Assembly: GCF_050320075.1 (NCBI RefSeq) | Contig: NZ_CP190018.1 | Reading direction: 5' to 3' (one strand) | Length of the DNA stretch: 64,000 nt | Origin: Escherichia coli | Lineage (GTDB): Bacteria > Pseudomonadota > Gammaproteobacteria > Enterobacterales > Enterobacteriaceae | Shown here: positions 1 through 64,000 of the stretch, one piece after another | Position numbering within the stretch: the first letter of the stretch is position 1 | How the letters are laid out: each line of letters starts with the position of its first letter | Translations under genes and position numbers: made by a program | Notes under the pieces: generated by a model | The model's input: the letters and a program-made list of their open reading frames with translations, nothing else | What the model was told of the DNA's origin: nothing | The model's database searches: none

Positions 1-655
1 TGACAACGTCGTGCTTAACAAAGGTGACGTTTTACAAGTCAGCGGCGATGCCCGCCGGGTAAAAACCATCGCCGATCGCATCGGCTTTATCTCGATTCAC
101 AGCCAGGTCACTGACTTGCTGGCATTCTGCGCCTTCTTTGTTATTGGGCTGATGATCGGGATGATCACCTTCCAGTTCAGCACATTCAGTTTCGGCATGG
201 GGAACGCTGCCGGGTTGTTATTCGCCGGAATTATGCTGGGCTTTATGCGTGCTAACCACCCGACCTTCGGTTACATTCCGCAGGGTGCATTAAGCATGGT
301 GAAGGAGTTCGGCTTGATGGTGTTTATGGCAGGCGTTGGTCTGAGCGCTGGTAGCGGTATTAATAACGGCCTGGGCGCGATTGGCGGTCAGATGTTGATT
401 GCCGGATTGATTGTCAGTCTGGTGCCAGTGGTTATCTGCTTCTTGTTCGGTGCTTATGTATTGCGAATGAACCGCGCACTGTTGTTCGGCGCAATGATGG
501 GCGCACGCACCTGCGCGCCGGCAATGGAGATCATCAGTGATACAGCTCGCAGTAATATCCCGGCGCTGGGCTATGCGGGCACTTACGCAATCGCCAACGT
601 CCTGCTGACGCTGGCAGGGACAATCATCGTCATGGTATGGCCAGGATTAGGATAA
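1..655 (+). CDS. ybjL: Putative transporter YbjL, C-terminal part (gene begins upstream of window)
   Basis: ORF 11..655 is open to the window edge; membrane-protein sequence matches recalled YbjL C-terminus; stop TAA 653-655. Confidence 0.85.
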
Positions 656-698
656 AACTGAAGTTGCCCTGAAAATGAAATTTTTTTGCACAACAGCA

Positions 699-726
699 GA
701 ACTTTTCCGCAGGGCATCAGTCTTAA
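699..726 (+). promoter_or_regulatory. Candidate sigma-E promoter of rybB
   Basis: GAACTT (-35-like, ~699-704) and TCTTA (-10-like, ~721-725) with 16-nt spacing, 7-10 nt upstream of the rybB 5' end. Confidence 0.5.
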
Positions 727-731
727 TTAGT

Positions 732-810
732 GCCACTGCTTTTCTTTGATGTCCCCATTTTGTGGAGCCCATCAACCCCGCCATTTTGGTTCAAGGTTGG
801 TGGGTTTTTT
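732..810 (+). ncRNA. rybB: RybB small RNA (sigma-E dependent, Hfq-binding)
   Basis: GCCACTGCTTTTCTTTGATGTCCCCATTTTGTGGAGCCC... ends in GC-rich stem plus TTTTTT (805-810); matches recalled RybB; lies in the ybjL-rcdA intergenic region as in K-12. Confidence 0.8.
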
Positions 811-829
811 GTTGCCTAAAATTTATCTA

Positions 830-1366
830 CTACCCTGCAACCCTCTCAACCATCCTCAAAATCTCCTCGCGCGATAGCGGCTTACGGTCGGTGACAAAAT
901 GCAGCGTCATCCCCTCAATAAACGCATCAAGCGCGCGGGCGGTTCCGGGTTCAAACCATTGTTCGAGCGTTTGCTGACTGCGCTGCATCCAGTTTTGCAT
1001 TACCGTTTTTAATAGCGGTTTTCGGCTAGCCAGCGCGTAGAGCTGGTACATCAGCTCCATATTATCCGGCGTTGCAACCTGTGAGCTGTAGATCATATCG
1101 GTGATAGCCTGGCATGCGCCCGGAGCATCACTAACATCGCTAAAAAATGCCTGATATTGCCGGGACATGATCTCAGTAAAACTGCTGAACGCCTCCAGCA
1201 ACAACTCATCAATTCCTGAAAAATAGTAGGTCATCGACCCCAACGGTACCCCGGCAAGGGTAGCAATTTTGCGGTGCGTAACAGCATGTATTCCGTAAAG
1301 TTTCACCGCCTCCAGCGTGGCCTGGATAATTTTTTCTCGCCGTTGCGGATCGTTAGCGCGACGCAT
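830..1366 (-). CDS. rcdA: TetR-family transcriptional regulator RcdA
   Basis: ORF 830..1396; start set at internal ATG (1364-1366) giving 178 aa beginning [13 protein letters not shown], preceded by a GA-rich SD. Confidence 0.9.
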
Positions 1367-1449
1367 GTCATTTCCTCTCTCTGCAATTGTGTACAAATGT
1401 ACACAACCTTGCTAATGTTGTCTTCCCTCTTCTTATTTTGACGTGATCT

Positions 1450-2658
1450 ATGACCGTAAATTCTTCACGTAATGCATTGAAACGCCGAACCTGGGCGCTG
1501 TTTATGTTCTTCTTTTTGCCGGGCCTGTTAATGGCGTCCTGGGCAACCCGTACGCCTGCTATCCGCGATATTCTTTCTGTTTCGATCGCTGAAATGGGCG
1601 GAGTCCTCTTTGGTCTGTCGATCGGTTCAATGAGCGGTATTCTCTGCTCGGCGTGGTTAGTGAAACGCTTTGGGACGCGTAATGTCATCTTGGTCACGAT
1701 GTCCTGCGCATTGATCGGGATGATGATACTAAGTCTGGCACTCTGGCTGACATCGCCCCTGCTCTTCGCGGTTGGTCTCGGCGTCTTTGGGGCAAGTTTT
1801 GGTTCTGCGGAAGTGGCGATAAACGTTGAAGGTGCTGCCGTTGAGCGAGAAATGAATAAGACGGTTTTGCCGATGATGCACGGTTTTTATAGCCTGGGCA
1901 CGCTGGCAGGCGCTGGTGTCGGGATGGCACTAACGGCCTTTGGCGTTCCGGCAACGGTGCACATTTTATTGGCGGCGCTGGTAGGCATCGCGCCTATTTA
2001 TATCGCCATTCAGGCAATCCCTGATGGTACGGGCAAAAATGCTGCCGATGGCACCCAGCATGGTGAAAAAGGCGTACCTTTTTATCGCGATATCCAGTTG
2101 CTACTGATTGGTGTTGTGGTGCTGGCGATGGCCTTTGCCGAAGGTTCTGCCAACGACTGGTTACCCTTATTAATGGTTGACGGTCACGGTTTTAGCCCTA
2201 CTTCCGGCTCGCTGATTTATGCCGGTTTTACCCTGGGGATGACCGTTGGACGCTTCACTGGCGGTTGGTTCATCGACCGTTACAGTCGCGTTGCCGTGGT
2301 TCGGGCCAGTGCACTAATGGGGGCGTTAGGTATTGGGCTGATTATTTTTGTCGATAGCGCCTGGGTCGCTGGGGTGTCTGTTGTACTCTGGGGACTGGGT
2401 GCCTCGCTGGGCTTCCCACTGACCATTTCTGCCGCCAGCGATACCGGCCCCGATGCACCAACCCGCGTCAGTGTGGTAGCAACGACCGGTTATCTGGCTT
2501 TCCTCGTCGGGCCGCCGCTGCTGGGCTATCTCGGCGAACATTATGGATTACGTAGTGCAATGCTGGTTGTACTGGCGCTGGTTATTCTCGCGGCTATTGT
2601 CGCGAAAGCCGTCGCCAAACCCGATACCAAAACGCAGACGGCGATGGAGAATAGTTGA
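1450..2658 (+). CDS. ybjJ: MFS transporter YbjJ
   Basis: 402-aa ORF, multi-TM MFS-like sequence beginning [15 protein letters not shown]. Confidence 0.9.
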
Positions 2659-3473
2659 TGAGCATTAAATTAATTGCGGTAGACATGGATGGTACTTTCT
2701 TAAGCGATCAAAAAACCTATAACCGTGAGCGGTTTATGGCTCAGTATCAGCAAATGAAAGCACAAGGCATTCGCTTTGTGGTCGCCAGCGGGAATCAATA
2801 TTATCAGTTGATCTCTTTCTTCCCTGAAATTGCTAATGAAATTGCCTTTGTGGCTGAAAACGGCGGCTGGGTAGTGAGCGAAGGCAAAGATGTTTTTAAT
2901 GGCGAGCTGTCGAAGGATGCGTTTGCTACTGTCGTGGAACATTTGCTGACGCGCCCGGAAGTGGAAATTATTGCCTGCGGAAAAAATAGCGCCTATACCC
3001 TCAAAAAATATGACGATGCCATGAAAACGGTGGCGGAAATGTATTATCACCGTCTGGAATACGTCGATAACTTTGACAACTTAGAAGATATCTTCTTTAA
3101 GTTTGGTCTGAATCTTTCCGATGAACTGATTCCACAAGTACAAAAAGCATTACATGAGGCCATCGGCGATATTATGGTGCCGGTCCACACCGGCAACGGC
3201 AGCATAGATCTGATTATCCCCGGCGTACATAAAGCCAATGGCCTTCGCCAACTGCAGAAATTATGGGGAATAGACGACAGCGAAGTAGTGGTCTTTGGCG
3301 ATGGCGGTAACGATATTGAGATGCTGCGTCAGGCAGGCTTTAGTTTTGCAATGGAAAATGCCGGCAGCGCGGTCGTCGCAGCGGCAAAATACCGGGCAGG
3401 CTCCAATAACCGTGAAGGCGTACTGGATGTGATCGATAAAGTGCTTAAACACGAAGCGCCATTTAACCAATAA
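2658..3473 (+). CDS. ybjI: HAD-family sugar phosphatase YbjI (Cof-like)
   Basis: ORF 2655..3473; HAD motifs DMDGTF and GDGGND; start overlaps ybjJ stop (ATGATGA). Confidence 0.9.
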   Translation: MSIKLIAVDMDGTFLSDQKTYNRERFMAQYQQMKAQGIRFVVASGNQYYQLISFFPEIANEIAFVAENGGWVVSEGKDVFNGELSKDAFATVVEHLLTRPEVEIIACGKNSAYTLKKYDDAMKTVAEMYYHRLEYVDNFDNLEDIFFKFGLNLSDELIPQVQKALHEAIGDIMVPVHTGNGSIDLIIPGVHKANGLRQLQKLWGIDDSEVVVFGDGGNDIEMLRQAGFSFAMENAGSAVVAAAKYRAGSNNREGVLDVIDKVLKHEAPFNQ

Positions 3474-3557
3474 AACGGCAGCACGCCCGGCAACACAATG
3501 CCTGAATGAAGATTGCATAATTCGCGGAAATTAACCCGCTGCATTATTTCAGGCGAA

Positions 3558-3842
3558 ATGATTATGAAAAATTGTCTACTGTTGGGCGCGCTTTTAATGG
3601 GCTTTACTGGTGTGGCGATGGCGCAAAGTGTCACCGTCGATGTGCCGAGTGGATACAAAGTGGTTGTGGTTCCTGATTCAGTCAGCGTTCCACAAGCGGT
3701 CAGCGTCGCGACTGTGCCGTAAACCGTCTATGTGGCTCCTGCGCCAGCTCCGGCTTACCGCCCGCATCCTTATGTTCGCCATCTTGCCAGCGTAGGTGAA
3801 GGGATGGTTATCGAACACCAGATTGACGACCATCACCATTAA
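3558..3842 (+). pseudogene. ybjH: ybjH interrupted by in-frame TAA (3720-3722) after codon 54; downstream 39 codons remain in frame to TAA at 3840-3842
   Basis: MIMKNCLLLGALLMGFTGVAMA signal-peptide-like N-terminus; reading through the internal stop gives a 94-codon protein ending ...IDDHHH. Confidence 0.6.
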
Positions 3843-3850
3843 TTCGAGAA

Positions 3851-3884
3851 TGCCTGATCGCACAAAGCAATCAGGCATTTTTTT
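3851..3884. terminator. Bidirectional intrinsic terminator between convergent ybjH and mdfA
   Basis: TGCCTGAT...ATCAGGCA 8-bp stem followed by TTTTTTT; T-tract overlaps the mdfA stop. Confidence 0.7.
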
Positions 3885-5115
3885 ACCCTTCGTGCGAATT
3901 TCCCATCTGTTTATCTTTTAAAAAGATAACCATCAGCAACAGCCACAAAATTCCGTTGACAAGGTTGAAGAGATTAAACAGTCCGTTGCCCCCGTTCAGC
4001 CAGGCATGTTTGCTGATTTCAATACCGACGGTAAAGATCAGCATTTGCAGCATCCCCATCGCCGCAGAAACCGTACCTTTACTCATATCGCTGGCAAACA
4101 GAGTTAATCGCACCAGTCCCGCATTCGCCAGACCAATACCGAAAGCATAAATACTTAACCCGGCGGTCATCCATAAATACGCGTGCGATGAGATAACCGT
4201 TGCCGCAGCAGCGACAAACAGACCAATCATAATCGGCCAGCCGCCCATAATAATCAGCGAACGTACGGTGCGGCGCGAGGTCAGACGCGCTAGCAGCAAG
4301 TTACCCGCAATTAACGCCCCGAAAATAGGCACTTGCAGCAAGCCATATTCATAGCTGCTCAACTGCTCACCGGTAATGATGATAATCGGCGACTGGGCGA
4401 TCCACGCCAGCAACGGCAGGCTAACGAATCCCAGCGCCAGCGCCCCCGCCACAAAGCGACCGTTCTTCAGCACCAGCTTATAGTCACGACCGAGTTCTTT
4501 CAGCGACAGTTTCTCGCCTATACGCGTGGCGGTTTCAGGCATGGCTCGTTGCAGACCGAAAAAGGAGATCGCTGCCAATGCGGCAAACAAAACAAACATC
4601 CCCTCCCAGGGCAGCACATGGATCCACGCCGCGCCCACCAGCGGACCAAGTAGTGGAGCAATCAGCGCCACGTTCGCCATTAGCGCGGTGATCTTGATAC
4701 AAACCGCCTCTTCGAAGGATTCCTGAATTGCGGCATATCCCACAGCGCCAATGAAACAGAGGCTTATGCCCTGCAAGAAGCGCAACAGGGTGAATTGTTC
4801 AATGTTTTGCGCCAGTAATATTGCCAGACAGGTGACGATAAACCACACCACTCCCGCCAGCATCACCGGACGGCGGCCAATACGATCCGACAGTGGCCCC
4901 AGGAGCCATTGTAAAAACATCCCGCCCGCCAGATACGCAGTCATCGAAGTAGGAACCCAATCAATGCCCGCCTGATATTGTTCCACCACGGCCAACATAC
5001 CGGGTTGAATCATATCGTTGCCGATATAGGTTGAAAATTCGTAAAGCACCAGACAGAGAGGGAAAAGTAACGCCTGACGTCCAAGCCTGGCACCGGAAGC
5101 TAATTTATTTTGCAT
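3883..5115 (-). CDS. mdfA: Multidrug efflux MFS transporter MdfA
   Basis: ORF 3883..5145; start set at internal ATG (5113-5115) giving 410 aa beginning [14 protein letters not shown]. Confidence 0.9.
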
Positions 5116-5399
5116 GCAATTTCTTCGCCAATAATAATCGCGCAAAGTTTAATAAAAGCGCAGCTAACGAGAAAGCGAATTTTGTAGCTGAAACCACGGT
5201 TAAGCACATTCTTACATTATCGCGAGTATAGCTACGCTTTCTTTAAGTTTTATTTAACCTATGCCCGTTACAATCACCCACCGTAAACAGGCCGCTTGAG
5301 GGAAATAAGACGATGCCGCTTTACCCAGTTTAACCTGCACTTTATTCTCAACGACTTGCCTGTATTGGCTCCCTTTTAATCACTTTGCGTCGGGAAGTT

Positions 5400-5996
5400 A
5401 TGCTGGAAAATTTGAATCTCTCTCTATTCTCTCTTATTAACGCGACGCCAGACTCTGCGCCGTGGATGATCTCGTTGGCGATTTTTATTGCTAAAGATTT
5501 GATTACCGTGGTGCCGTTGCTGGCCGCGGTACTTTGGCTGTGGGGGCTTACAGCACAACGGCAACTGGTGATAAAAATCGCTATCGCGCTGGCGGTCAGC
5601 CTGTTTGTGTCCTGGACGATGGGGCATCTTTTTCCGCACGACCGACCCTTTGTCGAAAATATCGGCTATAACTTCCTGCATCATGCGGCGGATGACTCAT
5701 TCCCGAGCGATCACGGTACGGTGATTTTCACCTTTGCACTGGCATTTTTATGCTGGCATCGCCTGTGGTCCGGCTCACTTTTAATGGTGCTGGCCGTCGT
5801 CATTGCCTGGTCGCGCGTTTATCTTGGCGTCCACTGGCCGCTGGATATGCTCGGTGGATTGCTGGCAGGTATGATTGGCTGCCTTAGCGCCCAGATTATC
5901 TGGCAAGCGATGGGGCATAAACTCTATCAACGTCTGCAATCGTGGTATCGCTTCTGTTTTGCATTACCGATCCGCAAAGGCTGGGTGCGTGACTGA
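5400..5996 (+). CDS. ybjG: Undecaprenyl-pyrophosphate phosphatase YbjG (PAP2 family)
   Basis: ORF 5385..5996; start at ATG 5400 (MLENLNLSLF); PAP2 motifs PSDH and SRVYLGVHWPLD. Confidence 0.9.
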   Translation: MLENLNLSLFSLINATPDSAPWMISLAIFIAKDLITVVPLLAAVLWLWGLTAQRQLVIKIAIALAVSLFVSWTMGHLFPHDRPFVENIGYNFLHHAADDSFPSDHGTVIFTFALAFLCWHRLWSGSLLMVLAVVIAWSRVYLGVHWPLDMLGGLLAGMIGCLSAQIIWQAMGHKLYQRLQSWYRFCFALPIRKGWVRD

Positions 5997-6053
5997 TCTC
6001 TGCTAAAAAGTGTAGTATTGAGCGGCTCGCTTCAATAACTATTCAGAGGGATT

Positions 6054-6812
6054 ATGGAAACACGTCGCGAAGAGCGTATCGGGCAGCTGCTGCAAGAATT
6101 AAAACGCAGCGATAAGTTACATCTTAAAGACGCCGCCGCCCTGCTTGGGGTTTCGGAGATGACGATTCGTCGCGATCTGAACAACCACAGTGCGCCCGTC
6201 GTTTTGCTCGGCGGCTATATTGTTCTGGAACCGCGCAGCGCCAGCCATTACCTGTTAAGCGATCAAAAATCCCGCCTGGTGGAAGAAAAACGCCGGGCGG
6301 CAAAACTGGCTGCGACGCTGGTAGAACCCGATCAGACCCTCTTTTTTGACTGTGGCACCACCACACCGTGGATTATTGAAGCGATTGATAATGAAATCCC
6401 TTTCACCGCCGTTTGTTATTCGCTAAATACCTTTCTGGCACTGAAAGAGAAACCCCATTGCCGCGCGTTTCTGTGTGGTGGTGAATTTCACGCCAGCAAC
6501 GCCATTTTCAAACCCATCGATTTTCAGCAAACGCTGAATAATTTTTGCCCGGATATCGCTTTTTATTCCGCGGCGGGGGTGCATGTCAGTAAAGGCGCTA
6601 CCTGCTTTAATCTTGAAGAGTTGCCGGTAAAACACTGGGCCATGTCGATGGCGCAAAAGCATGTGCTGGTTGTCGACCACAGTAAATTTGGCAAGGTGCG
6701 TCCGGCGCGCATGGGTGACCTGAAACGCTTTGATATTGTTGTGAGCGATTGTTGCCCGGAAGATGAGTATGTGAAGTACGCGCAGACGCAGCGTATTAAG
6801 TTGATGTATTAA
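6054..6812 (+). CDS. deoR: DeoR transcriptional repressor
   Basis: 252-aa ORF with N-terminal HTH, matches recalled DeoR. Confidence 0.9.
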   Translation: METRREERIGQLLQELKRSDKLHLKDAAALLGVSEMTIRRDLNNHSAPVVLLGGYIVLEPRSASHYLLSDQKSRLVEEKRRAAKLAATLVEPDQTLFFDCGTTTPWIIEAIDNEIPFTAVCYSLNTFLALKEKPHCRAFLCGGEFHASNAIFKPIDFQQTLNNFCPDIAFYSAAGVHVSKGATCFNLEELPVKHWAMSMAQKHVLVVDHSKFGKVRPARMGDLKRFDIVVSDCCPEDEYVKYAQTQRIKLMY

Positions 6813-6818
6813 TGACGT

Positions 6819-6851
6819 ATAACCGGATGACGTTTCGCGCCATCCGGTTAT
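6819..6851. terminator. Dyad-symmetry element between convergent deoR and dacC
   Basis: ATAACCGGATG ... CATCCGGTTAT 11-bp inverted repeat with ~11-nt loop; no strong U-tract. Confidence 0.5.
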
Positions 6852-6858
6852 CACAAAA

Positions 6859-8061
6859 TTAAGAGAACCAGCTGCCGAACCACTGATGGAATTTCATCAT
6901 CACGAAATCCCACATCCGACCAAAGAATCCGCCCTCTTCCACATTTTCCATCACGATCAGCGGACGCTGCTCAATGGATTTACCGTTAAGCTGGAAATCA
7001 ATGGTCCCGACAACCTGACCTTTTTTCAGCGGTGCGGTAAGCTGCGGTTCCGTTAACGTGTAGCTCGCTTTCAGGTTTTTCAGCTGCCCACGCGGTATGG
7101 TCACTGAGCCCGCTTCGCCTGCCCCGAGATTCACTTCGCTCTTATCTCCAAACCAGACGCGCTGAGTCACAAAGGTGGCATCAGGTTTAATTGGCGTCAC
7201 GGTTTCAAAGAAGCGGAAACCCCAGGTCAATAATTTCTCAGACTCATTAAAACGGATACGGTCAGTTTTCGCCCCCAGCACTACGGAGATCAAACGCATA
7301 TCGCCCTGGGTAGCCGAAGCAACCAGATTATATCCCGCGCCTGCCGTGGTTCCTGTCTTCATGCCATCAACATTCAGATTGCTGCTCCACAGCAGACGGT
7401 TACGGTTAGGCTGACGAATTTTGTTGAAGGTGAACTCTTTCTCTTTATGAATGGCGTACTCTTCCGGCACATCGTGGATCAATGCTTTACCCAGCAATGC
7501 CATATCGCGCGCGGTACTGAACTGCCCCGGCGCATCCAGGCCGTGCACCGTCTGGAAGGTAGTGTTGGTCAGACCCAGTTTTTTGGCATAACCATTCATC
7601 AGACCAATAAATGACTCCTGGCTCCCGGCAACGTAATCAGCCAGCGCAATACAGGCGTCATTACCGGACTGGATAATCACACCTTTGTTCAAGTCTGCCA
7701 CCGAAACCTGATCGCCCGGTTTGAGGAACATTACCGATGAACCACGCAGTGCCGGATTTCCCGTCGCCCAGGCATCTTTACCGACCGTCACCATATCGGT
7801 GAGTTTAATCTTATCGGCCTTAAGCGCCTGCCCAACCACATAGCTGGTCATGATTTTAGTCAGGCTCGCGGGGTCCAGTTTTTCATCCGCATTGCCTTCT
7901 GCCAGCACTTTACCGCTGGCGTAATCCATTAAAATCCATGCACGCGCATCCACGCTCGGCGCTTCAACGGTTTGTTCCGCCGCGAATGCCGTTGGGGCAA
8001 AAAGGAATAAAAATGCAGAACCCGCTGCAAGACCACGAAGGAGAGAGGAGTATTGCGTCAT
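6859..8061 (-). CDS. dacC: D-alanyl-D-alanine carboxypeptidase DacC (PBP6)
   Basis: ORF 6859..8082; start at internal ATG (8059-8061) giving 400 aa with signal peptide; SXXK, SGN and KTG motifs present. Confidence 0.9.
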
Positions 8062-8307
8062 AAATGCCACCCGAGTATCCATTCAAAAAAAATACGTTAT
8101 ATCGCCGTATGATAAGTTCGGTGATTAATAACGCACACACAAACTTAAAGAAACCGTAAGTTGGTAAAGTTTTTAAAGTTTATGCAATATCCTGCCGCTT
8201 CGCTGCTTCTGGTGTCATTTTTTTGCCAGCTGTTGCTTAAAAGTTAACTTTACTTCACCATCGGAGTCCTGTTCAGCCTGTGGCTGCCTGTCGGAAAAGG
8301 GGTGAGT

Positions 8308-8934
8308 ATGATTACGCTGTGGGGTCGGAATAATTCAACCAACGTAAAAAAAGTATTGCTGACGCTCGAAGAACTGGAACTACCTTATGAGCAAATTCTC
8401 GCGGGCCGTGAGTTTGGGATAAATCACGATGCTGATTTTCTGGCGATGAACCCTAACGGGCTGGTGCCGTTGTTGCGTGACGACGAAAGTGATCTCATTC
8501 TTTGGGAATCAAACGCCATTGTCCGCTATCTGGCGGCACAGTACGGGCAAAAACGCCTGTGGATCGACTCACCGGCACGTCGTGCGGAAGCAGAAAAATG
8601 GATGGACTGGGCAAACCAGACGCTCAGTAATGCTCATCGCGGGATCCTGATGGGATTAGTCAGAACACCACCGGAAGATCGCGATCAGGCCGCCATTGAT
8701 GCCAGTTGTAAAGAGTGCGACGCCCTGTTTGCCCTGCTCGATGCGGAACTGGCAAAAGTAAAATGGTTCTCCGGCGACGAGTTTGGTGTGGGCGATATCG
8801 CTATCGCACCGTTTATCTACAATTTGTTTAACGTTGGCCTGACCTGGACACCGCGTCCAAATCTGCAACGCTGGTATCAGCAACTCACTGAACGCCCCGC
8901 AGTGCGCAAAGTGGTGATGATTCCCGTTAGCTAA
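8308..8934 (+). CDS. gstB: Glutathione S-transferase GstB
   Basis: ORF 8302..8934; ATG at 8308 preceded by AAAAGGGG SD; GST-like sequence. Confidence 0.9.
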
Positions 8935-10046
8935 TTGCGTGGGCTAACTTTAAGTAATTCCCCACTGGACTCGTCGGTGAGAACGTATAAATAACCGTCG
9001 GGTCCAGTGCGAACATCACGAATTCGCTGCCCTCTGTCCGTTAAAATACGGCCATCTTCTGTCACTTTGTCGCCGTTGACGCTCATCACAATGACATCTT
9101 TATCTTTCAGCGCGCCAATAAATAATTTTTGCTGCCACTGGGGGAATTTATCGCTGTTATAGAAGGCCATGCCGCTCACGGCGGGCGAATCTTTCCAGTA
9201 AAAAACAGGTTGCTCGGTCCCGGCGACGATCTCCCCTTTCGCTTCCGGTATCTTAAAGCCTGAATAGTTGATTCCCCAGGTTGCCAGCGGCCAGCCGTAG
9301 TTTTTGCCTTTTTGCGGGATATTAATTTCATCGCCACCGCGCGGGCCATGTTCATTCAGCCATAGTGCATTACTCCACGGATTCATCGCCATTCCTTGCG
9401 GATTACGAATGCCATAAGACCAGATCTCGGCGCGCGCACCGGATTCCTTTATAAAAGGATTATCATCCGGGATTTCGCCCTGGTCGGTCAGACGCACCAG
9501 TTTGCCCTGTAATTTATCCAGATCCTGCGCCGTCGGGCGCTGATTGTTTTCGCCCAGAGCAATAAAAAGATAACCTTTACCGTCGAATACCAGCCGCCCG
9601 CCAAAATGGTTGCCGGTAGACAGTTTTGGCATCTGGCGAAAGACGGTGCGGAAGTCGGTCATCTTTGAGAGATCATCACTTAAGCGGCCATAACCCACAG
9701 CAGTTCCGGCTTTGCCATCATCGCCAACTTCGAAATAACTTAACCAGATGCGGCGAGACTGAGCAAAATCAGGCGCTAAAACCACGTCCAGCAGGCCGCC
9801 CTGCCCGTGCGCCCAAACGTCCGGAACTCCGGAAAGCGGCGCAGATAATCCTTTTCCTGCTTGCCAGTGACGCAACTCGCCGCCGCGCAGAGTGATTAAC
9901 ATACCGTGATTGTCGGGTAAAAAGGCCAGCGCCCAGGGATGGTCGAGTTTGTCTTGCAGTACTTCGACATTTACCGTTGCAGGAGCCGCCCAGAGAGCGG
10001 AAGAAAGACAAATAAGGGGCACAGAGAAAAAGAATTGTCGATGCAT
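8931..10046 (-). CDS. yliI: PQQ-dependent aldose sugar dehydrogenase YliI
   Basis: 371-aa ORF with signal peptide, matches recalled YliI; 4-bp convergent overlap with gstB. Confidence 0.9.
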
Positions 10047-10128
10047 AACGCCTCCGGATTGACTCTGGCTTAAAGCGTAGTCAGTGGAGGAGATAACAAA
10101 ATCATTTTTACAAAAACTTAAACATGAA

Positions 10129-10149
10129 GGGGGAGACGCTTTCTCCCCC
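10129..10149 (-). terminator. Intrinsic terminator downstream of bssR
   Basis: GGGGGAGA-CGCTT-TCTCCCCC hairpin; T-rich on the minus strand after the stem. Confidence 0.6.
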
Positions 10150-10156
10150 TTAGTTT

Positions 10157-10540
10157 TCAGGCCTTCTCAAGCATGGCGTGCTTCTGCAGGCTCTGGATAC
10201 TCAGCGTTAAGCTCATCAGACAATTTTCAAGCTTATCGGCGTTGACGGTAATAACAGTCGGGCAATCATGGTGCCCACTCATCAAACATACTGCGGCTGT
10301 CGCTAATGCTTCTTCAGCATGATGAAGAGCACTCCACTCTTCCTGATCCAGATGAAGATTCAACCGCAGCGATTTATCGTGCAGTTCGCGATTCAGTTTA
10401 AAAAAGTTATCTCGTAGATGATTGCTTTCGCTGACGGACATGTATCCTTTTGCCTTCCTCAGTTGCACGTATGCGGCGAGGTCAACGCGTGCGTCGATCA
10501 ACCGGTTCAGCAGATCGATTCGCTGTCTGTCAACGAACAT
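10157..10540 (-). CDS. bssR: Biofilm regulator BssR
   Basis: ORF 10157..10573; start at internal ATG (10538-10540) giving 127 aa beginning MFVDRQRIDLL. Confidence 0.85.
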   Translation of the reverse strand: MFVDRQRIDLLNRLIDARVDLAAYVQLRKAKGYMSVSESNHLRDNFFKLNRELHDKSLRLNLHLDQEEWSALHHAEEALATAAVCLMSGHHDCPTVITVNADKLENCLMSLTLSIQSLQKHAMLEKA

Positions 10541-10752
10541 ACTTCGATCCTCCTCTTTCCAGCCTTGTTGCAATTAAATAGTATGGCTATTTTTTGAGCA
10601 AAATGCTGTCCAGGATCAATTCTTCACGCCGAATTAACAAAATTTACATTTCCTTCGCCTCCGCCAGCGAATGAGATTGCGATACAAATTTTATCCAGAA
10701 CTCTGTAGAATCCCTGCCCTGACCTTTCCTGTAACTGAATATTTTTTAAGCT

Positions 10753-12078
10753 ATGAGCAAAGTAACTCCCCAGCCGAAAATCGGCTTTGTTTCCCTTGGC
10801 TGTCCGAAAAACCTTGTCGATTCAGAGCGTATTCTCACCGAACTACGCACTGAAGGTTATGACGTGGTACCGAGCTATGACGATGCGGACATGGTGATCG
10901 TCAACACCTGCGGCTTTATTGACAGCGCGGTACAAGAATCACTGGAAGCCATTGGTGAAGCGTTGAATGAAAACGGCAAGGTAATTGTGACCGGTTGTCT
11001 GGGGGCAAAAGAAGATCAGATCCTCGAAGTCCACCCGAAAGTGCTGGAAATCACCGGGCCTCATAGCTATGAGCAGGTTCTGGAGCACGTTCATCACTAC
11101 GTGCCAAAACCGAAACACAACCCATTCCTGAGCCTGGTGCCAGAACAAGGCGTGAAACTGACGCCGCGTCATTATGCCTATCTGAAAATTTCTGAAGGCT
11201 GTAATCACCGCTGCACCTTCTGCATTATTCCGTCTATGCGCGGCGACCTGGTGAGCCGTCCGATTGGCGAAGTGTTAAGTGAAGCGAAACGTCTGGTAGA
11301 TGCGGGCGTTAAAGAGATTCTGGTGATCTCGCAGGATACTTCCGCCTATGGCGTCGATGTTAAACATCGTACTGGCTTCCACAACGGCGAGCCGGTAAAA
11401 ACCAGCATGGTCAGCCTGTGCGAACAGTTATCGAAACTGGGGATCTGGACACGTCTGCACTACGTTTACCCTTATCCGCATGTGGACGACGTCATCCCAC
11501 TGATGGCAGAGGGCAAAATCCTGCCCTATCTGGACATTCCGTTGCAGCACGCCAGCCCGCGCATTCTCAAACTGATGAAACGTCCGGGTTCTGTAGATCG
11601 CCAACTGGCGCGCATCAAACAGTGGCGCAAAATCTGCCCGGAACTGACCCTACGCTCAACCTTTATTGTTGGCTTCCCTGGCGAGACGGAAGAAGATTTC
11701 CAGATGCTACTCGACTTCCTGAAAGAAGCACGTCTGGATCGCGTTGGCTGCTTTAAATACAGCCCGGTTGAAGGTGCAGACGCCAATGCCCTGCCTGACC
11801 AGGTTCCGGAAGAAGTGAAAGAAGAACGCTGGAACCGTTTCATGCAGCTGCAGCAGCAGATTTCCGCCGAGCGCCTGCAAGAGAAAGTGGGCCGTGAAAT
11901 TCTGGTGATTATCGACGAAGTGGACGAAGAAGGCGCGATTGGTCGCAGCATGGCAGATGCACCGGAAATCGACGGCGCGGTTTATCTCAATGGTGAAACC
12001 AACGTTAAGCCGGGTGATATCCTGCGTGTGAAAGTCGAGCACGCCGATGAGTACGATTTGTGGGGTAGCCGGGTTTAA
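10753..12078 (+). CDS. rimO: Ribosomal protein S12 methylthiotransferase RimO
   Basis: 441-aa ORF; radical-SAM CxxxCxxC (CNHRCTFC) and MTTase N-terminal cysteines. Confidence 0.9.
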
Positions 12079-12251
12079 TTAATCTTAAGGCAGATCTAAC
12101 AAGGATATTGTTCTTCGATCTGCCTCTGCTACCCTTCCCGATGTCCTACCCTTACGCACAAAATCCCCTGACGCATAAATCGAGAAAAATGAATCGTACT
12201 CGAGGCAACTCTCACTTTTTCACACCAAATTAAAGTTTTGATCGCAATTAC

Positions 12252-12288
12252 TTGAAATAAGCGTAATGGTTACTATAGTAAACATTAC
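12252..12288 (+). promoter_or_regulatory. Candidate sigma-70 promoter with overlapping palindromic operator for the toxin-antitoxin pair
   Basis: TTGAAA (12252-12257), 16-nt spacer, TATAGT (12274-12279); 26-bp near-perfect palindrome GTAATGGTTACTATAGTAAACATTAC (12263-12288) spans the -10; SD AAGGATGG before ATG 12304. Confidence 0.5.
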
Positions 12289-12303
12289 CACAAGGATGGA
12301 TGT

Positions 12304-12690
12304 ATGGGTGTGTATAAGGCAAGACGATTCAGCCAAAGCACGAAAAAACTTGGTATTCACGATAAAGTTCTCATGGCTGCCGCTGAAGAAGTGATGCAGG
12401 GCATATGGGAGGCTGATTTAGGTAGCGGTGTCATCAAAAAACGTTTACCCCTCCAACAAGGAAAGAGTGGTGGAGCCAGAACAATTATCTTTTTTAAATC
12501 AGCAAATCATGTGTTTTTTTATGATGGTTGGTCCAAGAGTGGTCTAAGCAGTAAAGGAACCAAAGAAATCGAAGATGATGAACTGGCGGCCTACAAAAAA
12601 ATGGCAAATGCATTTCTGGCCTTTAGCAATAAGCAAATAGAGGATTTGATCGAAACTGGCTTTTTGATTGAGGTGAAAAATGAGCGATAA
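12304..12690 (+). CDS. RelE/HigB-2-like type II toxin (GKSGGAR motif)
   Basis: 128-aa ORF; motif QQGKSGGARTIIFF resembles recalled HigB-2/RelE-like toxins; precedes and overlaps an HTH antitoxin gene by 11 nt; absent from the K-12 rimO-dgcI interval. Confidence 0.75.
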   Translation: MGVYKARRFSQSTKKLGIHDKVLMAAAEEVMQGIWEADLGSGVIKKRLPLQQGKSGGARTIIFFKSANHVFFYDGWSKSGLSSKGTKEIEDDELAAYKKMANAFLAFSNKQIEDLIETGFLIEVKNER

Positions 12691-13009
12691 ATTACAAATG
12701 ATGCTGGAAGATGCAAAGGAACTGAATGCACTGGGCCTGATGTCTGATAGTGAAGTTGATGCCATTGCCGTCATGGTCAAAGCTCGTGAAGTCAGCGCCC
12801 GTATAGCCAAAGTCAAATCAATGACGGGTGAAGAGATCAAAGCCATCCGCACCCGATACGGCATGTCACAATCCGTGCTGGCACATACAATGGGAATGTC
12901 AAAAGAAAGTGTCTCGAAATGGGAACGAAATGAAATAAAACCGAGCGGCCCGGCACTACGTATTTTGAATACATTGGCAATAAAAGGGCCGGAAGTTTTT
13001 GCAAAGTAA
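12680..13009 (+). CDS. XRE-family HTH antitoxin (HigA-2-like)
   Basis: 109-aa ORF; C-terminal HTH (GMSQSVLAHTMGMSKESVSKWERNEIKPSGPALRILNTL); ATG lies inside the toxin gene 3' end. Confidence 0.75.
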   Translation: MSDKLQMMLEDAKELNALGLMSDSEVDAIAVMVKAREVSARIAKVKSMTGEEIKAIRTRYGMSQSVLAHTMGMSKESVSKWERNEIKPSGPALRILNTLAIKGPEVFAK

Positions 13010-13037
13010 AATGTTTGCAAATGATTTACCACATTCA

Positions 13038-13065
13038 TTAGTACCCCTTGATTAAGGGGTACTAA
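13038..13065. terminator. Hairpin between antitoxin gene and convergent dgcI
   Basis: TTAGTACCCCTT-GATT-AAGGGGTACTAA, ~12-bp stem with 4-nt loop. Confidence 0.55.
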
Positions 13066-13078
13066 CACTATTCTAATT

Positions 13079-14407
13079 CTACTGCCAGCTAATCTGTGCC
13101 CTGCCGTTTTTCTTACTCTTATACAGTCGCTCATCCGCCAGCATTTTCAAGCGTTCAACGGTAGGACATTCATTTGAATGCGCTACACCGATACTGGTGC
13201 TTAAATTAATGCTTCCCACCTGGAAATGAACAATTTCTTTTAGAATCGATAGCAACTCTTCCAGCGTTCCACCCGTATAAATCACCGCAAATTCGTCACC
13301 GCCGAAGCGGTAGACTTTACCTTTATCTACCGGGATCTGTGATTTAAGGATTTTCACCACTTTCATCAACACTTCATCGCCCAGCAAATGACCGAAAGTG
13401 TCGTTGATGTTTTTGAATTTATCGACGTCAAACAGGCACAAATATCCGCCTTTTTCCGGCAGGGCTTTTAAATCTTCGTCAAAGGATTTTCTGCCCATCG
13501 CTTTGGTCAGGTCATCCAGGAACGCCGAGTTATACAGACTGTAGAGTTTTTTGACATCGGCAGCTGAAAAGAAAAGCCCGCCATCCAGTACGCGTTCAAA
13601 ATGGTTATTAATGATGGCTTCTTTCTCCACAATACCACGATTAATCACTCTGCGTACCAGATAGAGGCAACTGACACCCGATATCACTGCCACCAATGCG
13701 GCAAAGAAAATAATCAATGTACAGACCCGCAAATAAACATCTTTTTTATACGCAAATACGTACAATCCGGTCGGCAAATAGGCGAAGTGCTCCATCGCTT
13801 CCGAAACGGTGAAGATGGCGTTTTTAGCATTAAATTCATCACCGGTCACCGGTTTACCGTTCTTAAACAGAGAGAACATCAGGTTCTCGCTATCCATCGC
13901 CAGCGATTTTGACAGTAAAGAAAAACGCTCCAGACCAAGCAAAAATATCAGACTACGATTATGAGTTACCGGATAGAGGTAATAGACGAAGGTTTTACCG
14001 TCAAAAGAGATAAACCCTGTATTTTTGACATGTCGATACTTCACAATCTGCATAATATCTGCACAATAATTTTTCTCGAACTCCTTTACCTGAATACATT
14101 CGTCACTGGAAATCAGATAAGGACCGACATCGTACAAATAAGAGGGTGAAACCGAGTCGGCGTAAGCTGTGCGCAAGCCAACCAACAGCTGTTCCTCCGT
14201 GGGATTTAGCGTGTTGATAAGATCAATTGCCACGCTACGCCGATATTCAGCAATATTTGCCACCGCAAAAGCAGTATCAATAACGGACTGTTTCAGGCCA
14301 TACACCCGTTCCTTTACCATTTGAGTGTAGATCCCGCAGGCAACTGCTGAAATCATGATAAAAATCAGCAGACTGACTGTAAGTACGAACTTATTGATTC
14401 TGGACAT
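13079..14407 (-). CDS. dgcI: Diguanylate cyclase DgcI (YliF)
   Basis: 442-aa ORF with N-terminal TM segments and GGDEF domain (RFGGDEF). Confidence 0.9.
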
Positions 14408-16479
14408 ACGTAAACTACTCTTTTACTAATTTTCCACTTTTATCCCAGGCGGAGAACGGCATGGGTTTCTGGTACAGATACCCCTGAGCCTGAACACATC
14501 CTAATTTGATTAATTCGCGCGCAACGTCTTCGCTCTCTACGCCTTCCGCAATCACCGGGATCCGGTTATAGCGTGCCAGATCGAAAATAATGCGCACAAT
14601 TTTTCCCGCAGTACCGAAAATATCGCCGGTAAATTGTGAGTCCACCTTTATGCTATCTGGATTAATTTCATAAAAACGTTTCAGGTTTGACAAACCGGTG
14701 CCAAAGTCATCAATCGATATCCGTACCCCTTGTTTACGCAGTTGTTCAATATTGAGATAAAAATGTTCATTAATTCGCTCGATCACGGTTTCAGTGATCT
14801 CAACACATAGGCTGTTCGCCTTCAGGCCATTTTCTTTCATGATGGTGGTAAAACGCTCATGAAAGTGTGGTTCGTTTAACTGCCAGGGCGAAACATTAAT
14901 ATGCAGTAAGAAATCATCCTTCAGCGACGCACGCTGACTAAAATGTCTGAATTCACCCATTGCCGTTTTAATAATCTGATAACCCAGCTCATTGATAAAC
15001 CCGATATCTTCAGCAATGGTAATGAACTTTAGCGGTGAAATGATCCCCCGCTCCGCAGACACCCAACGGCACAACGCCTCCGCGCCCAGAATGGCGCGGG
15101 TGTTAATATCAACGATCGGTTGATAGACGAGGAATAGTTCGCCAATTTCCATTGCATGGCGAATATTACGCGCAATCCAGATATTCTCTTCTATTTCGTT
15201 GAGTTTCGCGTCATCACAGAAAATAAACTCTGAGAACATATGGTCACGGATACTGGAAATCGCCAGTTTCAGTTTTTCTGCGTAACTCCAGGCGTTTTCT
15301 CCCTGCAAAGGTTCACAAATGGCAGACTTATGGATGCGCAGATTGCGGTAGCCAAAGCTGCTGTCAAAATCGTTTATCATCGCTATTTTACGGGTAAATG
15401 TCTGTACATTTTCCCGGCACAGAAGTAAATAGAGATCGGCATTGAATGTCACGATATCGCAGCATTGCGCATATTTCTCGGCAATTCGCTGACACAATTT
15501 CCTGACGATTTTATTGCGTTCATCAACACCAAACACCGCTTCCACGGCTTCCAGACCACACAGTTTGATGATCCCCACAGCCAGATACTGATTATTGTTG
15601 GACTCAATAATCGCCATATTTTTAATAAAACCGCTTTCCTGATCGTAAGAGATCAGTGAGAGCAATTTATTTGACCGTTCAATTTCGGCATCTTTCATTT
15701 CCGCGATCGAATTTTTGATGCTGATAATCTCTTTCGCATCGCCTTCGCGAATTTTCAGAGCCTCGATCTGATCCGTTGAGTCGGGCAAAAACGCCAGCGT
15801 ATTAACCAGCTCGGTCATTTCAGAAAATTGCCGACGGAACACACGAGTGGTCATTAAATAAACCACCAGCAATACGATAATAATGAAAGCAAACGGCAGA
15901 TAAAAAAGTTTATCTGATGCGTTCAATAAATTACCGCCAGGATAATAAAAATAGATTTCGAATAATGCGTTGTTTGGCACCGCTGATGTTTTTTCGATAT
16001 ATTCAGTATCGACAGAATCAATAATATTATAATTACCTTCGCTATTATAAATAATCAGTTTTTCACGCGCGAGTTGATTCTTGGCAATGATCTCATGGCC
16101 TTGTTTCAAAAATAGAACTTCATCATTAGCGCTGATTTGATCAAGATACTCGTTCAGATATCGCCAGTTTAAATCGACATGTATTTTATCCACCGCTAAC
16201 AAATCGTGATCTTTGCCGTTGATGCGTAGCGTAAAAGAGATACATTTTTTACCCGGACGATCAAAGCAATTGTAGGCCGGATTCCAGCTGTTGTTAGAGT
16301 CATCTGAAGCCACCGACCATGGTCGTTTCGATGGATTAAAATCGGCAAAAATAACCCGCCCTGACTCGTCGACAAGCGGTCCATTTACTTCTTCCTGATG
16401 ATAAACAACGATTTTATCATTCGCCCTCCGCGAAAAGAGATAATATTTATTATCATCAAGTACCAGTCCCACCGAGTCT

Positions 16480-16487
16480 AAAAATGG
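16480..16487. repeat. IS1 target-site duplication, left copy (AAAAATGG)
   Basis: 8 bp identical to 17256-17263, immediately flanking the IS1 terminal inverted repeats. Confidence 0.7.
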
Positions 16488-16502
16488 GGTAATGACTCCA
16501 AC

Positions 16503-17006
16503 TTATTGATAGTGTTTTATGTTCAGATAATGCCCGATGACTTTGTCATGCAGCTCCACCGATTTTGAGAACGACAGCGACTTCCGTCCCAGCCGTGCCA
16601 GGTGCTGCCTCAGATTCAGGTTATGCCGCTCAATTCGCTGCGTATATCGCTTGCTGATTACGTGCAGCTTTCCCTTCAGGCGGGATTCATACAGCGGCCA
16701 GCCATCCGTCATCCATATCACCACGTCAAAGGGTGACAGCAGGCTCATAAGACGCCCCAGCGTCGCCATAGTGCGTTCACCGAATACGTGCGCAACAACC
16801 GTCTTCCGGAGCCTGTCATACGCGTAAAACAGCCAGCGCTGGCGCGATTTAGCCCCGACGTATCCCCACTGTTCGTCCATTTCCGCGCAGACGATGACGT
16901 CACTGCCCGGCTGTATGCGCGAGGTTACCGACTGCGGCCTGAGTTTTTTAAATGGCGGAAAATCGTGTTGAGGCCAACGCCCATAATGCGGGCAGTTGCC
17001 CGGCAT
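16503..17006 (-). CDS. insB: IS1 transposase InsB (expressed as InsAB' by -1 frameshift)
   Basis: 167-aa ORF, matches recalled IS1 InsB. Confidence 0.9.
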
Positions 17007-17200
17007 CCAACGCCATTCATGGCCATATCAATGATTTTCTGGTGCGTACCGGGTTGAGAAGCGGTGTAAGTGAACTGCAGTTGCCATGTTTTACGGCAGT
17101 GAGAGCAGAGATAGCGCTGATGTCCGGCGGTGCTTTTGCCGTTACGCACCACCCCGTCAGTAGCTGAACAGGAGGGACAGCTGATAGAAACAGAAGCCAC
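16925..17200 (-). CDS. insA: IS1 InsA repressor
   Basis: 91-aa ORF beginning [40 protein letters not shown] (zinc-finger and HTH). Confidence 0.9.
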
Positions 17201-17255
17201 TGGAGCACCTCAAAAACACCATCATACACTAAATCAGTAAGTTGGCAGCATCACC

Positions 17256-17263
17256 AAAAATGG
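17256..17263. repeat. IS1 target-site duplication, right copy (AAAAATGG)
   Basis: Identical to 16480-16487. Confidence 0.7.
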
Positions 17264-17716
17264 CATCATTTCCATTTTAAGGATCACAGCGCGTTGAATC
17301 TCCTCTGTATTTTTTAATAAATACAGTGAGTCCTTTAATGTCAGGGCCGAACGTTCAATATCTTTAAAGAAATAGCCAACGTTTTTCTGAATAAGTTCAA
17401 AGCGGCTATCGGCACGTTTTACCGCGCGTTCCGAAACCAGTTGATAGTTAATGATGAAAAAAAGGCCAATAAATGACAGTGCTGCCAATAAAAATAAAAT
17501 TATCAGCCTTATCTTTATCTTTTCGTATAAACTCAGCATGTTAATACATTTAACAAAATAACTGTCTGAACGCTGTGCCGCTGCAAAAACAGTCCCTTGC
17601 TGCGGCTTTTTAACCAAATTACCCGATTCTACAAAATCAGCAGAAAGTTACAACACTTGCTTAGGGCAATAATTTCCTGTGAGGTGATTACCCTTTCAAG
17701 CAATATTCAAACGTAA

Positions 17717-18628
17717 CTATCCTTTAATTTTCGGATCCAGCGCATCGCGTAAACCATCACCCAACAAATTGAACGCCAGTACAGTCAGAAAAATAGCCAG
17801 GGCCGGAAAAATAGCGACATGCGGCGCGATAACCATATCCGCTCGGGCCTCATTGAGCATTGCACCCCACTCTGGTGTCGGCGGCTGCGCACCGAGGCCG
17901 AGAAATGACAGGCTGGCGGCAGAGATAATCGAGGTACCGATGCGCATGGTGAAAAACACCACGATAGAAGAGACAGTCCCGGGCAAGATATGGCGCAATA
18001 AGATGGTCATGTCGCTGGCACCAATACTGCGCGCCGATTCAATAAAAGTTTGCTGTTTCAACACCAGCGTGTTGCCACGCACCAGACGGGCAAAAGCCGG
18101 AATGGAAAAAATGGCGACTGCAATAATCACGTTAGCAATGCCGCTTCCCAACACCGCAACAACAGCGATCGCCAGTAAAATACCCGGGAAGGCAAACAGC
18201 ACATCGCAAATGCGCATGATCAGCCGATCCCACCAGCCTTCATAATATCCAGCCAGCAAACCCAGCAACGTCCCGATCGCCGCACCGATAAACACGGCAA
18301 ACACGCCCGCCGCCAGCGAGATTTGCGCACCAACCAGGACACGGCTGAAAATGTCACGCCCCAGTGAATCGACGCCAAACCAGTGCTGCAAAGAAGGTCC
18401 GTTATTCAGATTGTCATAATCAAAATAATTTTCGGCGTCATAGGGAACGATCCAACGTGCAAAAATGGCCACCACAATCAATAAAATAACGAATAATGCG
18501 GCGGTCATCGCCATATGCTGACGGCGAAATCGTCGCCAGAATTCATGCCACGGTGTACGTACCTGGTCAGGTTTGACCAGTGGCATGGCGTTTAACACCG
18601 CCTGACGTCGCCAGTTAAATAGTCGCAT
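17717..18628 (-). CDS. gsiD: Glutathione ABC transporter permease GsiD
   Basis: 303-aa ORF, ABC permease. Confidence 0.9.
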
Positions 18629-18630
18629 CC

Positions 18631-19551
18631 TTACTTGTACCTGATAGCCGGGTTAATGGCGGCGTAAAGCACATCCACCACTAAGTTGATAAGAATAAAT
18701 TCCAGCGAGAAAAGCAGAATTTCCGCCTGAATCACCGGGTAATCGCGCATTTCTACGGAGTCAACGAGTAAGCGTCCAAGTCCGGGCCAGTTGAAAACTT
18801 TCTCCACCACGATAGAACCACCGAGCAAAAAGCCAAACTGTAAGCCCATCATGGTCACAACCGGGATCATCGCGTTACGTAGCCCGTGTTTGAGGACAAC
18901 CCAGGTTTCGCTCACCCCTTTCGCCCTCGCGGTACGCATATAATCTTCGCTTAAAACATCGACAAACGACGCGCGGGTAAAGCGCGCCATCACGGCTGCC
19001 ACTGCCGCGCCGAGCGTCAGGGAGGGTAAAATGTAGTGCTGCCAACTGTCTGCTCCCACGGTAGGCAGCCAGCCCAGTTCAACGGAGAATACCTGAATTA
19101 AAAGCATCCCCAGAGCAAATGCCGGAAACGAGATCCCCGACACCGCAATGGTCATACTCAATCGATCCGGCCAACGATTACGCCAGACGGCGGCGATAAT
19201 TCCCGCCGCCATACCAAATATCACCGCCCAGACCATACTGGTTATGGTCAGCCACAGCGTTGGCATAAAGCGGCTGGCAATCTCATCGGCAACCGGACGA
19301 CGCGACACCATCGACAGGCCAAAATCCCCCTGCACAGCATTGCTGATATAGTGCCAGAACTGGTGATACAGCGGCTGATCCAACCCCAGCTGCTGACGCA
19401 CCAGTTCTATAACCTGCGCATCAGCTTCGGGCCCGGCAATCAATCGCGCCGGATCGCCGGGCAGCATATGCACAAATAAAAACACCAGCACCGAGACGAT
19501 AAACAGCGTTGGAATCAACCCCAGTAAGCGTTTGATAACGTAATTAAGCAT
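18631..19551 (-). CDS. gsiC: Glutathione ABC transporter permease GsiC
   Basis: 306-aa ORF, ABC permease. Confidence 0.9.
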
Positions 19552-19568
19552 TCCACTCCCTGCGTTGC

Positions 19569-21107
19569 TTATTGCAAATCCGCGTCTTCAAAGCTGAAAC
19601 CGGTGTCTGGCATGATCCAAAAACCGGTCAGGTTTTTACTGTGTGCCGACACCAGTTTTTCTACCACCAGCGGGATCCACGGCGACTCTTGCCAGATGAT
19701 ATCCTGCGCCGCCTTATATAAACGGGTCTTTTCTGCCGGATCATTAGTTTTCAGTGCCTGAGCCAGGAAGTCATCCACCTGTTTATTGCTGTAAAACGCG
19801 GTATTAAACAGCGTCGGTGGCCAGTTCTGCGAGGCAAACAGCGGCGATAGTGCCCAGTCCGCTTCGCCGGTTGAAGCCGACCAGCCAGTGTAGAACATCC
19901 GCACGCCGCTCTCTTTTTGCCCTTTACCTTCAACTTCTGCCGCCCGCTGTCCGGCATCCATCGCAGTCACCTGGGCTTTAATCCCGACCTGCGCTAACTG
20001 CTGCTGGGTAAATTGCAGCACTTTCTGCGCGGTGCTGTGGTTATGTGACGACCACAGCGTGGTATTGAAACCGTTGGGATATCCCGCCTCTTTCAGTAAT
20101 TCGCGCGCTTTCACTGGATCGTAAGGCCACGGTTTATAACTTTGCGCGTAGGCGATACTCGGCGGTACCACACCAGTAGCTGGCGTTGCATAGCCCGCGA
20201 AGGCCACTTTCACCAGCGCCGGGCGGTTAATGGCGTAATTCAGCGCCTCACGGACCTTCGGGTTATCGAACGGCTTTTGCGTCACGTTCATACTGATATA
20301 ACGCTGCATAATTGACGGACTGGCCATCAACTCGATATTTTTGTTTTTCTCCAGCAGTGCGGCCTGCTCGTAGGGAATGGGGAAAGCAAACTGCGCTTCA
20401 CCGGTTTGCAGCATTGCCGCGCGGGTGTTGTTATCCGCCACCGGACGCCAGGTTATGCTGTCCAGTTTGGGCAATCCTGGCTGCCAGTAACCCGCGAATT
20501 TTTTCACCTTCACAAAATCGGTCTGATTCCAGGTATCCAGTTCATACGGCCCGGTTCCCACCGGATGAAAACCAATCTCCTTGCCATATTTTTCCAGCGC
20601 TGCCGGCGAAATCATCGCGGTCGCCGGATGGGCAAGAATATTAATAAACGCTGAGAACGGCTGTTTGAGGGTAATCTTTACCGTTGTTGGATCGATCGCT
20701 TCCGTTTTGGCAATATTCTTATACAGGTTGTAGCGTTTAAGATGATTCGCCGGATCGCTGGCCCGGTCCAGATTCGCTTTTACCGCCGCTGCGTTGAAAT
20801 CGGTGCCATCCTGGAATTTAATTCCTTCCCGCAATTTCACGGTGTATGTAAGGCCGTCATCGGAAACGGTATAACTCTCCGCCAGCACGTTTTTCAGTTT
20901 CATCTCTTTATCCAGACCAAACAGCCCCTGGTAAAACGATTTCGCTACGGCCTGAGATAACGTGTCATTTGCGTCATACGGATCGAGCGTGGTGAAGTTC
21001 GATCCTACCGCCACCACCACATCTTTGGCAGCGAATGCACAAGATGCCATCAACGCTGTCGCAATGCCCAGCGCCACTAACCCACTACGGTGTACAGCTC
21101 TTGCCAT
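19569..21107 (-). CDS. gsiB: Glutathione-binding periplasmic protein GsiB
   Basis: ORF 19569..21374; start at internal ATG (21105-21107) giving 512 aa with signal peptide [26 protein letters not shown]. Confidence 0.9.
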
Positions 21108-21126
21108 TTTATTCTCCGCCTGAATG

Positions 21127-22998
21127 TTATCTACGCATGAATGCGTATTCTGATTGTGGTTGTGCGACGTAATGCCCCGGCCCGACGCATTGCAACGAGA
21201 CGGCTGCCACCTCTTCGCCACGCAGATGAATATTGCTGGGAAGATCGTCCGACAGCAGTACACGCTGCGGTCGTTGTCGGGACGGTTCAGCGACCGGAAC
21301 TGCCGCCAGTAATTTACGCGTATAAGGATGCTGCGGGTTTTCGAAGACCGCGCGCCGTGGACCAATTTCAACAATTTGTCCGAGATACATCACCGCCACA
21401 CGATGACTAATCCGCTCTACCACGGCCATATCGTGGGAGATAAACAGATACGCAATGCCGAAATCACGCTGGAGATCGAGCAACAAGTTGATAATCTGCC
21501 CGCGAATAGAAACATCCAGCGCCGAGACGGCTTCGTCGGCAATGATCACTTTTGGATTCAATGCCAACGCGCGAGCAATGCAGATGCGCTGGCGCTGACC
21601 GCCGGAAAACTCATGCGGGTAACGCCAGGCATGTTCAGGTAACAGGCCCACGCGCTCCAGCAACCACGCAACGCGTGCAGCCGCTTCTTTACCTGTCAAT
21701 AAACCGTGTACGCGCAGCGGTTCGATAATCGAATCACCGATGGTCTGACGTGGGTCCAGCGAAGCGTAAGGGTCCTGAAAAATAAACTGAATATCCCGGC
21801 GCAATGCCTGAAGTTTGCCGGGTGACAAGGTATCGATTCGCTGACCGTTAAAGATAATTTCGCCGCCCTGCGATTCGACCAGGCGCAGCAACGCCCGCCC
21901 GGTAGTGGATTTACCGCTGCCAGACTCGCCCACCAGCGATAGCGTTTCGCCAGGCCAGAGATCAAAACTGACTTTCTCAACGGCATGCACTTCCCGCGTT
22001 ACGCGATTCAACAAACCGCTGCGCAAAGGGAAACGGGTGACCAGATTACGCACCCGTAAAACAGGTTCGCCATCCACCACCGTTTTCTGCTCGATGGGTG
22101 GTTCCTGTTTCGCTGGATGTTCAAGCGATATCAATGGGAAACGTCGGGGATAATCTAACCCTTTCATCGCACCAAGTTGCGGAACAGCAGCTAACAGCGC
22201 ACGGGTGTAAGGATGTTGCGGTGCATGAAAAATCTGTTCGACGCTACCCGTTTCCACCGCCTCGCCCTGATACATCACCAGTACCCGATCGGCAATCTCT
22301 GCCACCACGCCCATATCGTGAGTGATAAAGATAACGCCCATCGACATCTCTTTTTGCAATACTTTGATTAATTGCAGGATCTGCGCCTGAATAGTGACAT
22401 CCAGCGCGGTGGTTGGCTCATCGGCAATCAGCACCGCCGGGCGGCATGACAGCGCCATCGCAATCATCACTCGCTGGCGCATCCCGCCAGAGAGTTGATG
22501 CGGATAACGTGAAAGAATGGTTTGTGCCTCCGGAATGCGTACCTGATCCAGCATCCGCTTCGCCTCGACCATCGCTTCTTCACGACTGGCGTTCTGATGC
22601 AGACGAATTGATTCGGCAATCTGTTCACCCACAGTAAATACCGGGTTCAGCGATGTCATCGGTTCCTGAAATATCATCGCCATATCCGCACCGCGCACAT
22701 GGCGCATTTGTGCAGCGCTCTGCTCGCTAAGTTCAATCACTTCGCGACTGCGCCGCCGCAACAGCATTTGATCGCACTGCACTAAACCGCCCGCCTGTTC
22801 CAACAAGCGCATCAATGCCAGCGCAGTCACTGACTTACCAGAGCCGGATTCGCCAACAATTGCCAGCGTCTCACCGCGTTGCAGGCTAAAAGAGAGATTG
22901 CGGACCGCAGCTATTTTCTGCTGGTCCTGCATAAAGGCAATATTCAGATTTTCAACCGCCAGCACATCACCGGCATCAAGTTCATCACTGTGTGGCAA
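21127..22998 (-). CDS. gsiA: Glutathione ABC transporter ATPase GsiA (two ABC domains)
   Basis: ORF 21127..23106; start assigned to in-frame TTG (22996-22998) to match the recalled N-terminus (M)PHSDELD, 623 aa; two Walker A motifs (GESGSGKS). Confidence 0.8.
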
Positions 22999-23950
22999 CG
23001 GTGTCCCCTTTTTCACGGTAGATACCGGTGGTTGGCGTATCGCCTGCGTAGCCCCAGGCGCGATACATTCCTTCGGTGTTAAACGGTAGCGCGACATTGC
23101 CTTCATGGTCGATAGCGATTAAGCCACCGCTACCGCCAAGCGCAGGGAGTTTTTCCATTACTACCCGCTCGCAGGCTTCCGCGAGACTTAATCCGCCGTA
23201 ATCCATTAACGCGGCGATGTCATATGCCGCCAGCGCGCGGATGAAGACTTCGCCCGTGCCGGTACATGAAACCGCCACACTGGCGTTATTGGCGTAGCAT
23301 CCGGCACCCACTAAGGGACTATCGCCAACTCGTCCGGGTAATTTATTGGTCATTCCGCCCGTGGACGTGGCTGCCGCCAGATTGCCGTCTAAATCCAACG
23401 CCACGGCCCCCACGGTGCCCATTTTCTGTTTTTCATCCAGTGGCGCACCGCTATGGTCGAGGACTGTTGCCCCTTCCTCACGCGCTGCCATTAGTTGTTC
23501 ATAACGCAAAGGCGTGGAGAAAATCTCCGGTGAGACGCGCTCCATGCCATGAGCAAACGCAAAATTTTCTGCCCCTTCGCCAATCATCATCACATGCGGG
23601 CTTTGCTCCATCACCAGCCGGGCGGCAAGAACCGGATTACGCAGATGACTAACGCCCGCCACCGCACCGGCTTTCAGGGTGTTACCATCCATCACACAGG
23701 CGTCCAGTTCATGGGTTTCATCACGCGTAAAGACAGCGCCAATTCCGGCGTTAAACAGTGGACACTCTTCCAGCAGACGCACCGCTTCCGTCACCACATC
23801 CAGCGCACTTTCGCCCGCTTCCAGCATTTTCTGCCCGGTTTCAACAATGGCAGACAGCGCCTCGATGTAGCGTAATTCCTGTTGCAGACTCATCTGCGCG
23901 CGGCTAATTGCACCTGCGCCGCCATGAATTGCAATGACTGCTTTGCCCAT
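22985..23950 (-). CDS. iaaA: Isoaspartyl peptidase / L-asparaginase IaaA
   Basis: ORF 22985..23959; start at ATG 23948-23950 ([13 protein letters not shown]); Ntn-hydrolase sequence. Confidence 0.9.
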
Positions 23951-24153
23951 AGTATTCATCCATTAAGGGTGGCTCGCCACTTTTGCTATAAATATCAGAA
24001 TTTTTATGAATTACTCATTCAATTTTTGAATATAGAAAGATGGATATGGCATGTAAAGGCAGGAGCCAGCGCTACGCCCGAGGTGGCATACAGTCTGTGG
24101 CGTTTTTCTGACATAATAGGCAAATTCGATTTTGCCTCCGCAGGAGTGTTTTC

Positions 24154-25389
24154 ATGGAATTTACCACCGGATTGATGTCGCTCGACACCGCGCTTAATGA
24201 GATGCTTTCTCGCGTCACCCCACTGACCGCCCAGGAAACGCTGCCACTGGTACAGTGTTTTGGTCGTATTCTGGCGAGCGATGTCGTTTCGCCGCTTGAT
24301 GTCCCGGGGTTTGATAACTCCGCTATGGACGGCTACGCGGTGCGTTTAGCCGATATTGCCTCCGGGCAACCACTGCCCGTTGCCGGTAAATCCTTTGCCG
24401 GTCAGCCGTACCATGGTGAATGGCCTGCGGGTACCTGCATTCGTATTATGACCGGTGCGCCGGTGCCAGAAGGCTGCGAAGCGGTGGTCATGCAGGAACA
24501 GACTGAACAAACGGACAATGGCGTGCGTTTTACTGCTGAAGTGCGTAGCGGGCAAAATATTCGCCGTCGCGGTGAAGATATCTCTGCGGATGCGGTTGTT
24601 TTCCCGGCGGGAACACGCCTGACTACCGCAGAGCTGCCAGTAATTGCTTCACTGGGGATTGCCGAAGTTCCGGTGATTCGTAAAGTGCGTGTAGCGCTGT
24701 TTTCTACCGGTGATGAACTCCAGTTGCCAGGCCAGCCGCTGGGCGACGGCCAAATCTACGATACCAACCGTCTCGCCGTACACCTGATGTTAGAACAGCT
24801 GGGATGCGAGGTAATCAACTTAGGGATTATCCGCGACGATCCCCATGCCCTGCGCGCCGCTTTTATTGAAGCCGATAGTCAGGCGGATGTGGTGATCAGT
24901 TCCGGCGGTGTTTCAGTGGGTGAAGCGGATTACACCAAAACCATTCTTGAAGAGCTGGGGGAGATCGCCTTCTGGAAGCTGGCGATTAAACCAGGTAAAC
25001 CGTTCGCGTTCGGAAAACTTTCTAATAGCTGGTTCTGCGGCCTGCCGGGCAACCCGGTTTCAGCAACGCTGACCTTCTATCAACTGGTACAGCCTTTGCT
25101 GGCAAAACTAAGCGGCAATACCGCCAGCGGCCTGCCCGCGCGCCAGCGTGTGCGCACGGCATCGCCTCTGAAGAAATCGCCAGGACGCCTTGATTTCCAG
25201 CGCGGCGTGCTGCAACGCAACGCCGATGGCGAACTGGAAGTGACGACCACCGGACATCAGGGTTCACATATATTTAGCTCCTTTAGCCTCGGCAACTGCT
25301 TTATCGTACTGGAGCGCGAGCGCGGCAATGTAGAAGCGGGCGAATGGGTGGAAGTAGAACCGTTTAACGCGTTGTTCGGAGGCCTGTAA
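24154..25389 (+). CDS. moeA: Molybdopterin molybdenumtransferase MoeA
   Basis: 411-aa ORF, matches recalled MoeA. Confidence 0.9.
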
Positions 25390-26138
25390 TGGCGGAACTC
25401 AGCGATCAGGAGATGTTGCGCTACAACCGGCAAATCATTCTGCGCGGTTTTGATTTTGACGGTCAGGAGGCGCTAAAAGATTCTCGTGTGCTGATCGTCG
25501 GCCTCGGTGGACTCGGCTGCGCAGCTTCGCAGTATCTGGCAAGCGCCGGTGTCGGCAACCTGACGCTGCTCGACTTCGACACGGTTTCGCTCTCCAATCT
25601 GCAACGCCAGACGCTGCACAGTGATGCCACGGTCGGGCAACCGAAAGTGGAATCCGCCCGTGACGCCCTGACGCGGATCAACCCACATATCGCGATTACA
25701 CCCGTCAATGCACTGCTAGATGACGCAGAACTTGCAGCATTGATTGCTGAACACGATCTGGTGCTCGACTGTACGGATAACGTTGCGGTACGCAATCAAC
25801 TGAACGCAGGCTGTTTTGCCGCGAAGGTGCCGCTGGTTTCCGGCGCGGCAATTCGTATGGAAGGTCAAATCACGGTCTTCACTTATCAGGACGGCGAGCC
25901 TTGCTATCGCTGCCTTAGCCGTTTGTTTGGCGAGAACGCGTTAACCTGCGTAGAAGCAGGCGTGATGGCACCGTTGATCGGCGTAATTGGTTCGTTGCAG
26001 GCAATGGAAGCGATCAAACTGCTGGCAGGTTATGGCAAACCGGCCAGCGGGAAAATCGTCATGTACGATGCGATGACCTGCCTGTTTCGTGAAATGAAAC
26101 TGATGCGTAACCCGGGGTGTGAGGTGTGTGGGCAGTAA
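25389..26138 (+). CDS. moeB: Molybdopterin-synthase adenylyltransferase MoeB
   Basis: 249-aa ORF; ThiF/MoeB fold, GLGGLG nucleotide-binding motif and C-terminal CxxC; 1-nt overlap with moeA. Confidence 0.9.
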   Translation: MAELSDQEMLRYNRQIILRGFDFDGQEALKDSRVLIVGLGGLGCAASQYLASAGVGNLTLLDFDTVSLSNLQRQTLHSDATVGQPKVESARDALTRINPHIAITPVNALLDDAELAALIAEHDLVLDCTDNVAVRNQLNAGCFAAKVPLVSGAAIRMEGQITVFTYQDGEPCYRCLSRLFGENALTCVEAGVMAPLIGVIGSLQAMEAIKLLAGYGKPASGKIVMYDAMTCLFREMKLMRNPGCEVCGQ

Positions 26139-26148
26139 TTGCCACCTC

Positions 26149-26180
26149 AGGCCAGATAAGACGTAGCAGGCATCGGTGCA
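26149..26180. repeat. Degenerate REP-like palindromic element
   Basis: GGCCAGATAAGACG...GCATCGG resembles the REP consensus GCCTGATAAGACGCG...CGCATCAGGC; located between convergent moeB and fsaA. Confidence 0.35.
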
Positions 26181-26224
26181 CTCCGCCACGTCATCAGCAA
26201 TTTATGAGGATGCAGAACGTCCGG

Positions 26225-26887
26225 TTAAATCGACGTTCTGCCAAACGCTCCCAGCCAGTCCTGTTCAAACTTCGCCACAGCGGCATCAACCGCCGGATAG
26301 CTAATCATCTGTTGTGCCACATCCAGCGGCAGAGTAATTGATTCACACCCTGCCAGTAAGCAGTCCAGCGCCTGACGCGGGGTTTTGAAACTCGCGGCTA
26401 ACACTTTCGCCTGCGGCGCATGCATTTTCAATAACTGGTGTAAGTCGGTCACAGTCTGAATACCGCTACCGCCCTGAGCATCAATACGATTAACGTAAGG
26501 CGCAACATATTCCGCACCTGCCAGCGCCGACAGTAGCCCTTGTGCCGCGCCATATACCGCGGTTCCCAGCGTCGGAATCCCTTCCGCTTTTAACATCTTA
26601 ATAGCTGCCAGCCCCTCAGCGGTCACCGGAACTTTCACCACGATATCCGCAATAATAGAACGCAATTTACGTGCGTCATTCACCATCCCTTCAGCAGTGG
26701 TAGCCATTACCTGGGCAAACAGACGCCCCTGACCGCCCATCGCTTCATGAAGTTCCGGAAGCACAACCTCCAGCGGTTTTTTACCCGCGGCGATAATGCT
26801 TGGGTTAGTGGTCACACCCGCCAGCGGAAAAATACGTGACAGCGCCTTCACCGCAACAACGTCTGAAGTATCCAGATACAGTTCCAT
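26225..26887 (-). CDS. fsaA: Fructose-6-phosphate aldolase 1
   Basis: ORF 26225..26959; start at internal ATG (26885-26887) giving 220 aa beginning [10 protein letters not shown]. Confidence 0.9.
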
Positions 26888-27017
26888 AACCATCCTCAAA
26901 ATGTACTTTTTGTCTGAATGTAGACTATCACGGGAAAACTCTCTGAACAGTTGACGCACATCAATCTAACTTTCATTCGAAAGTATTTTAATGTTTGAAC
27001 GAAACAGAGAGGCAACT

Positions 27018-27917
27018 ATGATTTTCAATATTCAGCGCTACTCGACCCATGATGGCCCCGGTATCCGCACGGTCGTATTTCTTAAAGGCTGTTCGCTGGG
27101 CTGCCGCTGGTGTCAGAACCCGGAAAGCCGCGCCCGCACGCAGGATCTGCTGTATGACGCACGACTGTGTCTGGAAGGCTGCGAGCTGTGCGCTAAGGCC
27201 GCGCCGGAAGTGATTGAGCGCGCGCTGAATGGCTTGCTTATTCATCGGGAAAAGTTAACCCCGGAGCATCTGACAGCGTTAACCGACTGCTGCCCGACAC
27301 AGGCGTTAACCGTATGTGGTGAAGTGAAAAGCGTTGAGGAGATAATGAAGACCGTTCTGCGCGATAAACCGTTTTACGATCGCAGCGGCGGCGGCTTAAC
27401 GCTTTCTGGCGGTGAACCGTTTATGCAGCCGGAAATGGCGACGGCGCTACTGCAAGCCAGCCACGAGGCCGGCATTCATACTGCGGTAGAAACCTGTCTG
27501 CATGTGCCGTGGAAATATATCACCCCTTCTCTGCCCTATATCGATCTGTTTCTTGCCGATTTAAAACACGTTGCCGACGCACCGTTTAAACAATGGACCG
27601 ACGGTAACGCCGCCAGGGTGCTGGATAACCTGAAAAAACTCGCCGCAGCGGGCAAAAAAATCATTATCCGCGTGCCGCTGATTCAGGGCTTTAATGCCGA
27701 CGAAACCTCTGTAAAAGCCATTACCGATTTTGCTGCCGACGAGCTGCACGTTGGCGAAATTCATTTCCTGCCCTACCACACGCTGGGCATCAACAAATAT
27801 CACTTACTTAATCTGCCCTATGACGCCCCGGAAAAACCGCTTGATGCGCCAGAACTGCTCGACTTTGCCCAGCAGTATGCCTGCCAGAAAGGGTTAACCG
27901 CGACCTTACGAGGATAA
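27018..27917 (+). CDS. pflE: Glycyl-radical enzyme activating protein (PflE/YbiY)
   Basis: ORF 26991..27917; start ATG 27018 ([18 protein letters not shown]); radical-SAM motif CxxxCxxC. Confidence 0.9.
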
Positions 27918-27922
27918 CAACC

Positions 27923-30355
27923 ATGACCACACTGAAACTGGACACGCTCAGCGACCGCATTAAAGCGCACAAAAATGCGCTGGTGCATATTGTGAAACCG
28001 CCGGTCTGTACCGAGCGCGCGCAGCACTATACTGAGATGTATCAACAACATCTCGATAAGCCGATCCCGGTACGTCGCGCGCTGGCGCTGGCGCATCACC
28101 TGGCGAATCGCACTATCTGGATCAAGCACGATGAGTTGATCATTGGCAACCAGGCAAGCGAAGTTCGCGCCGCGCCGATCTTCCCGGAATATACTGTCTC
28201 GTGGATCGAAAAAGAGATTGATGATCTGGCAGATCGTCCCGGTGCTGGCTTTGCGGTGAGCGAAGAGAACAAACGCGTTCTGCATGAAGTGTGCCCGTGG
28301 TGGCGCGGTCAGACCGTACAGGATCGCTGCTACGGCATGTTTACCGATGAGCAAAAAGGTCTGCTGGCGACCGGCATCATTAAAGCGGAAGGCAATATGA
28401 CCTCCGGCGATGCGCACCTGGCGGTCAATTTCCCGCTGCTGCTGGAAAAAGGGCTTGATGGTCTGCGCGAGAAAGTAGCGGAACGTCGCTCGCGCATCAA
28501 CCTGACGGTGCTGGAAGATTTACACGGTGAGCAATTCCTGAAAGCGATTGATATCGTGCTGGTGGCAGTCAGTGAACACATTGAACGTTTCGCTGCCCTG
28601 GCGCGTGAAATGGCCGCGACCGAAACTCGCGAAAGCCGTCGCGATGAGCTGCTGGCGATAGCAGAAAACTGCGATCTTATCGCCCACCAACCGCCGCAGA
28701 CTTTCTGGCAGGCGCTGCAACTGTGTTACTTCATCCAGTTGATTTTGCAGATTGAATCTAACGGTCACTCCGTATCTTTTGGTCGTATGGACCAGTATCT
28801 GTACCCGTATTATCGTCGCGACGTTGAACTCAACCAGACGCTGGATCGTGAACACGCCATCGAGATGCTGCATAGCTGCTGGCTGAAATTGCTGGAAGTG
28901 AACAAGATCCGCTCCGGCTCACACTCAAAAGCCTCTGCGGGAAGTCCGCTGTATCAGAACGTCACTATTGGCGGGCAAAATCTGGTTGATGGTCAACCAA
29001 TGGACGCGGTGAATCCACTCTCTTACGCGATCCTCGAATCCTGCGGTCGCCTGCGTTCCACTCAGCCTAACCTCAGCGTGCGTTACCATGCAGGAATGAG
29101 CAACGATTTCCTCGACGCCTGCGTACAGGTGATCCGTTGCGGCTTCGGGATGCCGGCGTTCAACAACGACGAAATCGTGATCCCGGAATTTATTAAACTC
29201 GGTATTGAACCGCAGGACGCTTACGACTATGCAGCGATTGGTTGTATCGAAACCGCCGTCGGTGGCAAATGGGGCTATCGCTGTACCGGCATGAGCTTTA
29301 TCAACTTCGCCCGTGTGATGCTGGCGGCGCTGGAAGGCGGTCGTGATGCCACCAGCGGCAAAGTGTTCCTGCCACAAGAAAAAGCGTTGTCGGCAGGTAA
29401 CTTCAACAACTTCGATGAAGTGATGGACGCGTGGGATACGCAAATCCGTTACTACACCCGCAAATCAATCGAAATTGAGTATGTCGTCGACACCATGCTG
29501 GAAGAGAACGTACACGATATTCTCTGCTCGGCGCTGGTGGATGACTGTATTGAGCGAGCGAAAAGTATCAAACAAGGCGGCGCGAAATATGACTGGGTTT
29601 CTGGCCTGCAGGTTGGCATTGCCAACCTCGGCAACAGCCTGGCGGCAGTGAAGAAACTGGTATTTGAACAGGGCGCGATTGGTCAGCAACAGCTGGCTGC
29701 CGCACTGGCGGATGACTTCGATGGCCTGACTCATGAGCAACTGCGTCAGCGGCTGATTAACGGTGCGCCGAAGTACGGCAACGACGATGATACCGTCGAT
29801 ACGCTGCTGGCTCGCGCTTATCAGACCTATATCGACGAACTGAAACAGTACCATAACCCACGCTACGGTCGTGGTCCGGTTGGCGGCAACTATTACGCGG
29901 GTACGTCGTCTATCTCCGCTAACGTACCGTTTGGCGCGCAGACTATGGCAACACCGGACGGGCGTAAAGCCCACACCCCGCTGGCAGAAGGCGCAAGCCC
30001 GGCTTCCGGTACTGATCATCTTGGCCCTACTGCGGTCATTGGCTCGGTGGGTAAACTGCCTACGGCAGCGATTCTCGGCGGCGTGTTGCTCAACCAGAAA
30101 CTGAATCCAGCAACACTGGAGAACGAATCTGACAAGCAGAAACTGATGATCCTGCTGCGCACCTTCTTCGAGGTGCATAAAGGCTGGCATATTCAGTACA
30201 ACATCGTTTCCCGCGAGACGCTGCTGGAAGCGAAAAAACATCCGGATCAGTACCGCGATCTGGTAGTGCGTGTCGCGGGTTATTCCGCCTTCTTCACCGC
30301 GCTCTCTCCAGACGCTCAGGACGATATCATCGCCCGTACTGAACATATGCTGTAA
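27923..30355 (+). CDS. pflF: Pyruvate formate-lyase-like glycyl-radical enzyme (PflF/YbiW)
   Basis: 810-aa ORF; C-terminal glycyl-radical motif RVAGYSA. Confidence 0.9.
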   Translation: MTTLKLDTLSDRIKAHKNALVHIVKPPVCTERAQHYTEMYQQHLDKPIPVRRALALAHHLANRTIWIKHDELIIGNQASEVRAAPIFPEYTVSWIEKEIDDLADRPGAGFAVSEENKRVLHEVCPWWRGQTVQDRCYGMFTDEQKGLLATGIIKAEGNMTSGDAHLAVNFPLLLEKGLDGLREKVAERRSRINLTVLEDLHGEQFLKAIDIVLVAVSEHIERFAALAREMAATETRESRRDELLAIAENCDLIAHQPPQTFWQALQLCYFIQLILQIESNGHSVSFGRMDQYLYPYYRRDVELNQTLDREHAIEMLHSCWLKLLEVNKIRSGSHSKASAGSPLYQNVTIGGQNLVDGQPMDAVNPLSYAILESCGRLRSTQPNLSVRYHAGMSNDFLDACVQVIRCGFGMPAFNNDEIVIPEFIKLGIEPQDAYDYAAIGCIETAVGGKWGYRCTGMSFINFARVMLAALEGGRDATSGKVFLPQEKALSAGNFNNFDEVMDAWDTQIRYYTRKSIEIEYVVDTMLEENVHDILCSALVDDCIERAKSIKQGGAKYDWVSGLQVGIANLGNSLAAVKKLVFEQGAIGQQQLAAALADDFDGLTHEQLRQRLINGAPKYGNDDDTVDTLLARAYQTYIDELKQYHNPRYGRGPVGGNYYAGTSSISANVPFGAQTMATPDGRKAHTPLAEGASPASGTDHLGPTAVIGSVGKLPTAAILGGVLLNQKLNPATLENESDKQKLMILLRTFFEVHKGWHIQYNIVSRETLLEAKKHPDQYRDLVVRVAGYSAFFTALSPDAQDDIIARTEHML

Positions 30356-30362
30356 TCTTCTC

Positions 30363-30387
30363 AGCCCGGCGGCGTCGTCGCCGGGCT
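30363..30387 (+). terminator. Hairpin downstream of pflF
   Basis: AGCCCGGCG-GCGTCGT-CGCCGGGCT, 9-bp GC stem; weak U-tract. Confidence 0.45.
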
Positions 30388-30500
30388 AAATCATTCACAC
30401 CATCAATTTTAGCCTCGCTTTCATTCGAAATATAATTTGTGCTCTGCGTCACATTGTTATTACACTGTTACGGTTTCATTTTCGAGCCAGGAGCACACCT

Positions 30501-31316
30501 ATGAGCGTAAAAGTTATCGTCACAGACATGGACGGTACTTTTCTTAACGACGCCAAAACGTACAACCAACCACGTTTTATGGCGCAATATCAGGAACTGA
30601 AAAAGCGCGGCATTGAGTTCGTTGTCGCCAGCGGTAATCAGTATTACCAGCTTATTTCATTCTTTCCTGAGCTAAAGGATGAGATCTCTTTTGTCGCGGA
30701 AAACGGCGCACTGGTTTACGAACATGGCAAGCAACTGTTCCACGGCGAACTGACCCGACATGAATCGCGGATTGTTATTGGCGAGTTGCTAAAAGATAAG
30801 CAACTCAATTTTGTCGCCTGCGGTCTGCAAAGTGCATATGTCAGCGAAAATGCCCCCGAAGCATTCGTCGCACTGATGGCAAAACACTACCATCGCCTGA
30901 AACCTGTAAAAGATTATCAGGAGATTGACGACGTACTGTTCAAGTTTTCGCTCAACCTGCCGGATGAACAAATCCCGTTAGTGATCGACAAACTGCACGT
31001 AGCGCTCGACGGCATTATGAAGCCGGTTACCAGTGGTTTTGGCTTTATCGACCTGATTATTCCTGGCCTGCATAAAGCGAATGGTATTTCGCGGTTACTG
31101 AAACGCTGGGATCTGTCACCGCAAAATGTGGTAGCGATTGGCGACAGCGGTAACGATGCGGAGATGCTGAAAATGGCGCGTTATTCCTTTGCGATGGGCA
31201 ATGCTGCGGAAAACATTAAACAAATCGCCCGTTACGCTACCGATGATAATAATCATGAAGGCGCGCTGAATGTGATTCAGGCTGTGCTGGATAACACATC
31301 CCCTTTTAACAGCTGA
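30501..31316 (+). CDS. ybiV: HAD-family sugar phosphatase YbiV
   Basis: 271-aa ORF; DMDGTF and GDSGND motifs; paralogous to ybjI at 2658. Confidence 0.9.
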
Positions 31317-31323
31317 CCTCTCT

Positions 31324-31358
31324 ACCGGAGCCATGCGCTCCGGTTTTCCCTTCTTTTT
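31324..31358 (+). terminator. Intrinsic terminator after ybiV
   Basis: ACCGGAGC-CATGC-GCTCCGGT stem followed by TTTTCCCTTCTTTTT. Confidence 0.7.
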
Positions 31359-31467
31359 ACATCCTGTACATCACATCAAATCATTAAACTTACATTAACT
31401 TATTTATAACTTATATTGTCACATGCAAATCATTATAGTTTCGAATGAAAGTTAATGCGAGGTGGTT

Positions 31468-32733
31468 ATGGCTTCTACTTTTACCAGCGACACATTGCCT
31501 GCCGATCACAAAGCAGCTATCCGTCAGATGAAGCACGCGCTGCGGGCGCAGCTTGGCGACGTCCAGCAGATCTTTAATCAGCTAAGCGATGACATTGCCA
31601 CGCGAGTGGCTGAAATCAACGCACTCAAAGCACAGGGCGATGCCGTCTGGCCGGTGCTGTCTTATGCCGATATCAAAGCAGGTCATGTTACTGCAGAGCA
31701 GCGCATACAGATTAAACGTCGCGGTTGTGCGGTGATAAAAGGCCATTTCCCCCGCGAACAAGCGCTAGGCTGGGATCAGTCGATGCTGGACTATCTGGAC
31801 CGCAACCGCTTTGACGAGGTCTACAAAGGCCCCGGCGATAATTTCTTCGGGACGCTCAGCGCTTCACGTCCCGAGATTTACCCCATCTACTGGTCGCAGG
31901 CGCAAATGCAGGCTCGCCAGAGTGAAGAAATGGCGAATGCGCAGTCGTTTCTCAATCGTCTGTGGACATTTGAAAGTGATGGAAAGCAATGGTTTAACCC
32001 GGATGTGAGCGTCATCTACCCTGACCGTATCCGCCGCCGTCCGCCCGGAACGACCTCCAAAGGTCTTGGAGCGCATACCGACTCCGGGGCACTGGAACGC
32101 TGGCTGCTTCCAGCGTATCAGCGCGTTTTCGCCAACGTCTTTAATGGCAATCTGGCGCAATATGATCCCTGGCATGCGGCACATCGTACGGAAGTTGAAG
32201 AGTACACGGTGGACAACACCACCAAATGTTCCGTGTTTCGGACATTCCAGGGCTGGACAGCGCTCTCTGATATGCTGCCTGGTCAGGGGCTGCTGCACGT
32301 CGTGCCCATTCCTGAAGCCATGGCGTACGTACTGTTACGTCCGCTGCTTGATGATGTGCCGGAGGATGAACTGTGCGGCGTAGCGCCCGGAAGAGTATTG
32401 CCGGTATCAGAGCAATGGCATCCACTGTTGATTGAGGCGTTAACCAGCATTCCAAAACTCGAAGCCGGAGACTCCGTCTGGTGGCACTGCGACGTCATCC
32501 ATTCCGTTGCCCCCGTTGAAAATCAACAGGGCTGGGGCAACGTGATGTACATTCCTGCGGCACCGATGTGCGAGAAAAATCTTGCCTACGCGCACAAGGT
32601 GAAGGCCGCACTGGAAAAAGGCGCATCGCCGGGCGACTTCCCGCGCGAGGACTATGAAACAAACTGGGAAGGACGCTTTACGCTTGCCGACCTCAACATT
32701 CACGGTAAGCGAGCGTTGGGAATCGACAGCTGA
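31468..32733 (+). CDS. ybiU: DUF1479-family protein YbiU
   Basis: ORF 31462..32733; ATG 31468 (MASTFTSDTLPADHK); 421 aa. Confidence 0.85.
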   Translation: MASTFTSDTLPADHKAAIRQMKHALRAQLGDVQQIFNQLSDDIATRVAEINALKAQGDAVWPVLSYADIKAGHVTAEQRIQIKRRGCAVIKGHFPREQALGWDQSMLDYLDRNRFDEVYKGPGDNFFGTLSASRPEIYPIYWSQAQMQARQSEEMANAQSFLNRLWTFESDGKQWFNPDVSVIYPDRIRRRPPGTTSKGLGAHTDSGALERWLLPAYQRVFANVFNGNLAQYDPWHAAHRTEVEEYTVDNTTKCSVFRTFQGWTALSDMLPGQGLLHVVPIPEAMAYVLLRPLLDDVPEDELCGVAPGRVLPVSEQWHPLLIEALTSIPKLEAGDSVWWHCDVIHSVAPVENQQGWGNVMYIPAAPMCEKNLAYAHKVKAALEKGASPGDFPREDYETNWEGRFTLADLNIHGKRALGIDS

Positions 32734-33803
32734 GTGTCGTACAGCCCTTCCCGTTCCACGGCGGTGTTCCCTTTTCCTGGGCGAACCCGCCGCACTGACT
32801 CCCGCACCGCCAATCGTCCGTGCAGCAGCAGCGAGCCCACCGGAGCATCCGGGCGAATCAGCCGCTGTTGCAACATTTGCACCGCTTCATTGCCTAGCTC
32901 ATCGCGTGGCACATGCACAGCCGTCAGGGGAACATCCTCGATTGCCGCAAGGTTAAAGCCGTCGATACTCATCACCGAGACATCCTGTGGTACGCGCAGA
33001 CCACGACGATGTAGCGCATTTACCGTTCCCGCCGCCATAAAATCCCCGCCGACCAGAAACGCCGTCGGCAACGTCTTGCCATTGGCGGCATCCAGCCACG
33101 CTCCGACCTTTTCTTCCGCTTCTTTAGCGCTAAAACTGCTGATATTCAGCAAATGACGGTCATGGTGAAAGGCCAGATTATGCTGACGCCATGATTCTTT
33201 AATCCCTGCAAACCGCTGCTCCATAGTGTAGCGGCGCAGGCACATCACATTCATCACCTCCCGGTGACCCATTTCAAACAGATAGCGGGCGGCGAACGCG
33301 CCAATTAACCGATGGTCCGGCGCAATCGCCGGGAGGCGCATTCGTTCATCACGGCAGTTGATCAGCACACAAGGCTTAGCGAGATCGGCGGCCAGATCAT
33401 GGATGTGCGGATCGTCAATCCCCAGCAGGATCGCCGCCTGCGTATCTGCTTCATTCATTCGCGAGAGAAATAGCGCGGGATCGCTGTCAAACTCCTCCAG
33501 CGCGCAGTAACGCAGCCGCACTTCATGCGGCGATAACGCTTTGCTGATGCTCTGGATCACACGGTAATAAAAGATATCAGATCGTTGGTCAAAAGCGCGT
33601 TGCGGCGCGAAAATAATCAGGTTGTTCAGCAACATACGACCTGCTGCCATGCCATCCATCACGCCCAACTCACGCGCGCAGGCCAGCACCTGTTCGCGAG
33701 CGCGTGCACTGGTATTCGCTTTGCCAGCCAGCACCCGCGAAACCGTACTCGGCGATAGCCCGGTACGTGCGGCGATATCGGCGATTTTCAGCTTCTTGTC
33801 CAT
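32700..33803 (-). CDS. LacI/GalR-family transcriptional regulator (accessory island)
   Basis: ORF 32700..33881; start set at ATG 33801-33803 (MDKKLKIADIAARTGLSPSTVSRVLAG, N-terminal HTH); periplasmic-binding-like effector domain; last ~11 codons are antisense to the ybiU 3' end; not present between ybiU and ybiT in K-12. Confidence 0.8.
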   Translation of the reverse strand: MDKKLKIADIAARTGLSPSTVSRVLAGKANTSARAREQVLACARELGVMDGMAAGRMLLNNLIIFAPQRAFDQRSDIFYYRVIQSISKALSPHEVRLRYCALEEFDSDPALFLSRMNEADTQAAILLGIDDPHIHDLAADLAKPCVLINCRDERMRLPAIAPDHRLIGAFAARYLFEMGHREVMNVMCLRRYTMEQRFAGIKESWRQHNLAFHHDRHLLNISSFSAKEAEEKVGAWLDAANGKTLPTAFLVGGDFMAAGTVNALHRRGLRVPQDVSVMSIDGFNLAAIEDVPLTAVHVPRDELGNEAVQMLQQRLIRPDAPVGSLLLHGRLAVRESVRRVRPGKGNTAVEREGLYDTQLSIPNARLP

Positions 33804-34097
33804 TTTGTGATCTGCCTCTAATTCGGAAATGACAGAATTTTCATGAGCAAAAAAGCCCATTCTGTCTGGCATTAAATCCATTTCAGTAATGTATATCAGT
33901 CACTCATGGAAAAACGTGCACAAAACCCGCTTTCTTTCGCTTTTAGGGTCTCTTACTGTGAATTGGTAGAACAACTTCCATACAAAAATAATGGAAAAAC
34001 GAACAATAAAGACTTTATTTATCAAAAAGTTAAAAGTGGTGTGACAACTCCATTCTGACGTTGCCACACAAACCCTATACCATTCTGTGGAGTGCAT

Positions 34098-35399
34098 ATG
34101 AGTCAGGGTATCAATAACGATATGACTGCCAGTAAACCGCGCCATATCGTCAAAAATCTGCGTTGGTGGATACTGGTCCTTTTTTTGCTCGGTGTTACTG
34201 TCAACTACATCACGCGTAACTCGCTGGGTATTCTCGCCCCCGAACTGAAAAGCAACCTGGGGATTACCACCGAACAATATTCCTGGATTGTAGGTGCTTT
34301 CCAGCTCGCCTATACCCTATTCCAACCGTTGTGTGGATGGCTGATTGACGTCATTGGCCTCAAACTGGGCTTTATGATCTGCGCGGGACTGTGGGCGCTG
34401 GCCTGTCTGATGCATGCGGGGGCGGGAAACTGGGTACATCTGGCGCTGTTGCGCTTCTTTATGGGCGGTGCGGAAGCCGCGGCAACCCCAGCAAACGCCA
34501 AAACCATCGGTGAATGGTTTCCAAAATCAGAACGCCCGATCGCCGCAGGCTGGGCAGGCGTCGGTTTTTCCATCGGTGCCATGCTGGCCCCACCGATTAT
34601 CTATTTTGCCCACGCTTCATTCGGCTGGCAGGGTGCATTTATGTTCACTGGCATCCTGGCGATGCTGTGGGTGGTGCTGTGGTGGGCGTTCTATCACAAC
34701 CCGGATAAGCATCCGAACCTCAGCAAAGCCGAGCTGGACTTTATCCGCCAGGATAACGAAGCGCCCCCGATTAAATTACCCTTTCTGACCGCACTGAAAA
34801 CCGTGGGCAAAAATAAACGCTTTTACGGTATCGCTATCCCGGCCTTTATGGCAGAACCGGCGTGGGCGGTGATGAGTTTCTGGGTGCCGCTATACCTGTC
34901 CAAAACCTATGGCATGGACCTGAAGCAGATCGCATTATTCGCCTGGTTGCCGTTCCTCGCCGCTGATCTTGGCAGTATTGCCAGCGGCTATCTGACCAAA
35001 CTTTACACCCGCCTGTTTGGGCTGAGTCGTGTGAACTCCGTTGTCGCATCATCGGTCAGTGGCGCATTCTTGATGGTTTCGCTGGCGGTGATGGCCTTTA
35101 CCAATAACCCGTATATCGCCATCGTCCTTATTTCCATCGGCGGCTTCGGTCACCAGATCATCTCCTGCATGCTGAGCGCACTGGTGGTGGAATCCTTCGA
35201 CAAAGGTCAGATGGCCACTGTTAACGGCATGCGCGGTTCTGCCGCGTGGATCGCAAGTTTCCTGTTCTCCCTGATTATCGGGGTTACCGCTGACAAAATC
35301 GGCTTTAACCCCCTGTTTATCGCCATGGGCTTCTTTGACCTGATTGGCGCTTTCTTCCTGGTCACCTTTATTGCTGAACGTCGCGCAAAACGCGCCTGA
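34098..35399 (+). CDS. MFS transporter, anion:cation symporter family (ExuT/DgoT-like)
   Basis: ORF 34092..35399; ATG 34098 preceded by GTGGAG SD; 12-TM MFS; strong similarity pattern to recalled ExuT (e.g. TRN, FQPLCGWLIDVIG, GGAEAA, EWFP, FAWLPFLAADLG). Confidence 0.8.
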   Translation: MSQGINNDMTASKPRHIVKNLRWWILVLFLLGVTVNYITRNSLGILAPELKSNLGITTEQYSWIVGAFQLAYTLFQPLCGWLIDVIGLKLGFMICAGLWALACLMHAGAGNWVHLALLRFFMGGAEAAATPANAKTIGEWFPKSERPIAAGWAGVGFSIGAMLAPPIIYFAHASFGWQGAFMFTGILAMLWVVLWWAFYHNPDKHPNLSKAELDFIRQDNEAPPIKLPFLTALKTVGKNKRFYGIAIPAFMAEPAWAVMSFWVPLYLSKTYGMDLKQIALFAWLPFLAADLGSIASGYLTKLYTRLFGLSRVNSVVASSVSGAFLMVSLAVMAFTNNPYIAIVLISIGGFGHQIISCMLSALVVESFDKGQMATVNGMRGSAAWIASFLFSLIIGVTADKIGFNPLFIAMGFFDLIGAFFLVTFIAERRAKRA

Positions 35400-35413
35400 G
35401 AGTGGATGTAAAC

Positions 35414-37777
35414 ATGAAAACGCTGAAAAACTGGACCCTGCACAAACAGTCTGCCCACCACGTTGAACTGCTGGTCGATGGCCAGCATATCCTGTGCCTG
35501 TACGTGCTGGAAGAAAATCTGTTCCGCGTGCTGTTAAAACGCAAAGGCGAGCTGGCGCTGGATCGCACCTGGAGCATTGCTCCGGCGCAGGATGTGCCAT
35601 GGGAAGGGCGCAGCCGCGAAGATCTCAGCGGCTTTAGCCTGCCCGCGTGGACATTGATCCAGCACGACGACACCGTGGTTATCGCCACCGAGTCACTGCG
35701 TGCCACCGTTCACCAGCCGCTGTGGCTGGAGTGGCACTATCGTAACAACGAAGGCGAATGGCTGCCGTTGGTGAATGACCGCCCGACCAGCGCTTATCTG
35801 CTGAATGCCCACGGCGATGGCGTGGCACACTATCAGAGCCGTCGTAAAGATGAACGCTTTTATGGCCTCGGAGATAAAGCCGGCGACCTGCAACGCAACG
35901 GTAAACGTTACGAGATGCGTAACCTCGACGCGATGGGCTACAACGCCGTTAGTACTGACCCGCTGTACAAACACATTCCATTCACCATCACCCGCCGCGA
36001 TGACATTAGCTTCGGCCTGTTTTATGACAACCTCAGCAGCTGCTGGCTGGATCTGGGCAACGAGATCGACAACTACCACACCGCCTATCGCCGCTGGCAG
36101 GCGGAAGCGGGTGATATCGACTACTACCTGTTTACCGGCGAACGCGTACTTGATATCACCAAAGCCTTCGTACGCCTGACCGGCAAAACCCTGTTCGGAC
36201 CGAAATGGAGCCTGGGCTACAGCGGTTCAACTATGCACTACACCGATGCGCCGGACGCACAAAATCAGTTGATGAACTTTATCCGCCTGTGTGAAGAACA
36301 TGCGATTCCCTGCGATTCGTTCCAGCTCTCTTCCGGTTATACCTCAATTAACGGCAAGCGCTATGTGTTCAACTGGAATTACGACAAAGTGCCGCAGCCG
36401 AAAGTGATGAGCCAGGCATTTCACAATGCTGGTTTGCACCTGGCCGCCAATATCAAGCCGTGCCTGTTGCAGGATCACCCACGCTATAACGAAGTGGCAG
36501 AAAGAGGACTGTTCATCCGTGATTCAGAAACAGATGAACCAGAACGTTCCAGCTTCTGGGATGACGAAGGTTCTAACCTCGACTTTACTAATCCGCAGAC
36601 CATCCAGTGGTGGCAGGAAGGCGTGACCACACAGCTTCTGGAGATGGGTATCGACTCCACCTGGAACGACAACAACGAATTCGAAGTATGGGACGGTGAA
36701 GCACGCTGTCACGGCTTTGGTCAGACGATCGCGATCAAACATATTCGCCCGGTGATGCCACTGCTGATGATGCGAGCCTCGATGGAAGCCCAGCAACGTT
36801 TCGCTCCGGAAAAACGTCCGTACTTGATCTCCCGCTCCGGCTGCGCGGGAATGCAGCGCTATGTGCAGACCTGGAGCGGCGATAACCGCACTAGCTGGGA
36901 CACTCTGCGCTACAACACCCGCATGGGTCTGGGGATGAGCCTCTCCGGGCTGTATAACCTCGGTCACGACGTCGGCGGTTTCTCCGGTGATAAGCCGGAC
37001 CCGGAACTGTTTGTACGCTGGGTACAAAACGGCGTGATGCATCCGCGCTTTACGATTCACTCGTGGAACGATGACCATACCGTAAACGAACCGTGGATGT
37101 ATCCGGGCGTCACTCCGGCGATCCGCAGCGCTATTGAGTTGCGCTATCGCCTGCTGCCCTACTTTTATACCCTGATGTGGCAGGCATACGCCGATGATGA
37201 ACCAATGCTGCGTCCGACTTTCCTTGACCACGAGCACGACGTTCAGACTTTTGAAGAGTGTGATGACTTCCTGCTTGGTCGCGATATTTTGGTTGCCAGC
37301 GTCGTAGAGCAAGGCGAGCGCCAGCGCCGTGTATGGCTGCCAGATAACGAAACTGGCTGGTACGATTTCTACAACGGCGAATGGTTCAGTGGCGGTCAGT
37401 GGATCACCCTCGACGCACCGCTGGAGAAACTGCCGCTGATGGTGCGTGCCGGGGCTGGTCTACCGCTCAGCAAACGCATCACCTATGTGAGCGCAGAACA
37501 AGACGATACCCGCGAACTGAAACTGTTCCCGCTGAAAGGTGTGGGCACAACGTCCGGCCTGCTGTTTGAAGACGATGGCGAAAGCTGGGGCTACCAAACT
37601 GGTAATGCGCTTTGGGTGGAATGGGAAATGGTTTGCGATGGGGCGACCATCAACCTGAAAGTCAACGCGCGCGGGGATTATCGACCTGCATGGAGTGCAC
37701 TGAAAGTGTCATTACCAGTGGAAGAAAAACGCACGCTGCTGGTCAATGGTGTTGAAGGGAGTGAATGGATGCGTTAA
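35414..37777 (+). CDS. Glycoside hydrolase family 31 enzyme (alpha-glucosidase-like), specificity unknown
   Basis: ORF 35402..37777; ATG 35414; GH31 signature regions WNDNNEF (nucleophile region, cf. WIDMNE), QTWSGDNRTSW (acid/base region), GHDVGGF. Confidence 0.8.
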   Translation: MKTLKNWTLHKQSAHHVELLVDGQHILCLYVLEENLFRVLLKRKGELALDRTWSIAPAQDVPWEGRSREDLSGFSLPAWTLIQHDDTVVIATESLRATVHQPLWLEWHYRNNEGEWLPLVNDRPTSAYLLNAHGDGVAHYQSRRKDERFYGLGDKAGDLQRNGKRYEMRNLDAMGYNAVSTDPLYKHIPFTITRRDDISFGLFYDNLSSCWLDLGNEIDNYHTAYRRWQAEAGDIDYYLFTGERVLDITKAFVRLTGKTLFGPKWSLGYSGSTMHYTDAPDAQNQLMNFIRLCEEHAIPCDSFQLSSGYTSINGKRYVFNWNYDKVPQPKVMSQAFHNAGLHLAANIKPCLLQDHPRYNEVAERGLFIRDSETDEPERSSFWDDEGSNLDFTNPQTIQWWQEGVTTQLLEMGIDSTWNDNNEFEVWDGEARCHGFGQTIAIKHIRPVMPLLMMRASMEAQQRFAPEKRPYLISRSGCAGMQRYVQTWSGDNRTSWDTLRYNTRMGLGMSLSGLYNLGHDVGGFSGDKPDPELFVRWVQNGVMHPRFTIHSWNDDHTVNEPWMYPGVTPAIRSAIELRYRLLPYFYTLMWQAYADDEPMLRPTFLDHEHDVQTFEECDDFLLGRDILVASVVEQGERQRRVWLPDNETGWYDFYNGEWFSGGQWITLDAPLEKLPLMVRAGAGLPLSKRITYVSAEQDDTRELKLFPLKGVGTTSGLLFEDDGESWGYQTGNALWVEWEMVCDGATINLKVNARGDYRPAWSALKVSLPVEEKRTLLVNGVEGSEWMR

Positions 37778-37784
37778 ATCATTA

Positions 37785-37819
37785 CCGGGGCCGGGAGGCG
37801 ACTGCGCCTTACCCGGTCC
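37785..37819. repeat. REP-like element at the island/ybiT boundary
   Basis: GCCGGGAGGCGACTGCGCCTTACCCGGTCC resembles the REP consensus GCCGGATGCGGCGTGAACGCCTTATCCGGCC. Confidence 0.35.
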
Positions 37820-37956
37820 AGCCATCGAATCCTTTACCTCAGTATTTCACGCTGCAGGAAGGCAGCAAACCTGTAAACCCCGGGAGCTTAAATAAGTAAG
37901 TGACCGGGGTGAACAGGTGAAGCCAATGCATCTGCCGCATGAAAGACGGCGGGAAA

Positions 37957-39552
37957 TTAACCGTCGATCCCTTTACTACGCAGGTAATCTTCGTAATTAC
38001 CGCTAAAGTCGATCACGCGTTCCGGGGTGATTTCCAGAATTCGGGTCGCCAGGGAGCTTACAAACTCACGGTCGTGAGACACAAAGATCAGCGTGCCCTG
38101 ATACAGTTCCAGCGCCATGTTCAGCGACTCAATAGATTCCATATCCAGGTGGTTGGTCGGTTCGTCCATGATCAGAATGTTCGGCTTCTGCATCATTAAC
38201 TTACCAAACAGCATCCGCCCTTTTTCTCCACCGGAAAGCACTTTCGCTGGCTTTTTGATGTCGTCCTGGCTGAACAGCAAACGACCGAGAATGCTGCGTA
38301 CCGCCTGCTCATCATCGCCTTCCTGCTTCCACTGGCTCATCCATTCGAACACGGTCAGATCATTTTCAAACTCATATTCGTGGTCCTGGGCGTAGTAACC
38401 AATGCGTGCGTTTTCAGACCATTTTACGGTGCCGCTGTCCGGTTGCAGATCGCCCACCAGCGTTTTCAGCAGCGTTGATTTACCGACGCCGTTGGTACCC
38501 AGTACAGCCAGTTTTTCACCCACTTCCAGCAGCAGGTTGAGATTTTTAAACAGTGGACCGTTATCAAACCCTTTGGTCAGACCTTCCACTTCCAGCGCGT
38601 TACGGAACAGTTTCTTATCCTGTTCAAAACGGATGAACGGGTTCTGACGGCTGGAGGCTTTCACCTCTTCCAGTTTGATTTTATCAATCTGGCGCGCGCG
38701 CGAAGTTGCCTGGCGAGATTTCGAGGCGTTGGCGCTAAAGCGGCTAACGAAAGATTGCAGCTCAGCAATCTGCGCTTTCTTCTTGGCGTTATCAGCCAGC
38801 AGACGCTCACGCGCCTGGGTCGCCGCCGTCATGTACTCATCGTAGTTACCTGGATAAACGCGCAGCTCGCCGTAATCCAGATCCGCCATGTGGGTACAAA
38901 CCATGTTAAGGAAGTGACGGTCGTGCGAGATGATGATCATGGTGCTGTCACGCTCGTTCAGCACCTGTTCCAGCCAACGAATGGTGTCGATGTCGAGGTT
39001 GTTGGTCGGTTCGTCGAGCAGGAGAATGTCTGGATCAGCAAACAGCGCCTGCGCCAGCAGCACACGCAGCTTCCAGCCAGGAGCAACTTCACTCATCGGG
39101 CCGTAGTGCTGTTCCACTGGAATTCCCACGCCAAGCAACAGTTCACCGGCGCGAGCTTCCGCAGAGTAACCGTCCATTTCGCCGTATTTCACTTCCAGAT
39201 CGGCCACTTTATAGCCGTCTTCTTCACTCATTTCCGGCAAAGCATAGATGCGGTCACGCTCCTGTTTCACTTCCCACAACTCTTTATGCCCCATGATCAC
39301 CGTATCCAACACAGTGAACTCTTCAAAGGCAAACTGATCCTGACGCAGCTTACCAATGCGCTCGTTGGGATCGAGGGAAACGTTACCCAACGTCGGCTCT
39401 AAGTCGCCGCCGAGGATCTTCATAAAGGTGGATTTACCACTACCGTTCGCGCCAATCAGGCCGTAACGGTTGCCGCCGCCAAATTTGACGGAAATGTTTT
39501 CAAACAACGGCTTACTGCCGAACTGCATGGTGACGTTACTGGAAACTAACAC
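37957..39552 (-). CDS. ybiT: ABC-F family ATPase YbiT
   Basis: 531-codon ORF with two ABC domains ([18 protein letters not shown]); start codon GTG as given by the ORF track, exact start uncertain. Confidence 0.85.
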
Positions 39553-39770
39553 AGGCGTATCCTGAAAAGAGATATGACAAACCGCGCATTATGCCATAAG
39601 TCTGAAAGAAGATCCTGCTCCTCGCTTAAGGTCTACACTCAAGCCAAAGGCAAAAAATGTGATTTCGTACACATCTGATTTCACTGTGAGCAGGAATGAA
39701 CTTATAATGCGCTTCCAATACTCTAATATTCTCAACCCAATGGCCTGCCAGGCACAAAATCTCGCTTAAC

Positions 39771-40691
39771 ATGAATATGAAATTGAAAACATTATTCGCA
39801 GCGGCCTTCGCTGTTGTCGGCTTTTGCAGTACCGCCTCTGCGGTAACTTATCCTCTGCCAACCGACGGGAGTCGCCTGGTTGGTCAGAATCAGGTGATCA
39901 CCATTCCTGAAGGTAACACTCAGCCGCTGGAGTATTTTGCCGCCGAGTACCAGATGGGGCTTTCCAATATGATGGAAGCGAACCCGGGTGTGGATACCTT
40001 CCTGCCGAAAGGCGGTACTGTACTGAACATTCCGCAGCAGCTGATCCTGCCGGATACCGTTCATGAAGGCATCGTCATTAACAGTGCAGAGATGCGTCTG
40101 TATTACTATCCGAAAGGAACCAACACCGTTATCGTGCTGCCGATCGGCATTGGTCAGTTAGGCAAAGACACGCCTATCAACTGGACCACCAAAGTTGAGC
40201 GTAAGAAAGCAGGCCCGACCTGGACGCCAACCGCTAAAATGCACGCAGAGTACCGCGCTGCGGGCGAACCGCTTCCGGCTGTCGTTCCGGCAGGTCCGGA
40301 TAACCCGATGGGTCTGTATGCACTCTACATCGGTCGCCTGTACGCTATCCATGGCACCAACGCCAACTTCGGTATCGGCCTGCGCGTAAGTCATGGTTGT
40401 GTGCGCCTGCGTAACGAAGACATCAAATTCCTGTTCGAGAAAGTGCCGGTCGGTACTCGCGTACAGTTTATTGATGAGCCGGTAAAAGCGACCACCGAGC
40501 CAGACGGCAGCCGTTATATTGAAGTCCATAATCCGCTGTCTACCACCGAAGCCCAGTTTGAAGGTCAGGAAATTGTGCCAATTACCCTGACGAAGAGTGT
40601 GCAGACAGTGACCGGTCAGCCTGATGTTGACCAGGTTGTTCTGGATGAAGCGATCAAAAATCGTTCCGGGATGCCGGTTCGTCTGAATTAA
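39771..40691 (+). CDS. ldtB: L,D-transpeptidase LdtB (YbiS)
   Basis: 306-aa ORF with signal peptide and YkuD catalytic motif SHGCVRL. Confidence 0.9.
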
Positions 40692-40710
40692 TCGTCAAAA
40701 CGTAAAACAG

Positions 40711-40737
40711 AGGCGGACTCATCATCCGCCTTTTTTA
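40711..40737. terminator. Bidirectional intrinsic terminator between ldtB and ybiR
   Basis: AGGCGGA-CTCATCA-TCCGCCT followed by TTTTTT. Confidence 0.75.
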
Positions 40738-40748
40738 TTTGCCAGATC

Positions 40749-41867
40749 CTACCAGGCCGGGAGCATAACGAATAAAACGTATCCCACCAGCGCCGCCCAC
40801 AACAGCATCGGTATTGAATAGAGATGGAAACGCCACCAGATACGGCGATCGTTCGCCATCCGTAACGCAATCAAATTTGCCAGCGATCCGGGTAATAAAC
40901 CAAAGCCCCCCACGTTTACCGCCCATGCCAGTAATAAAGACGGCGGTACATAATTGAGCAGCAAAATGGTACTCGGCACGTTACTGATCACCTGCGATAA
41001 ACCGATTGCCGTTAACCATAACCCGGGTTCAGATAAATGACTCACGTTACCCAACACACCTTGCAACGCTGGAAGCTGGGTCAGTAAATGGACGTCGATA
41101 AACATCGCCATAAACACCAGCAGCAGCGTCCAGTCCACACTGAGCACCACGCGACGTGCCAGCAGCGCAAAGCCCGCCGCCACAATCACCAGTCCCCACA
41201 GCTCTTGTTTTAACTCCAGCGCCGTCAGAAAGACGATATACAGCCCCAGACAACTCCACACCAGCCGCGGTTTCCACTCCGGAGTTTGCACCCCCGTATG
41301 GTATTGCAGTGCCTTTCCAGGGAAACAACACCAGCACAGGAGCAGGAGCGTCAGCATCATTGCGCCAGCCAGTGGTGCCATTTGGGCAATAAATCCGGCA
41401 AACGAAAGACCAGAACGTCCCCAGATAAGAATATTTTGCGGGTTGCCAATTGGCGTCAGTAGCGAACCAGCGTTGACTGCCAGCGCTTCAAAAATAATCA
41501 GCCGATTAACCGGGATCTCACACAGTCTTTTTAGCGTGATAGTCAGCGGAACAACAATAAACAGCGCGACATCGTTGGTCAGAAAGGTAGAAAGCAGCGC
41601 CGCCGCCAGCACCATAAACATCGCCAGCCGACGCTCCGTAGCAAAGCGGCGCACCATTTTGCGCCCCAGCACATCAAAATAACCGCTTAACTCCACACCT
41701 TTGGTCAGCAGCATCAGGCCGCTTAAGGTGATGATGGTGTGCCAGTCGATAGCAGCAGGCCAGGATTTCGGTGCAAAAGGCACGAAAAAGCTTAATCCGA
41801 TACCAACAAGAATTAATAACTGAAAAAAACGATCGCCTTGCAGCGTGCGTAAAAAAGGCAGGCTCAT
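40749..41867 (-). CDS. ybiR: Putative anion transporter YbiR (ArsB/NhaD-type permease)
   Basis: 372-aa polytopic membrane ORF; 4-bp overlap with mntR upstream. Confidence 0.85.
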
Positions 41868-42331
41868 TTGGCACCGTGTTTCTGGGTAAACAAACGAAAA
41901 GCGTCGAGCGTCTCTTCACTAACATGGTGCTCCATGCCTTCCGCGTCGCGACGGGCGATTTCCGGACTGACGCCCAACACCAACAAGAAATTTTCGACTA
42001 TCTGATGTCGCTCGCGGCTTTCCTGCGCCAGCTTCTCTCCTTCTGCCGTTAAAAACACGCCACGCCAGGGGATCATTTCAATCAGCCCCATGGTTGCCAG
42101 TCGCTTAAGCATTTTAGCCACCGTCGGTTGCGAAACTCCCAAACGAGCAGCCATGTCTACCTGACGAGCTTCCCCCACTTCCCTGATCAAGTCAGAAATC
42201 AGCTCAACGTAATCATCAATAAGCTCGCGCCGATGCGCCTCTCTGACCTGGCGGAACCCTTCAACGTGCTCTTCCACGTTCACTAACTGCGTCACTTTTT
42301 TTGCTGTTGGCGTACCTGCGCGACGACTCAT
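41864..42331 (-). CDS. mntR: Manganese-responsive transcriptional regulator MntR (DtxR family)
   Basis: 155-aa ORF matching recalled MntR ([22 protein letters not shown]...). Confidence 0.9.
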
Positions 42332-42436
42332 TGTGCTTCCTCATTATGGTGACGCATACATAGCGTTCTCATTTCGTGCGCACATTGTAAACCAGAGTTG
42401 CGAAGGTACAAAAAATTAACGTTTTAGCAATAGCTA

Positions 42437-42458
42437 TATAATATAGCCTGTGCTATAT
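42437..42458 (+). promoter_or_regulatory. mntS promoter -10 (TATAAT) overlapping an MntR box
   Basis: ATATAGC-CTGT-GCTATAT perfect 7-bp inverted repeat (42441-42458), matching the ATAGC-N4-GCTAT MntR core; TATAAT at ~42437-42442. Confidence 0.6.
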
Positions 42459-42516
42459 CTGTATGTAATGCAATCATCCCTCAAGGATCGACGGGATTAG
42501 CAAGTCAGGAGGTCTT

Positions 42517-42645
42517 ATGAATGAGTTCAAGAGGTGTATGCGCGTGTTTAGTCATTCTCCCTTTAAAGTACGGTTAATGCTGCTCTCTATGTTGTGCGAT
42601 ATGGTCAACAACAAACCGCAGCAAGATAAACCTTCCGATAAATAG
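42517..42645 (+). CDS. mntS: Small protein MntS (42 aa), not reported by the ORF track
   Basis: AGGAGG SD then ATG 42517; translation MNEFKRCMRVFSHSPFKVRLMLLSMLCDMVNNKPQQDKPSDK matches recalled MntS; TAG at 42643-42645. Confidence 0.85.
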   Translation: MNEFKRCMRVFSHSPFKVRLMLLSMLCDMVNNKPQQDKPSDK

Positions 42646-42680
42646 CGGCGTCACGGTACGCCGCTTCACTCCTGCTTTTA
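42644..42680 (+). terminator. Candidate terminator after mntS
   Basis: AGCGGCGT-CACGGT-ACGCCGCT 8-bp stem overlapping the stop codon, followed by T-containing tract. Confidence 0.5.
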
Positions 42681-42916
42681 TGCAGGCACAACGCGTTTTG
42701 GTCTGAAAAACCCCACTTTTTGTCGGATTTGCAATCCCCTTCGCAAAAGATTTGTTCGTCAGTAGTTGACCTGAACGGCGGCGCGCTCTATCTTCCTGCA
42801 GCCCTGCGTATATTGCGGCTCGCGGATGCGGACCCCTTTCCCCTCTCCACGCACTCTTGCAGGTATTGACCCTTGACGCCAGGGTAAGCACATGGCGTTT
42901 GTTACGATAGTGGCAT

Positions 42917-44500
42917 ATGAATTTAACCCTCAAAGAATCGCTTGTTACCCGTAGCCGGGTATTTAGCCCGTGGACTGCGTTCTACTTTTTACAGTCGCTA
43001 TTAATTAACCTCGGCTTAGGTTATCCCTTCAGTTTGCTCTACACCGCTGCGTTTACGGCTATGTTGCTTTTGCTATGGCGAACATTGCCTCGCGTACAAA
43101 AAGTTCTGGTCGGTGTCAGTTCGCTGGTGGCGGCTTGTTATTTCCCTTTTGCTCAGGCCTACGGCGCGCCTAATTTCAATACATTGCTGGCATTGCACTC
43201 CACCAATATGGAAGAGTCGACCGAAATCCTGACGATTTTTCCGTGGTACAGCTACCTGGTCGGCTTATTTATTTTTGCGCTCGGCTTAATAGCAATCAGG
43301 CGAAAAAAAGAGAATGAAAAAGCGCGCTGGAATACCTTCGACAGCCTGTGTCTGGTATTCAGTGTGGCGACATTTTTTGTTGCTCCCATGCAAAACCTGG
43401 CCTGGGGCGGCGTATTTAAACTGAAAGATACCGGCTATCCGGTATTTCGTTTTGCTAAGGATGTCATCGTCAATAATAACGAGGTGATTGAAGAGCAAGA
43501 ACGGATGGCAAAACTTTCCGGAATGAAAGATACCTGGACGGTCACTGCCGTTAAGCCGAAATATCAGACCTATGTGGTGGTGATCGGTGAAAGCGCGCGT
43601 CGCGATGCCCTCGGTGCCTTTGGCGGTCACTGGGACAATACCCCGTTTGCCAGCAGTGTTAACGGTTTGATATTTGCTGACTACATTGCCGCCAGTGGCT
43701 CCACGCAGAAATCGCTTGGCTTAACGCTCAATCGCGTAGTCGATGGCAAACCACAGTTTCAGGATAACTTTGTCACCCTGGCAAATCGCGCGGGCTTCCA
43801 GACCTGGTGGTTTTCCAACCAGGGCCAAATCGGCGAATACGATACCGCCATCGCCAGCATCGCCAAACGTGCAGATGAAGTGTACTTCCTGAAAGAAGGT
43901 AATTTTGAAGCAGATAAAAACACGAAAGACGAAGCGTTACTGGATATGACCGCTCAAGTGCTGGCACAAGAGCACTCGCAACCGCAGCTGATTGTTTTAC
44001 ATCTGATGGGCTCGCATCCGCAGGCCTGCGACAGGACACAAGGCAAATACGAAACCTTTGTGCAATCGAAAGAAACGTCGTGCTATCTCTATACCATGAC
44101 GCAAACAGACGATTTACTGCGTAAGCTGTACGATCAGTTACGCAACAGCGGCAGCAGCTTCTCGCTGGTTTACTTTTCTGACCACGGTCTGGCCTTTAAA
44201 GAGCGCGGCAAAGACGTGCAATACCTTGCCCATGATGATAAATATCAGCAAAATTTCCAGGTGCCTTTTATGGTCATTTCGAGCGACGATAAAGCGCATC
44301 GGGTGATTAAAGCCCGCCGCTCTGCCAATGACTTCTTAGGCTTTTTCTCCCAGTGGACGGGAATTAAAGCGAAGGAAATTAACATCAAATACCCGTTTAT
44401 ATCTGAGAAGAAAGCCGGGCCGATATACATCACCAACTTCCAGTTACAGAAGGTGGATTACAACCATCTCGGAACCGATATTTTCGACCCGAAACCTTAA
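42917..44500 (+). CDS. opgE: Phosphoethanolamine transferase OpgE (YbiP)
   Basis: 527-aa ORF; N-terminal TM segments plus sulfatase-like domain. Confidence 0.9.
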   Translation: MNLTLKESLVTRSRVFSPWTAFYFLQSLLINLGLGYPFSLLYTAAFTAMLLLLWRTLPRVQKVLVGVSSLVAACYFPFAQAYGAPNFNTLLALHSTNMEESTEILTIFPWYSYLVGLFIFALGLIAIRRKKENEKARWNTFDSLCLVFSVATFFVAPMQNLAWGGVFKLKDTGYPVFRFAKDVIVNNNEVIEEQERMAKLSGMKDTWTVTAVKPKYQTYVVVIGESARRDALGAFGGHWDNTPFASSVNGLIFADYIAASGSTQKSLGLTLNRVVDGKPQFQDNFVTLANRAGFQTWWFSNQGQIGEYDTAIASIAKRADEVYFLKEGNFEADKNTKDEALLDMTAQVLAQEHSQPQLIVLHLMGSHPQACDRTQGKYETFVQSKETSCYLYTMTQTDDLLRKLYDQLRNSGSSFSLVYFSDHGLAFKERGKDVQYLAHDDKYQQNFQVPFMVISSDDKAHRVIKARRSANDFLGFFSQWTGIKAKEINIKYPFISEKKAGPIYITNFQLQKVDYNHLGTDIFDPKP

Positions 44501-44504
44501 AAAC

Positions 44505-44533
44505 AAAAATCCGCCCCGAGAGGCGGATTTTTT
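44505..44533. terminator. Bidirectional intrinsic terminator between opgE and ompX
   Basis: AAAAATCCGCC-CCGAGA-GGCGGATTTTT; A-tract upstream and T-tract downstream. Confidence 0.75.
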
Positions 44534-44548
44534 ATATCACCGAAGTGA

Positions 44549-45064
44549 TTAGAAGCGGTAACCAACACCGGCAATCCAGGTGCCTACGTCAACGCTACGA
44601 ATACGGCTCTGCTCGTAAGAGAAGTCCAGAGCAACGTTTTCCATCGGGTTGAACTGCAGACCAGCACCGTAGGAGAAACCGTAGTCGCTGGTGTCGTGTT
44701 TGTAGGTCGGGTATTCAGTGGTCTGGAATTTACCATAACCCACACCCACTACACCGTAGATGCTTGCCCAGTCGTTAATGCGGTAAGCCGGACCAGCAGT
44801 GATGCCGTAGTACTGGTTTTTGTTGTAGTCACCAGAGCTTGCAGTACGGCTTTTCTCGGTGTAAGTGAAAGAACCGATCACACCCAGCGGGCTGTTGTCT
44901 TCTTCATAGCGGTATTTCAGGTTGAAACCGCCCATTTTGTTCATTTGGCCCTGAGCGTCGCTCTGTGCGTAACCGCCAGTTACGGTAGAAGTTGCAGCTA
45001 CGGAAGTACCTGCGGTGAAAGCCAGAACTGCGGCCAGTGCTGAAAGACATGCAATTTTTTTCAT
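44549..45064 (-). CDS. ompX: Outer membrane protein OmpX
   Basis: ORF 44549..45070; start at ATG 45062-45064 (MKKIACLSALAAVLAFTAGTSVA); 171 aa; beta-barrel ending ...GVGYRF. Confidence 0.9.
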   Translation of the reverse strand: MKKIACLSALAAVLAFTAGTSVAATSTVTGGYAQSDAQGQMNKMGGFNLKYRYEEDNSPLGVIGSFTYTEKSRTASSGDYNKNQYYGITAGPAYRINDWASIYGVVGVGYGKFQTTEYPTYKHDTSDYGFSYGAGLQFNPMENVALDFSYEQSRIRSVDVGTWIAGVGYRF

Positions 45065-45416
45065 AACCACCTCAAATGTGATTCAAATAAGTCCTAAGTT
45101 TTAAATATATCAAAAATTAATGGGAAACTCTTCGCGATTTGTGATGTCTAACGGGCCATTTCATGTAACAGAACGTTTCCATACACCGCTATCCATCTAA
45201 ATTTAAATCACTTTTTCAGAGAACTGCGTAAGTATTACGCATGTTTTCCCTGTCATTCATCCAGATTATTCCTAATCACCAGACTAATGATTCCATCAAT
45301 CCTGGCGCATTTTAGTCAAAACGGGGGAAAATTTTTTCAACAAATGCTCAACCAGCATTGGGTATATCCAGTACACTCCACGCTTTACTTAAGTCTAGAT
45401 ATTTGTGGGAGAAAGG

Positions 45417-46304
45417 ATGCCTGGTTCATTACGTAAAATGCCGGTCTGGTTACCAATAGTCATATTGCTCGTTGCCATGGCGTCTATTCAGGGTGGAGCC
45501 TCGTTAGCTAAGTCACTTTTTCCTCTGGTGGGCGCACCGGGTGTCACTGCGCTGCGTCTGGCATTAGGAACGCTGATCCTCATCGCGTTCTTTAAGCCAT
45601 GGCGACTGCGCTTTGCCAAAGAGCAACGGTTACCGCTGTTGTTTTACGGCGTTTCGCTGGGGGGGATGAATTATCTTTTTTATCTTTCTATTCAGACGGT
45701 ACCGCTGGGTATTGCGGTGGCGCTGGAGTTCACCGGACCACTGGCGGTGGCGCTGTTCTCTTCTCGTCGCCCGGTAGATTTCGTCTGGGTTGTGCTGGCG
45801 GTTCTTGGTCTGTGGTTCCTGCTACCGCTGGGGCAAGACGTTTCCCATGTCGATTTAATCGGCTGTGCGCTGGCACTGGGGGCCGGGGCTTGTTGGGCTA
45901 TTTACATTTTAAGTGGGCAACGCGCAGGAGCGGAACATGGCCCTGCGACGGTGGCTATTGGTTCGTTGATTGCAGCGTTAATTTTCGTGCCAATTGGAGC
46001 GCTTCAGGCTGGTGAAGCACTCTGGCACTGGTCGGTTATTCCATTGGGTCTGGCGGTCGCTATTCTCTCGACCGCTCTGCCTTATTCGCTGGAAATGATT
46101 GCCCTCACCCGTTTGCCAACACGGACATTTGGTACGCTGATGAGCATGGAACCGGCGCTGGCTGCCGTTTCCGGGATGATTTTCCTCGGAGAAACACTGA
46201 CACCCATACAGCTGCTGGCGCTCGGCGCTATCATCGCCGCTTCAATGGGGTCTACGCTGACAGTACGCAAAGAGAGCAAAATAAAAGAATTAGACATTAA
46301 TTAA
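45417..46304 (+). CDS. rhtA: Threonine/homoserine exporter RhtA (DMT family)
   Basis: ORF 45405..46304; ATG 45417 (MPGSLRKMPVWLP); 295 aa. Confidence 0.9.
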   Translation: MPGSLRKMPVWLPIVILLVAMASIQGGASLAKSLFPLVGAPGVTALRLALGTLILIAFFKPWRLRFAKEQRLPLLFYGVSLGGMNYLFYLSIQTVPLGIAVALEFTGPLAVALFSSRRPVDFVWVVLAVLGLWFLLPLGQDVSHVDLIGCALALGAGACWAIYILSGQRAGAEHGPATVAIGSLIAALIFVPIGALQAGEALWHWSVIPLGLAVAILSTALPYSLEMIALTRLPTRTFGTLMSMEPALAAVSGMIFLGETLTPIQLLALGAIIAASMGSTLTVRKESKIKELDIN

Positions 46305-46312
46305 ATTTACAT

Positions 46313-46347
46313 TTCTGCATGGTTATGCATAACCATGCAGAATTTCT
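46313..46347 (+). terminator. Terminator after rhtA formed by a perfect 30-bp palindrome
   Basis: TTCTGCATGGTTATG|CATAACCATGCAGAA (46313-46342) followed by TTTCT. Confidence 0.65.
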
Positions 46348-46458
46348 CGCTACTTTTCCTCTACACCGTCTTTATATATCGAATTATGCAAAAGCATATT
46401 TATTCCGAAAATTCCTGGCGAGCCAATAAATAAGAATTGTTCTTATCAATATAACTAA

Positions 46459-47106
<648 letters not shown>

Positions 47107-47147
47107 ATCCATCGTTGATGGTGCAGAACTTTAGTACACGATAAAAG

Positions 47148-47178
47148 CGGCTTCCTGACAGGAGGCCGTTTTGTTTTG
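47148..47178 (+). terminator. Intrinsic terminator after dps
   Basis: CGGCTTCC-TGACA-GGAGGCCG stem (one G.U) followed by TTTTGTTTTG. Confidence 0.7.
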
Positions 47179-47323
47179 TAGCCCGCCTCAACGCACTTAT
47201 TTAGTGCATCCATCTGCTATCCCCAGCTGGTTAAGTAAATTTTTTGTATCCACATCATCACACAATCGTTACATAAAGATTGTTTTTTCATCAGGTTTTA
47301 CGCTAAATAATCACTGTGTTGAG

Positions 47324-47366
47324 TGCACAATTTTAGCGCACCAGTTTGGTGCCCCAGAATGGTGCA
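47324..47366 (+). promoter_or_regulatory. NtrC (NRI) binding-site cluster upstream of glnH
   Basis: TGCACAATTTTAGCGCA and GCACCAGTTTGGTGCC (consensus TGCACCA-N3-TGGTGCA) plus a further GGTGCA half-site. Confidence 0.6.
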
Positions 47367-47439
47367 TCTTCAGGGTATTGCCCTATAAATCGTGCATCAC
47401 GTTTTTGCCGCATCTCGAAAAATCAATGAGTTGCAAAAC

Positions 47440-47455
47440 TGGCACGATTTTTTCA
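47440..47455 (+). promoter_or_regulatory. Candidate sigma-54 promoter glnHp2 (non-consensus -12)
   Basis: TGGCACGATTTTTTCA: -24 GG present, -12 region reads TC instead of GC; ~55 nt upstream of glnH ATG. Confidence 0.5.
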
Positions 47456-47494
47456 TATATGTGAATGTCACGCAGGGGATCGTCCCGTGGATAG

Positions 47495-48256
<762 letters not shown>

Positions 48257-48289
48257 TAACGCTACGCCTGTAAAGCGCACTGGCAGTTC

Positions 48290-48310
48290 CCTCTCCCCTC
48301 TGGGGAGAGG
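48290..48310 (+). other. Intercistronic hairpin between glnH and glnP
   Basis: CCTCTCCCC-TCT-GGGGAGAGG 9-bp stem; no U-tract. Confidence 0.45.
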
Positions 48311-48394
48311 ATTAGGGTGAGGGGCGCAAACCCGCTCCGGGGCCATTAATTACCCTGAATTTGATTATTTACACCACGGTAACAGGAACAACAT

Positions 48395-49054
48395 ATGCAG
48401 TTTGACTGGAGTGCCATCTGGCCTGCCATTCCGCTTCTGATTGAAGGTGCCAAAATGACCCTGTGGATTTCGGTCCTCGGTTTGGCTGGCGGTCTGGTGA
48501 TCGGATTGCTGGCAGGTTTTGCACGCACCTTCGGTGGTTGGATAGCCAACCACGTCGCGCTGGTCTTTATTGAAGTGATCCGCGGCACACCTATCGTCGT
48601 CCAGGTGATGTTTATTTATTTCGCCCTGCCGATGGCGTTTAACGACTTACGCATCGACCCGTTTACTGCGGCGGTGGTCACCATCATGATCAACTCCGGC
48701 GCGTACATTGCGGAAATCACGCGTGGTGCGGTGCTGTCTATTCACAAAGGTTTTCGTGAAGCAGGACTGGCGCTCGGTCTTTCACGTTGGGAAACCATTC
48801 GCTACGTCATTTTACCGCTGGCACTGCGTCGTATGCTGCCGCCGCTGGGTAACCAGTGGATCATCAGTATAAAAGATACCTCGCTGTTTATTGTTATCGG
48901 CGTGGCGGAACTGACCCGTCAGGGGCAAGAAATTATTGCCGGTAACTTCCGCGCCCTTGAGATCTGGAGCGCCGTGGCGGTGTTCTATCTGATTATTACC
49001 CTGGTGCTGAGCTTTATTCTGCGTCGTCTGGAAAGAAGGATGAAAATCCTGTGA
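48395..49054 (+). CDS. glnP: Glutamine ABC transporter permease GlnP
   Basis: 219-aa ORF, ABC permease. Confidence 0.9.
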
Positions 49055-49773
49055 TTGAATTTAAAAACGTCTCCAAGCATTTTGGTCCAACCCAGGTGCT
49101 GCACAATATCGATTTGAACATTGCTCAGGGCGAAGTCGTGGTGATTATCGGGCCGTCCGGTTCCGGTAAATCGACCCTGCTGCGCTGCATCAACAAACTG
49201 GAAGAAATCACTTCCGGCGATCTGATTGTCGATGGCCTGAAGGTTAACGATCCGAAAGTTGACGAGCGCCTGATTCGCCAGGAAGCAGGTATGGTGTTCC
49301 AGCAGTTTTACCTCTTCCCGCATCTGACGGCGCTGGAAAACGTCATGTTTGGTCCGCTACGCGTGCGTGGCGCGAACAAAGAAGAGGCGGAAAAACTGGC
49401 GCGTGAGCTGCTGGCGAAAGTCGGCCTGGCAGAACGCGCTCACCACTACCCTTCCGAGCTTTCTGGTGGTCAGCAACAGCGTGTGGCGATTGCCCGTGCG
49501 CTGGCGGTAAAACCGAAAATGATGCTGTTCGATGAACCGACTTCCGCTCTTGACCCGGAACTGCGCCATGAAGTGCTGAAGGTTATGCAGGACCTGGCTG
49601 AAGAAGGGATGACGATGGTGATCGTGACCCACGAAATCGGTTTTGCCGAGAAAGTAGCTTCGCGCCTGATCTTTATCGACAAAGGCCGGATTGCGGAAGA
49701 TGGCGATCCGCAGGTGTTAATCAAGAACCCACCGAGCCAGCGCTTGCAGGAATTTTTGCAGCACGTCTCTTAA
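49051..49773 (+). CDS. glnQ: Glutamine ABC transporter ATPase GlnQ
   Basis: 240-aa ORF; Walker [10 protein letters not shown] and signature LSGGQQQR. Confidence 0.9.
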
Positions 49774-49780
49774 CTTCTCA

Positions 49781-49806
49781 GCCTCCCTTTCCCCCGAAAG
49801 GGAGGC
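49781..49806 (+). terminator. Hairpin after glnQ
   Basis: GCCTCCCTTT-CCCCCG-AAAGGGAGGC 10-bp stem; weak U-tract. Confidence 0.5.
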
Positions 49807-49889
49807 ACACCAGATTCCTCTCATTTAAAATCGCCCCTCCCCCAGCATCTATACTTATCTTTTTGCTCTGTTTTCTCACTGGAGGAGTC

Positions 49890-52115
49890 ATGCGGTGGAT
49901 CCTGTTCATCCTCTTCTGCCTGCTGGGCGCACCTGCCCACGCGGTATCCATACCCGGCGTTACAACCACAACGACAACGGACTCAACGACTGAACCGGCC
50001 CCGGAACCGGATATCGAACAAAAAAAAGCGGCCTATGGCGCACTGGCGGATGTGCTGGATAATGACACCTCGCGTAAAGAGTTGATCGACCAGTTGCGCA
50101 CCGTCGCCGCGACGCCCCCTGCGGAACCCGTACCGAAGATCGTGCCGCCGACGCTGGTTGAAGAGCAAACCGTGCTGCAAAAAGTCACCGAAGTCAGCCG
50201 CCATTATGGTGAAGCCCTTTCCGCCCGCTTCGGACAACTTTATCGCAATATCACCGGCTCCCCGCATAAGCCGTTTAATCCACAAACCTTCAGCAATGCG
50301 TTGACCCATTTTTCAATGTTAGCGGTATTAGTGTTTGGTTTTTACTGGCTGATTCGTCTGTGCGCACTGCCGCTGTATCGCAAAATGGGCCAGTGGGCGC
50401 GGCAAAAAAATCGCGAACGCAGCAACTGGTTGCAGCTTCCGGCGATGATTATCGGGGCGTTTATTATCGACCTGCTGTTACTGGCACTGACATTATTTGT
50501 CGGTCAGGTTTTAAGCGACAACCTGAATGCGGGCAGTCGCACCATCGCTTTCCAACAAAGTTTGTTTCTCAGCGCCTTTGCCCTGATTGAATTTTTCAAA
50601 GCCGTACTACGCCTGATTTTTTGCCCAAACGTGGCGGAACTGCGCCCGTTCACGATACAGGACGAGAGCGCCCGTTACTGGAGTCGCCGCCTGAGCTGGT
50701 TAAGCAGTTTGATAGGTTATGGCCTGATTGTGGCCGTGCCGATTATCTCTAATCAGGTGAATGTACAAATTGGCGCGCTGGCGAACGTCATCATTATGCT
50801 GTGCATGACCATCTGGGCGTTGTACCTGATCTTTCGTAATAAAAAAGAGATTACCCAACATTTGCTCAACTTTGCGGAGCATTCGCTGGCCTTTTTCAGC
50901 TTGTTTATCCGCGCCTTTGCGCTGGTGTGGCACTGGCTGGCAAGCGCCTATTTTATCGTGCTGTTTTTCTTTTCGTTGTTCGATCCGGGCAACAGCCTGA
51001 AATTTATGATGGGTGCAACGGTGCGCAGCCTGGCGATTATTGGTATCGCAGCATTTGTTTCCGGTATGTTTTCCCGCTGGCTGGCAAAAACCATCACCCT
51101 CTCGCCACATACTCAGCGTAACTATCCAGAACTGCAAAAACGGTTGAATGGCTGGCTGTCGGCGGCGCTGAAAACGGCGCGTATTCTGACAGTCTGCGTG
51201 GCGGTAATGTTGCTGTTGAGCGCATGGGGATTGTTCGATTTCTGGAACTGGCTGCAAAACGGCGCGGGGCAGAAAACTGTAGATATCCTGATCCGTATCG
51301 CACTCATTCTTTTCTTCTCGGCGGTTGGCTGGACAGTGCTCGCCAGTTTGATCGAAAACCGGCTGGCTTCGGATATTCATGGCCGCCCGCTACCCAGCGC
51401 CCGTACGCGTACCCTGCTGACGCTGTTTCGTAACGCGCTGGCGGTGATTATCAGTACCATCACCATCATGATTGTGTTGTCGGAAATCGGCGTCAATATC
51501 GCGCCATTGCTGGCAGGTGCCGGTGCATTGGGGCTGGCTATCTCTTTTGGTTCGCAAACGCTGGTGAAAGATATTATCACCGGGGTATTTATTCAGTTTG
51601 AAAACGGCATGAACACTGGAGATTTGGTGACTATCGGGCCGTTGACCGGCACTGTGGAACGGATGTCGATTCGCTCCGTGGGCGTGCGTCAGGATACCGG
51701 GGCGTATCACATCATTCCGTGGTCTTCGATTACCACCTTTGCTAACTTTGTCCGCGGCATTGGTTCGGTAGTGGCAAATTACGATGTTGATCGCCATGAA
51801 GATGCTGATAAAGCCAATCAGGCACTGAAAGATGCGGTAACGGAATTGATGGAAAACGAAGATATTCGCGGGCTGATTATTGGTGAACCGAACTTTGCCG
51901 GGATTGTCGGCTTAAGCAATACCGCGTTTACACTGCGTGTTTCGTTCACCACGCTGCCACTCAAACAGTGGACGGTACGCTTTGCCCTCGACAGCCAGGT
52001 GAAAAAACATTTCGACCTGGCGGGCGTTCGCGCGCCAGTGCAGACTTATCAGGTGCTGCCTGCTCCGGGCGCGACCCCGGCTGCACCGCTGCCGCCGGGG
52101 GAGCCAACGCTTTAA
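49890..52115 (+). CDS. ybiO: Mechanosensitive channel YbiO (MscS/MscK family)
   Basis: ORF 49863..52115; ATG 49890 after GGAGG SD; signal peptide, multiple TM segments and MscS-like C-terminal domain. Confidence 0.85.
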
Positions 52116-53038
52116 CGTTGGCGATTAACAAAACGGCGGCGCTGCTCGTCGTTCATAAAGGTCCAGGCAATAAAGCGACTCTGCTTTTGCCCCTGGGCCA
52201 TCTCTTTTTTAACCACCTTCACCGCGCCCACGTCCGTCAGAGCACGATACAACGGCGGTAAGTTTTCACCACGAGATACCAGCGAGGTAAACCACATCAC
52301 CTGCTTCGCGAAGCCTTTGCTCTCTTCAATCATCTTTTTGATAAAGGCGACTTCACCGCCTTCACACCACAACTCCTGTTGCTGACCACCAAAGTTCAGT
52401 GCATCGTCTTTGTTCAGCCCCAGGTTACGGCGTTTACGCTCACTACCTGCCCGCGCCGCAGCGGCGGAATCGTGGAATGGCGGGTTACACAAGGTCGCGT
52501 CGTATTGCTCGTTTTTATGGATAATGCCGTTAAAAATCGCCCCACTCTCTTTTTGCCGACGCAGACGAATGGCGCGGTTAAGCCCCGGATTAGCACTGAT
52601 GATCGCCTGCACACTGCTTAACGCCTGGCTGCTGGTTTCACTACCGGTAAAACGCCAGCCATATTCATGTACGCCAATCAGCGGATAAATACAGTTCGCA
52701 CCAACGCCGATATCCAGAATGCTGGCATTCGCTGGAATTGTTCCGCTTGCTTCGGCCAGTAAATCGGCAAGGTGATGAATATAATCCGCCCGGCCCGGTA
52801 CTGGTGGGCAGAGAAAACCGTCCGGGATATCCCAGTTCGCTACGGCGTAAAAATGGGCCAGCAACGCCTTATTGAGCGCCTTCACCGCCAGCGGATTGGC
52901 AAAGTCTACGCTTTGCTCCCCGGCGGGTGTAAGCGTGAGGAATTGCCTGAGTTCAGGATTGACCTGACAAAGCGTGGCGAGATCGTAGCGGCTGTGATGA
53001 CGGTTGCGCGGATGCAACCCCGGTTTCTGGGCGGACAT
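52112..53038 (-). CDS. rlmF: 23S rRNA m6A1618 methyltransferase RlmF
   Basis: ORF 52112..53128; start at ATG 53036-53038 ([15 protein letters not shown]); 308 aa; NPPF motif. Confidence 0.85.
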
Positions 53039-53313
53039 AGCATTCTCCTTTAAGCAGCGGCGTAAGATACCCGCATAACGCGACAGGGTAAATATCTGGC
53101 TGCGTTTATCATTTCTAAAAACCTTCACATGGCTATGGTTTATGGCAATTCACCATAAAAATCATCATCATGCATGTTATTGATTTGTCTTATTTTGTAA
53201 AAATATATCGTTCAAAAAATAAGCGCATCTCTGTCAATTTTTTGCGTCATTTTCATCGCGCAGGCGACCTACACTTATCTGGCACTACCCGTTGTATTTA
53301 TGAGGATGTCATT

Positions 53314-53574
53314 ATGAAAAAGTGCCTCACACTACTGATTGCCACCGTCCTGAGCGGAATCTCTCTCACGGCTTATGCCGCGCAACCGATGAGTAACCTG
53401 GACAGCGGTCAGCTACGGCCCGCCGGTACCGTTTCGGCAACTGGCGCATCAAACCTAAGCGATCTGGAGGATAAACTGGCAGAAAAAGCGCGCGAGCAAG
53501 GCGCGAAAGGTTATGTCATTAATTCCGCAGGCGGAAATGACCAGATGTTCGGTACTGCAACCATCTACAAATAA
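53314..53574 (+). CDS. mcbA: YdgH/BhsA/McbA-family periplasmic protein McbA (YbiM)
   Basis: ORF 53170..53574; start at ATG 53314 (MKKCLTLLIATVLSGISLTAYA); 86 aa; paralogous to ybiJ at 57445. Confidence 0.85.
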   Translation: MKKCLTLLIATVLSGISLTAYAAQPMSNLDSGQLRPAGTVSATGASNLSDLEDKLAEKAREQGAKGYVINSAGGNDQMFGTATIYK

Positions 53575-53586
53575 CCCCACCAACGT

Positions 53587-53625
53587 AACTGCATTCGCCT
53601 CTGGATGCAGTTTTCGCCTGTTTTG
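53587..53625 (+). terminator. Candidate terminator after mcbA
   Basis: AACTGCATTC...GGATGCAGTT stem followed by TTTTCGCCTGTTTT. Confidence 0.45.
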
Positions 53626-53708
53626 TAATCAAAAAACATCAAATATGAACGCAATGTAAATAAATGTATTTCTTTTTCGCGCAATGGGTGATAGAAAATC
53701 GCGCCAAG

Positions 53709-53735
53709 TGATAATGCTTATCAAAATTATTATCA
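53709..53735 (+). promoter_or_regulatory. Fur box upstream of fiu
   Basis: GATAATGCTTATCAAAATTATTATC resembles GATAATGATAATCATTATC. Confidence 0.6.
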
Positions 53736-53838
53736 CTTGCACGAACACTATCACGAGATTAACAGTGGCATCGCATCCGCAGAGAGGCTTTCTCGTGGCA
53801 GTGAAAATTTCAACATATAAGAAAAAGTCACCTGCAAA

Positions 53839-56121
53839 ATGGAAAACAATCGCAATTTCCCTGCCAGACAATTTCATTCGCTCACGTTCTTTGCCGGTCT
53901 TTGTATTGGTATTACGCCTGTGGCACAGGCACTCGCCGCCGAAGGGCAAGCTAACGCGGATGACACGCTGGTTGTCGAAGCATCAACGCCTTCGCTTTAT
54001 GCGCCACAACAATCTGCAGATCCGAAATTCTCGCGTCCGGTAGCGGATACTACCCGCACGATGACGGTGATTTCTGAACAAGTGATTAAAGATCAGGGCG
54101 CAACCAACCTTACCGACGCACTCAAAAACGTCCCCGGCGTGGGTGCGTTTTTTGCGGGTGAGAACGGTAACTCCACCACTGGCGACGCCATTTATATGCG
54201 CGGTGCTGATACCTCTAACAGTATTTATATTGATGGCATTCGCGATATCGGCAGCGTCTCGCGCGACACCTTCAATACCGAGCAGGTCGAAGTGATTAAA
54301 GGGCCGTCCGGCACCGACTACGGGCGCAGCGCACCGACAGGCTCGATCAATATGATCAGCAAGCAGCCGCGCAATGATTCCGGCATTGACGCCTCCGCCA
54401 GTATTGGTAGCGCCTGGTTCCGCCGCGGCACGCTGGACGTCAATCAGGTCATTGGTGATACCACCGCGGCGCGCCTGAATGTGATGGGCGAAAAAACGCA
54501 CGATGCCGGACGCGACAAAGTCAAAAATGAGCGTTACGGCATCGCCCCTTCTGTCGCTTTTGGCCTTGGTACAGCGAATCGTTTGTATCTTAATTATCTG
54601 CATGTCACCCAGCACAACACGCCAGACGGCGGCATTCCGACCATCGGTTTGCCGGGCTATTCTGCCCCATCTGCGGGAACGGCGGCCCTGAATCATTCCG
54701 GAAAAGTTGATACGCATAACTTTTACGGCACGGATTCCGATTACGACGATTCGACCACCGACACCGCTACCATGCGTTTTGAGCACGACATCAACGATAA
54801 CACCACCATTCGCAATACTACCCGTTGGTCGCGCGTGAAGCAGGATTACCTGATGACGGCGATTATGGGTGGGGCGTCGAATATTACCCAGCCCACCAGC
54901 GATGTGAATAGCTGGACCTGGTCACGCACGGCGAATACTAAAGATGTGAGTAATAAAATTCTCACCAACCAGACCAACCTGACCTCGACGTTCTATACCG
55001 CTTCTATCGGTCATGATGTCAGTACCGGCGTGGAATTTACCCGTGAAACGCAGACTAACTACGGCGTTAATCCGGTGACGTTACCTGCGGTAAATATTTA
55101 TCATCCTGACAGCAGCATTCATCCCGGCGGCCTGACGCGCAACGGCGCAAACGCCAATGGTCAGACGGATACCTTCGCAATTTACGCCTTCGATACGCTG
55201 CAAATCACCCGTGATTTTGAGCTGAACGGCGGGATCCGTCTGGATAATTATCATACTGAATATGACAGTGCCACCGCTTGCGGCGGCAGCGGACGCGGTG
55301 CCATCACCTGCCCAGCTGGTGTGGCAAAAGGTTCTCCGGTCACCACCGTCGACACCGCCAAGTCGGGCAATCTGGTGAACTGGAAAGCCGGGGCGCTGTA
55401 TCACCTGACGGAAAACGGTAATGTCTATATTAACTATGCCGTTTCCCAGCAGCCTCCGGGCGGCAACAACTTCGCCCTTGCGCAGTCTGGCAGCGGTAAC
55501 AGTGCCAACCGCACCGATTTTAAACCGCAAAAAGCCAACACCAGCGAGATTGGCACCAAATGGCAGGTTCTGGATAAACGCCTGTTGCTCACCGCCGCGC
55601 TGTTCCGTACTGATATCGAAAATGAAGTTGAGCAAAATGATGACGGAACTTACTCGCAATACGGTAAGAAACGCGTCGAAGGCTATGAGATATCCGTGGC
55701 CGGGAATATCACTCCCGCGTGGCAGGTGATTGGCGGCTATACCCAGCAAAAAGCAACCATCAAAAACGGCAAAGATGTTGCCCAGGATGGTTCCTCATCG
55801 CTGCCGTATACCCCGGAGCACGCCTTTACCTTATGGAGCCAGTATCAGGCAACCGATGATATTTCCGTTGGTGCGGGCGCACGCTATATCGGCAGTATGC
55901 ATAAAGGTTCTGACGGCGCGGTGGGAACGCCAGCGTTTACCGAAGGTTATTGGGTCGCCGACGCTAAACTGGGGTATCGGGTTAATCGCAATCTCGACTT
56001 CCAGCTAAACGTCTACAACCTGTTTGATACCGATTACGTCGCCTCAATCAACAAGAGCGGCTACCGTTATCACCCGGGCGAGCCAAGAACCTTCTTGCTC
56101 ACGGCCAATATGCATTTCTGA
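53839..56121 (+). CDS. fiu: TonB-dependent catecholate siderophore receptor Fiu
   Basis: 760-aa ORF; signal peptide, TonB box and C-terminal aromatic residue (...LTANMHF). Confidence 0.9.
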
Positions 56122-56162
56122 TTCAGATGTGGGGCGCAGGCCCCACTTTTTGGAGAACTTGT

Positions 56163-56840
56163 ATGATGTACCACATTCCCGGCGTGCTATCGCCAAAGGA
56201 CGTCGCCCGTTTTCGCGAACAACTGGAACAAGCCGAATGGGTGGATGGACGCGTCACCACCGGCGCACAAGGTGCGCAAGTTAAGAACAATCAACAGGTA
56301 GACACCCGCAGCACGTTATACGCCGCCCTGCAAAATGAGGTGCTGAACGCGGTTAACCAACATGCTTTGTTCTTTGCCGCGGCCTTGCCGCGTACCCTTT
56401 CCACGCCGCTGTTTAATCGCTATCAGAACAATGAAACTTATGGTTTTCATGTGGATGGCGCAGTACGCAGTCACCCACAAAACGGCTGGATGCGCACTGA
56501 CCTTTCTGCCACGCTGTTTTTAAGCGATCCACAAAGCTACGATGGCGGCGAACTGGTCGTTAATGACACCTTCGGGCAACATCGGGTAAAACTTCCGGCA
56601 GGCGATCTGGTGTTGTATCCCTCCAGCAGCTTGCATTGCGTGACACCCGTAACCCGCGGCGTACGAGTGGCATCATTTATGTGGATCCAGTCGATGATCC
56701 GTGATGATAAAAAGCGCGCCATGCTGTTTGAACTGGACAACAATATTCAGTCGCTGAAAAGCCGCTACGGCGAAAGTGAAGAGATCCTGTCGCTGCTCAA
56801 TCTTTATCATAATCTGCTGCGGGAATGGTCGGAGATCTGA
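56163..56840 (+). CDS. ybiX: Fe(II)/2-oxoglutarate-dependent (PKHD-type) hydroxylase YbiX
   Basis: ORF 56127..56840; ATG 56163 after GGAGAA SD; 225 aa; HVD iron-binding motif (GFHVDG). Confidence 0.85.
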
Positions 56841-56913
56841 CGCTTGAACTGCCCGAGTTCGTCCCTATATTAGCTACACTTAACTGTACAAGTATTGATA
56901 TGGGGAGGACGAT

Positions 56914-57180
56914 ATGGCATCCGGTTGGGCTAACGATGACGCCGTCAACGAACAGATCAACAGTACAATTGAAGATGCGATTGCCCGCGCTCGGGGTGAA
57001 ATTCCGCGTGGCGAAAGCCTGTATGAATGTGAAGAGTGCGGAGCCCCCATCCCGCAAGCCCGTCGGGAAGCCATTCCTGGTGTGCGCTTATGCATTCATT
57101 GTCAGCAGGAGAAAGATTTACAAAAACCAGCTTATACAGGATATAATCGCAGAGGTTCGAAAGACAGCCAGTTACGTTAA
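56914..57180 (+). CDS. ybiI: DksA/TraR-type zinc-finger protein YbiI
   Basis: 88-aa ORF with CxxC...CxxC (CEECGAPIP...CIHCQ). Confidence 0.85.
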   Translation: MASGWANDDAVNEQINSTIEDAIARARGEIPRGESLYECEECGAPIPQARREAIPGVRLCIHCQQEKDLQKPAYTGYNRRGSKDSQLR

Positions 57181-57444
57181 CTACAACTGGCGGGATGTAT
57201 AGCGAGTATAATTTGTATTTTGCGTGGCATTCCGTGCCTTTAACGCTGTCGTGACTGCCACGCTGCATAAAACAAGTCCATAAGTTCAACAAATAAATGG
57301 ATTATCAGTATGTTAGATATCAATCAATTTATTTGAACAAGGCGGTCAATTCTCTTCGATTTTATCTCTCGAAAAAAAACGTGATACTCATCACATCGAC
57401 GAAACAACGTCACTTATACAAAAATCACCTGCGAGAGATTAATT

Positions 57445-57705
57445 ATGAAAACTATCAATACTGTTGTTGCTGCTATGGCTCTTTCAACTCTGTCATTTGG
57501 CGTGTTTGCCGCGGAACCGGTAACGGCATCCCAGGCACAGAACATGAATAAAATCGGCGTGGTTTCTGCCGATGGCGCATCCACCCTCGATGCCCTGGAA
57601 GCGAAACTGGCTGAGAAAGCTGCGGCAGCTGGGGCGAGTGGATACAGTATCACTTCTGCCACCAACAACAATAAATTAAGCGGTACTGCGGTAATTTATA
57701 AGTAA
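57445..57705 (+). CDS. ybiJ: YdgH/BhsA/McbA-family periplasmic protein YbiJ
   Basis: 86-aa ORF with signal peptide; same family as mcbA. Confidence 0.85.
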   Translation: MKTINTVVAAMALSTLSFGVFAAEPVTASQAQNMNKIGVVSADGASTLDALEAKLAEKAAAAGASGYSITSATNNNKLSGTAVIYK

Positions 57706-57712
57706 TTCGTAA

Positions 57713-57740
57713 GCCGGATCAGGCGTTTACGCTACGTCCA
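57713..57740. repeat. REP-like sequence downstream of ybiJ
   Basis: GCCGGATCAGGCGTTTACGC resembles the REP core GCCGGATGCGGCGTGAACGC. Confidence 0.3.
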
Positions 57741-57816
57741 GCACAAGTATTTCCCTGTCTGTTTGCCGACAGACGCATATGCTCTAACCCTCATTGATCC
57801 TATGTTACCCTTGTTT

Positions 57817-57844
57817 GCCCGTCCGCCACTGGACGGGCTTTTTT

Positions 57845-57846
<2 letters not shown>
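57817..57846. terminator. Intrinsic terminator between convergent ybiJ and hcxB
   Basis: GCCCGTCC-GCCACT-GGACGGGC followed by TTTTTTTT. Confidence 0.75.
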
Positions 57847-59022
<1,176 letters not shown>

Positions 59023-59023
59023 T

Positions 59024-59065
<42 letters not shown>

Positions 59066-59070
59066 GAAAA

Positions 59071-60033
<963 letters not shown>

Positions 60034-60060
60034 TTACGACTCCTTACCTGACTCACATCA

Positions 60061-62211
60061 TTAACGCCGCCGACGGCGTGGGGATTTCGTTTTTTCTTTC
60101 TTTTTAACTATACCTTCAGGGACTTCCGGTTGCTCTATCGGAAATACCGGTAATGCATCCAGTAGCCGCTTGCCGTAGTTTTTGGTGAGCAAGCGTTTAT
60201 CGTAAATCACCACTTCGCCCCAGCAACCGTGGCTTCGAATCAGTCGCCCAACCTGCTGAATCAGGTTAAACGAGGCGCTCGGCAGGCTTTGCACCTCAAA
60301 CGGATAGCGGTTGAGGCTTTTCAGCCATTCCCCTTCGGTGATCACCACGGGGCTGTCGATGGGCGGAAAAGCGATTTTGTGGATATGCACCTGGCTGAGC
60401 AGATCGCCTTTCAGATCAAGCCCTTCGGCAAATGACTGTAAGCCCACCAGCACGCTGCGCTCACCGTTGCCGACGCGTTTGCGGTGCAGTTCAACTAAAC
60501 GGTAACGCGGCTGATCGCCCTGCACCAGCAACATCAGGCGTAAATCCGTCACATAGTCGAGAAACCGCTGCATCGCCCGTCCGCTGGCAAACAGTACCAA
60601 CATACCGAGATGTTTTTTGCTCTCCACCTGCTCACGGAAAAAGGCTGCCATTTCAGCAATGTGCTGCTCTTCGTTGTCGATGGAAGGCTCAAAGCGCATC
60701 CGGGGAATAACAATTTTGCCCTGTTCGCAGTGGTTAAAGGGCGAATCCAGCGCCACAAAGCGGTCGCCCGCTTTCTCTTTCAGACCACTCATCTCCTGCA
60801 AACGCGAAAAACTGTTCAGCGAACGTAAGGTCGCGGAATTGACAATAATGTGCGGAATACTGCGCCACAGCAGCCTTTCCAGCTGATCGCTGACACGAAT
60901 ACCCACACAGTGAAACCAGAGATGCAGCTGCCCTTCGCGCTCTTCCCGCGTCGCCCATTTGGTCACCGGCGCACCGGAAGATTGCGCCAGAGACGCCAGC
61001 CGCCAGAGTTTGCTTTGCGCCTCGAACATCCCCAGCGCGCGATTCATCTGCAAAATCAACCGATGCAGACGTACAATGTCATGGCTGCCGGTTTTCTCAC
61101 TTAAATCGTTAAGAAATAACTCCGCCAGGCCACGCAGCATCTCGGTGAGTTTTGCCAGCCGCTGGCAGATCTCCAGCACTTCATCTGGCAGTTCGCCCAT
61201 CGCAAAACGGTGCTCTGCCTCCTGCCCGGCAGGCATGTAGAGATTGAGAATGTTGTTTAACGAGGCGATAAGCTCATACAACTCTTCACAATGCGCATTC
61301 AAACGTTCAGGGATCGCCAGCGGCGGGATGGTCTTCGGGCGAAACTGCTCCATGCAGGTAGCGACCAGTTTCGTGAACAAGTCCAACTGTAGTCGATACC
61401 ACGGCGCGGTGATTTCGGCACTCATCTCCAGCGCATCCCGCGCCACATCTGGCAGGTGATGACCTTCGTCCAGCACCAGCAGCAAATTTTTCGGGTCAGG
61501 CAATACGGCTTCGCTTTCCATCGCCGCCATCACCAGCGCATGGTTTGCCACCACCACTTCCGCTTCCTGAATCTCCCGACGAGCGACAAAAAACGGGCAT
61601 TCGCGATAGTAATAACAGTTGCGGTTGAGGCAGCTGGCTTTGTCGGTACTTAAACGACGCCAGAGATCGTCATCTATAGCGATATCAGTATGATCGCGCA
61701 GACCATCCCATTTATAAGTGTCGAGATCGCCCTTCAGCTTCGCACAACGTTTTTGCTCTTCCTGATTATTTGGCGTCAGTTCGTCGTCAAGAAACGCCAG
61801 CAGATCCTGTTGCGTGGGTTCAGTGCTGGCGAGCGCCGTCAGATTACGCGGGCAAACGTAGCGCCCACGCCCAAAAGCGGCAGTGAATTTAAGATCGGGA
61901 ATGATCTTTTTCAGCAGCGGTAAATCTTTGCTGTAGATCTGATCCTGCAATGCCACGTTGGCGGTACTCACCACCAGCGTTTTTTGCTCTTCGCGGGCAA
62001 TGGCGATGCCGGGAATCAAATAAGAGAGCGTTTTCCCAACGCCGGTGGGGGCTTCAATCGCCAGATGCCGCCCTTCTTCTCCGGCCAGCGTTTTGGCGAC
62101 GTCCGCAATCATCTGCCGCTGCGGCGCACGGGGAATAAAGTCGGGGATCTGTTCCTGAAGCGCCTTATACCAGGCGGCAATTTGCGCTTTAAGCGCGGCG
62201 GTTAATGCCAT
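60061..62211 (-). CDS. dinG: ATP-dependent DNA helicase DinG (SOS-inducible, Fe-S)
   Basis: 716-aa ORF; Walker A (APTGVGKTLSYL), DEGHH box and four-Cys Fe-S cluster region. Confidence 0.9.
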   Translation of the reverse strand: MALTAALKAQIAAWYKALQEQIPDFIPRAPQRQMIADVAKTLAGEEGRHLAIEAPTGVGKTLSYLIPGIAIAREEQKTLVVSTANVALQDQIYSKDLPLLKKIIPDLKFTAAFGRGRYVCPRNLTALASTEPTQQDLLAFLDDELTPNNQEEQKRCAKLKGDLDTYKWDGLRDHTDIAIDDDLWRRLSTDKASCLNRNCYYYRECPFFVARREIQEAEVVVANHALVMAAMESEAVLPDPKNLLLVLDEGHHLPDVARDALEMSAEITAPWYRLQLDLFTKLVATCMEQFRPKTIPPLAIPERLNAHCEELYELIASLNNILNLYMPAGQEAEHRFAMGELPDEVLEICQRLAKLTEMLRGLAELFLNDLSEKTGSHDIVRLHRLILQMNRALGMFEAQSKLWRLASLAQSSGAPVTKWATREEREGQLHLWFHCVGIRVSDQLERLLWRSIPHIIVNSATLRSLNSFSRLQEMSGLKEKAGDRFVALDSPFNHCEQGKIVIPRMRFEPSIDNEEQHIAEMAAFFREQVESKKHLGMLVLFASGRAMQRFLDYVTDLRLMLLVQGDQPRYRLVELHRKRVGNGERSVLVGLQSFAEGLDLKGDLLSQVHIHKIAFPPIDSPVVITEGEWLKSLNRYPFEVQSLPSASFNLIQQVGRLIRSHGCWGEVVIYDKRLLTKNYGKRLLDALPVFPIEQPEVPEGIVKKKEKTKSPRRRRR

Positions 62212-62225
62212 GAGAAAACCTGAAA

Positions 62226-62245
62226 TACTGTATAAACAGCCAATA
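62226..62245 (-). promoter_or_regulatory. LexA (SOS) box of dinG
   Basis: Minus-strand TATTGGCTGTTTATACAGTA matches my recollection of the non-canonical dinG SOS box (TTG-N10-CAG); 15 bp upstream of the dinG ATG. Confidence 0.7.
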
Positions 62246-62381
62246 TTGTGGCATTTTTCGGTTTTCAGGGGTAATGGTTTTTCTGTTTCTGGAAAGCGGC
62301 TCGCAATAACGTTTTCCGGATGTGAAGTTTTCTCGCGGCAGAAGAAACATCATTGTGCAGCAAAAGACATTGTACATCAGC

Positions 62382-62663
62382 TTATTCCGCTGGCGGCCAT
62401 TGCAGAGCGGTATGTAAAACACGCAGTACCGAGAGCGTATCGCCCTCCACTTGATAGACAAGCACATAATGCGGCCTGACAACGGCTTCATGTGTACCAG
62501 CGACTCGTCCGGCCCGGTACATCTCCGGGCGTTCACAGGCCTGTTCCGCAATGGCTTCAAATTGATTATCAAGGGCTATTGCCGCTAGCGGATTATCTTT
62601 ACTGATGTATTCCATGATTTGCTCCCTGTCAGACAGGGACATTGGCTTCCATTCCAGACGCAT
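62382..62663 (-). CDS. ParE/RelE-superfamily toxin-like protein (accessory; occupies the K-12 ybiA position)
   Basis: 93-aa ORF; ParE-like features (N-terminal LSDREQIMEYI, central GR, C-terminal VLVYQVEGDTLSVLRVLH); start overlaps the upstream gene stop (TAATG). Confidence 0.7.
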   Translation of the reverse strand: MRLEWKPMSLSDREQIMEYISKDNPLAAIALDNQFEAIAEQACERPEMYRAGRVAGTHEAVVRPHYVLVYQVEGDTLSVLRVLHTALQWPPAE

Positions 62664-63103
62664 TAATCCCCCTTCAGCAAGGCTTTTTTACGGGCAGCAA
62701 ATAGACTTTTGGCCTCTTCATGAGAGAGTGCCGGGCGTGGATCGTCAATGGCGGCCTGCACCTGCTCTCGAAACCAGGCATCATACGCGGCAGCTTCATG
62801 AGCTCGTTTTAATGCCTCAGCCCTGTCTGGTCGGGTCGTTTTCTTCTGACCGTCCGGGTCGTAATTAGAGGCGTCGACTTCAAACCGGGCAATACCAACA
62901 TCTTTCAGGTAGTTGACAACCGTTTCCAGCCGTTTGAACAGGCGGATTTGCCGACTGCGTTGTGCTGCAAGAGGCCGTTCAGTGTGGCCGTATTTCACGG
63001 TCAACGACCAGCCTCCCTGGGTGCCAATAACGTGTGCTGCATCCACTACGCCAGATTCAACCAGTTTATGTAAGGTTGAGTGATCGATCGTTTCTGGTGC
63101 CAT
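62663..63103 (-). CDS. Hypothetical 146-aa protein, presumed cognate partner (antitoxin or regulator) of the ParE-like toxin
   Basis: ORF translationally coupled to the toxin gene; charged helical C-terminal region (RPDRAEALKRAHEAAAYDAWFREQVQAAIDDP...); N-terminal ~90 aa unassigned; much longer than typical ParD/Phd antitoxins. Confidence 0.6.
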   Translation of the reverse strand: MAPETIDHSTLHKLVESGVVDAAHVIGTQGGWSLTVKYGHTERPLAAQRSRQIRLFKRLETVVNYLKDVGIARFEVDASNYDPDGQKKTTRPDRAEALKRAHEAAAYDAWFREQVQAAIDDPRPALSHEEAKSLFAARKKALLKGD

Positions 63104-63130
63104 AATGCGCTAACCTCTTTGTATACAGCA

Positions 63131-63208
63131 TGCAATTTATAATTAAAGATAGAGCAATTAATAATAAATTGCAGCACCTTGATCGTAAATTGCCCAGGAT
63201 AAAATTGC
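63131..63208 (-). promoter_or_regulatory. Putative promoter/operator of the ParE-like module: dyad plus direct heptamer repeats
   Basis: TGCAATTTAT (63131-63140) and ATAAATTGCA (63164-63173) form a perfect 10-bp inverted repeat 23 bp apart; further AAATTGC copies at ~63188-63194 and ~63202-63208; AT-rich. Confidence 0.4.
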
Positions 63209-63232
63209 GGTAGAAAGAGACTTGTTGCGAAG

Positions 63233-63253
63233 ATGCCGGGCATCGCCCGGCAT
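63233..63253. other. Hairpin immediately 3' of rhlE
   Basis: ATGCCGGGC-ATC-GCCCGGCAT perfect 9-bp stem; no U-tract. Confidence 0.4.
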
Positions 63254-63259
63254 AAAAGA

Positions 63260-64000
63260 TTACTGCGCAGCGGCAGGTTTACGCGGACGGCGGCGACGTT
63301 GTTGTTCGCCTGCCGGTTTGGCATCGCCGAGACGACGAGACGGTTTTTCTGCGGGCTTCGCGTTACCAGACTTCGCACCACTTTCCGCACGGCGTGGTTG
63401 CTGTTGACCGCGACCACCACCTTGCCCACGACCGCCGCCGCCACGTTGCTGGCGACCGTTCTGGATCGGTTCGGCTTTGATTGACGGGTCCGGCTCATAA
63501 CCCGGAATCGCAATGCGCGGGATCTCTTTTTTCAGCAGTTTTTCGATATCACGCAGCAGTTTGTGTTCATCAACACACACCAGCGACAACGCTTCACCGG
63601 TAGCAGCCGCACGACCGGTACGCCCGATACGGTGGACATAATCTTCCGGTACGTTTGGCAGTTCATAGTTGACCACGTGCGGCAGCTCTTCAATATCCAG
63701 GCCGCGCGCAGCGATGTCAGTTGCCACCAGTACACGAATATCGCCCGATTTAAAATCAGCCAGCGCACGGGTACGCGCACCTTGCGATTTATTGCCGTGG
63801 ATCGCCGCACTACGGATGCCATCTTTATTGAGCTGTTCAGCCAGATGGTTAGCGCCATGTTTGGTACGGGTAAACACCAGCACCTGCTGCCAGTTCCCTT
63901 TCCCAATCATGTGCGACAACAATTCGCGTTTGCGTTTCTTATCAACAAAGTGAACATGCTGGGTCACCTGATCAGACGCGGTATTGCGGCGTGCCACTTC
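63260..64000 (-). CDS. rhlE: ATP-dependent RNA helicase RhlE, C-terminal part (gene starts beyond window end)
   Basis: ORF 63260..63997 open to window edge; DEAD-box helicase C-terminal domain (HRIGRTGRA) and Arg/Gly-rich basic tail. Confidence 0.85.

Follow-up and report, generated by a model that had tools for sequence, protein, structure and literature searches.

The 64-kb stretch of Escherichia coli DNA analysed here (the window) carries, close to its start, the gene for the small RNA RybB. The RNA lies between ybjL and rcdA, where the sequence-only reading had placed it, and the gene order ybjL-rybB-rcdA, followed by ybjJ and ybjI, is the one annotated by RefSeq both in a K-12 derivative and in the complete genome closest to the window. 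The same ybjL-rcdA (ybjK) intergenic location is described for Escherichia and Salmonella by Papenfort et al. (PMC1804206). The features of the locus are the following:

ending at 655, + strand: ybjL, the upstream neighbour
732-810, + strand: rybB, a 79-nt Hfq-dependent sRNA (RF00110 match, K-12 identity over 732-786, fold, covariation)
732-747, + strand: the 5′ seed of RybB, GCCACUGCUUUUCUUU
762-977, + strand: a mechanically called open reading frame (71 aa) that begins with GTG and that we do not regard as a gene; 762-810 is shared with rybB, and 830-977 is antisense to rcdA
830-1366, - strand: rcdA (ybjK), a TetR-family regulator and convergent downstream neighbour (RefSeq annotation of near-identical genomes; Pfam TetR_N and TetR_C_31)

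The whole window was scanned with Rfam 15 at gathering thresholds, and RybB (RF00110, cut-off 40 bits) was the sole match found. It spans 735-813 on the + strand with 104.8 bits (E 1.7e-20), covers the model from 1 to 79 of 79 positions without truncation and reaches 2.6 times the gathering score, with no non-canonical pairs flagged. The model begins three bases inside the RNA, as the published 5′ end GCCACUG is found at window position 732. This published 5′ end is GCCACUGCUUUUCUUU, known as the RybB-16 oligo (PMC4911921), to which positions 732-747 are identical, as they are to K-12. With the 5′ end at 732 and the U-tract ending at 810, the mature 79-nt RNA corresponds to 732-810 and reads GCCACTGCTTTTCTTTGATGTCCCCATTTTGTGGAGCCCATCAACCCCGCCATTTTGGTTCAAGGTTGGTGGGTTTTTT. 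Its first 55 nt (732-786) are identical to those of the K-12 derivative. Across 117 aligned sequences the seed columns 732-747 are invariant, which is partly so by construction, as the retrieval probe covers most of this stretch. The sequence-only reading had assigned 732-810 to rybB and had named a covariance-model search and an alignment to K-12 as suitable checks; the search supported the assignment over the full length of the model, and the alignment gave two differences within the RNA, at 787 and 800. We found no evidence against the identification, and judging from the sequence the rybB allele at 732-810, which encodes the sigma-E-dependent, Hfq-binding sRNA of Enterobacterales, is almost certainly functional. 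The locus as such is a well-known and ordinary envelope-stress sRNA gene. In the RefSeq tables returned for NZ_CP087136.1, NZ_CP042899.1 and NZ_AP024687.1 a rybB ncRNA feature was absent and the region was shown as empty.

Upstream of the RNA we identified the elements of a sigma-E-type promoter:

695, + strand: a private C-to-A SNP relative to K-12
698-706, + strand: the -35 element AGAACTTTT, with its core GAACTT at 699-704
699-725, + strand: the sigma-E-type promoter of rybB, with the pattern GAACTT-N16-TCTTA
720-725, + strand: the -10 element GTCTTA (TCTTA at 721-725), ending six bases before the +1 at G732

AGAACTT (698-704) is thus followed by a 16-nt spacer and TCTTA (721-725), and both elements are the same as in K-12. 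On both strands of the window the pattern GAACTT-N16-TCTTA has a single match, whereas dinucleotide-preserving shuffles gave an expectation of 0.02. According to Papenfort et al. (PMC1804206), the sigma-E consensus is GGAACTTTT and GTCAAA; the -10 element departs from this at two positions, in the window as in K-12. The same paper reports that rybB transcription is strictly rpoE-dependent, a Salmonella gfp fusion being at background level in a ΔrpoE strain. We then compared the rybB loci of 116 other Enterobacterales species representatives, which had been collected with a 24-nt probe for the conserved 5′ part. The distance of GAACTT from the start is unchanged in 112 of these species, and a GTC[A/T/C]NA hexamer occupies -12 to -7 in all 116. 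The commonest form of this hexamer is GTCATA (44 species), followed by GTCTTA, the form of the window (38), and GTCTGA (25). The 16-nt spacer in between is not conserved, and conserved elements around an unconserved spacer are the pattern of a real promoter. The promoter noted in the sequence-only reading is supported by this comparison, and its sigma-E dependence is taken from the literature.

At -37, the C695A substitution precedes the -35 element by three bases. None of the 5,426 complete E. coli genomes searched contained the exact 30-mer that carries it (681-710). The alignment column at -37 is unconserved across species, and the substitution is therefore probably neutral.

The 3′ part of the RNA forms the terminator, in which both RNA differences from K-12 are situated:

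766-777 and 795-806, + strand: arms of the terminator hairpin, with a 12-bp stem and a 17-nt loop at 778-794 (Rfam, minimum free energy fold)
787, + strand: C in K-12, T in the window, in the terminator loop; in the predicted fold it adds one A-U pair to a small inner helix
800, + strand: A in K-12, G in the window, in the 3′ arm, turning the pair U772-A800 into U772.G800; the phage attachment core described below begins with this base
805-810, + strand: the U-tract (U6)

The rybB terminator escaped a simple terminator scan, since its 17-nt loop is longer than the 3-8 nt to which that scan is limited. The hairpin is nevertheless supported by Rfam, by folding and by covariation. Of the cells of the proposed helices in the alignment of 117 sequences, 96.1% are paired, and compensatory double changes occur at six pairs. 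Covariation scored 0.300, compared with 0.139 in shuffles and at most 0.06 in controls with slid partners. The sequence-only reading had seen a G.U in the terminator stem where an A-U was expected, and had refrained from calling it a variant; A800G is indeed a real difference from K-12. Folding predicted the same helices for the window and the K-12 alleles, with minimum free energies of -25.2 kcal/mol for K-12, -25.0 for the window, -24.6 for A800G alone and -25.6 for C787U alone. At the pair 772/800, the 117 sequences of the family harbour UA 59 times, AU 35 times, UG four times and GU once. The loop sequence ATTTTGG, which corresponds to the T787 form, is present in several other genera.

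To count the alleles, exact 30-mers spanning 787 and 800 were searched in the 5,426 complete E. coli genomes, with the following numbers of genomes per haplotype (787/800):

C-A, the K-12 type: 4,502
C-G: 739
T-G, the haplotype of the window: 153

In total, G800 is found in 892 of the 5,426 genomes (16%). A800G is hence a common standing allele of E. coli and neither a sequencing error nor a defect, for which such a wobble could be mistaken. The 116 other species all lack the sequence GGTTGGTGGG, which suggests that G800 within this type of stem is specific to E. coli. From the thermodynamic prediction and the allele frequency, A800G and C787U would both be neutral.

The 3′ end of rybB is at the same time an attachment site of P2-like (Peduoviridae) prophages. 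The sequence-only reading had mentioned neither this attachment core nor the second RNA difference at 787 nor the private SNP at 695. The site and its occupied counterparts are composed as follows:

800-826, no strand: the empty 27-bp attachment core of P2-like prophages, GTGGGTTTTTTGTTGCCTAAAATTTAT (direct repeats of lysogens, attP of phage KP12)
rybB-side junction in three lysogens: ATGGGTTTTTTGTT-GCCTGAAATTTA, followed by T or A and then the phage arm
rcdA-side junction in these three lysogens: ATGGGTTTTTTGTT-ATCTAAAA, followed by C or T, TTAT and then the chromosomal arm

A 261-bp query around rybB matched 5,422 genomes, in 4,226 of which it was uninterrupted. In the remaining ~1,196 (~22%) it was interrupted at approximately window position 826. 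Four interrupted genomes were inspected, and in each of them rybB and rcdA are separated by a P2-like prophage, whose ogr adjoins rybB and whose integrase gene adjoins rcdA. KSC64 and KMi025 have lost parts of the prophage, whereas FUJ80154 and 11899A_LBHALD carry it in full. P2-like prophages occupy the rybB site, a known hotspot, in ~22% of E. coli genomes. The 27-bp core is present as a direct repeat at both prophage ends. Its bases 800-813 were identical at both junctions in all four lysogens, and its right half differed between the junctions in three of them. As the junction halves differ beyond the shared bases, the exchange would take place within 800-813, a segment made up of the last bases of the terminator stem, the U-tract and GTT, according to what these lysogens show. 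An exchange at this position would leave the rybB RNA intact. The core consists of the last 11 nt of rybB and the next 16 bp, so that ~60% of it lies beyond the RNA.

Phage genomes support this assignment. In Klebsiella phage KP12, int, attP and ogr are contiguous and ATGGGTTTTTTGTTGTCTGAAATTTAT is located between int and ogr; the attP core matches the core of the window at 24 of 27 bases. In the record of Klebsiella phage 4LV2017, attR is annotated on the 3′ end of rybB. Within the phage collection, five records matched the rybB 3′ region and 19 the reconstructed attP, and most members of this rybB-integrating group are known only as prophages. At least nine of the species representatives, among them Serratia, Raoultella, Enterobacter and Escherichia species, have a homologue of ogr or gpD immediately next to the 3′ end of rybB. 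The attachment site at rybB is already known. Archer et al. reported P2-like prophages at the 'rybB ncRNA' in E. coli W, B and Crooks, that of E. coli B carrying the retron Ec86 (PMC3032704), and Hochhauser et al. described a hotspot within rybB at which the integrated prophages are exclusively Felsduovirus (PMC10121019). The prophages inspected here have conserved modules with differing cargo between them: FUJ80154 has DUF262 and DUF4041 proteins, KMi025 a TIGR02391 protein and KSC64 an acyltransferase. Such differences fit the published hotspot for defence systems (PMC10121019). In the window the site is empty, rcdA following rybB directly and without an insertion. It therefore represents a vacant landing pad for P2-like prophages, which are often carriers of anti-phage defence systems.

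Just 3′ of the RNA the window differs from K-12 at 814, 815 and 822 (GC at 814-815 and T at 822 in the window). Together with 800, all these differences are inside the 27-bp core. In the 5,426 genomes, the forms of the right half of the core, each taken together with the arm on the rcdA side, had the following counts:

ATCTAAAAC, the K-12 type: 2,229 genomes
GCCTGAAAT, the phage type: 498 genomes, including O157:H7 with an empty site
GCCTAAAAT, the type of the window: 254 genomes

The right half of the window, GCCTAAAAT, resembles the phage arm of lysogens and had at first been read as a phage scar; this was downgraded, GCCTGAAAT being a widespread chromosomal state in the 116-species comparison. 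A further 263 genomes combine G800 with the right half of the K-12 type. For 800 and 814-815, all four combinations therefore exist, namely A-AT in K-12, A-GC in O157:H7, G-GC in the window and G-AT in these 263 genomes. Four combinations of sites 14 bp apart point to recombination or recurrent mutation within the segment of phage exchange. Among the compared haplotypes the 27-bp core has five variable sites, versus one in the preceding 68 nt of the RNA. In the species comparison, GTTGCCTGAAAT in the 811-826 region beyond the RNA end is conserved, as a 12-nt block, at the place of the right half of the core, and in the promoter spacer changes have reached saturation.

This clustering raises the question of whether the 3′-end differences (G800, GC814-815 and T822) are footprints of past integration and loss of P2-like prophages rather than point mutations. 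All four are inside the core, where the window matches the core of the FUJ80154 prophage at 26 of 27 bases and K-12 at 22 of 27, and the four combinations of 800 and 814-815 bracket the proposed exchange segment within a core that is richer in variable sites than the RNA before it. However, GTTGCCTGAAAT follows the terminator widely across genera (from Escherichia via Kluyvera, Citrobacter and Serratia to Yersinia), so that the right half of the window may be near-ancestral and that of K-12 derived. Conservative site-specific excision, moreover, restores the original attB, and A800G is a transition that could recur. Nor was G800 enriched among lysogens, a rough reading because the junction query, performed by Megablast with a 28-base word, misses prophages with divergent arms and found 425 genomes compared to ~1,196 interrupted sites. 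We therefore consider footprints of this kind an unlikely origin of the four differences. The idea that repeated integration and loss at the core shuffles or replaces its right half, making the window allele a phage-shaped mosaic, is likewise doubtful. If true, such shuffling would account for the clustering of polymorphisms at 800-822, for the occurrence of all four combinations of alleles within 14 bp and for the conservation of GTTGCCTGAAAT across genera, and a mobile element would then be shaping the terminator sequence of a core regulatory RNA.

It also has to be considered whether the window allele is functionally weakened, either by the U.G loosening the terminator or altering Hfq binding at the 3′ end, or by C695A altering the strength of the promoter. 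A800G does exchange a Watson-Crick pair of an intrinsic terminator stem for a wobble, at a cost of 0.6 kcal/mol on its own (-24.6 versus -25.2), and C695A is absent from all complete genomes searched. However, C787U brings the total back to -25.0 kcal/mol with the same fold, other species have U.G and G.U at the pair 772/800, and -37 is not conserved among species. A frequency of 16% among complete E. coli genomes is, in addition, improbable for a damaging allele of a core sRNA. A weakened allele is thus very improbable. Still less credible is a real 71-aa protein encoded by 762-977 on a longer transcript overlapping rybB, which we regard as practically out of the question, even though an uninterrupted frame of 71 codons with a GTG start exists. 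The frame had no Pfam family at E≤1, no CDS was annotated at this position in RefSeq records that are 99.6-100% alike over the stretch, and no Shine-Dalgarno-like sequence was seen upstream of the GTG (ccccattttGTG). It is antisense to the coding sequence of rcdA over 148 of its 216 bases (two thirds), and its translation would require read-through of a strong intrinsic terminator. The GTG is situated within UUGUGG, which is UUGAGG in 43 of the 117 sequences, where the start codon is lost, and a prophage at the rybB site cuts the frame after codon 22 in the ~22% of genomes that are occupied. The frame is a spurious by-product of six-frame translation, and the earlier view that it should not be annotated as a protein stands. 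For annotation, the ncRNA rybB should be entered and the frame 762-977 should not be called; beyond this the finding has little significance.

With an intact and ordinary rybB as the preferred reading, the locus would work as described in the literature. During envelope stress, sigma-E RNA polymerase would start at G732 from GAACTT-N16-TCTTA, and transcription would end at the hairpin and U-tract between 766 and 810. The invariant 5′ seed would then pair with mRNAs of outer-membrane proteins, leading to their faster decay. That RybB binds Hfq and represses its targets by base pairing is reported in PMC4911921 and PMC1804206. The seed and the 3′ U-tract, both required for Hfq-dependent action, are present in the window allele, and C787U and A800G in the terminator hairpin would leave the predicted fold as it is in K-12. 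The same DNA would serve as the chromosomal attachment site of P2-like phages, its core spanning the terminator end and 16 further bases, and the exchange in 800-813 would keep rybB whole after integration.

Compared to RybB of K-12 and Salmonella (RF00110), the window shares the ybjL-rcdA locus, the strand logic, the sigma-E-type promoter, the first 55 nt with the 16-nt seed, the terminator architecture, the U-tract and the length of 79 nt. It differs from K-12 by C787U, A800G and C695A as well as by the substitutions at 814, 815 and 822. MicA and MicL, the other sRNAs of E. coli that depend on sigma-E, have the same kind of promoter and, according to PMC1804206 and PMC4102768, are likewise sigma-E-induced, Hfq-dependent sRNAs that lower the synthesis of abundant envelope proteins; however, they are unrelated to RybB in sequence, are found at other loci and have other targets. 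The attachment site resembles phage sites in the 3′ ends of tRNA, tmRNA and sRNA genes, where the attP copy of the RNA 3′ end rebuilds the gene. Examples are the P2-like prophages at cyaR and rybB in the E. coli strains W, B and Crooks (PMC3032704) and the Felsduovirus hotspot #29 (PMC10121019). In contrast to such sites, the one in the window is empty, and 16 of the 27 bp of its core are beyond the RNA.

The closest complete genome is that of CFSAN061763, which is 99.97% identical over ~63 kb with 15 SNPs, C695A among them. Elsewhere in the window an IS1 copy of 768 bp (16488-17255, with insA and insB on the - strand) interrupts pdeI (yliE) and is flanked by an 8-bp duplication, AAAAATGG, at 16480-16487 and 17256-17263. 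This copy is missing from CFSAN061763, where another IS1, which shares 96.7% identity with it and is oppositely oriented, is inserted in the adjacent gene dgcI; in the window dgcI is intact. Three further gene sets were read from the RefSeq annotation of this 99.97%-identical genome. A RelE/ParE toxin with an HTH antitoxin (~12304-13009) between rimO and dgcI, and an island with a LacI regulator, an MFS transporter and a GH31 glycosidase (~32700-37777) between ybiU and ybiT, are absent from the K-12-like loci that were fetched. The third is a RelE/ParE-PaaA2 pair (~62382-63103) between dinG and rhlE, which we take to be absent from K-12.

Follow-up and report, generated by a model that had tools for sequence, protein, structure and literature searches.

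The ybjH locus

The window analysed here is a 64,000-nt stretch of an Escherichia coli genome (contig NZ_CP190018.1, assembly GCF_050320075.1). Near its start, ybjJ, ybjI and ybjH follow one another on the plus strand, with mdfA on the opposite strand and then ybjG beyond them. This is the gene order of K-12. The features of the locus are listed below with the source of each.

1450-2658, plus strand: ybjJ (ORF list)
2658-3473, plus strand: ybjI, the upstream neighbour, intact (ORF list)
3558-3842, plus strand: complete ybjH frame, 94 codons and a stop, interrupted by an internal stop and so a pseudogene (PGAP places the gene at the matching coordinates, 3558-3842, in the collinear loci L007-L009)
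3558-3623, plus strand: probable Sec signal peptide, codons 1-22, MIMKNCLLLGALLMGFTGVAMA, with Ala-X-Ala before Gln23 (read from the sequence)
3558-3719, plus strand: remaining ORF, 54 codons (translation)
3720-3722, plus strand: premature ochre codon TAA, C-to-T at 3720, Gln55 to stop (alignment and 33-mer search)
3723-3839, plus strand: orphaned 39 codons, TVYVAPAPAPAYRPHPYVRHLASVGEGMVIEHQIDDHHH, the part of YbjH with the highest conservation (no difference from K-12 or LI60C3)
3840-3842, plus strand: original ybjH stop, TAA (translation and K-12 length)
3846-3888, plus strand: intrinsic-terminator hairpin and U-tract between the convergent ybjH and mdfA (RNA fold)
3883-5115, minus strand: mdfA, the convergent downstream neighbour, intact (ORF list)

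The ybjH frame opens with an ATG at 3558, and its translation reads MIMKNCLLLGALLMGFTGVAMAQSVTVDVPSGYKVVVVPDSVSVPQAVSVATVP, a stop, TVYVAPAPAPAYRPHPYVRHLASVGEGMVIEHQIDDHHH and a second stop. The internal TAA is codon 55. Past it the frame stays open for 39 codons and reaches the terminal TAA with a total of 94, the annotated length in K-12 (ybjH 285 nt, WP_000605480.1). The original prediction had described just this arrangement, a ybjH frame stopped after codon 54 that continues open to a K-12-like total, and translation bears out every coordinate it gave. In random sequence, an open run of 39 codons has a chance of (61/64)^39, or about 0.15 by our own arithmetic. The run is weak evidence on its own, and it is the alignment that decides.

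Aligned with K-12, LI60C3 and 2013C-3277, the 285-nt frame shows a sole difference in the coding sequence, T instead of C at 3720. This C3720T change turns CAA (Gln55) into TAA (ochre), and the alignment with K-12 thus returns exactly the single point change, CAA to TAA, that had been proposed. Site 3720 lies outside any homopolymer. The orphaned 117 nt are unchanged from the intact allele in the alignment with K-12 and LI60C3, so there has been no secondary decay. Near-identity to K-12 ybjH extends across the whole frame and gene order is conserved, while an uninterrupted run of 94 codons is absent. Judged by sequence and position, the locus is the orthologue of K-12 ybjH in disrupted form.

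Direct folding finds the hairpin 3′ of ybjH to be stable (-19.8 kcal/mol, z = -6.65), with a stem at 3846-3882 followed by a run of U. Hairpin and U-tract are common to ybjH and the convergent mdfA, and the two genes have been listed as a convergent overlapping pair (PMC12288877). The consensus promoter/terminator scan missed this hairpin, perhaps because it accepts only loops of 3-8 nt. ybjH closes its run of plus-strand genes and has its own terminator behind it, so no polar effect is expected. Rfam returned no RNA family on either strand between 3300 and 4000.

An antisense ORF of 66 aa (3678-3878, minus strand) runs across the orphaned part of ybjH. A gene caller lists it as a gene in two assemblies that carry the TAA allele (L012 and L013, 10115-10315, minus strand). 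The call is almost certainly a spurious one that the truncation allowed. We recommend that ybjH be annotated in the window as a pseudogene and that neither the 54-codon ORF nor the antisense ORF be called a gene.

Distribution of the TAA allele

A 421-bp query around ybjH matched 5,422 of 5,426 complete E. coli genomes. To separate the alleles, we used a 33-mer centred on site 3720, so that each 28-base megablast word covers the site. The version with C matched 5,410 of the 5,426 genomes and the version with T matched two (0.04%), so reference ybjH genes do not end at the internal stop. The two carriers are Ec-U3, from human urine in Burkina Faso, and YZLc1-3, from chicken faeces in China. PGAP flags ybjH in both (ACVUFI_RS15010 and N4725_RS16010) as pseudo, with the note "internal stop". 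RefSeq annotation already flags the same allele as a pseudogene.

Over an overlap of 23.7 kb, the window has two differences from Ec-U3 and three from YZLc1-3, so that with them it makes three independent assemblies of one clone. We also searched for the exact truncated product from the second ATG (MKN...ATVP, 52 aa) and found it on 155 contigs and in 215 index blocks. Among these, the Logan assemblies ERR12653794 and SRR24223262 are 99.98-99.99% identical to the window. Members of the clone are separated from the window by 1-3 SNPs in 9-24 kb and come from humans and poultry on different continents. To judge from these assemblies, the TAA allele is fixed in a clone and is not private to one strain.

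The nearest genomes with intact ybjH include 746, MS14384, Ecol_545 and C1. MS14384 is ST963 (PMC10024524), and Ecol_545 has been described as closely matching the clone of a hospital OXA-181 outbreak (bioRxiv 10.1101/850628). We aligned three of the four (746, MS14384 and C1), which have 9-10 SNPs relative to the window in 25 kb. Both complete TAA genomes have seven of these SNPs; those at 695 and 11024 occur in the window only. If the OXA-181 outbreak clone is ST38, as we take it to be, then the local haplotype of the TAA clone looks closest to ST38-complex strains of the ST963 and ST38 type, an assignment drawn from one region.

The window carries a second lesion, an insertion, 13 kb from ybjH. 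A 768-bp IS1 at 16488-17255 interrupts pdeI, which encodes a CHASE9/EAL phosphodiesterase, and is flanked by an 8-bp target duplication, AAAAATGG, at 16480-16487 and 17256-17263. The same IS1 is present in Ec-U3 and YZLc1-3 and absent from 746, MS14384 and C1. The clone is thus marked by two disrupted genes, and C3720T together with this IS1 makes a cheap clone marker.

These comparisons also bear on the age of the lesion, which the original prediction had called a probable recent pseudogene in this strain. The pseudogene call agrees with PGAP in two genomes; its restriction to this strain does not hold, given an allele that is clone-wide and also found in other backgrounds (see below). "Recent" applies in an evolutionary sense only. 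The orphaned 117 nt are intact, but the clone already stands seven shared SNPs in 25 kb and an IS1 insertion apart from its nearest intact relatives.

At all nine positions where the window differs from these relatives, it has A or T (seven from G/C to A/T and two from T to A). New mutations that selection has yet to purge usually run in this direction. The two window-only differences, at 695 and 11024, are G:C-to-T:A transversions relative to Ec-U3, YZLc1-3, 746, MS14384 and C1. The first is intergenic, between ybjL and rcdA, and the second replaces CGC (Arg) with CTC (Leu) at codon 91 of rimO. Either true mutations of this isolate or mistakes in its assembly could account for them. Elsewhere in the clone, nfsA in the ERR12653794 assembly (L010, 3321-4042) is called as two ORFs of 198 and 60 aa rather than one of 240 aa, and looks like a disrupted nitroreductase gene. 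Such nfsA disruption is of the kind associated with nitrofurantoin resistance.

The YbjH protein and the constraint on its lost segment

Homologues of YbjH with 62-98% identity occur in E. albertii, E. marmotae, E. fergusonii, Citrobacter, Enterobacter, Lelliottia and Buttiauxella. The Escherichia and Citrobacter homologues are flanked by ybjI and mdfA. Those of Enterobacter cloacae and Lelliottia (L016 and L017) are found away from ybjI and mdfA, next to a TetR-family gene and an M32 peptidase gene, and this different neighbourhood indicates that ybjH has been maintained as an independent unit. Column 55 of the alignment holds Gln in all seven of these taxa. The ancestral codon at the stop site is accordingly a sense codon, CAA in the 5,410 complete E. 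coli genomes and Gln in other genera.

We estimated dN/dS by the Nei-Gojobori method against E. fergusonii, E. marmotae and C. freundii. The whole of ybjH gives 0.06-0.09, which together with the homologues in other genera places the parent gene under selection. The signal-peptide codons give 0.18-0.37, and signal peptides usually show higher dN/dS. Codons 23-54 give 0.03-0.10, and codons 55-94, the segment lost here, give 0.009-0.026. Against E. fergusonii this last segment has 17 synonymous changes and one non-synonymous change. The near-invariant columns of the alignment also cluster in the C-terminus (...Y.PHP..RH.ASV.EGM.IEHQ.DDHH), so it is a constrained part of the protein that the stop removes. 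On this comparative evidence ybjH is a real protein-coding gene under purifying selection. That an uncharacterised gene is shown to be real, with a strongly constrained His-rich C-terminus, is a by-product of the analysis.

The start of the protein may differ from its annotation. Codon 3 (ATG at 3564) is the only invariant Met across genera, codon 1 is not ATG in E. fergusonii (ATT) or C. freundii (CTG), and in Enterobacter and Lelliottia the homologue begins at the position that corresponds to codon 3. The real start may thus be codon 3 and not the annotated ATG at 3558, in which case the truncated product would have 52 aa. The N-terminus runs from MIMK (basic) through NCLLLGALLMGFTGV (hydrophobic) to AMA before Q, a pattern that points to a probable Sec signal peptide and a presumably secreted product. 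An AlphaFold2 model built on a 20-sequence alignment had a mean pLDDT of 49 and a pTM of 0.18, with a helix at residues 3-15 only.

Searches with YbjH gave no Pfam family, with sub-threshold noise only (DUF2583 and ABCA11_C, E about 0.07-0.2), no NCBIfam match, and only chance matches (E above 0.5) in a profile search of the PDB. The name is also attached to a protein of Staphylococcus aureus, presumably as a misspelling of YjbH. The protein in that paper (PMC12518513) is an Spx adaptor and is irrelevant to E. coli ybjH. The only functional hint for ybjH in the literature is that it co-varies with the iron-uptake genes fepC and fhuB under TorR (PMC5294996). From this co-variation and the DDHHH tail, one could speculate that YbjH is a small exported metal-binding protein.

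We consider it very probable that the window carries a genuine C3720T nonsense change and, with it, a likely loss-of-function ybjH pseudogene inherited within an E. coli clone. The C-to-T at 3720 turns the Gln55 codon into an ochre stop and translation would end after 54 codons. The signal peptide and about 32 further residues would remain, and the C-terminal 40 residues, the His-rich and most strongly constrained part, would be lost. The allele is inherited within the clone. With the segment under strongest constraint gone, the likeliest outcome is loss of function, which we rate as likely on comparative grounds.

The strongest competitor, itself unlikely, is a shortened but functional variant, in which the signal peptide and the conserved QSVTVDVPSGYKVVVVP segment are enough for the role of YbjH. 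The retained mature segment is itself well conserved, with the dN/dS of 0.03-0.10 given above, and might keep some activity. Natural YbjH length also varies from 62 to 97 aa, and the allele persists in a widespread clone. However, the segment that is lost is the one with the strongest constraint, and every natural in-frame deletion variant that we examined drops middle residues and keeps the C-terminus. The rarity of the allele among complete genomes likewise argues against a functional short form.

Recurrence of the mutation and other ybjH lesions

Two more contigs carry the same truncated product in other backgrounds. They are 98.6% (L012) and 98.8% (L013) identical to the window. Over a 5-kb stretch, L012 is the same as the O157:H7 strain DEC4E apart from the C-to-T, and L013 is the same as a K-12-like haplotype (RM14721 and MS 196-1), barring the IS insertions of those strains and the C-to-T. 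It follows that the Gln55 stop arose at least three times, in ST38-complex-like, O157:H7-like and K-12-like backgrounds, unless patches shorter than about 250 bp were exchanged. The O157:H7-like and K-12-like backgrounds could instead have received the allele on a short recombination patch. In L012 such a patch would need to be shorter than about 250 bp to fit between the differing sites 3513 and 3760, and recurrent mutation is the simpler account.

Other lesions of ybjH are also found within E. coli. A probable Gln46 stop (P0133) is present on 57 contigs and was not found among the complete E. coli genomes. Frameshifted products (P0012, P0082 and P0097) and in-frame deletions giving 62-72 aa (P0106, P0117, P0077 and P0078) occur as well. 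MS 196-1 (NZ_CP146681.1) has an IS4 immediately upstream of ybjH or in its 5′ end (L019, about 2026-3451), and PGAP calls only an 81-aa 'hypothetical protein' (3473-3718) at ybjH. This is an independent ybjH disruption in a complete genome.

The neighbouring genes show some variation of their own in these backgrounds. RM14721 has an IS1 in the mdfA-ybjG intergenic region (L020, 3676-4373), and four other complete genomes from the same search list an IS1 transposase somewhere in the 5-kb stretch. The mdfA of O157:H7 DEC4E is annotated as a frameshifted pseudogene (L021, 2321-3558), and that of the O157:H7-like L012 (10320-11402) is called at 360 aa rather than 410.

Recurrence raises a further explanation, that YbjH, a conserved and predicted secreted small His-rich protein, is repeatedly inactivated for a reason other than drift, either by adaptive loss in some niches or through a mutational hotspot. 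We think this a little less likely still than a functional short form. It draws on the identical mutation being the sole 5-kb difference in both the O157:H7-like and the K-12-like comparison, and on the other independent disruptions (the probable Gln46 stop, the frameshifts and the IS4 in MS 196-1). A Dcm-methylation hotspot fails, however, since there is no CCWGG at site 3720. Very many public E. coli assemblies exist, and by a rough order-of-magnitude estimate of our own, a few hits per transition site are expected under near-neutrality. Among the 5,426 complete genomes only two have the Gln55 stop and none has the Gln46 stop, and dN/dS over the long term is very low. That one and the same mutation recurs is most simply put down to deep sampling.

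Returning to a drifting loss-of-function allele, its persistence, spread in a clone and recurrence mean that any fitness cost must be small, and we infer that the TAA allele has no phenotype.

Rescue of the C-terminal part is very improbable. It would require re-initiation at the in-frame GTG at 3732, which lies 10 nt past the stop and opens a 36-codon ORF to the original stop, or an ochre suppressor, so that the segment is still made. We saw no Shine-Dalgarno motif upstream of this GTG, a product begun there would have no signal peptide and would therefore stay in the wrong compartment, and UAA terminates translation efficiently.

Least probable of all, and effectively refuted, is a sequencing or assembly error over a true C at 3720 and an intact gene. 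Assembly errors are most often changes of a single base, and the window has two other private differences (695 and 11024), but the same T appears in independent assemblies, namely two complete genomes from other laboratories, hosts and continents and the two Logan assemblies, with 155 contigs in all, at a site without a homopolymer.

The finding itself matters little. This is an ordinary nonsense pseudogene, and the recurrence of an identical mutation is its only mildly unusual aspect. Presumptive natural ybjH knock-out strains do exist, and they could be used in seeking the function of the gene.

Comparison with known ybjH alleles

The closest reference is ybjH of K-12 (b0843; YbjH, WP_000605480.1, UniProt YBJH_ECOLI), which encodes an uncharacterised protein of 94 aa at the same locus, in the same orientation and with the same frame length. 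The two are identical at 284 of 285 nt and 93 of 94 codons specify the same residue. They differ at codon 55, which is TAA in the window and CAA in K-12, and the window consequently translates 54 codons only.

The annotated pseudogenes of Ec-U3 and YZLc1-3 match the window more closely still and share with it the allele, every base of the 421-bp surroundings and the IS1 in pdeI. The other E. coli ybjH variants, like the Gln55 stop, show that length and loss-of-function variation segregates within the species. The in-frame deletion alleles keep the conserved C-terminus, whereas the Gln55 stop loses it, and the remaining disruptions differ from the Gln55 stop in molecular cause.

Follow-up and report, generated by a model that had tools for sequence, protein, structure and literature searches.

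A probable chromosomal HigBA-2-type toxin-antitoxin operon between rimO and dgcI in a subset of Escherichia coli

Organization of the locus

Two small genes, read in the same orientation and overlapping by 11 nt, lie between rimO and dgcI in the window, by which is meant the whole 64-kb stretch of E. coli DNA that was analysed (Table 1). The first encodes a protein of the HigB-2 toxin family and the second a helix-turn-helix (HTH) protein, and together they form a candidate toxin-antitoxin (TA) operon. In K-12 MG1655 the rimO-dgcI spacer is 46 bp long and the whole TA segment is absent: similarity to K-12 ends 5 nt past the rimO stop codon and restarts within the stop codon of dgcI. The original prediction, made from the sequence alone, had described two overlapping genes missing from the K-12 interval, and the coordinates, the overlap, and the short K-12 spacer all agree with that description.

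Table 1. Features of the rimO-dgcI interval, in positions of the window.
Feature	Position	Strand	Remarks
rimO	10753-12078	+	Upstream neighbour of the pair
Variable segment (TA allele)	12084-13080		~997 bp in place of ~43 bp of K-12 spacer; K-12 alignments stop at 12084 and restart at 13081
Hairpin after the rimO stop codon	12088-12125	+	Inverted repeat, likely rimO terminator in the TA allele; -16.2 kcal/mol, z -3.3
Promoter, sigma-70-type	12252-12279	+	-35 TTGAAA 12252-12257, 16-nt spacer, -10 TATAGT 12274-12279; 10/12 consensus matches
Putative operator, two 11-bp boxes	12263-12273 and 12278-12288		GTAA-N3-TTAC boxes with TATA between; jointly a 26-bp palindrome, 12263-12288
Toxin gene, 128 aa	12304-12690	+	ATG start; Shine-Dalgarno AAGGA 12291-12295; HigB-2/PF06296 RelE-fold protein
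Antitoxin gene, 109 aa	12680-13009	+	ATG start; Shine-Dalgarno GAGGTG 12670-12675, within the toxin gene; helical N-terminus of ~46 aa and C-terminal XRE HTH
Hairpin between the TA operon and dgcI	13038-13065		12-bp perfect stem, 4-nt loop; candidate bidirectional terminator
dgcI	13079-14407	-	Downstream neighbour, convergent with the TA operon

No significant likeness was seen between the spacer of the TA allele and the 46-bp spacer of K-12, the best local alignment being equalled by 69 of 500 shuffles, and a search of the junctions for a deletion scar joining the K-12 spacer to the TA allele found none. Because the best spacer alignment is no better than those of shuffled sequences, the junctions do not reveal the direction of the event. 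The pair had been described as free of flanking mobility genes. This is correct for the immediate flanks, which are clean, and fails at a distance of 3.4 kb, where an IS1 element (16488-17255), unrelated to the pair, sits inside pdeI. A search of Rfam over positions 11900 to 13400 gave no match.

The hairpin that closes the operon is strong on both strands (-19.3 kcal/mol with z -4.0 on the plus strand, -21.4 kcal/mol with z -5.0 on the minus strand). It is as prominent as had been anticipated, though without a U-tract, and it is for lack of this tract that a terminator scan made no call there.

Promoter and operator

The promoter matches the sigma-70 consensus closely, and across its -10 hexamer and the likely transcription start lies a palindrome, GTAATGGTTACTA/TAGTAAACATTAC, in which 12 of 13 pairs are complementary; both elements had been noted in the original prediction. 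The 26-bp pattern occurs once in the window even when 3 mismatches are allowed, against an expectation of 0 from 100 shuffles. When folded as RNA the palindrome does no better than shuffled sequence (z -0.09), which argues for a site in DNA rather than a structure in RNA.

Comparison with related loci points the same way. When 43 distinct promoters of Enterobacterales and Legionellales were aligned on the palindrome, they gave the consensus GTAA-N3-TTAC-TATA-GTAA-N3-TTAC, whose distance from the start codon is fixed (-41 to -50). The TTG of the -35 hexamer and the TATAGT also hold fixed positions in these loci, while the N3 spacers and the flanks vary. The outer GTAA and TTAC are kept though they fall outside both promoter hexamers, and their conservation calls for a DNA-binding protein. 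On this comparative evidence the conserved boxes are probably an operator, most likely occupied, by analogy with known two-box sites, by two antitoxin dimers side by side across the -10 hexamer; a single dimer centred on TTAC-TATA-GTAA is a possible alternative. In more distant clades, including Coxiella, the promoter has a single 4-3-4 box with TATA on either side, as in TATA-GCAC-TTA-GTGC-TATA.

Upstream of the -35 hexamer no sequence conservation was found between genera, and for this reason nothing indicates a third component or a leader. A promoter scan of the toxin gene found no internal promoter for the antitoxin.

The toxin

The toxin matches Pfam PF06296 over its full length (residues 1-124 against positions 1-120 of the 120-position model, E 7.9e-33), and the same domain is carried by all 69 homologues that have a precomputed domain. 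PF06296, named 'RelE', is the family of Vibrio cholerae HigB-2 and has the toxin-then-antitoxin gene order (PMC11980606). ParE-type gyrase poisons, classical RelE (PF05016), and the HigB families PF09907 and PF05015 were considered and rejected, the Pfam scan having given PF06296 alone above noise. Searching the PDB with the single toxin sequence (phmmer) returned no match; a profile built from 30 homologues returned V. cholerae HigB-2 chains as its only matches (E 3e-4). Among the NCBIfam models, too, the toxin has no match.

A model of the toxin made with AlphaFold (pLDDT 85, pTM 0.80) shows a beta-alpha-alpha-beta4 arrangement followed by two C-terminal helices (residues 91-105 and 109-118). 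Its top five matches in the PDB are HigB-2 chains (E 6e-4 to 8e-3, probability 0.98-1.0, TM 0.45-0.57), a moderate rather than close resemblance with an rmsd of about 5 Å. Below them come Cami1, an H. pylori toxin, YafQ, RelE, and YoeB, mostly toxins of the RelE superfamily. Domain, profile, and predicted fold together support placing the toxin in the HigB-2/PF06296 family of RelE-fold proteins, as first proposed on the strength of its GKSGGAR motif.

The probable active site can be read from the profile alignment, in which K45, R47, R59, W76, and K78 stand opposite K49, R51, R64, Y82, and K84 of V. cholerae HigB-2 (VcHigB2). Alanine substitution of R51, R64, Y82, or K84 lowered VcHigB2 activity 170- to 3000-fold (PMC5416850), and K49 is counted among the active-site residues (PMC10098735). 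Four of these five positions are thus identical in the toxin, and at the fifth the aromatic residue has changed from tyrosine to Trp76. Across the 30 homologues K45, R47, R59, and K78 never vary, and W76 is almost as constant, with tyrosine among its few replacements; tryptophan occupies this position in the toxin's own clade and tyrosine in P0069 and in Coxiella ToxP. The GKSGGAR motif (residues 53-59) forms a Gly/Lys-rich loop between strands beta2 and beta3 that ends in the presumed catalytic R59. Confidence in the model falls below a pLDDT of 50 at residues 54-56 of this loop, and the equivalent loop is disordered in the VcHigB2 crystal.

The antitoxin

The C-terminal cro/C1-type HTH attributed to the second protein was recovered as an HTH_3 domain at residues 53-94 (E 3.4e-9). 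In a profile search of the PDB, HigA-2 (E 1.8e-9) ranked level with the P22 C2 repressor. The model of the antitoxin (pLDDT 89) has five C-terminal helices, and its best Foldseek matches are the HigA-2 structures 5jaa and 5j9i, with an rmsd of 1.2-1.3 Å over 61-62 residues, a TM score of 0.81-0.83, and 27-28% identity. The restriction-modification controller C.Kpn2I is among the top matches of the HTH domain in both sequence and fold.

The N-terminal 46 residues are kept within the clade and were modelled as two helices with pLDDT up to about 95. No sequence likeness was found between this segment and the disordered region of HigA-2; from its position, it may be the part that neutralises the toxin. 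Assignment of the antitoxin to the MqsA family (TIGR03830/PF15731) was rejected: the score of 47.1 bits lies below the cutoff of 61.8, the HTH half alone aligns, and the protein has no cysteine, so lacks the CxxC...CxxC zinc domain.

Distribution and history

A scan of species-representative genomes yielded 80 loci of this kind, mostly in Enterobacterales, Legionellales, and other Gammaproteobacteria. At about 64 of the 71 loci examined, an ORF of about 100-124 codons begins within a few bases of the toxin stop codon and usually overlaps it, which bears out the toxin-first HigBA arrangement first suggested for the E. coli pair.

In E. coli itself the rimO-dgcI site is essentially biallelic. 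Among 5426 complete genomes, 1138 carry the TA allele and 4285 the K-12 spacer, which together account for 5423, and all but one of the copies in the 1138 carrier genomes are chromosomal. Carriers include O157:H7 (ECs_5400/ECs_5399 in strain Sakai), O7:K1 CE10, and EAEC 042, of which we take CBG33750.1 to be a protein. Each of the two proteins occurs unchanged on more than 1000 contigs. The two genes are separated from their O157:H7 counterparts by 8 synonymous changes and 1 non-synonymous change, and no difference was seen in the promoter or the operator, a pattern suggesting that the pair is under purifying selection. Disrupted and presumably dead forms of the toxin are also on record in some E. 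coli, whether shortened, frameshifted, or internally deleted, and one of them, a 104-aa allele without residues 54-77, is found on 23 contigs. A degenerate allele in BS-01 has homopolymer runs throughout, looks like an assembly artefact, and was set aside.

The suggestion that the pair is a small cargo insertion did not fare well. Identity of the pair to its O157:H7 counterpart (98.5-99.1%) is in step with that of the neighbouring rimO, dgcI, pdeI, and yliI (98.0-98.9%), the site has two alleles across the E. coli genomes surveyed, and orthologous pairs, with a toxin identity of 68-74%, occupy the rimO/bssR-gsiD neighbourhood of Kluyvera and Enterobacteriaceae bacterium UBA5654. In the latter the order is yliI-bssR-rimO-(one ORF)-TA-gsiDCBA and in Kluyvera sichuanensis it is bssR-TA-gsiDCBA, while in K. 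georgiana the pair adjoins gsiD and has PTS genes on its other side. Since divergence tracks the flanks and synteny is shared with other genera, either old residence or exchange together with the flanks is favoured over a recent insertion of cargo. On these comparisons, long residence of the pair in the chromosomal rimO/bssR-gsiD interval, followed by its loss from many E. coli lineages, is no less probable than insertion; its exchange between lineages together with its flanks is a possible alternative history.

Proposed mechanism and alternatives

The gene structure, family, catalytic positions, predicted folds, operator conservation, purifying selection, distribution, and synteny support the reading of the pair as an intact, autoregulated type II TA operon of the HigBA-2 kind, composed of a PF06296 toxin and a HigA-2-like XRE antitoxin, to which we assign a probability of roughly 85%. 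By this account the toxin would be a ribosome-dependent endonuclease, entering the A site of the ribosome and cutting the mRNA under translation, with K45, R47, R59, W76, and K78 as its predicted active site. Synthesis of the antitoxin would be translationally coupled to that of the toxin through the 11-nt overlap, in which the antitoxin start precedes the toxin end. The N-terminal ~46 residues of the antitoxin would neutralise the toxin and its C-terminal HTH would dimerise and bind DNA. Either by itself or bound to the toxin, the antitoxin is expected to repress the operon at the double box straddling the -10 hexamer. Loss of a labile antitoxin would then free the toxin and arrest translation.

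The same molecular mechanism could have been selected for phage defence through abortive infection rather than for stress response or addiction. A growing number of reports describe modules of the RelE/ParE superfamily as defence toxins (PMC11980606), the presence of the locus varies by strain as is typical of defence genes, and the family is mobile elsewhere, with relatives on 209 plasmid records and beside Tn3-family transposase and resolvase genes in Xenorhabdus. Against this, no model of PADLOC matches the toxin, the antitoxin has generic HTH matches only in PADLOC, and no defence genes were found in the neighbourhood of the pair. The synteny, too, is stable across genera and unlike the context of a defence island, and the family is almost absent from phages, where a single distant relative was found. 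A selected role in defence is rather unlikely on this evidence.

Several observations made above could also be joined into one broader picture of the HigBA-2-type operon, in which the pair is a domesticated resident in three genera, the antitoxin is a C-protein-like tetramer on the double 4-3-4 box, and the link to rimO is functional. The substrate of RimO is ribosomal protein S12, which it modifies at the decoding centre, the place at which a toxin of the A site would also work; if the domesticated-resident part were true, the persistent position beside rimO would reflect a functional link. If the tetramer part were true, regulation would be unlike that of V. cholerae HigA-2, for which 'fuzzy' recognition of a single site has been described, and the antitoxin might also act at other chromosomal GTAA-N3-TTAC boxes. 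As a whole this combination is a long shot.

A TA pair whose toxin acts on a target other than ribosome-bound mRNA has a partial precedent in Salmonella SehA. This RelE-fold protein, predicted to be a HigB-type RNase, has no RNase activity and inhibits RNase III instead, and the residues critical to it are found in an additional helix at the C-terminus (PMC12817084). ParE, which targets gyrase, would be a second model. The toxin has two C-terminal helices past its beta-sheet and tryptophan in place of the catalytic tyrosine, and the RefSeq label, 'RelE/ParE family', does not differentiate. SehAB, however, belongs to the family of K-12 HigBA and not to PF06296, and SehA lacks the canonical active site, whereas the toxin keeps four of five HigB-2 catalytic positions, all four invariant. 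Its C-terminal helices fall inside the region matched by PF06296, and no Pfam match to ParE_toxin was obtained. Coxiella ToxP, 36% identical to the toxin, inhibits translation, and mutation of its Lys79, the equivalent of K78, abolished toxicity (PMC10098735). A target away from the ribosome is accordingly very improbable.

Least credible of all is a decaying relic, with genes that look intact but have lost their toxicity or expression. In its favour, decay is common among chromosomal TA loci, broken alleles of the same toxin gene including the 104-aa form exist, and most E. coli genomes are without the locus. Against it, the copy in the window has kept its two ORFs, their Shine-Dalgarno sites, the promoter, and the operator whole, synonymous differences from O157:H7 far outnumber the single non-synonymous one, the catalytic residues are invariant across genera, and identical proteins recur on more than 1000 contigs.

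Significance

RefSeq already labels the pair, in more than 1000 complete genomes, as a 'type II toxin-antitoxin system RelE/ParE family toxin' and a 'helix-turn-helix domain-containing protein'. No experimental study of the E. coli locus was found in the literature, whether by accession, locus tag, neighbouring gene, or the combination of HigB-2 with O157. The family, mechanism, and regulation are already known, and in most respects the finding confirms the existing annotation. The additions are modest and come from sequence comparison: a double operator resembling a C-box, an apparent change of the catalytic tyrosine to tryptophan in the enterobacterial clade, and evidence suggesting long syntenic residence together with a two-allele polymorphism.

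These nevertheless give the locus some interest. The pair is a likely chromosomal member of the HigBA-2 group in E. coli, lacking in K-12 and present in about one-fifth of complete genomes, and so offers a convenient natural comparison, between strains with and without it, for studying the function of such modules. Its double-box operator provides a testable contrast to the single HigA-2 operator that has been studied, and it connects the antitoxins of TA modules with restriction-modification controller proteins.

Comparison with known systems

Among characterised systems, the HigB-2/HigA-2 pair of the V. cholerae superintegron (PDB 5JA8, 5JAA, 5J9I, 8A0X) shares with the E. coli pair a PF06296 toxin and the toxin-first order. 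The toxins have in common an active site of lysine, two arginines, an aromatic residue, and a second lysine, and a Gly/Lys-rich beta2-beta3 loop before the catalytic arginine. Both antitoxins consist of an N-terminal segment and a C-terminal XRE HTH, the former being neutralising in HigA-2 and possibly so here, to judge from its position, and both operators lie between the -35 hexamer and across the -10. The differences are considerable. Identity between the toxins is about 15% in structural alignment, and the E. coli toxin has tryptophan for Tyr82, is 18 residues longer, and bears two C-terminal helices. The N-terminal segment of its antitoxin is longer and predicted to form two helices, whereas the disordered region of HigA-2 comprises a helix plus a strand. 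The V. cholerae HigA-2 operator is a single TGTACGC-N5-GCGTACA repeat (PMC11006873), in contrast to the double GTAA-N3-TTAC box here. This unlikeness is consistent with the antitoxins themselves, in which all four base-contacting residues differ (R68, E71, N72, and R77 in HigA-2; E76, S79, K80, and E85 here).

The closest relative with experimental support is ToxP/AntitoxP of Coxiella burnetii (CBUA0028/0027, on plasmid QpH1), which has the same gene order. The toxin is 36% identical to ToxP over its full length (E 2e-24), and the antitoxin 33% identical to AntitoxP, likewise over the full length. ToxP is toxic and inhibits translation, AntitoxP neutralises it, and AntitoxP binds both ToxP and the promoter (PMC10098735). 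The Coxiella system differs in being a plasmid-borne maintenance module, in having tyrosine at the aromatic position, and in its single-palindrome promoter of the AGTTCACTTAGTGATATAG type.

HigBA of E. coli K-12 (YgjN/YgjM) and SehAB of Salmonella are also toxin-first type II systems with a toxin of the RelE superfamily and an HTH antitoxin. Their toxin family is a different one: Pfam places YgjN-type HigB in PF09907 (PMC11980606), which the toxin described here does not match. SehB, at 142 aa, is larger than the E. coli antitoxin and has a folded N-terminal dimerisation domain. A close relationship to SehAB was considered and rejected, since SehB shares 46% identity with K-12 HigA and thus falls in a different family.

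For the operator, the nearest parallel comes from outside TA systems. The C-boxes of C.Esp1396I, C.AhdI, and C.PvuII share its geometry (GACTnnnAGTCnnnnGACTnnnAGTC against GTAAnnnTTACtataGTAAnnnTTAC), with a 4-3-4-4-4-3-4 spacing and box centres 15 bp apart. In restriction-modification controllers this layout, GACTnnnAGTCnnnnGACTnnnAGTC, binds two XRE-HTH dimers cooperatively (PMC2504287). C-boxes use other tetranucleotides and overlap the -35 hexamer, from which they mediate activation and then repression; the boxes here flank the -10, and by analogy repression only would be expected. C proteins are, moreover, without a toxin-binding extension, so that the resemblance is one of design and not of membership.

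Gene content around the TA pair

The genes surrounding the toxin-antitoxin (TA) pair differ among Enterobacteriaceae. At the orthologous loci of Enterobacteriaceae bacterium UBA5654 and Kluyvera, gsiD directly adjoins the pair and no dgcI-pdeI is present, and in UBA5654 a 316-aa ORF separates rimO from the pair. What lies between rimO and gsiD thus varies, with the TA pair as the one constant.

The c-di-GMP genes beside the pair have been struck by insertion sequences. In the window strain, an IS1 flanked by an 8-bp target duplication lies within pdeI, the phosphodiesterase gene adjoining dgcI, which is thus disrupted. Strain CFSAN061763 has a TA region identical to that of the window, but its IS1 lies within dgcI, not pdeI; these are therefore independent hits on the gene pair. 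Elsewhere in the window, a segment with three further genes, placed by the coordinates of a near-identical strain (L088), separates ybiU from ybiT. These two genes are neighbours in K-12, so the segment looks like another accessory insert.

Features at the TA locus, elsewhere in the window and in related genomes
Feature	Source	Position	Details
9-bp direct repeat AAGAGTGGT	window	12463-12471, 12535-12543	two copies, 72 nt apart, in toxin gene
IS1	window	16488-17255	768 bp; towards the 5' end of pdeI, around codon 92
Single GTAA-N3-TTAC boxes	window	20671-20681, 35901-35911, 45228-45238	three beyond the operator
Putative accessory segment	window	~32700-37780	between ybiU and ybiT; LacI-family regulator, MFS transporter, GH31 glycoside hydrolase
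Apparent degenerate TA allele	E. coli BS-01 (L089), NZ_CP172816.1	2297-3165	no antitoxin
Orthologous TA loci	UBA5654 and Kluyvera	L009 3738-4688; L005, L010; L003	
Region of transposon-associated TA copy	Xenorhabdus thailandensis (L007)	1-3829, 4929-8387	

Toxin alleles and operator-type boxes

A 104-aa toxin allele (P0013), carried on 23 contigs, is missing exactly the 24 codons between the copies of the direct repeat, corresponding to toxin residues 54-77. Since this deletion removes R59 and W76, two of the active-site positions, the allele is predicted from its sequence to be a natural in-frame toxin-dead variant, and the deletion probably arose by slippage. The apparent degenerate allele of E. 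coli BS-01 was rejected as a case of real decay; its many homopolymer runs throughout most likely mark a low-quality region of the assembly.

The operator motif GTAA-N3-TTAC occurs five times in the window, compared with 0.38 occurrences expected from shuffles. By the coordinates of a near-identical annotated strain, the three extra boxes fall one each in gsiB, a GH31 glycosidase gene and the ompX/yliM-rhtA intergenic region, and could reflect either chance or secondary sites for the antitoxin.

Mobile and phage relatives

Among phages, a single record contains a toxin relative, that of Escherichia phage PhiR12_3 (PV340552.1, 4340-4657; 37% identity), where it is annotated as two hypothetical proteins. 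The X. thailandensis copy is 55% identical to the window pair and has the same operator core. It lies directly downstream of a resolvase gene and next to a Tn3-family transposase, with IS110 and further transposase genes nearby; in other hosts, therefore, the TA module moves on transposons.

Follow-up and report, generated by a model that had tools for sequence, protein, structure and literature searches.

Is the IS1 element that lies within pdeI (yliE) in this E. coli genome the trace of a genuine and recent transposition, and what does it leave of pdeI itself and of dgcI next to it? The DNA analysed, hereafter the window, is a stretch of 64,000 nucleotides, in which pdeI sits between gsiD and dgcI; the gene order is that of K-12 MG1655. 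By reading of the sequence and with a script, a complete IS1 was located at 16488-17255 on the minus strand, with a length of exactly 768 bp. It is made up of the following parts:

17233 to 17255, minus strand: IRL, the left terminal inverted repeat of IS1, GGTGATGCTGCCAACTTACTGAT, read from the sequence
16488 to 16510, minus strand: IRR, the right terminal inverted repeat of IS1, GGTAATGACTCCAACTTATTGAT, in agreement with IRL at 18 of 23 positions
16925 to 17200, minus strand: insA, 91 aa with a GTG start, taken from the list of open reading frames
16503 to 17006, minus strand: insB reading frame, joined to insA by a -1 frameshift to give InsAB' with 232 aa
16943 to 16949, minus strand: A6C slippery site AAAAAAC (IS nt 307-313) for the programmed -1 frameshift

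IRR (GGTAATGACTCCAAC...) begins at 16488 and IRL (GGTGATGCTGCCAAC...) terminates at 17255, where the end of the element is the reverse complement of GGTGATGCTGCCAACTTACTGAT. The length of ~768 bp and the imperfect terminal inverted repeats of ~23 bp (GGTGATGCTGCC... / GGTAATGACTCC...) are those of an IS1. IRL carries the insA promoter region, and a promoter-like site, CTGCCA-16-TATGAT at 17248-17221 on the minus strand, is presumably the IS1 promoter. No other IS1 copy that could have served as donor was found within the window.

The insA product matches the NCBIfam model transpos_IS1 (N-terminal part) as well as the IS1/IS1595 zinc-binding domain, and its protein sequence is identical to InsA of the K-12 element IS1B. 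The IS1 transposase model matches both halves of the transposase, and the InsB part reaches 143.7 bits with NCBIfam NF033558 (cut-off 100). A -1 shift at the A6C site results in an uninterrupted InsAB' frame of 232 aa. In the sister genomes described below, the PGAP annotation notes a 'programmed frameshift' in IS1, and RefSeq labels the same element 'IS1-like element IS1B family transposase'. The original prediction of a complete 768-bp element with both terminal repeats, insA, insB and the A6C site was thus correct in all parts, and with all of these sequence features intact the IS1 appears functional.

The element is flanked by a short direct repeat:

16480 to 16487: target-site duplication, copy at IRR, AAAAATGG
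17256 to 17263: target-site duplication, copy at IRL, AAAAATGG

The repeat is exact over 8 bp. The neighbouring base on each side is mismatched, so that a duplication of 9 bp was rejected and its size is exactly 8 bp. Target duplications of IS1 normally comprise 8 or 9 bp (PMC12428005), and the one in the window falls within this range. By chance, 8 bp would match at two given positions with a probability of ~1.5e-5. A more direct test of the insertion than this probability was the reconstruction of the empty site. For this, the flanks were joined without IS1 and without one of the AAAAATGG copies to give a probe of 120 bp, which was searched in 5426 complete E. coli genomes. The empty site with a single AAAAATGG copy occurred in 5371 of them (99%), and examples with 100% identity are annotated as uninterrupted pdeI. 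A simple transposition with an 8-bp duplication at both junctions, as originally proposed, is therefore well founded, since the repeat is exact and the flanks are collinear with a site that is empty in nearly all genomes. The GC content of pdeI-dgcI is only 40-46%, compared to ~53% in the flanks. IS1 prefers AT-rich targets, and the low GC content of the locus fits this preference.

In total, 284 nt of pdeI precede IS1. The gene is indeed split by the element, but the break lies inside codon 95 and not at about codon 97 as first stated. The resulting parts of pdeI and its putative promoter are as follows:

17256 to 17539, minus strand: pdeI 5' fragment (nt 1-284, i.e. codons 1-94 plus the first two bases of codon 95) with TM1 and the initial 60 residues of CHASE9
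14415 to 16487, minus strand: pdeI 3' fragment (residues 96-782) with the rest of the CHASE9/periplasmic region, TM2, the cytoplasmic linker and EAL
17626 to 17653, minus strand: candidate sigma-70 promoter for pdeI, located in the spacer between gsiD and pdeI, with 9 of 12 consensus positions, although such sites are no commoner in the region than in shuffled sequence

After removal of IS1 and one repeat copy, the rebuilt pdeI encodes 782 aa with 100% identity to the intact protein WP_001328220.1; two silent nucleotide differences were found. Pfam assigns CHASE9 to residues 35-150 (E 5e-62) and EAL to residues 532-767 (E 2e-69) of the rebuilt protein, and hydrophobic helices are located at residues ~12-30 (TM1) and ~286-304 (TM2). 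The EALxR motif, the sole catalytic motif examined, reads EALCR at residue 562. In YliE from CFT073, the full set of EAL catalytic residues conforms to the consensus (PMC3484386).

The break point is located within the periplasmic CHASE9 sensor domain. The 5' fragment runs into IRL and ends at a stop after 6 extra codons, giving 101 aa (residues 1-95 plus 6 residues encoded by the IS). With its frame split at nt 284 and the 5' part ending 6 codons into IRL, the gene is a pseudogene of pdeI. The 3' fragment keeps ~190 periplasmic residues, TM2 and the EAL domain and lacks the native start codon and promoter. The EAL domain had been described as left without its N-terminal membrane/sensor part. 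This holds for TM1 and the 60 CHASE9 residues before the break, which are detached, but the rest of the periplasmic region and TM2 are still joined to EAL.

Public annotation treats the two fragments differently. PGAP gives the 5' fragment, named 'CHASE9 sensor domain-containing protein, missing C-terminus', the status of a pseudogene, and this stub is the only part flagged in that way. The 3' fragment (14415-16493, minus strand) appears in RefSeq/PGAP as an intact 'sensor domain-containing phosphodiesterase' with 692 aa, WP_106475076.1, whose start is an ATT codon within the right repeat of IS1. This call of an intact coding sequence from ATT is an annotation artefact, and gene-content surveys of c-di-GMP enzymes could wrongly score pdeI as present.

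IS1 is a multicopy element, and short-read assemblies are often broken or confused by it. A copy misplaced into pdeI during assembly was weighed against the distribution of the junctions in other genomes, for which probes of 80 bp across each IS1-pdeI junction were compared with the 5426 complete E. coli genomes. Both junctions were present in only two of these, namely, YZLc1-3 from chicken faeces (Yangzhou, China) and Ec-U3 from human urine (Ouagadougou, Burkina Faso), and they were identical in these two independent genomes. In addition, the 692-aa product, which is specific for the insertion due to its IS1-derived N-terminus, was encoded on 43 public contigs, some of them larger than 5 Mb. 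The contig index lists it in 42 blocks, and seven of these contain contigs above 1 Mb. A version of the truncated product with a GTG start and 685 aa occurred on 60 public contigs. The perfect 8-bp duplication and the exact reconstruction of the empty site are traces of a real transposition as well. The original prediction had named an uninterrupted pdeI or other IS boundaries as the outcome that would refute it, and independent assemblies reproduce the same junctions instead. An assembly artefact was rejected on this ground; its probability is next to nil.

Over 50 kb, the window differs from YZLc1-3 at 5 positions and from Ec-U3 at 4. As it is identical to neither of them, it stems from another isolate, the third of this clone. 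A literature search yielded no publication on strain YZLc1-3. The IS1 allele at nt 284 is real and vertically inherited within a small, geographically spread clone. The insertion event is recent, and neither of the pdeI fragments has acquired a secondary lesion. The insertion is already visible in the RefSeq annotation of public genomes.

The start codons that come into question for the 3' fragment are ATT at 16493, which is inside the IS1 end and was chosen by RefSeq, and GTG at 16472. No promoter of its own was found in the sequence for the 3' fragment, and neither ATT nor GTG is preceded by a usable ribosome-binding site; the only GGAG is 2 nt away from ATT and 23 nt from GTG. Together with the loss of the export signal provided by TM1, this makes pdeI in all probability a null allele.

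The insertion could alternatively be activating, if transcription from IS1 or read-through and re-initiation after the insB stop yielded a truncated PdeI freed from its sensor, or if dgcI were driven by the element. IS1 and pdeI are co-oriented, and host transcription from upstream can enter a co-oriented IS1 (PMC12428005). The stop codon of insB and InsAB' (TAA, 16503-16505) is in frame with the pdeI fragment and lies 9 nt before ATT and 30 nt before GTG, so that re-initiation at a low level is conceivable, and PGAP does model the 692-aa product from the ATT codon in IRR. However, InsAB' is a rare frameshift product, and very few ribosomes would arrive at the insB stop, from where they would have to re-initiate at codons that lack a suitably spaced ribosome-binding site. 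Moreover, after the loss of TM1 no signal would be left to take the ~190 formerly periplasmic residues across the membrane, and dgcI is situated 2.07 kb past IS1, across untranslated RNA. Suppressor mutations in pdeI obtained in the laboratory can reportedly raise the motility of a pdeH mutant (cited in PMC12890032), which would fit an activating effect. On balance, an activating insertion is very unlikely, and the null allele is the preferred reading. With IS1 co-oriented, transcription from the pdeI promoter may enter insA and insB. At other loci, transcription reading into IS1 raised its transposition (PMC12428005).

The second gene that may be affected lies directly behind the 3' fragment:

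13079 to 14407, minus strand: dgcI, 442 aa, GAPES2 and GGDEF, intact, starting 7 nt after the pdeI stop

The GGDEF domain was detected with NCBIfam, GAPES2 and GGDEF were found by Pfam in the sister contigs, and the gene is annotated as dgcI in the sister genomes. Its position immediately downstream of pdeI on the same strand agrees with the original description. In CFT073, a temperature of 37 °C induces pdeI together with dgcI, which is consistent with co-transcription (PMC12890032). The original prediction allowed the insertion to be either polar on dgcI or to drive it. Insertions of IS1 are strongly polar in either orientation, as known from classical gal and lac genetics, for which the work of Jordan, Saedler and Starlinger in 1968 is reportedly an example. 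Given this polarity, the co-orientation and the 2.07 kb of untranslated RNA between IS1 and dgcI, reduced expression of dgcI is expected. IS1 is thus probably polar on dgcI, and this is more likely than IS1 driving the gene.

Polarity would matter less if dgcI had its own promoter in the 3' end of pdeI. In this case, pdeI would be lost while the intact dgcI of the window continued to be expressed, and local c-di-GMP would rise. A peak in genomic SELEX with the RpoN holoenzyme at the yliE/yliF junction of K-12, corresponding to ~14400-14420 of the window (PMC8743547), could mean such a promoter. DgcI is active in S. flexneri, whose intact PDE genes do not include pdeI (PMC13320778), so that dgcI can function without an intact pdeI. 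On the other hand, a good GG-N10-GC site for sigma-54 was missing from 14250-15000, which includes the last 600 bp of pdeI, and a sigma-70 scan of 13000-17800 gave 11 sites with 10.1 expected by chance, i.e. no more than shuffled sequence, and was uninformative with respect to a dgcI promoter. Furthermore, DgcI was undetectable in K-12, and expression of a reporter with its own upstream region was very low or absent (PMC5635695). The spacing of only 7 nt also suggests that dgcI depends on the transcription of pdeI and perhaps on its translation. Uncoupled expression of dgcI is hence rather improbable, though less so than an activating insertion, and reduced expression of dgcI remains the favoured outcome.

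Taken as a whole, a recent simple insertion of IS1 that made pdeI null and is expected to reduce dgcI expression is the best explanation of the locus, and we hold it with high confidence. In the ancestor from which a small E. coli clone descends, a simple transposition would have brought a functional-looking IS1 into pdeI, in its AT-rich 5' part, thereby generating the 8-bp target duplication and cutting the gene at codon 95 in the periplasmic CHASE9 domain. The 5' fragment would give rise to nothing but the 101-aa stub, while the 3' fragment would be deprived of the promoter, the start codon and the signal-anchor helix, leaving pdeI null. Due to the co-oriented IS1 and the 2.07 kb of pdeI downstream of it that would now be untranslated, less transcription would presumably reach dgcI. 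The insertion would then have been passed on vertically.

The insertion removes one of the many c-di-GMP phosphodiesterases of E. coli, and its phenotypic impact is probably small. For the change in local c-di-GMP turnover that was originally expected from the loss of PdeI, published work suggests a subtle effect at most. The CFT073 mutants whose motility changed significantly did not include the yliE deletion, and the deletion of yliF raised adherence (PMC3484386). The failure to detect DgcI in K-12 (PMC5635695) likewise speaks for a small impact. The insertion is a textbook IS1 knockout of a non-essential signalling gene and as such ordinary. The allele marks a small clone, recovered in China from chicken faeces and in Burkina Faso from human urine, and has little import beyond strain bookkeeping.

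Further features were observed in the window. Between rimO and dgcI, a gene for a toxin of the RelE/ParE family overlaps a helix-turn-helix antitoxin-like gene at 12304-13009 on the plus strand. Only 46 bp separate dgcI and rimO in K-12 MG1655, by which the pair is recognised as an accessory insertion; strain CFSAN061763 carries it as well. A second toxin gene of the RelE/ParE family with an adjacent hypothetical gene was found between dinG and rhlE at ~62382-63103 (from L008 12382-13103). Genes for a LacI-family regulator, an MFS transporter and a glycoside hydrolase of family 31 are located at 32700-37777 between ybiU and ybiT and are absent from this place in K-12 MG1655. In the annotation of both sister genomes, ybjH (3558-3842) is a pseudogene that contains an internal stop.

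IS1 has struck pdeI or dgcI independently in other lineages as well. In Ecol_AZ146 and one more genome, IS1 is inserted at nt 142 of pdeI (L013 2517-3284 in Ecol_AZ146). Strain 40EC carries an IS1B-type element at nt 1781 (L012 878-1645), and ten further genomes have an IS1A-type element at nt 1781, where the junction alignment contains a one-base gap. The different element types suggest two separate hits at one spot. In CFSAN061763, IS1 is found in the opposite orientation at nt 1095 of dgcI (L005 1118-1885). With the insertion of the window, at least four independent hits were seen in the module. By junction searches, which counted three alleles, IS1 was present in pdeI in at least 15 of the 5426 complete genomes; the other insertions came from a spread sample of genomes, and the number of pdeI disruptions is a lower bound. 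The repeated hits could be used to ask if some niches make the module superfluous or select against it. There is only a slight chance that selection makes pdeI-dgcI a recurrent target of IS1 in host-associated E. coli, or that a sensor-less PdeI fragment, produced by re-initiation after the in-frame insB stop, rewires the module so that the insertion is more than a knockout.

Compared to these insertions, the one in the window has the same orientation as those in pdeI of Ecol_AZ146 and 40EC, the two that were inspected directly. It differs in its duplication, which comprises 8 bp, whereas the other insertions examined in pdeI and dgcI have 9-bp duplications. The other insertions are also found at different positions and with different sequence variants of IS1, while the nt-284 allele is confined to its own clone. 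Among the elements of K-12, IS1B and IS1C are closest to the IS1 of the window with 3 differences in 768 nt (99.6% identity) and the same length, terminal repeats and gene organisation, followed by IS1A with 7 differences (99.1% identity). The sole residue of InsAB' that differs from IS1B is residue 217, which is L in the window and Q in IS1B. With regard to the module, the window resembles Shigella, as pdeI is likewise not among the intact PDE genes of S. flexneri and DgcI is retained there and active (PMC13320778). The c-di-GMP network of Shigella, however, is reduced wholesale with 19 of the genes pseudogenised or deleted, whereas the window shows a single gene hit, at the pdeI-dgcI locus of an otherwise ordinary E. 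coli.

Follow-up and report, generated by a model that had tools for sequence, protein, structure and literature searches.

Classic pairs of translationally coupled genes within operons, such as trpB-trpA and trpE-trpD, are joined by ATGA or TGATG junctions. The junction between iaaA and gsiA, located on the minus strand of a 64,000-nt stretch of Escherichia coli DNA (the window), resembles these pairs in the co-directional orientation of both genes, in a downstream Shine-Dalgarno (SD) site situated inside the upstream coding sequence and in stop and start codons lying only a few nucleotides apart. In contrast to the trp pairs, however, the overlap of iaaA and gsiA amounts to 14 nt instead of 1 or 4 nt, the start is TTG, a rare and weak initiation codon, and coupling is a prediction only. 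The gsiA gene of K-12 (b0829, formerly yliA; WP_001301279.1) likewise starts with TTG (window position 22998 corresponding to K-12 position 867520), encodes 623 aa and displays the same SD site and the same 14-nt overlap with iaaA. The junctions of K-12 and the window are identical, the proteins share 98.6% identity and a 901-nt query spanning the junction 97.9%, and the two gsiA genes show allelic differences only, e.g. D11 for N11, the window coming from a CFSAN061763-like strain. According to the literature, GsiA is the ATPase energising glutathione (GSSG/GSH) import: Gsi was reported as the sole GSSG importer of E. coli (PMC11719327) and the GsiA ATPase of Salmonella has been characterised (PMC5485302).

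An ORF scan identified 23106..21127 as the longest minus-strand reading frame, which begins with ATG and comprises 659 codons for amino acids. A preliminary description of this locus had left open whether gsiA starts at this ATG or at an in-frame TTG further downstream. Recomputation of the reading frames reproduced to the base its coordinates for the long ORF and the TTG, located the iaaA stop codon (TGA) at 22987..22985, and gave overlaps of 14 nt from TTG and 122 nt from ATG, where 14 bp and about 120 bp had been reported, with an extension of exactly 36 codons. The gene identities proposed there, iaaA and gsiA, match the RefSeq names in the 100%-identical E. coli strain CFSAN061763, in which iaaA, gsiA and gsiB are annotated as neighbouring features. 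Thus, the geometry of both options was correct. The ambiguity itself did not hold up: although the long ORF offers rival starts, TTG is the start of choice because annotation, family profile, SD site, conservation, upstream stop codons and substitution patterns agree. The best explanation, to which a probability of about 0.93 is assigned, is that gsiA is translated from TTG at 22998..22996 into a protein of 623 aa (MPHSDELD...) by means of an AAGGGG SD site within the last codons of iaaA, that the 36 codons upstream belong to iaaA and not to GsiA, that coupling to iaaA is probable and that the overlap originated from one T-to-A change. Comparative and sequence evidence together establish where gsiA starts and that the extension is non-coding in the gsiA frame. 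The features are compiled in Table 1.

Table 1. Features of the iaaA-gsiA junction (positions refer to the whole window).
Feature	Position	Strand	Remarks
gsiA CDS from TTG	21127..22998	minus	623 aa + stop; ATPase of the Gsi glutathione importer with two fused ABC domains; RefSeq, NF007613, Pfam
Overlap of iaaA 3' end and gsiA codons 1-5	22985..22998	minus	14 nt; GTT GCC ACA CAG TGA
iaaA (beta-aspartyl peptidase) CDS, first gene of the cluster	22985..23950	minus	321 aa + stop; RefSeq, NF007589
Eight added iaaA codons, KGDTVATQ	22988..23011	minus	apparently from loss of the stop present in other genera
gsiA start codon TTG	22996..22998	minus	in frame; aligned column is NTG across 26 loci
36-codon in-frame extension 5' of TTG	22999..23106	minus	part of the iaaA CDS, open but non-coding in the gsiA frame
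Shine-Dalgarno site AAGGGGA	23004..23010	minus	6-nt spacer to TTG; inside iaaA codons 314-316
In-frame GTG (-6), candidate start of a 629-aa form	23014..23016	minus	judged not used
Upstream in-frame ATG (-36)	23104..23106	minus	made by iaaA codons CAT GAA; without Shine-Dalgarno site
TAA bounding the gsiA frame on the upstream side	23119..23121	minus	within iaaA codons GGC TTA ATC
Sigma-70-like promoter match TTTACA-17-TATATT, 5' of iaaA	24029..24057	minus	consensus match only

The TTG start is already present in reference annotations, and the overlap is ordinary and known. RefSeq/PGAP places the start of gsiA at TTG in the identical strain CFSAN061763 as well as in K-12, and in all of eight sampled E. 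coli genomes the RefSeq gsiA feature ends short of the ATG region. The K-12 allele is annotated in its 623-aa form on at least 1000 contigs, compared with 6 contigs for the 659-aa form, 12 for the 656-aa form and 3 for the 629-aa form. A 46-nt query across TTG (22975..23020) is found with at least 99% identity in 5153 of the 5356 matching E. coli genomes, the locus being present in 5,425 E. coli genomes. The translated frame scores 1377.7 bits against the NCBIfam equivalog profile of GsiA, NF007613 (cutoff 1077), and profile positions 1-623 align with residues 37-659 of the long ORF. Profile position 1 therefore coincides with the TTG codon, in line with the earlier proposal that the conserved N-terminus (CCA CAC AGT GAT GAA CTT GAT, PHSDELD) begins immediately behind it; since NF007613 was built from annotated proteins, the profile and the RefSeq start call are not independent. 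Pfam assigns two ABC_tran and two oligo_HPY domains to GsiA, in agreement with a fusion of two ABC ATPases carrying Opp/Dpp-type C-terminal regions. No solved structure of GsiA exists, the nearest entries being Rv1281c, DppD/F and OppD/F. Among solved structures the two-domain protein matches Rv1281c and DppD-type chains, and homology to Opp/Dpp-type ATPases of known structure starts at ORF residue 44-49, i.e. 8-13 residues past TTG.

Initiation at ATG 23106 as the true or main start would give rise to a 659-aa GsiA carrying a 36-residue extension and overlapping iaaA by 122 nt. In its favour, no other ATG comes earlier in the longest ORF, initiation generally prefers ATG to other codons, a few GenBank submissions carry the long form (the 6 contigs mentioned above) and three Citrobacter species also have this ATG. 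Nevertheless, ATG-36 is strongly disfavoured as the main start and has very little probability left. It lacks an SD site, with a predicted anti-SD duplex energy of -1.5 kcal/mol, and is embedded in a predicted local fold of -21.8 kcal/mol, and the extension lies outside every family profile and every solved homologue. By comparison, the anti-SD duplex at TTG (AAGGGG) reaches -7.8 kcal/mol, which ranks in the best 1.7% of the 173 NTG triplets of iaaA and gsiA, whereas ATG-33 (23097) and GTG-6, two further in-frame candidates that the preliminary description had not named, yield -2.9 and -3.0 kcal/mol, respectively. A structured RNA masking the SD site and TTG was considered and rejected as evidence: the region from -30 to +33 folds with a predicted -18.5 kcal/mol, but with z = -1.41 and 14 of 200 shuffled sequences equally stable, and the arms of the hairpin differ in Citrobacter.

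The preliminary description had named an alignment of GsiA orthologues as a check. Such an alignment was obtained from 26 loci of 24 Enterobacterales species, in which the start was read from the alignment column and iaaA stops were located by walking each iaaA frame. The codon aligned to TTG is an NTG triplet in 26 of 26 loci (TTG in 9, GTG in 9 and ATG in 8), and 24 of them carry a purine-rich SD-like motif (AAGGAG, AAGGGG, CAGGAG or GGAGG) at the same place. In the loci without iaaA (L008 and L014), gsiA begins at the same column, following non-coding DNA. Such constancy is not seen for ATG-36, which was found only in E. coli and Citrobacter (three of three E. coli and three Citrobacter loci or species examined) and is missing in E. 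albertii (CAC CAG), Superficieibacter (CGG GAA) and Leclercia; moreover, an in-frame stop 3-27 codons upstream of the aligned start shuts the frame in 13 of the 26 loci.

The same comparison bears on GTG-6 (23016), from which a 629-aa form beginning [11 protein letters not shown]... would be made. This in-frame codon lies near the conserved N-terminus, an A-rich stretch comes after it, and the form is annotated on 3 GenBank contigs; Leclercia also has GTG at this position. However, a divergent E. coli (L003) and E. albertii have GCG in its place and Citrobacter has GGG, and many genera carry the iaaA stop or another in-frame stop between the place of GTG and the conserved start. No SD site precedes GTG-6, since AAGGGG is located 3' of GTG-6 and 5' of TTG, and Table S3 of the INRI-seq study lists no alternative gsiA start even though the oligonucleotide spans this GTG. 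Use of GTG-6 is accordingly regarded as scarcely credible.

Substitution patterns likewise assign the 36 codons to iaaA. Over the extension, dN/dS ranges from 3.2 to 6.8 in the gsiA frame vs 0.01 to 0.03 in the iaaA frame, and translation in the gsiA frame gives a sequence that is not conserved among relatives. Synonymous sites of iaaA are under no added constraint here, as dS between E. coli and E. albertii is 0.75 in the extension vs 0.53 in the upstream part of iaaA. The open stretch of 40 codons in front of TTG is no longer than expected by chance: read in the gsiA frame, the 321 codons of iaaA contain 17 stops, the longest open run being 34 codons, and 16-23% of the open runs in the off-frames of gsiA reach 40 codons or more. 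On these sequence data, the extension codes for IaaA, is free of stops in the gsiA frame by chance and forms no part of GsiA.

Dual initiation, with TTG as the main start and a minor extended proteoform made from ATG-36 or ATG-33 in E. coli and Citrobacter only, would be compatible with an open frame and with retention of the ATG in these two groups. Other E. coli genes have documented alternative in-frame starts (PMC9825163), among them speA and clpA (PMC9825163, PMC13245402), and gsiA shares with these more than one in-frame NTG near its 5' end. Unlike in speA and clpA, the upstream candidates of gsiA lack an SD site, are not conserved and have no ribosome or peptide record in the datasets examined. 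Of the features looked for in an N-terminally extended proteoform, neither an SD site at ATG-36 nor purifying selection in the gsiA frame was observed. The ATG is fully accounted for by the His-Glu codons of the conserved IDHEGN motif of iaaA, and ribosomes elongating on iaaA would occlude an internal site devoid of an SD. A minor proteoform of this kind is therefore considered very improbable.

The published datasets and full-text literature searched yielded neither direct evidence of initiation at gsiA nor an N-terminal peptide of GsiA. In the N-terminomics table of PMC13245402 (TRAINSPOTTER), b0828 (iaaA) is followed by b0835, gsiA being missing, and gsiA was not found in the Salmonella riboproteogenomics supplements. 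[quoted passage not shown] Full-text searches retrieved nothing on the gsiA start codon or its ribosome profiling and no match for ybiK, CysB and glutathione.

For the upstream gene, the NCBIfam profile NF007589 aligns over its positions 1-321 with residues 4-324 of the longest iaaA ORF, and a start at 23950 is supported by the peptide [16 protein letters not shown], listed as N-terminal in PMC13245402 Table S1. At its C-terminus, IaaA terminates with ...GIYRE-TAA in Leclercia, Lelliottia, Enterobacter, Phytobacter, Superficieibacter, Pseudocitrobacter, Siccibacter and one MAG, and with ...[14 protein letters not shown] in Escherichia and Citrobacter; AAA at 23009..23011 occupies the place of TAA in those other genera. 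The primer sequence available for Salmonella gives the junction GAA TAA GGAG (PMC5485302). Leclercia, Lelliottia, Enterobacter, Phytobacter, Superficieibacter and Salmonella share with E. coli the gene order, the aligned start of gsiA and the place of the SD site. They differ in that the iaaA TAA lies directly before or within the SD site, leaving a gap of 9-13 nt without overlap, and in that gsiA starts mostly with GTG or ATG in place of TTG. In further genera, overlaps of 1, 4 or 8 nt were found. The 14-nt overlap thus appears to stem from a loss of the iaaA stop in Escherichia and Citrobacter, in which a single T-to-A change would have converted the TAA of TAAGGAG to AAA and extended IaaA by eight residues reaching into gsiA.

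Both genes are co-directional, no terminator-like site is located at their junction (those on the minus strand are confined to 23273..23750, within iaaA), and iaaA lies upstream of gsiA in most of 80 related loci. The promoter match 5' of iaaA was discarded as evidence, since 2 matches in the region compare with 3.5 in shuffled sequences, which makes it a weak indication. In all of the 24 loci with iaaA upstream, the iaaA stop is at most 19 nt away from the gsiA start, the arrangement varying from a 19-nt gap to the 14-nt overlap. Because the SD site and start of gsiA are situated within or adjoining the iaaA stop in every one of these relatives, synthesis of GsiA is probably coupled to translation of iaaA. 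Linking the overlap to coupling, as had been suggested, is hence reasonable, with the coupling and its mechanism being predictions; statements on the operon and regulation of iaaA-gsi are based on gene arrangement and general knowledge. Ribosomes terminating iaaA translation at UGA, 11 nt beyond the first base of TTG, might re-initiate at TTG or, alternatively, might open the region for fresh binding of 30S subunits.

The one experimental hint of coupling comes from cell-free INRI-seq. The isolated gsiA region from -30 to about +125, which includes GTG-6 and excludes ATG-36, yielded zero footprints in five of five replicates at a transcript level of 151 CPM, while gsiB, gsiC and gsiD were detected with 69, 15 and 113 CPM, in an assay that misses 30% of annotated starts. 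This null result is compatible with a dependence on coupling and suggestive of it, although a non-functional start would look alike. A more far-reaching and rather doubtful possibility is that TTG is nearly silent alone and that GsiA is made only by iaaA ribosomes re-initiating about 11-14 nt upstream of UGA, the stop loss in Escherichia and Citrobacter having altered coupling by turning an abutting stop-SD-start arrangement into a 14-nt overlap; still less likely is a variant in which ATG-36 gives rise to a 659-aa minor proteoform in E. coli and Citrobacter.

Longest-ORF calling misplaces the start of gsiA in a minority of public records, and the correct start (TTG, 623 aa) is of use when designing expression constructs or clean deletions sparing iaaA and when compiling search databases for proteomics, even though the practical value is small and current understanding remains unchanged. 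The iaaA-gsiA junction provides a natural example of how the loss of one stop codon may create an overlap while the embedded ribosome-binding site is kept, and would lend itself to testing coupling where initiation relies on a weak TTG. If TTG were indeed silent alone, the output of the transporter ATPase would be tied to the output of IaaA.

RefSeq names the genes at this junction iaaA (beta-aspartyl peptidase) and gsiA (glutathione ABC transporter ATP-binding protein), with gsiB next. On re-reading of the sequence, all positions given in the preliminary description for the gsiA open reading frame, its in-frame TTG and the PHSDELD motif proved correct, and the stretch between ATG 23106 and TTG 22998 (hereafter the extension) counts 36 codons, matching the 36 residues claimed. 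The overlap with iaaA amounts to 14 nt from the TTG, as had been stated, and to 122 nt from the ATG, for which about 120 had been given. In-frame candidate starts upstream of the TTG are named by their distance from it in codons (ATG-36, ATG-33, GTG-6).

Features at the iaaA-gsiA junction (positions in the window)
Feature	Position	Strand	Detail
Longest iaaA ORF, start	23959	minus	ATG; MNTMGKAV
TAA closing gsiA frame upstream	23121..23119	minus	sequence
Longest gsiA-frame ORF	23106..21127	minus	ATG (ATG-36), 659 aa
ATG-33, in-frame gsiA candidate	23097	minus	sequence
GTG-6, in-frame gsiA candidate	23016	minus	sequence
IaaA C-terminal tail KGDTVATQ (eight residues)	22988..23011	minus	Escherichia and Citrobacter
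In-frame TTG of gsiA	22998..22996	minus	PHSDELD directly after
iaaA stop TGA	22987..22985	minus	sequence

Strain CFSAN061763 is 100% identical over a 901-nt query across the junction, other full-length E. coli matches sampled show 97.6-99.1% identity, and the stretch is present at 95% or more in 5,425 of 5,426 complete genomes. Records labelled plasmid account for five of the 5,426 places matching window 22600..23500. The genome NZ_CM172609.1 matches over only 91% of this query and gives the gene just the generic label of an ABC domain protein, pointing to either a disrupted locus or an assembly fault.

GsiA most likely initiates at the TTG, via a Shine-Dalgarno (SD) sequence embedded in iaaA codons 314-316. 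The anti-SD pairing of the TTG (AAGGGG, 6-nt spacer) reaches -7.8 kcal/mol, within the best 1.7% of the 173 NTG triplets in iaaA and gsiA; the values for ATG-36, ATG-33 and GTG-6 are -1.5, -2.9 and -3.0 kcal/mol, respectively. Of the 5,356 E. coli genomes that match the 46-nt segment containing SD, TTG and overlap, 5,153 do so at 99% identity or more. For the identical strain as well as for K-12, RefSeq/PGAP starts gsiA at the TTG (623 aa). In eight E. coli genomes drawn from along the ranking, the 46 nt around ATG-36 carry the iaaA annotation and no other. Positions 1-623 of the GsiA equivalog profile NCBIfam NF007613 (623 positions) match long-ORF residues 37-659; since this profile was built from annotated proteins, it is not independent evidence for the start. 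Solved ATPases of the Opp/Dpp type show homology from long-ORF residue 44-49 onwards. Public collections contain all four possible products of the K-12 allele: at least 1,000 contigs carry the 623-aa form, against 6, 12 and 3 for the 659-, 656- and 629-aa forms. The start ambiguity is real for gene callers, yet the consensus is clear. The longest gsiB-frame ORF (19569..21374, minus, TTG, 601 aa) extends about 250 nt back into gsiA, and the RefSeq gsiB start lies at window 21107, 19 nt past the gsiA stop; this is a longest-ORF artefact of the same kind as at gsiA.

Scanning a single genome for each species gave 80 loci with GsiA relatives, most with iaaA directly upstream. The alignment of GsiA orthologues envisaged in the preliminary description was run on 26 Enterobacterales loci with alignable N-termini (24 from the scan and two E. 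coli RefSeq loci), and the TTG column holds a start codon in all 26 (TTG 9, GTG 9, ATG 8). An SD-like motif (AAGGAG, AAGGGG, CAGGAG, GGAGG etc.) precedes it in 24 of 26 and is absent in Pluralibacter UBA7423 (L009) and Rahnella (L034). An in-frame stop lies 3-27 codons upstream in 13 of the 26 loci, therefore an extension is impossible there. Among loci with an open frame, E. coli and Citrobacter alone possess ATG-36; the position reads CAC CAG in E. albertii and CGG GAA in Superficieibacter, and Leclercia likewise lacks the ATG. Two loci without iaaA (L008, L014) keep the gsiA start in this column of the alignment that holds the TTG, with AT-rich non-coding DNA leading up to it. These are the loci of Enterobacter sp. 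BIGb0383 and Kosakonia cowanii (2350..2503), with a GTG start; L008 keeps a relic of about 20 nt of the iaaA 3' end (TGIYRQ*), SD included.

The frame upstream of the TTG is open, as ATG-36 as main start or a minor extended proteoform would require. Read in the gsiA frame, the 321 codons of iaaA are interrupted by 17 stops, and the longest open run spans 34 codons; of the open runs in the off-frames of gsiA, 16-23% extend to 40 codons. Against this background a 40-codon open stretch is unremarkable, and this one carries no meaning. ATG-36 itself arises where the iaaA codons CAT and GAA meet (His-Glu of the conserved IDHEGN motif). Across the 108-nt extension, substitutions follow the iaaA frame, for which dN/dS amounts to 0.01-0.03, versus 3.2-6.8 in the gsiA frame, in which the peptide varies freely between close relatives. 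Synonymous divergence of iaaA between E. coli and E. albertii is not lower in the extension (0.75) than in upstream iaaA (0.53). The combined probability of the rivals to the TTG, namely GTG-6, ATG-36 as main start and an extended proteoform made in minor amounts, is no more than a few per cent.

The published data searched contained no experiment that directly determined the GsiA N-terminus. A 2026 N-terminomics table (PMC13245402) passes from b0828 to b0835, gsiA not being among its entries. For iaaA it gives a 16-residue N-terminal peptide (Table S1) that confirms 23950, the annotated start, and not the longest-ORF ATG 23959; RefSeq, NCBIfam NF007589 and this peptide agree on ATG 23950. INRI-seq (PMC9825163) assays initiation in a cell-free system, each annotated start being represented by a synthetic transcript that covers about -30 to +125. 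For the K-12 gsiA start region (equivalent to window 22870..23028), no ribosome footprint was detected at the TTG in any of five replicates, the transcript being well represented (151 CPM); gsiB, gsiC and gsiD were detected at 69, 15 and 113 CPM, and the iaaA start also went without detection. The gsiA oligo excludes ATG-36, and the complete Table S3 of alternative starts has no gsiA entry. As the method confirms about 70% of annotated starts, the null result is weak evidence.

In most genera, IaaA ends in ...GIYRE followed by a TAA abutting the SD (GAA TAA GGAG), leaving 9-13 nt to the gsiA start; a Salmonella deletion primer (PMC5485302) has the same arrangement. In Escherichia and Citrobacter, AAA (window 23009..23011) replaces the TAA of other Enterobacteriaceae (loci compared: L010-L013, L015, L017, L026, L045), hence IaaA gains its eight-residue tail and ends at the TGA that gsiA codons 4-5 provide. 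On this comparison, a single TAA to AAA change would have created the 14-nt overlap. The TTG start is independent of the stop loss, since Superficieibacter and Pseudocitrobacter combine the TAA with a TTG.

The observation of the gsiA TTG start was correct and well made, and is already known; gsiA is exactly as annotated in E. coli reference genomes. A hairpin predicted over SD and TTG was not significant (z = -1.41) and was set aside as evidence. In all 24 loci with iaaA, the iaaA stop and the gsiA start are at most 19 nt apart (19-nt gap to 14-nt overlap), and the TTG region, taken by itself, is silent in the cell-free INRI-seq assay. We infer translational coupling of gsiA to iaaA as the most economical reading. 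After termination at the iaaA UGA, ribosomes would move back by a few nucleotides and re-initiate at the gsiA TTG; alternatively, they may clear the gsiA site for a new 30S subunit. As co-directional overlaps go, the iaaA-gsiA junction with its embedded SD is ordinary, though slightly long.

Follow-up and report, generated by a model that had tools for sequence, protein, structure and literature searches.

A candidate module for alpha-D-glucuronide uptake and hydrolysis between ybiU and ybiT in Escherichia coli

Introduction

What are three genes that K-12 does without doing between ybiU and ybiT, and were they gained by the strain that carries them or lost by K-12? The question is raised by a stretch of E. 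coli DNA of 64,000 nucleotides, hereafter the window, in which a LacI-family gene, an MFS transporter gene and a GH31 glycosidase gene fill the ybiU-ybiT interval. A first, sequence-only reading had described them as an accessory island by which an anionic alpha-glycoside might be taken up and hydrolysed. We propose that they form a small, self-contained catabolic module that would import a small alpha-D-glucuronide and hydrolyse it in the cytoplasm, a reading to which we give roughly even credence.

Results

The three-gene set between ybiU and ybiT was borne out by the ORF list and by the RefSeq annotation of an identical locus. In K-12 the two flanking genes are indeed adjacent, with a spacer of 240 bp between them. 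On the left, ybiU (DUF1479; 31468-32733, plus strand) was delimited by the ORF list, the RefSeq annotation and comparison with K-12; its final 34 bases are shared with the 3' end of the LacI-family gene that runs towards it (32700-33803, minus strand), and its last four codons are not as in K-12. The window and K-12 part within these codons, at about position 32722, and the alignment resumes at the stop codon of ybiT (37957-39552, minus strand), an ABC-F ATPase gene (NF011646, 1066.8 bits, above the cut-off). Between them, on the plus strand, lie the transporter gene (34098-35399) and the GH31 gene (35414-37777; 787 aa), followed by a spacer (37778-37956). No integrase or IS appears at the locus in the 80-aa ORF list or the RefSeq annotation, and a search for tRNA genes found none there, in agreement with the first reading. 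GC content shows no anomaly across the locus, the AT-rich promoter spacer excepted. The REP-like element announced at the right boundary was recovered in part: one degenerate stretch (about 37795-37825, ...GCGCCTTACCCGG...), 3' of the GH31 stop codon, can be aligned to the true REP pair in the spacer of K-12, and no Rfam family reached its gathering score in the GH31-ybiT spacer.

We then asked about the origin of the module. Of 5426 complete E. coli genomes, 575-577 (about 10.6%) carry the three genes, and such sparse carriage, together with the absence from K-12, is what would be expected of an island acquired horizontally and inserted in the lineage of this strain. However, when the ybiU-ybiT interval was compared across genomes, a check that the sequence-only reading had itself proposed, the order ybiU-LacI-MFS-GH31-ybiT proved identical in Klebsiella, Enterobacter, Citrobacter, Salmonella diarizonae, Kluyvera, Leclercia, Raoultella and others. 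Amino acid identity to those genera is 76-93% for the three module proteins and 75-93% for the flanking YbiU and YbiV, so that the module is as diverged as its flanks. The E. coli copies fall into discrete, core-like identity bands (98.6-100%), are all chromosomal and never plasmid-borne, and are single-copy in nearly every genome. Moreover, strain HS-02 retains a pseudogenised remnant, and in ST131 a larger deletion has removed ybiU as well. With no tRNA, GC shift, integrase or IS at the locus either, the accessory island of the first reading appears improbable. From the shared synteny, the flank-like divergence, the core-like bands, the chromosomal location and the HS-02 remnant, it follows that the module is probably ancestral at this position in Enterobacteriaceae and was lost from most E. 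coli, K-12 included. It is possible that individual lineages re-acquired it by recombination through the conserved flanks. The first reading would have counted as wrong if the cluster were a widespread core locus whose function is known; the locus is indeed common and core-like in many genera, and no function is on record for it.

The transporter is a paralogue of the hexuronate:H+ symporter ExuT, sharing 43% identity with the K-12 protein over 414 residues (64% similarity, E 7e-120). Its best NCBIfam match is TIGR00893 (D-galactonate/ACS), at 267.6 bits and below the cut-off of 395, and it matches the DgoT structure 6E9N with 136 bits, in keeping with the acidic-sugar ACS type read from the sequence at first.

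The divergent regulator gene is called by PGAP from 33860 (32700-33860). A promoter alignment of 13 genera places the conserved start at 33803, which gives a protein of 367 aa from the conserved ATG (MDKKLKIADIAARTG...). No equivalog model matched it, the RbsR, CytR and PurR NCBIfam scores all being far below their cut-offs, and Pfam LacI and Peripla_BP domains are recorded on its orthologues. About 25 bp upstream of its start codon, a conserved block of the alignment contains the palindrome AATGACAGAATTTTCAT (33828-33844). The consensus AATGAAAGAATTTTCAT (at most 2 mismatches) gives one match per locus, at a constant position, in about 32 loci with the LacI gene; loci whose regulator is of the GntR type lack it, bar one off-position match (L081). 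The palindrome is therefore a candidate operator of the LacI-family repressor.

The transporter promoter contains, in addition, two ExuR-type boxes on the plus strand. Box A (AATTGGTAGAACAACTT, 33961-33977) has 1 mismatch to the pattern AAKTKGTRTRAYAANTW and overlaps the weak sigma-70-like -35 hexamer of a promoter-like site (33963-33992), and box B (AAGTGGTGTGACAACTC, 34034-34050) lies 48 bp upstream of the transporter start codon. At no more than 1 mismatch the window holds 2 matches against 0.06 expected, and none of 100 shuffles reached 2; the letters of the pattern come solely from the K-12 exuT, uxaC and exuR promoter sites, but it was drawn up after the sites in the window had been seen, which makes this count partly circular. 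The same pattern picks up the K-12 uxaB promoter, and in 14 further Enterobacterales loci the transporter gene is likewise preceded by an ExuR-type box.

The gene context in other lineages was informative about the product. We collected 80 loci with GH31 orthologues of 58-90% identity and clustered their ORFs, the full set comprising 85 loci. In 84 of these, the GH31 gene is immediately preceded by an ExuT-like MFS gene (72 loci) or by genes for a TRAP DctQM permease and its DctP binding protein. The best matches of this DctP protein are 4N15, 4N91 and 4MHF, which are glucuronate/hexuronate binders (PMC7660916). Both transporter types resemble free-hexuronate carriers, and glucuronate itself might be all that they carry. 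About 20 loci without the LacI gene, from unrelated lineages, have the GH31 gene within a glucuronate operon (uxaC, uxuB, uxuA, kdgK, eda and a UxuR-like regulator); they belong to Erwinia, Pantoea, Izhakiella, Zophobihabitans, Aeromonas, Vibrio, Marinomonas, four Pasteurellaceae genera, Pseudovibrio, Pannonibacter and Stappia. The neighbours were identified as UxaC (NF002794, 680 bits), UxuA (TIGR00695, 678 bits) and the fructuronate reductase UxuB (NF011611, 740 bits, cut-off 603), the last scoring only 187 bits with the model for the tagaturonate reductase of the galacturonate branch, and further as an SDR-type mannonate oxidoreductase, KdgK, Eda and the UxuR-like regulator. At 40% identity, locus L101 has a uxaC-uxuB-eda-kdgK-GH31 operon, accompanied by a divergent MR_MLE (enolase-superfamily) protein that may be a ManD-type mannonate dehydratase; at 41%, L098 has a uronate dehydrogenase homologue (3RFT, 160 bits) followed by an ABC transporter and GH31; at 46%, L102 has uxaC and PfkB adjacent, and a GH63-like hydrolase and a PIG-L-type deacetylase come after GH31. 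In some distant members of the clade, no uronate genes are seen on the contig, most of these contigs being short.

Because orthologues lie in uxaC/uxuB/uxuA/kdgK/eda operons, beside MFS or TRAP transporters of hexuronate type, and the E. coli promoter carries ExuR-type boxes, D-glucuronate is very probably the product of hydrolysis. The first suggestion, that an anionic alpha-glycoside is imported and hydrolysed, fits all the evidence and is sharpened here by comparative genomics, which goes further than the accompanying statement that the substrate cannot be told from sequence.

The GH31 assignment was sound: the protein has the architecture PF13802, PF01055, PF21365 and DUF5110, with the WNDNNE motif at residues 417-422. 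It keeps the catalytic pair, nucleophile D419 (WNDNNE) and acid/base D490 (GDN), and the hallmark residues S306-S307-G308, N346-x-K348, N420 and R545. Inspection by eye revealed no signal peptide, and the glycosidase is taken to be cytoplasmic. It belongs to a large, distinct clade without a solved structure. Its structure model (pLDDT 92.9) is four-domain and superposes on classical GH31 folds with Foldseek TM scores of 0.82-0.87.

In human GAA, deoxynojirimycin (DNJ) is contacted by D404, D518, R600, D616 and H674 and packed by W376, I441, W516, M519, W613 and F649 (PMC5653652). Comparing the active site with characterised GH31 enzymes, as the sequence-only reading had recommended, showed that the Asp pair is kept and that three sugar-contacting residues of alpha-glucosidases are replaced: D404 by S306, I441 by N346 and M519 by N420. 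The neighbouring beta-4 Asp is replaced by K348; the remaining six residues of the mapped pocket are unchanged, W376 being outside the mapping, and R474, H549, W417, W487 and F523 are among the kept counterparts. This mapping is by sequence motif alignment only, so that N346, K348, N420 and R316 are candidates for facing the C6 position. N346, K348 and N420 are invariant in the 85 orthologues and 76 distant clade members, where S306 is nearly so (Gly in 7 distant members). Loss of an acidic residue and gain of Asn-x-Lys is what binding of a C6 carboxylate would need. Two further arginines, R169 and R492, are orthologue-specific, R492 standing two residues past the acid/base in the alignment.

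Discussion

According to the scenario that we favour, the ExuT-paralogous MFS symporter would import a small anionic alpha-glycoside, which the cytoplasmic GH31 enzyme would hydrolyse by the retaining two-Asp mechanism with D419 and D490, thereby presumably releasing D-glucuronate. The clade-wide changes in the -1 pocket suggest that it is most likely the glucuronate moiety that sits in the -1 subsite, in which case the enzyme would be a GH31 alpha-D-glucuronidase. D-glucuronate would then enter the chromosomal UxaC-UxuB-UxuA-KdgK-Eda pathway; K-12 carries uxaC, uxuA and uxuB, and we take kdgK and eda to be present in E. coli as well. In the absence of presumed inducers, expression would be kept off by the divergent LacI-family repressor at the palindrome AATGAcAGAATTTTCAT, and ExuR would also repress at the two boxes of the transporter promoter. 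There are three candidate aglycones: glycerol, with glucuronosyl-diacylglycerol lipids as the source; myo-inositol, with sphingolipid head groups of plants and fungi as the source; and xylose (aldouronates). A hint in favour of glycerol comes from one genome, Zophobihabitans, where genes for glycerol dehydrogenase and dihydroxyacetone kinase lie directly 3' of the GH31 gene, and, more weakly, from a GlpK-like kinase beside uxaC in Aeromonas. The literature that we searched never pairs GH31 with alpha-glucuronidase activity; if our proposal is true, this is an activity not yet described for the family.

The main rival leaves the module and its pathway link unchanged and makes glucuronate the aglycone: the enzyme would remove a non-glucose alpha-linked sugar X (e.g. 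GlcN/GlcNAc, Man or Gal) from an X-alpha-(1->n)-GlcA disaccharide, derived for example from heparosan-like polymer fragments or plant sphingolipid head groups, and the transporters would recognise its reducing-end glucuronate. The uronate-operon context serves this reading equally, the transporters are homologous to free-hexuronate carriers and binding proteins, and the GH63-like hydrolase and PIG-L-type deacetylase of L102 suggest a glucuronoside containing an amino sugar. R169 and R492, which map to regions lining the +1 subsite of GAA, would also fit. However, the compact operons of L086 and L101 contain glucuronate-pathway genes only and none for a second sugar, and R492 does not track the anion-type transporter: an MFS-linked Paraburkholderia enzyme has Tyr there, an ABC-linked one Arg. 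Moreover, the invariant Lys and the lost Asp of the -1 pocket are hard to explain with a neutral or cationic glycone, and no ubiquitous substrate of the X-alpha-GlcA type is obvious. We regard glucuronate as aglycone as unlikely.

An ordinary GH31 enzyme (maltase, alpha-1,3-glucosidase or alpha-xylosidase) beside a second hexuronate carrier, their co-location being mechanistically meaningless, is quite improbable. The database names, alpha-glucosidase or alpha-xylosidase, and the best solved relatives, glucosidase II and a dextranase, speak for it. Against it, identity to any solved GH31 structure is about 26%, and the curated models score far below their cut-offs (MalA, 305 against 800; alpha-xylosidase YicI, 229.5 against 606; PRK10426, 138 against 553). 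The three glucose-binding residues of the GAA -1 pocket are replaced clade-wide, and adjacency to the GH31 gene holds in nearly all loci for two unrelated transporter types and across several orders. Finally, a sulfoquinovosidase-like enzyme or a phospho- or sulfo-sugar glycosidase has a precedent, in that sulfonate recognition evolved at least twice in GH31 (YihQ type and SqgH type; PMC12780224), and R316 may match the sulfonate-binding R301 of YihQ by manual alignment, but it is very improbable, as Q288, W304 and Y508 of the Q/E-RWY motif become G or S, F319 and F523, glucuronate genes recur in the loci while no sulfoglycolysis genes were seen among the more frequent, named neighbour families, and E. 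coli already has yihQ elsewhere.

Our preferred alpha-D-glucuronidase can be set beside several known systems. With the classical GH31 alpha-glucosidases (glucosidase II alpha, lysosomal GAA, MalA, and the dextranase FjDex31A) it shares the four-domain fold, the nucleophile, the acid/base and the kept pocket residues; it differs from them in its low identity, in the changes of D404 to Ser, I441 and M519 to Asn and the beta-4 Asp to Lys, and in a context of anion transporters and uronate catabolism instead of maltodextrin or glycan processing. Known alpha-glucuronidases belong to GH67 and GH115, which act on 4-O-methyl-glucuronoxylan fragments, and include the NAD-dependent GH4 enzyme of Thermotoga, which is cytoplasmic and encoded among hexuronate genes. 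They have the activity proposed here, but in unrelated folds and families. The GH2 beta-glucuronidases (UidA/GUS) have the opposite anomeric specificity and are an unrelated family, yet their product enters the same pathway, and their NxK motif, which orients GlcA through its carboxylate (PMC10162664), resembles the invariant N346-x-K348 by analogy only.

The ExuT/ExuR system of E. coli handles free glucuronate and galacturonate. The module transporter is a paralogue of ExuT, and its promoter has two boxes of the type found at exuT, uxaCA, exuR and uxaB; unlike ExuT, it is coupled to a glycosidase and accompanied by an additional local LacI-family repressor. A close parallel is the sulfoquinovosidase YihQ (GH31_13) with the yih sulfoglycolysis cluster. 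YihQ belongs to another GH31 clade (hence the low PRK10426 score), three of its four Q/E-RWY residues are missing here, the importer is an ExuT-type MFS protein and not a YihO-type GPH carrier, and homologues of the module neighbour glucuronate catabolism and not sulfoglycolysis. Nevertheless, both are cytoplasmic GH31 enzymes with an identical catalytic Asp pair and a dedicated importer encoded alongside, each would act on an alpha-glycoside with a C6 anion, and each would feed a monosaccharide-acid pathway. With glycerol as the aglycone, the two would handle parallel lipid head groups, sulfoquinovosyl-glycerol in one case and glucuronosyl-glycerol in the other.

Results

Three genes that K-12 lacks separate ybiU (31468-32733, plus strand), on the left, from ybiT (37957-39552, minus strand), on the right: a LacI-family gene (32700-33860 as annotated by PGAP, minus strand), an MFS transporter gene (34098-35399, plus strand) and a GH31 gene coding for 787 aa (35414-37777, plus strand). 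The sequence-only reading had pointed to these three extra genes, and the ORF list, the RefSeq annotation and the alignment with K-12 all agree with it. It had also described edges free of tRNA, integrase and IS, which was borne out: the tRNA search found no tRNA in the region, and the ORF list and RefSeq annotation of the region contain neither integrase nor IS. Rfam yielded no family in 32000-39000, and PADLOC no defence family. As for the REP-like element proposed at the right boundary, one candidate stretch is present, but it is degenerate. In K-12, ybiU and ybiT are 240 bp apart, with a REP pair inside this spacer; the window diverges from K-12 within the last four ybiU codons and rejoins it at the ybiT stop codon. 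Because ybiU and the LacI-family gene converge and share their 3'-terminal 34 bases (32700-32733), the K-12 deletion had to rebuild the last four ybiU codons; the corresponding YbiU residues are GIDS in the window and GMDV in K-12.

The module had been viewed as a strain-specific accessory island, a view that comparison with other genera did not support. The order ybiU-LacI-MFS-GH31-ybiT is also found in Klebsiella, Enterobacter, Citrobacter, Salmonella enterica subsp. diarizonae, Kluyvera, Leclercia, Raoultella, Kosakonia, Pluralibacter, Silvania and Pseudocitrobacter, and in Cronobacter, Cedecea, Buttiauxella and Mangrovibacter the module adjoins ybiT without ybiU. The three module proteins are 76-93% identical to those of these genera, a divergence matched by the flanking YbiU and YbiV (75-93%), and the GC content of the module region equals that of its flanks, with no compositional shift. 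Within E. coli, the 5.4-kb module segment is present in 575 of 5426 complete genomes and the GH31 gene in 577, chromosomal every time, with identities falling into discrete bands (100, 99.7, 99.3 and 98.6%). Successive stages of loss were found in this species. An IS1A copy splits the GH31 gene in strain Z0117EC0056 (genome record H26), and strain HS-02 carries a decayed remnant of the module between ybiU and ybiT (locus L103, 2326-5618), in which frameshifts and internal stops disrupt the LacI and MFS genes and the GH31 gene is reduced to a 5' fragment (90.7% identity). Other strains have the clean deletion of the K-12 type, some of them with IS621 (IS110 family) in the REP spacer, and in the ST131 strain 4433 (L093, 5982-8589) a larger deletion has removed ybiU as well, leaving ybiV directly beside ybiT. 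Because of the shared synteny, the flank-like divergence and the occurrence of all loss stages within E. coli, these comparisons are most simply explained if the module is an old Enterobacteriaceae locus undergoing loss from E. coli, not an acquired island.

Several further variations of the interval were observed. IS621 occupies the ybiU-ybiT REP spacer in three E. coli genome records (H4, H8 and H9), at a place equivalent to 32734-37956 of the window. The ybiV-ybiT junction represents a third state of the interval, and the strains that have it match the query only by 37 bases of ybiT. In Cronobacter sakazakii (L009, 13111-15255), a filamentous-haemagglutinin/TPS-domain gene lies between the GH31 gene and ybiT, and small lineage-specific insertions were seen at the GH31-ybiT junction in several further genera (loci L011, L016, L022 and L029).

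The GH31 protein (WP_000854250.1) has the canonical Pfam architecture of its family (PF01055, E 4.6e-88, with PF13802, PF21365 and DUF5110), in which the TIM barrel is accompanied by a mutarotase-like domain on the N-terminal side and beta-sandwich domains on the C-terminal side. Its AlphaFold model has a pLDDT of 92.9, and the top PDB folds are GH31 only; no solved structure exceeds about 26% identity to it, and none comes from its clade. D419 (nucleophile, in the W-x-D-x-N-E segment) and D490 (acid/base, in the G-D-N segment) line up with the catalytic pair of glucosidase II and with D405 and D472 of YihQ, and both are invariant in 161 clade sequences. The protein is a member of glycoside hydrolase family 31, with a predicted retaining alpha-glycosidase activity. 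A search of 1.84 billion representative proteins revealed a large clade around it, extending down to about 35% identity and distinguished from ordinary alpha-glucosidases by LSSGY instead of LDIDYM, N-I-K-P instead of I-I-D-P, WNDNNE instead of WNDMNE and PRFxIHSW instead of PFFRNHS. The database names of its members, AFDB50 matches included, are all automatic. Members at 33-43% identity occur in AFDB50 in green algae (Klebsormidium, Elliptochloris), the haptophyte Emiliania and the red alga Galdieria, and also in Mucoromycota and chytrids.

In the -1 site of human GAA, DNJ is held by D404, D518, R600, D616 and H674 and packed by W376, I441, W516, M519, W613 and F649 (PMC5653652). By motif alignment, three of these glucose-binding residues are replaced in the window protein (D404 by S306, I441 by N346 and M519 by N420), and the beta-4 Asp next to the pocket is replaced by K348; the seven other pocket residues covered by the mapping (all but W376) are kept. 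Across 85 orthologues and 76 distant clade members, N346, K348 and N420 never vary, and position 306 is Ser in all 85 orthologues and Gly in 7 distant members. We infer a pocket that would lack one acidic group and two hydrophobic contacts and would have gained an Asn-x-Lys and an Asn.

The transporter shares 43% identity and 64% similarity with K-12 ExuT over 414 aa (E 7e-120). Among family models, TIGR00893 (D-galactonate/ACS) fits it best, at 267.6 bits, below the subfamily cut-off of 395, and the protein matches the DgoT structure 6E9N over residues 21-426 (136 bits). Judged by homology across the whole 12-helix core, the transporter is an ExuT paralogue within the anion:cation symporter (ACS) family of the MFS. 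It keeps the Arg of DgoT's 'DR' pair (YITRNS) and, like ExuT, has Thr in place of the Asp.

The regulatory region of the module points to two kinds of control. First, the repressor belongs, by its predicted domains, to the LacI/GalR family, with an N-terminal LacI HTH and a periplasmic-binding-protein-like effector domain; Pfam LacI and Peripla_BP_1/3 are recorded on its orthologues. Its alignments to the RbsR, CytR and PurR models are full-length, with scores (113-94 bits) that stay well short of the equivalog cut-offs. When the divergent promoter region was aligned across 13 Enterobacteriaceae genera, the repressor gene proved conserved from the ATG at 33803 (MDKKLKIADIAARTG...), and because conservation starts only there, its product is probably 367 aa long. 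The RefSeq start (386 aa, with the extension 33804-33860) is probably placed 19 codons too early. A conserved palindrome, AATGA(A/C)AGAATTTTCAT (33828-33844), lies a short way upstream of the repressor gene; it accompanies the LacI gene in about 32 loci and is a candidate operator of the LacI-family protein. This candidate operator falls within the annotated 5' extension, and it is devoid of the central CG usual in LacI-family operators.

The second component would be ExuR. The consensus TTGGT-N2-ACCAA proved wrong for E. coli, with no match at exuT. The pattern AAKTKGTRTRAYAANTW, taken from three related sites in the K-12 uxaC-exuT and exuT-exuR spacers, has exactly two matches with at most one mismatch in the 64-kb window (33961-33977 and 34034-34050, one mismatch each), for a chance expectation of 0.06 and with two matches reached in 0 of 100 shuffles; these figures come from a partly circular pattern, since the K-12 promoters were examined after the window sites had been noticed, although its letters derive from K-12 only. 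Both boxes lie in the 295-bp promoter of the transporter-GH31 operon, which carries, as judged with this pattern, candidate ExuR-type operators, and the same box precedes the transporter gene in 14 further Enterobacterales loci. Since the pattern also finds the K-12 uxaB promoter and has no match at the K-12 uxuA promoter, the window boxes are of the ExuR rather than the UxuR type.

We then asked which genes accompany the GH31 gene elsewhere. Eighty loci with orthologues at 58-90% identity were drawn from 100,044 species genomes; ORFs were called and clustered, and key neighbour clusters were named by NCBIfam (whole locus set, n=85). In 84 of the 85 loci, genes for an ExuT-like MFS transporter or a TRAP permease lie directly upstream of the GH31 gene. 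The MFS type accounts for 72 loci, and the remaining type, a TRAP DctQM permease with a DctP binding protein, is found in Vibrio, Marinomonas, four Pasteurellaceae genera, Pseudovibrio and Pannonibacter. The closest matches of the TRAP binding protein are 4N15, 4N91 and 4MHF, which are glucuronate/hexuronate-binding proteins (PMC7660916). About 20 loci, from at least six families, have no LacI gene, and there the GH31 gene is set among glucuronate-catabolism genes. These encode the glucuronate isomerase UxaC (680 bits), the fructuronate reductase UxuB (740 bits, cut-off 603; only 187 bits with the model for tagaturonate reductase), the mannonate dehydratase UxuA (678 bits) or else an SDR-type mannonate oxidoreductase, KdgK, Eda and a UxuR-like regulator; in Vibrio ruber, dctQM-GH31-uxuB-uxaC-kdgK-eda run in a single direction. 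The neighbours belong to the glucuronate branch, and the galacturonate-specific uxaA and uxaB were not seen among them.

The association with uronate catabolism persists in distant clade members. One locus (L101, 40% identity) has the operon uxaC-uxuB-eda-kdgK-GH31 with a divergent enolase-superfamily (MR_MLE) gene, whose product is possibly a ManD-type mannonate dehydratase. Another (L098, 41%) has a uronate dehydrogenase homologue (3RFT, 160 bits), followed by an ABC transporter and GH31; uronate dehydrogenase is part of the non-homologous oxidative uronate route. A third (L102, 46%) has uxaC and PfkB kinase genes adjacent, and Paraburkholderia (48%) retains the ExuT-like MFS-GH31 pair. Three further distant loci gave no usable gene context: in L100, a LacI gene and ABC transporter genes occur without uronate genes, and the two others lie on short metagenome contigs.

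Discussion

The module probably imports a small anionic alpha-glycoside, whose hydrolysis in the cytoplasm by the GH31 enzyme would yield D-glucuronate. The most probable place of glucuronate is the -1 site, on the glycone side of the split bond, which would make the enzyme an alpha-glucuronidase, and we give this assignment an even chance of being right. The -1 placement is favoured because the whole clade shares both the association with uronate catabolism and the altered -1 pocket, because a C6 carboxylate would be expected to call for the predicted changes in the pocket, and because compact operons lack genes for a second sugar. The main rival places glucuronate at +1, on the aglycone side, which seems to us rather unlikely. 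The orthologue-specific R169 and R492 speak for it, and so do two genes of the distant locus L102, for a GH63-like hydrolase and a PIG-L deacetylase; the two arginines were rejected as carboxylate ligands, R492 failing to track the transporter type. In that locus (9001-21547), an AraC regulator gene is followed by genes for GH31, the GH63-like (GDE_C/MGH1-like) hydrolase, the PIG-L-family deacetylase and a GPH-type MFS transporter, and the cluster adjoins uxaC, Lar_N, SDR, 6PGD-like and PfkB genes; it suggests a more complex, amino-sugar-containing glucuronoside as substrate.

For an alpha-glucuronidase with glucuronate at -1, there is a hint that the aglycone is glycerol and the substrate alpha-glucuronosyl-glycerol. 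It comes from one genome, Zophobihabitans entericus (L089, 12476-15376), where genes for glycerol dehydrogenase (534 bits) and dihydroxyacetone kinase (722 bits) directly follow GH31 on the same strand; in Aeromonas (L069), a GlpK-like kinase gene, with a weaker match, lies beside uxaC. We take it only as a hint, because glycerol genes stand beside GH31 in a single genome and the kinase match elsewhere is weaker. The phosphate-sparing lipid glucuronosyl-diacylglycerol carries alpha-glucuronosyl-glycerol as its head group. The LSSGY/NxKP/WNDNNE clade spans enterobacteria, pseudomonads, vibrios, Pasteurellaceae, Burkholderiales, actinobacteria, firmicutes, algae and early fungi; that all of it consists of alpha-D-glucuronidases with this compound as their main natural substrate is a generalization we regard as doubtful.

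The literature searched describes no GH31 alpha-glucuronidase, no catabolic route for glucuronosyl-glycerol and no characterised clade member. The parts of the module are of known kinds (GH31 enzyme, ACS-type MFS, LacI repressor, ExuR control), and the predicted specificity would be new for GH31. If it is true, GH31 gains alpha-glucuronidase activity, and a clade labelled "alpha-glucosidase" in thousands of genomes gains a function, in Klebsiella, Enterobacter, Serratia, Cronobacter, Erwinia, Pectobacterium, Pseudomonas syringae and Vibrio. The nutrient source would be alpha-glucuronides of plant, algal or bacterial lipids and glycans; about 1 in 10 E. coli strains would still be able to use them, which may underlie niche differences in the gut or on plants. 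If the glucuronosyl-glycerol reading is also true, the route would be a widespread and unrecognised way of recycling a membrane lipid abundant in plants, algae and bacteria. The locus itself would be a clear example of a seemingly strain-specific island that is an ancestral locus in loss, with the intact, IS-disrupted, pseudogenised, deleted and deleted-with-ybiU stages all seen within one species.

Known GH31 activities were not supported as assignments, the scores reaching 305.4 bits for the classical alpha-glucosidase MalA (NCBIfam equivalog cut-off, 800), 229.5 for the YicI-type alpha-xylosidase (cut-off, 606) and 138 for the YihQ-type sulfoquinovosidase (GH31_13, PRK10426; cut-off, 553). 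The sulfonate-binding motif of sulfoquinovosidases, Q/E-R-W-Y, corresponds to Q288, R301, W304 and Y508 of YihQ (PMC12780224). At most one of these four residues is kept in the window protein: Q288 is replaced by G308/S306 and Y508 by F523, and, by manual alignment only, W304 corresponds to F319 and R301 to R316. SqgH-type sulfoquinovosidases, likewise set aside, form a separate clade grouped with GH31_3 and GH31_6 in the published tree, and the two sulfoquinovosidase types show that anion recognition arose independently within GH31 (PMC12780224). The putative Asn-x-Lys of the window pocket resembles the NxK motif that orients GlcA in GH2 beta-glucuronidases (PMC10162664), an analogy between families. 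If the substrate is indeed glucuronosyl-glycerol, the module would be the carboxylate counterpart of sulfoquinovosyl-glycerol breakdown by YihQ.
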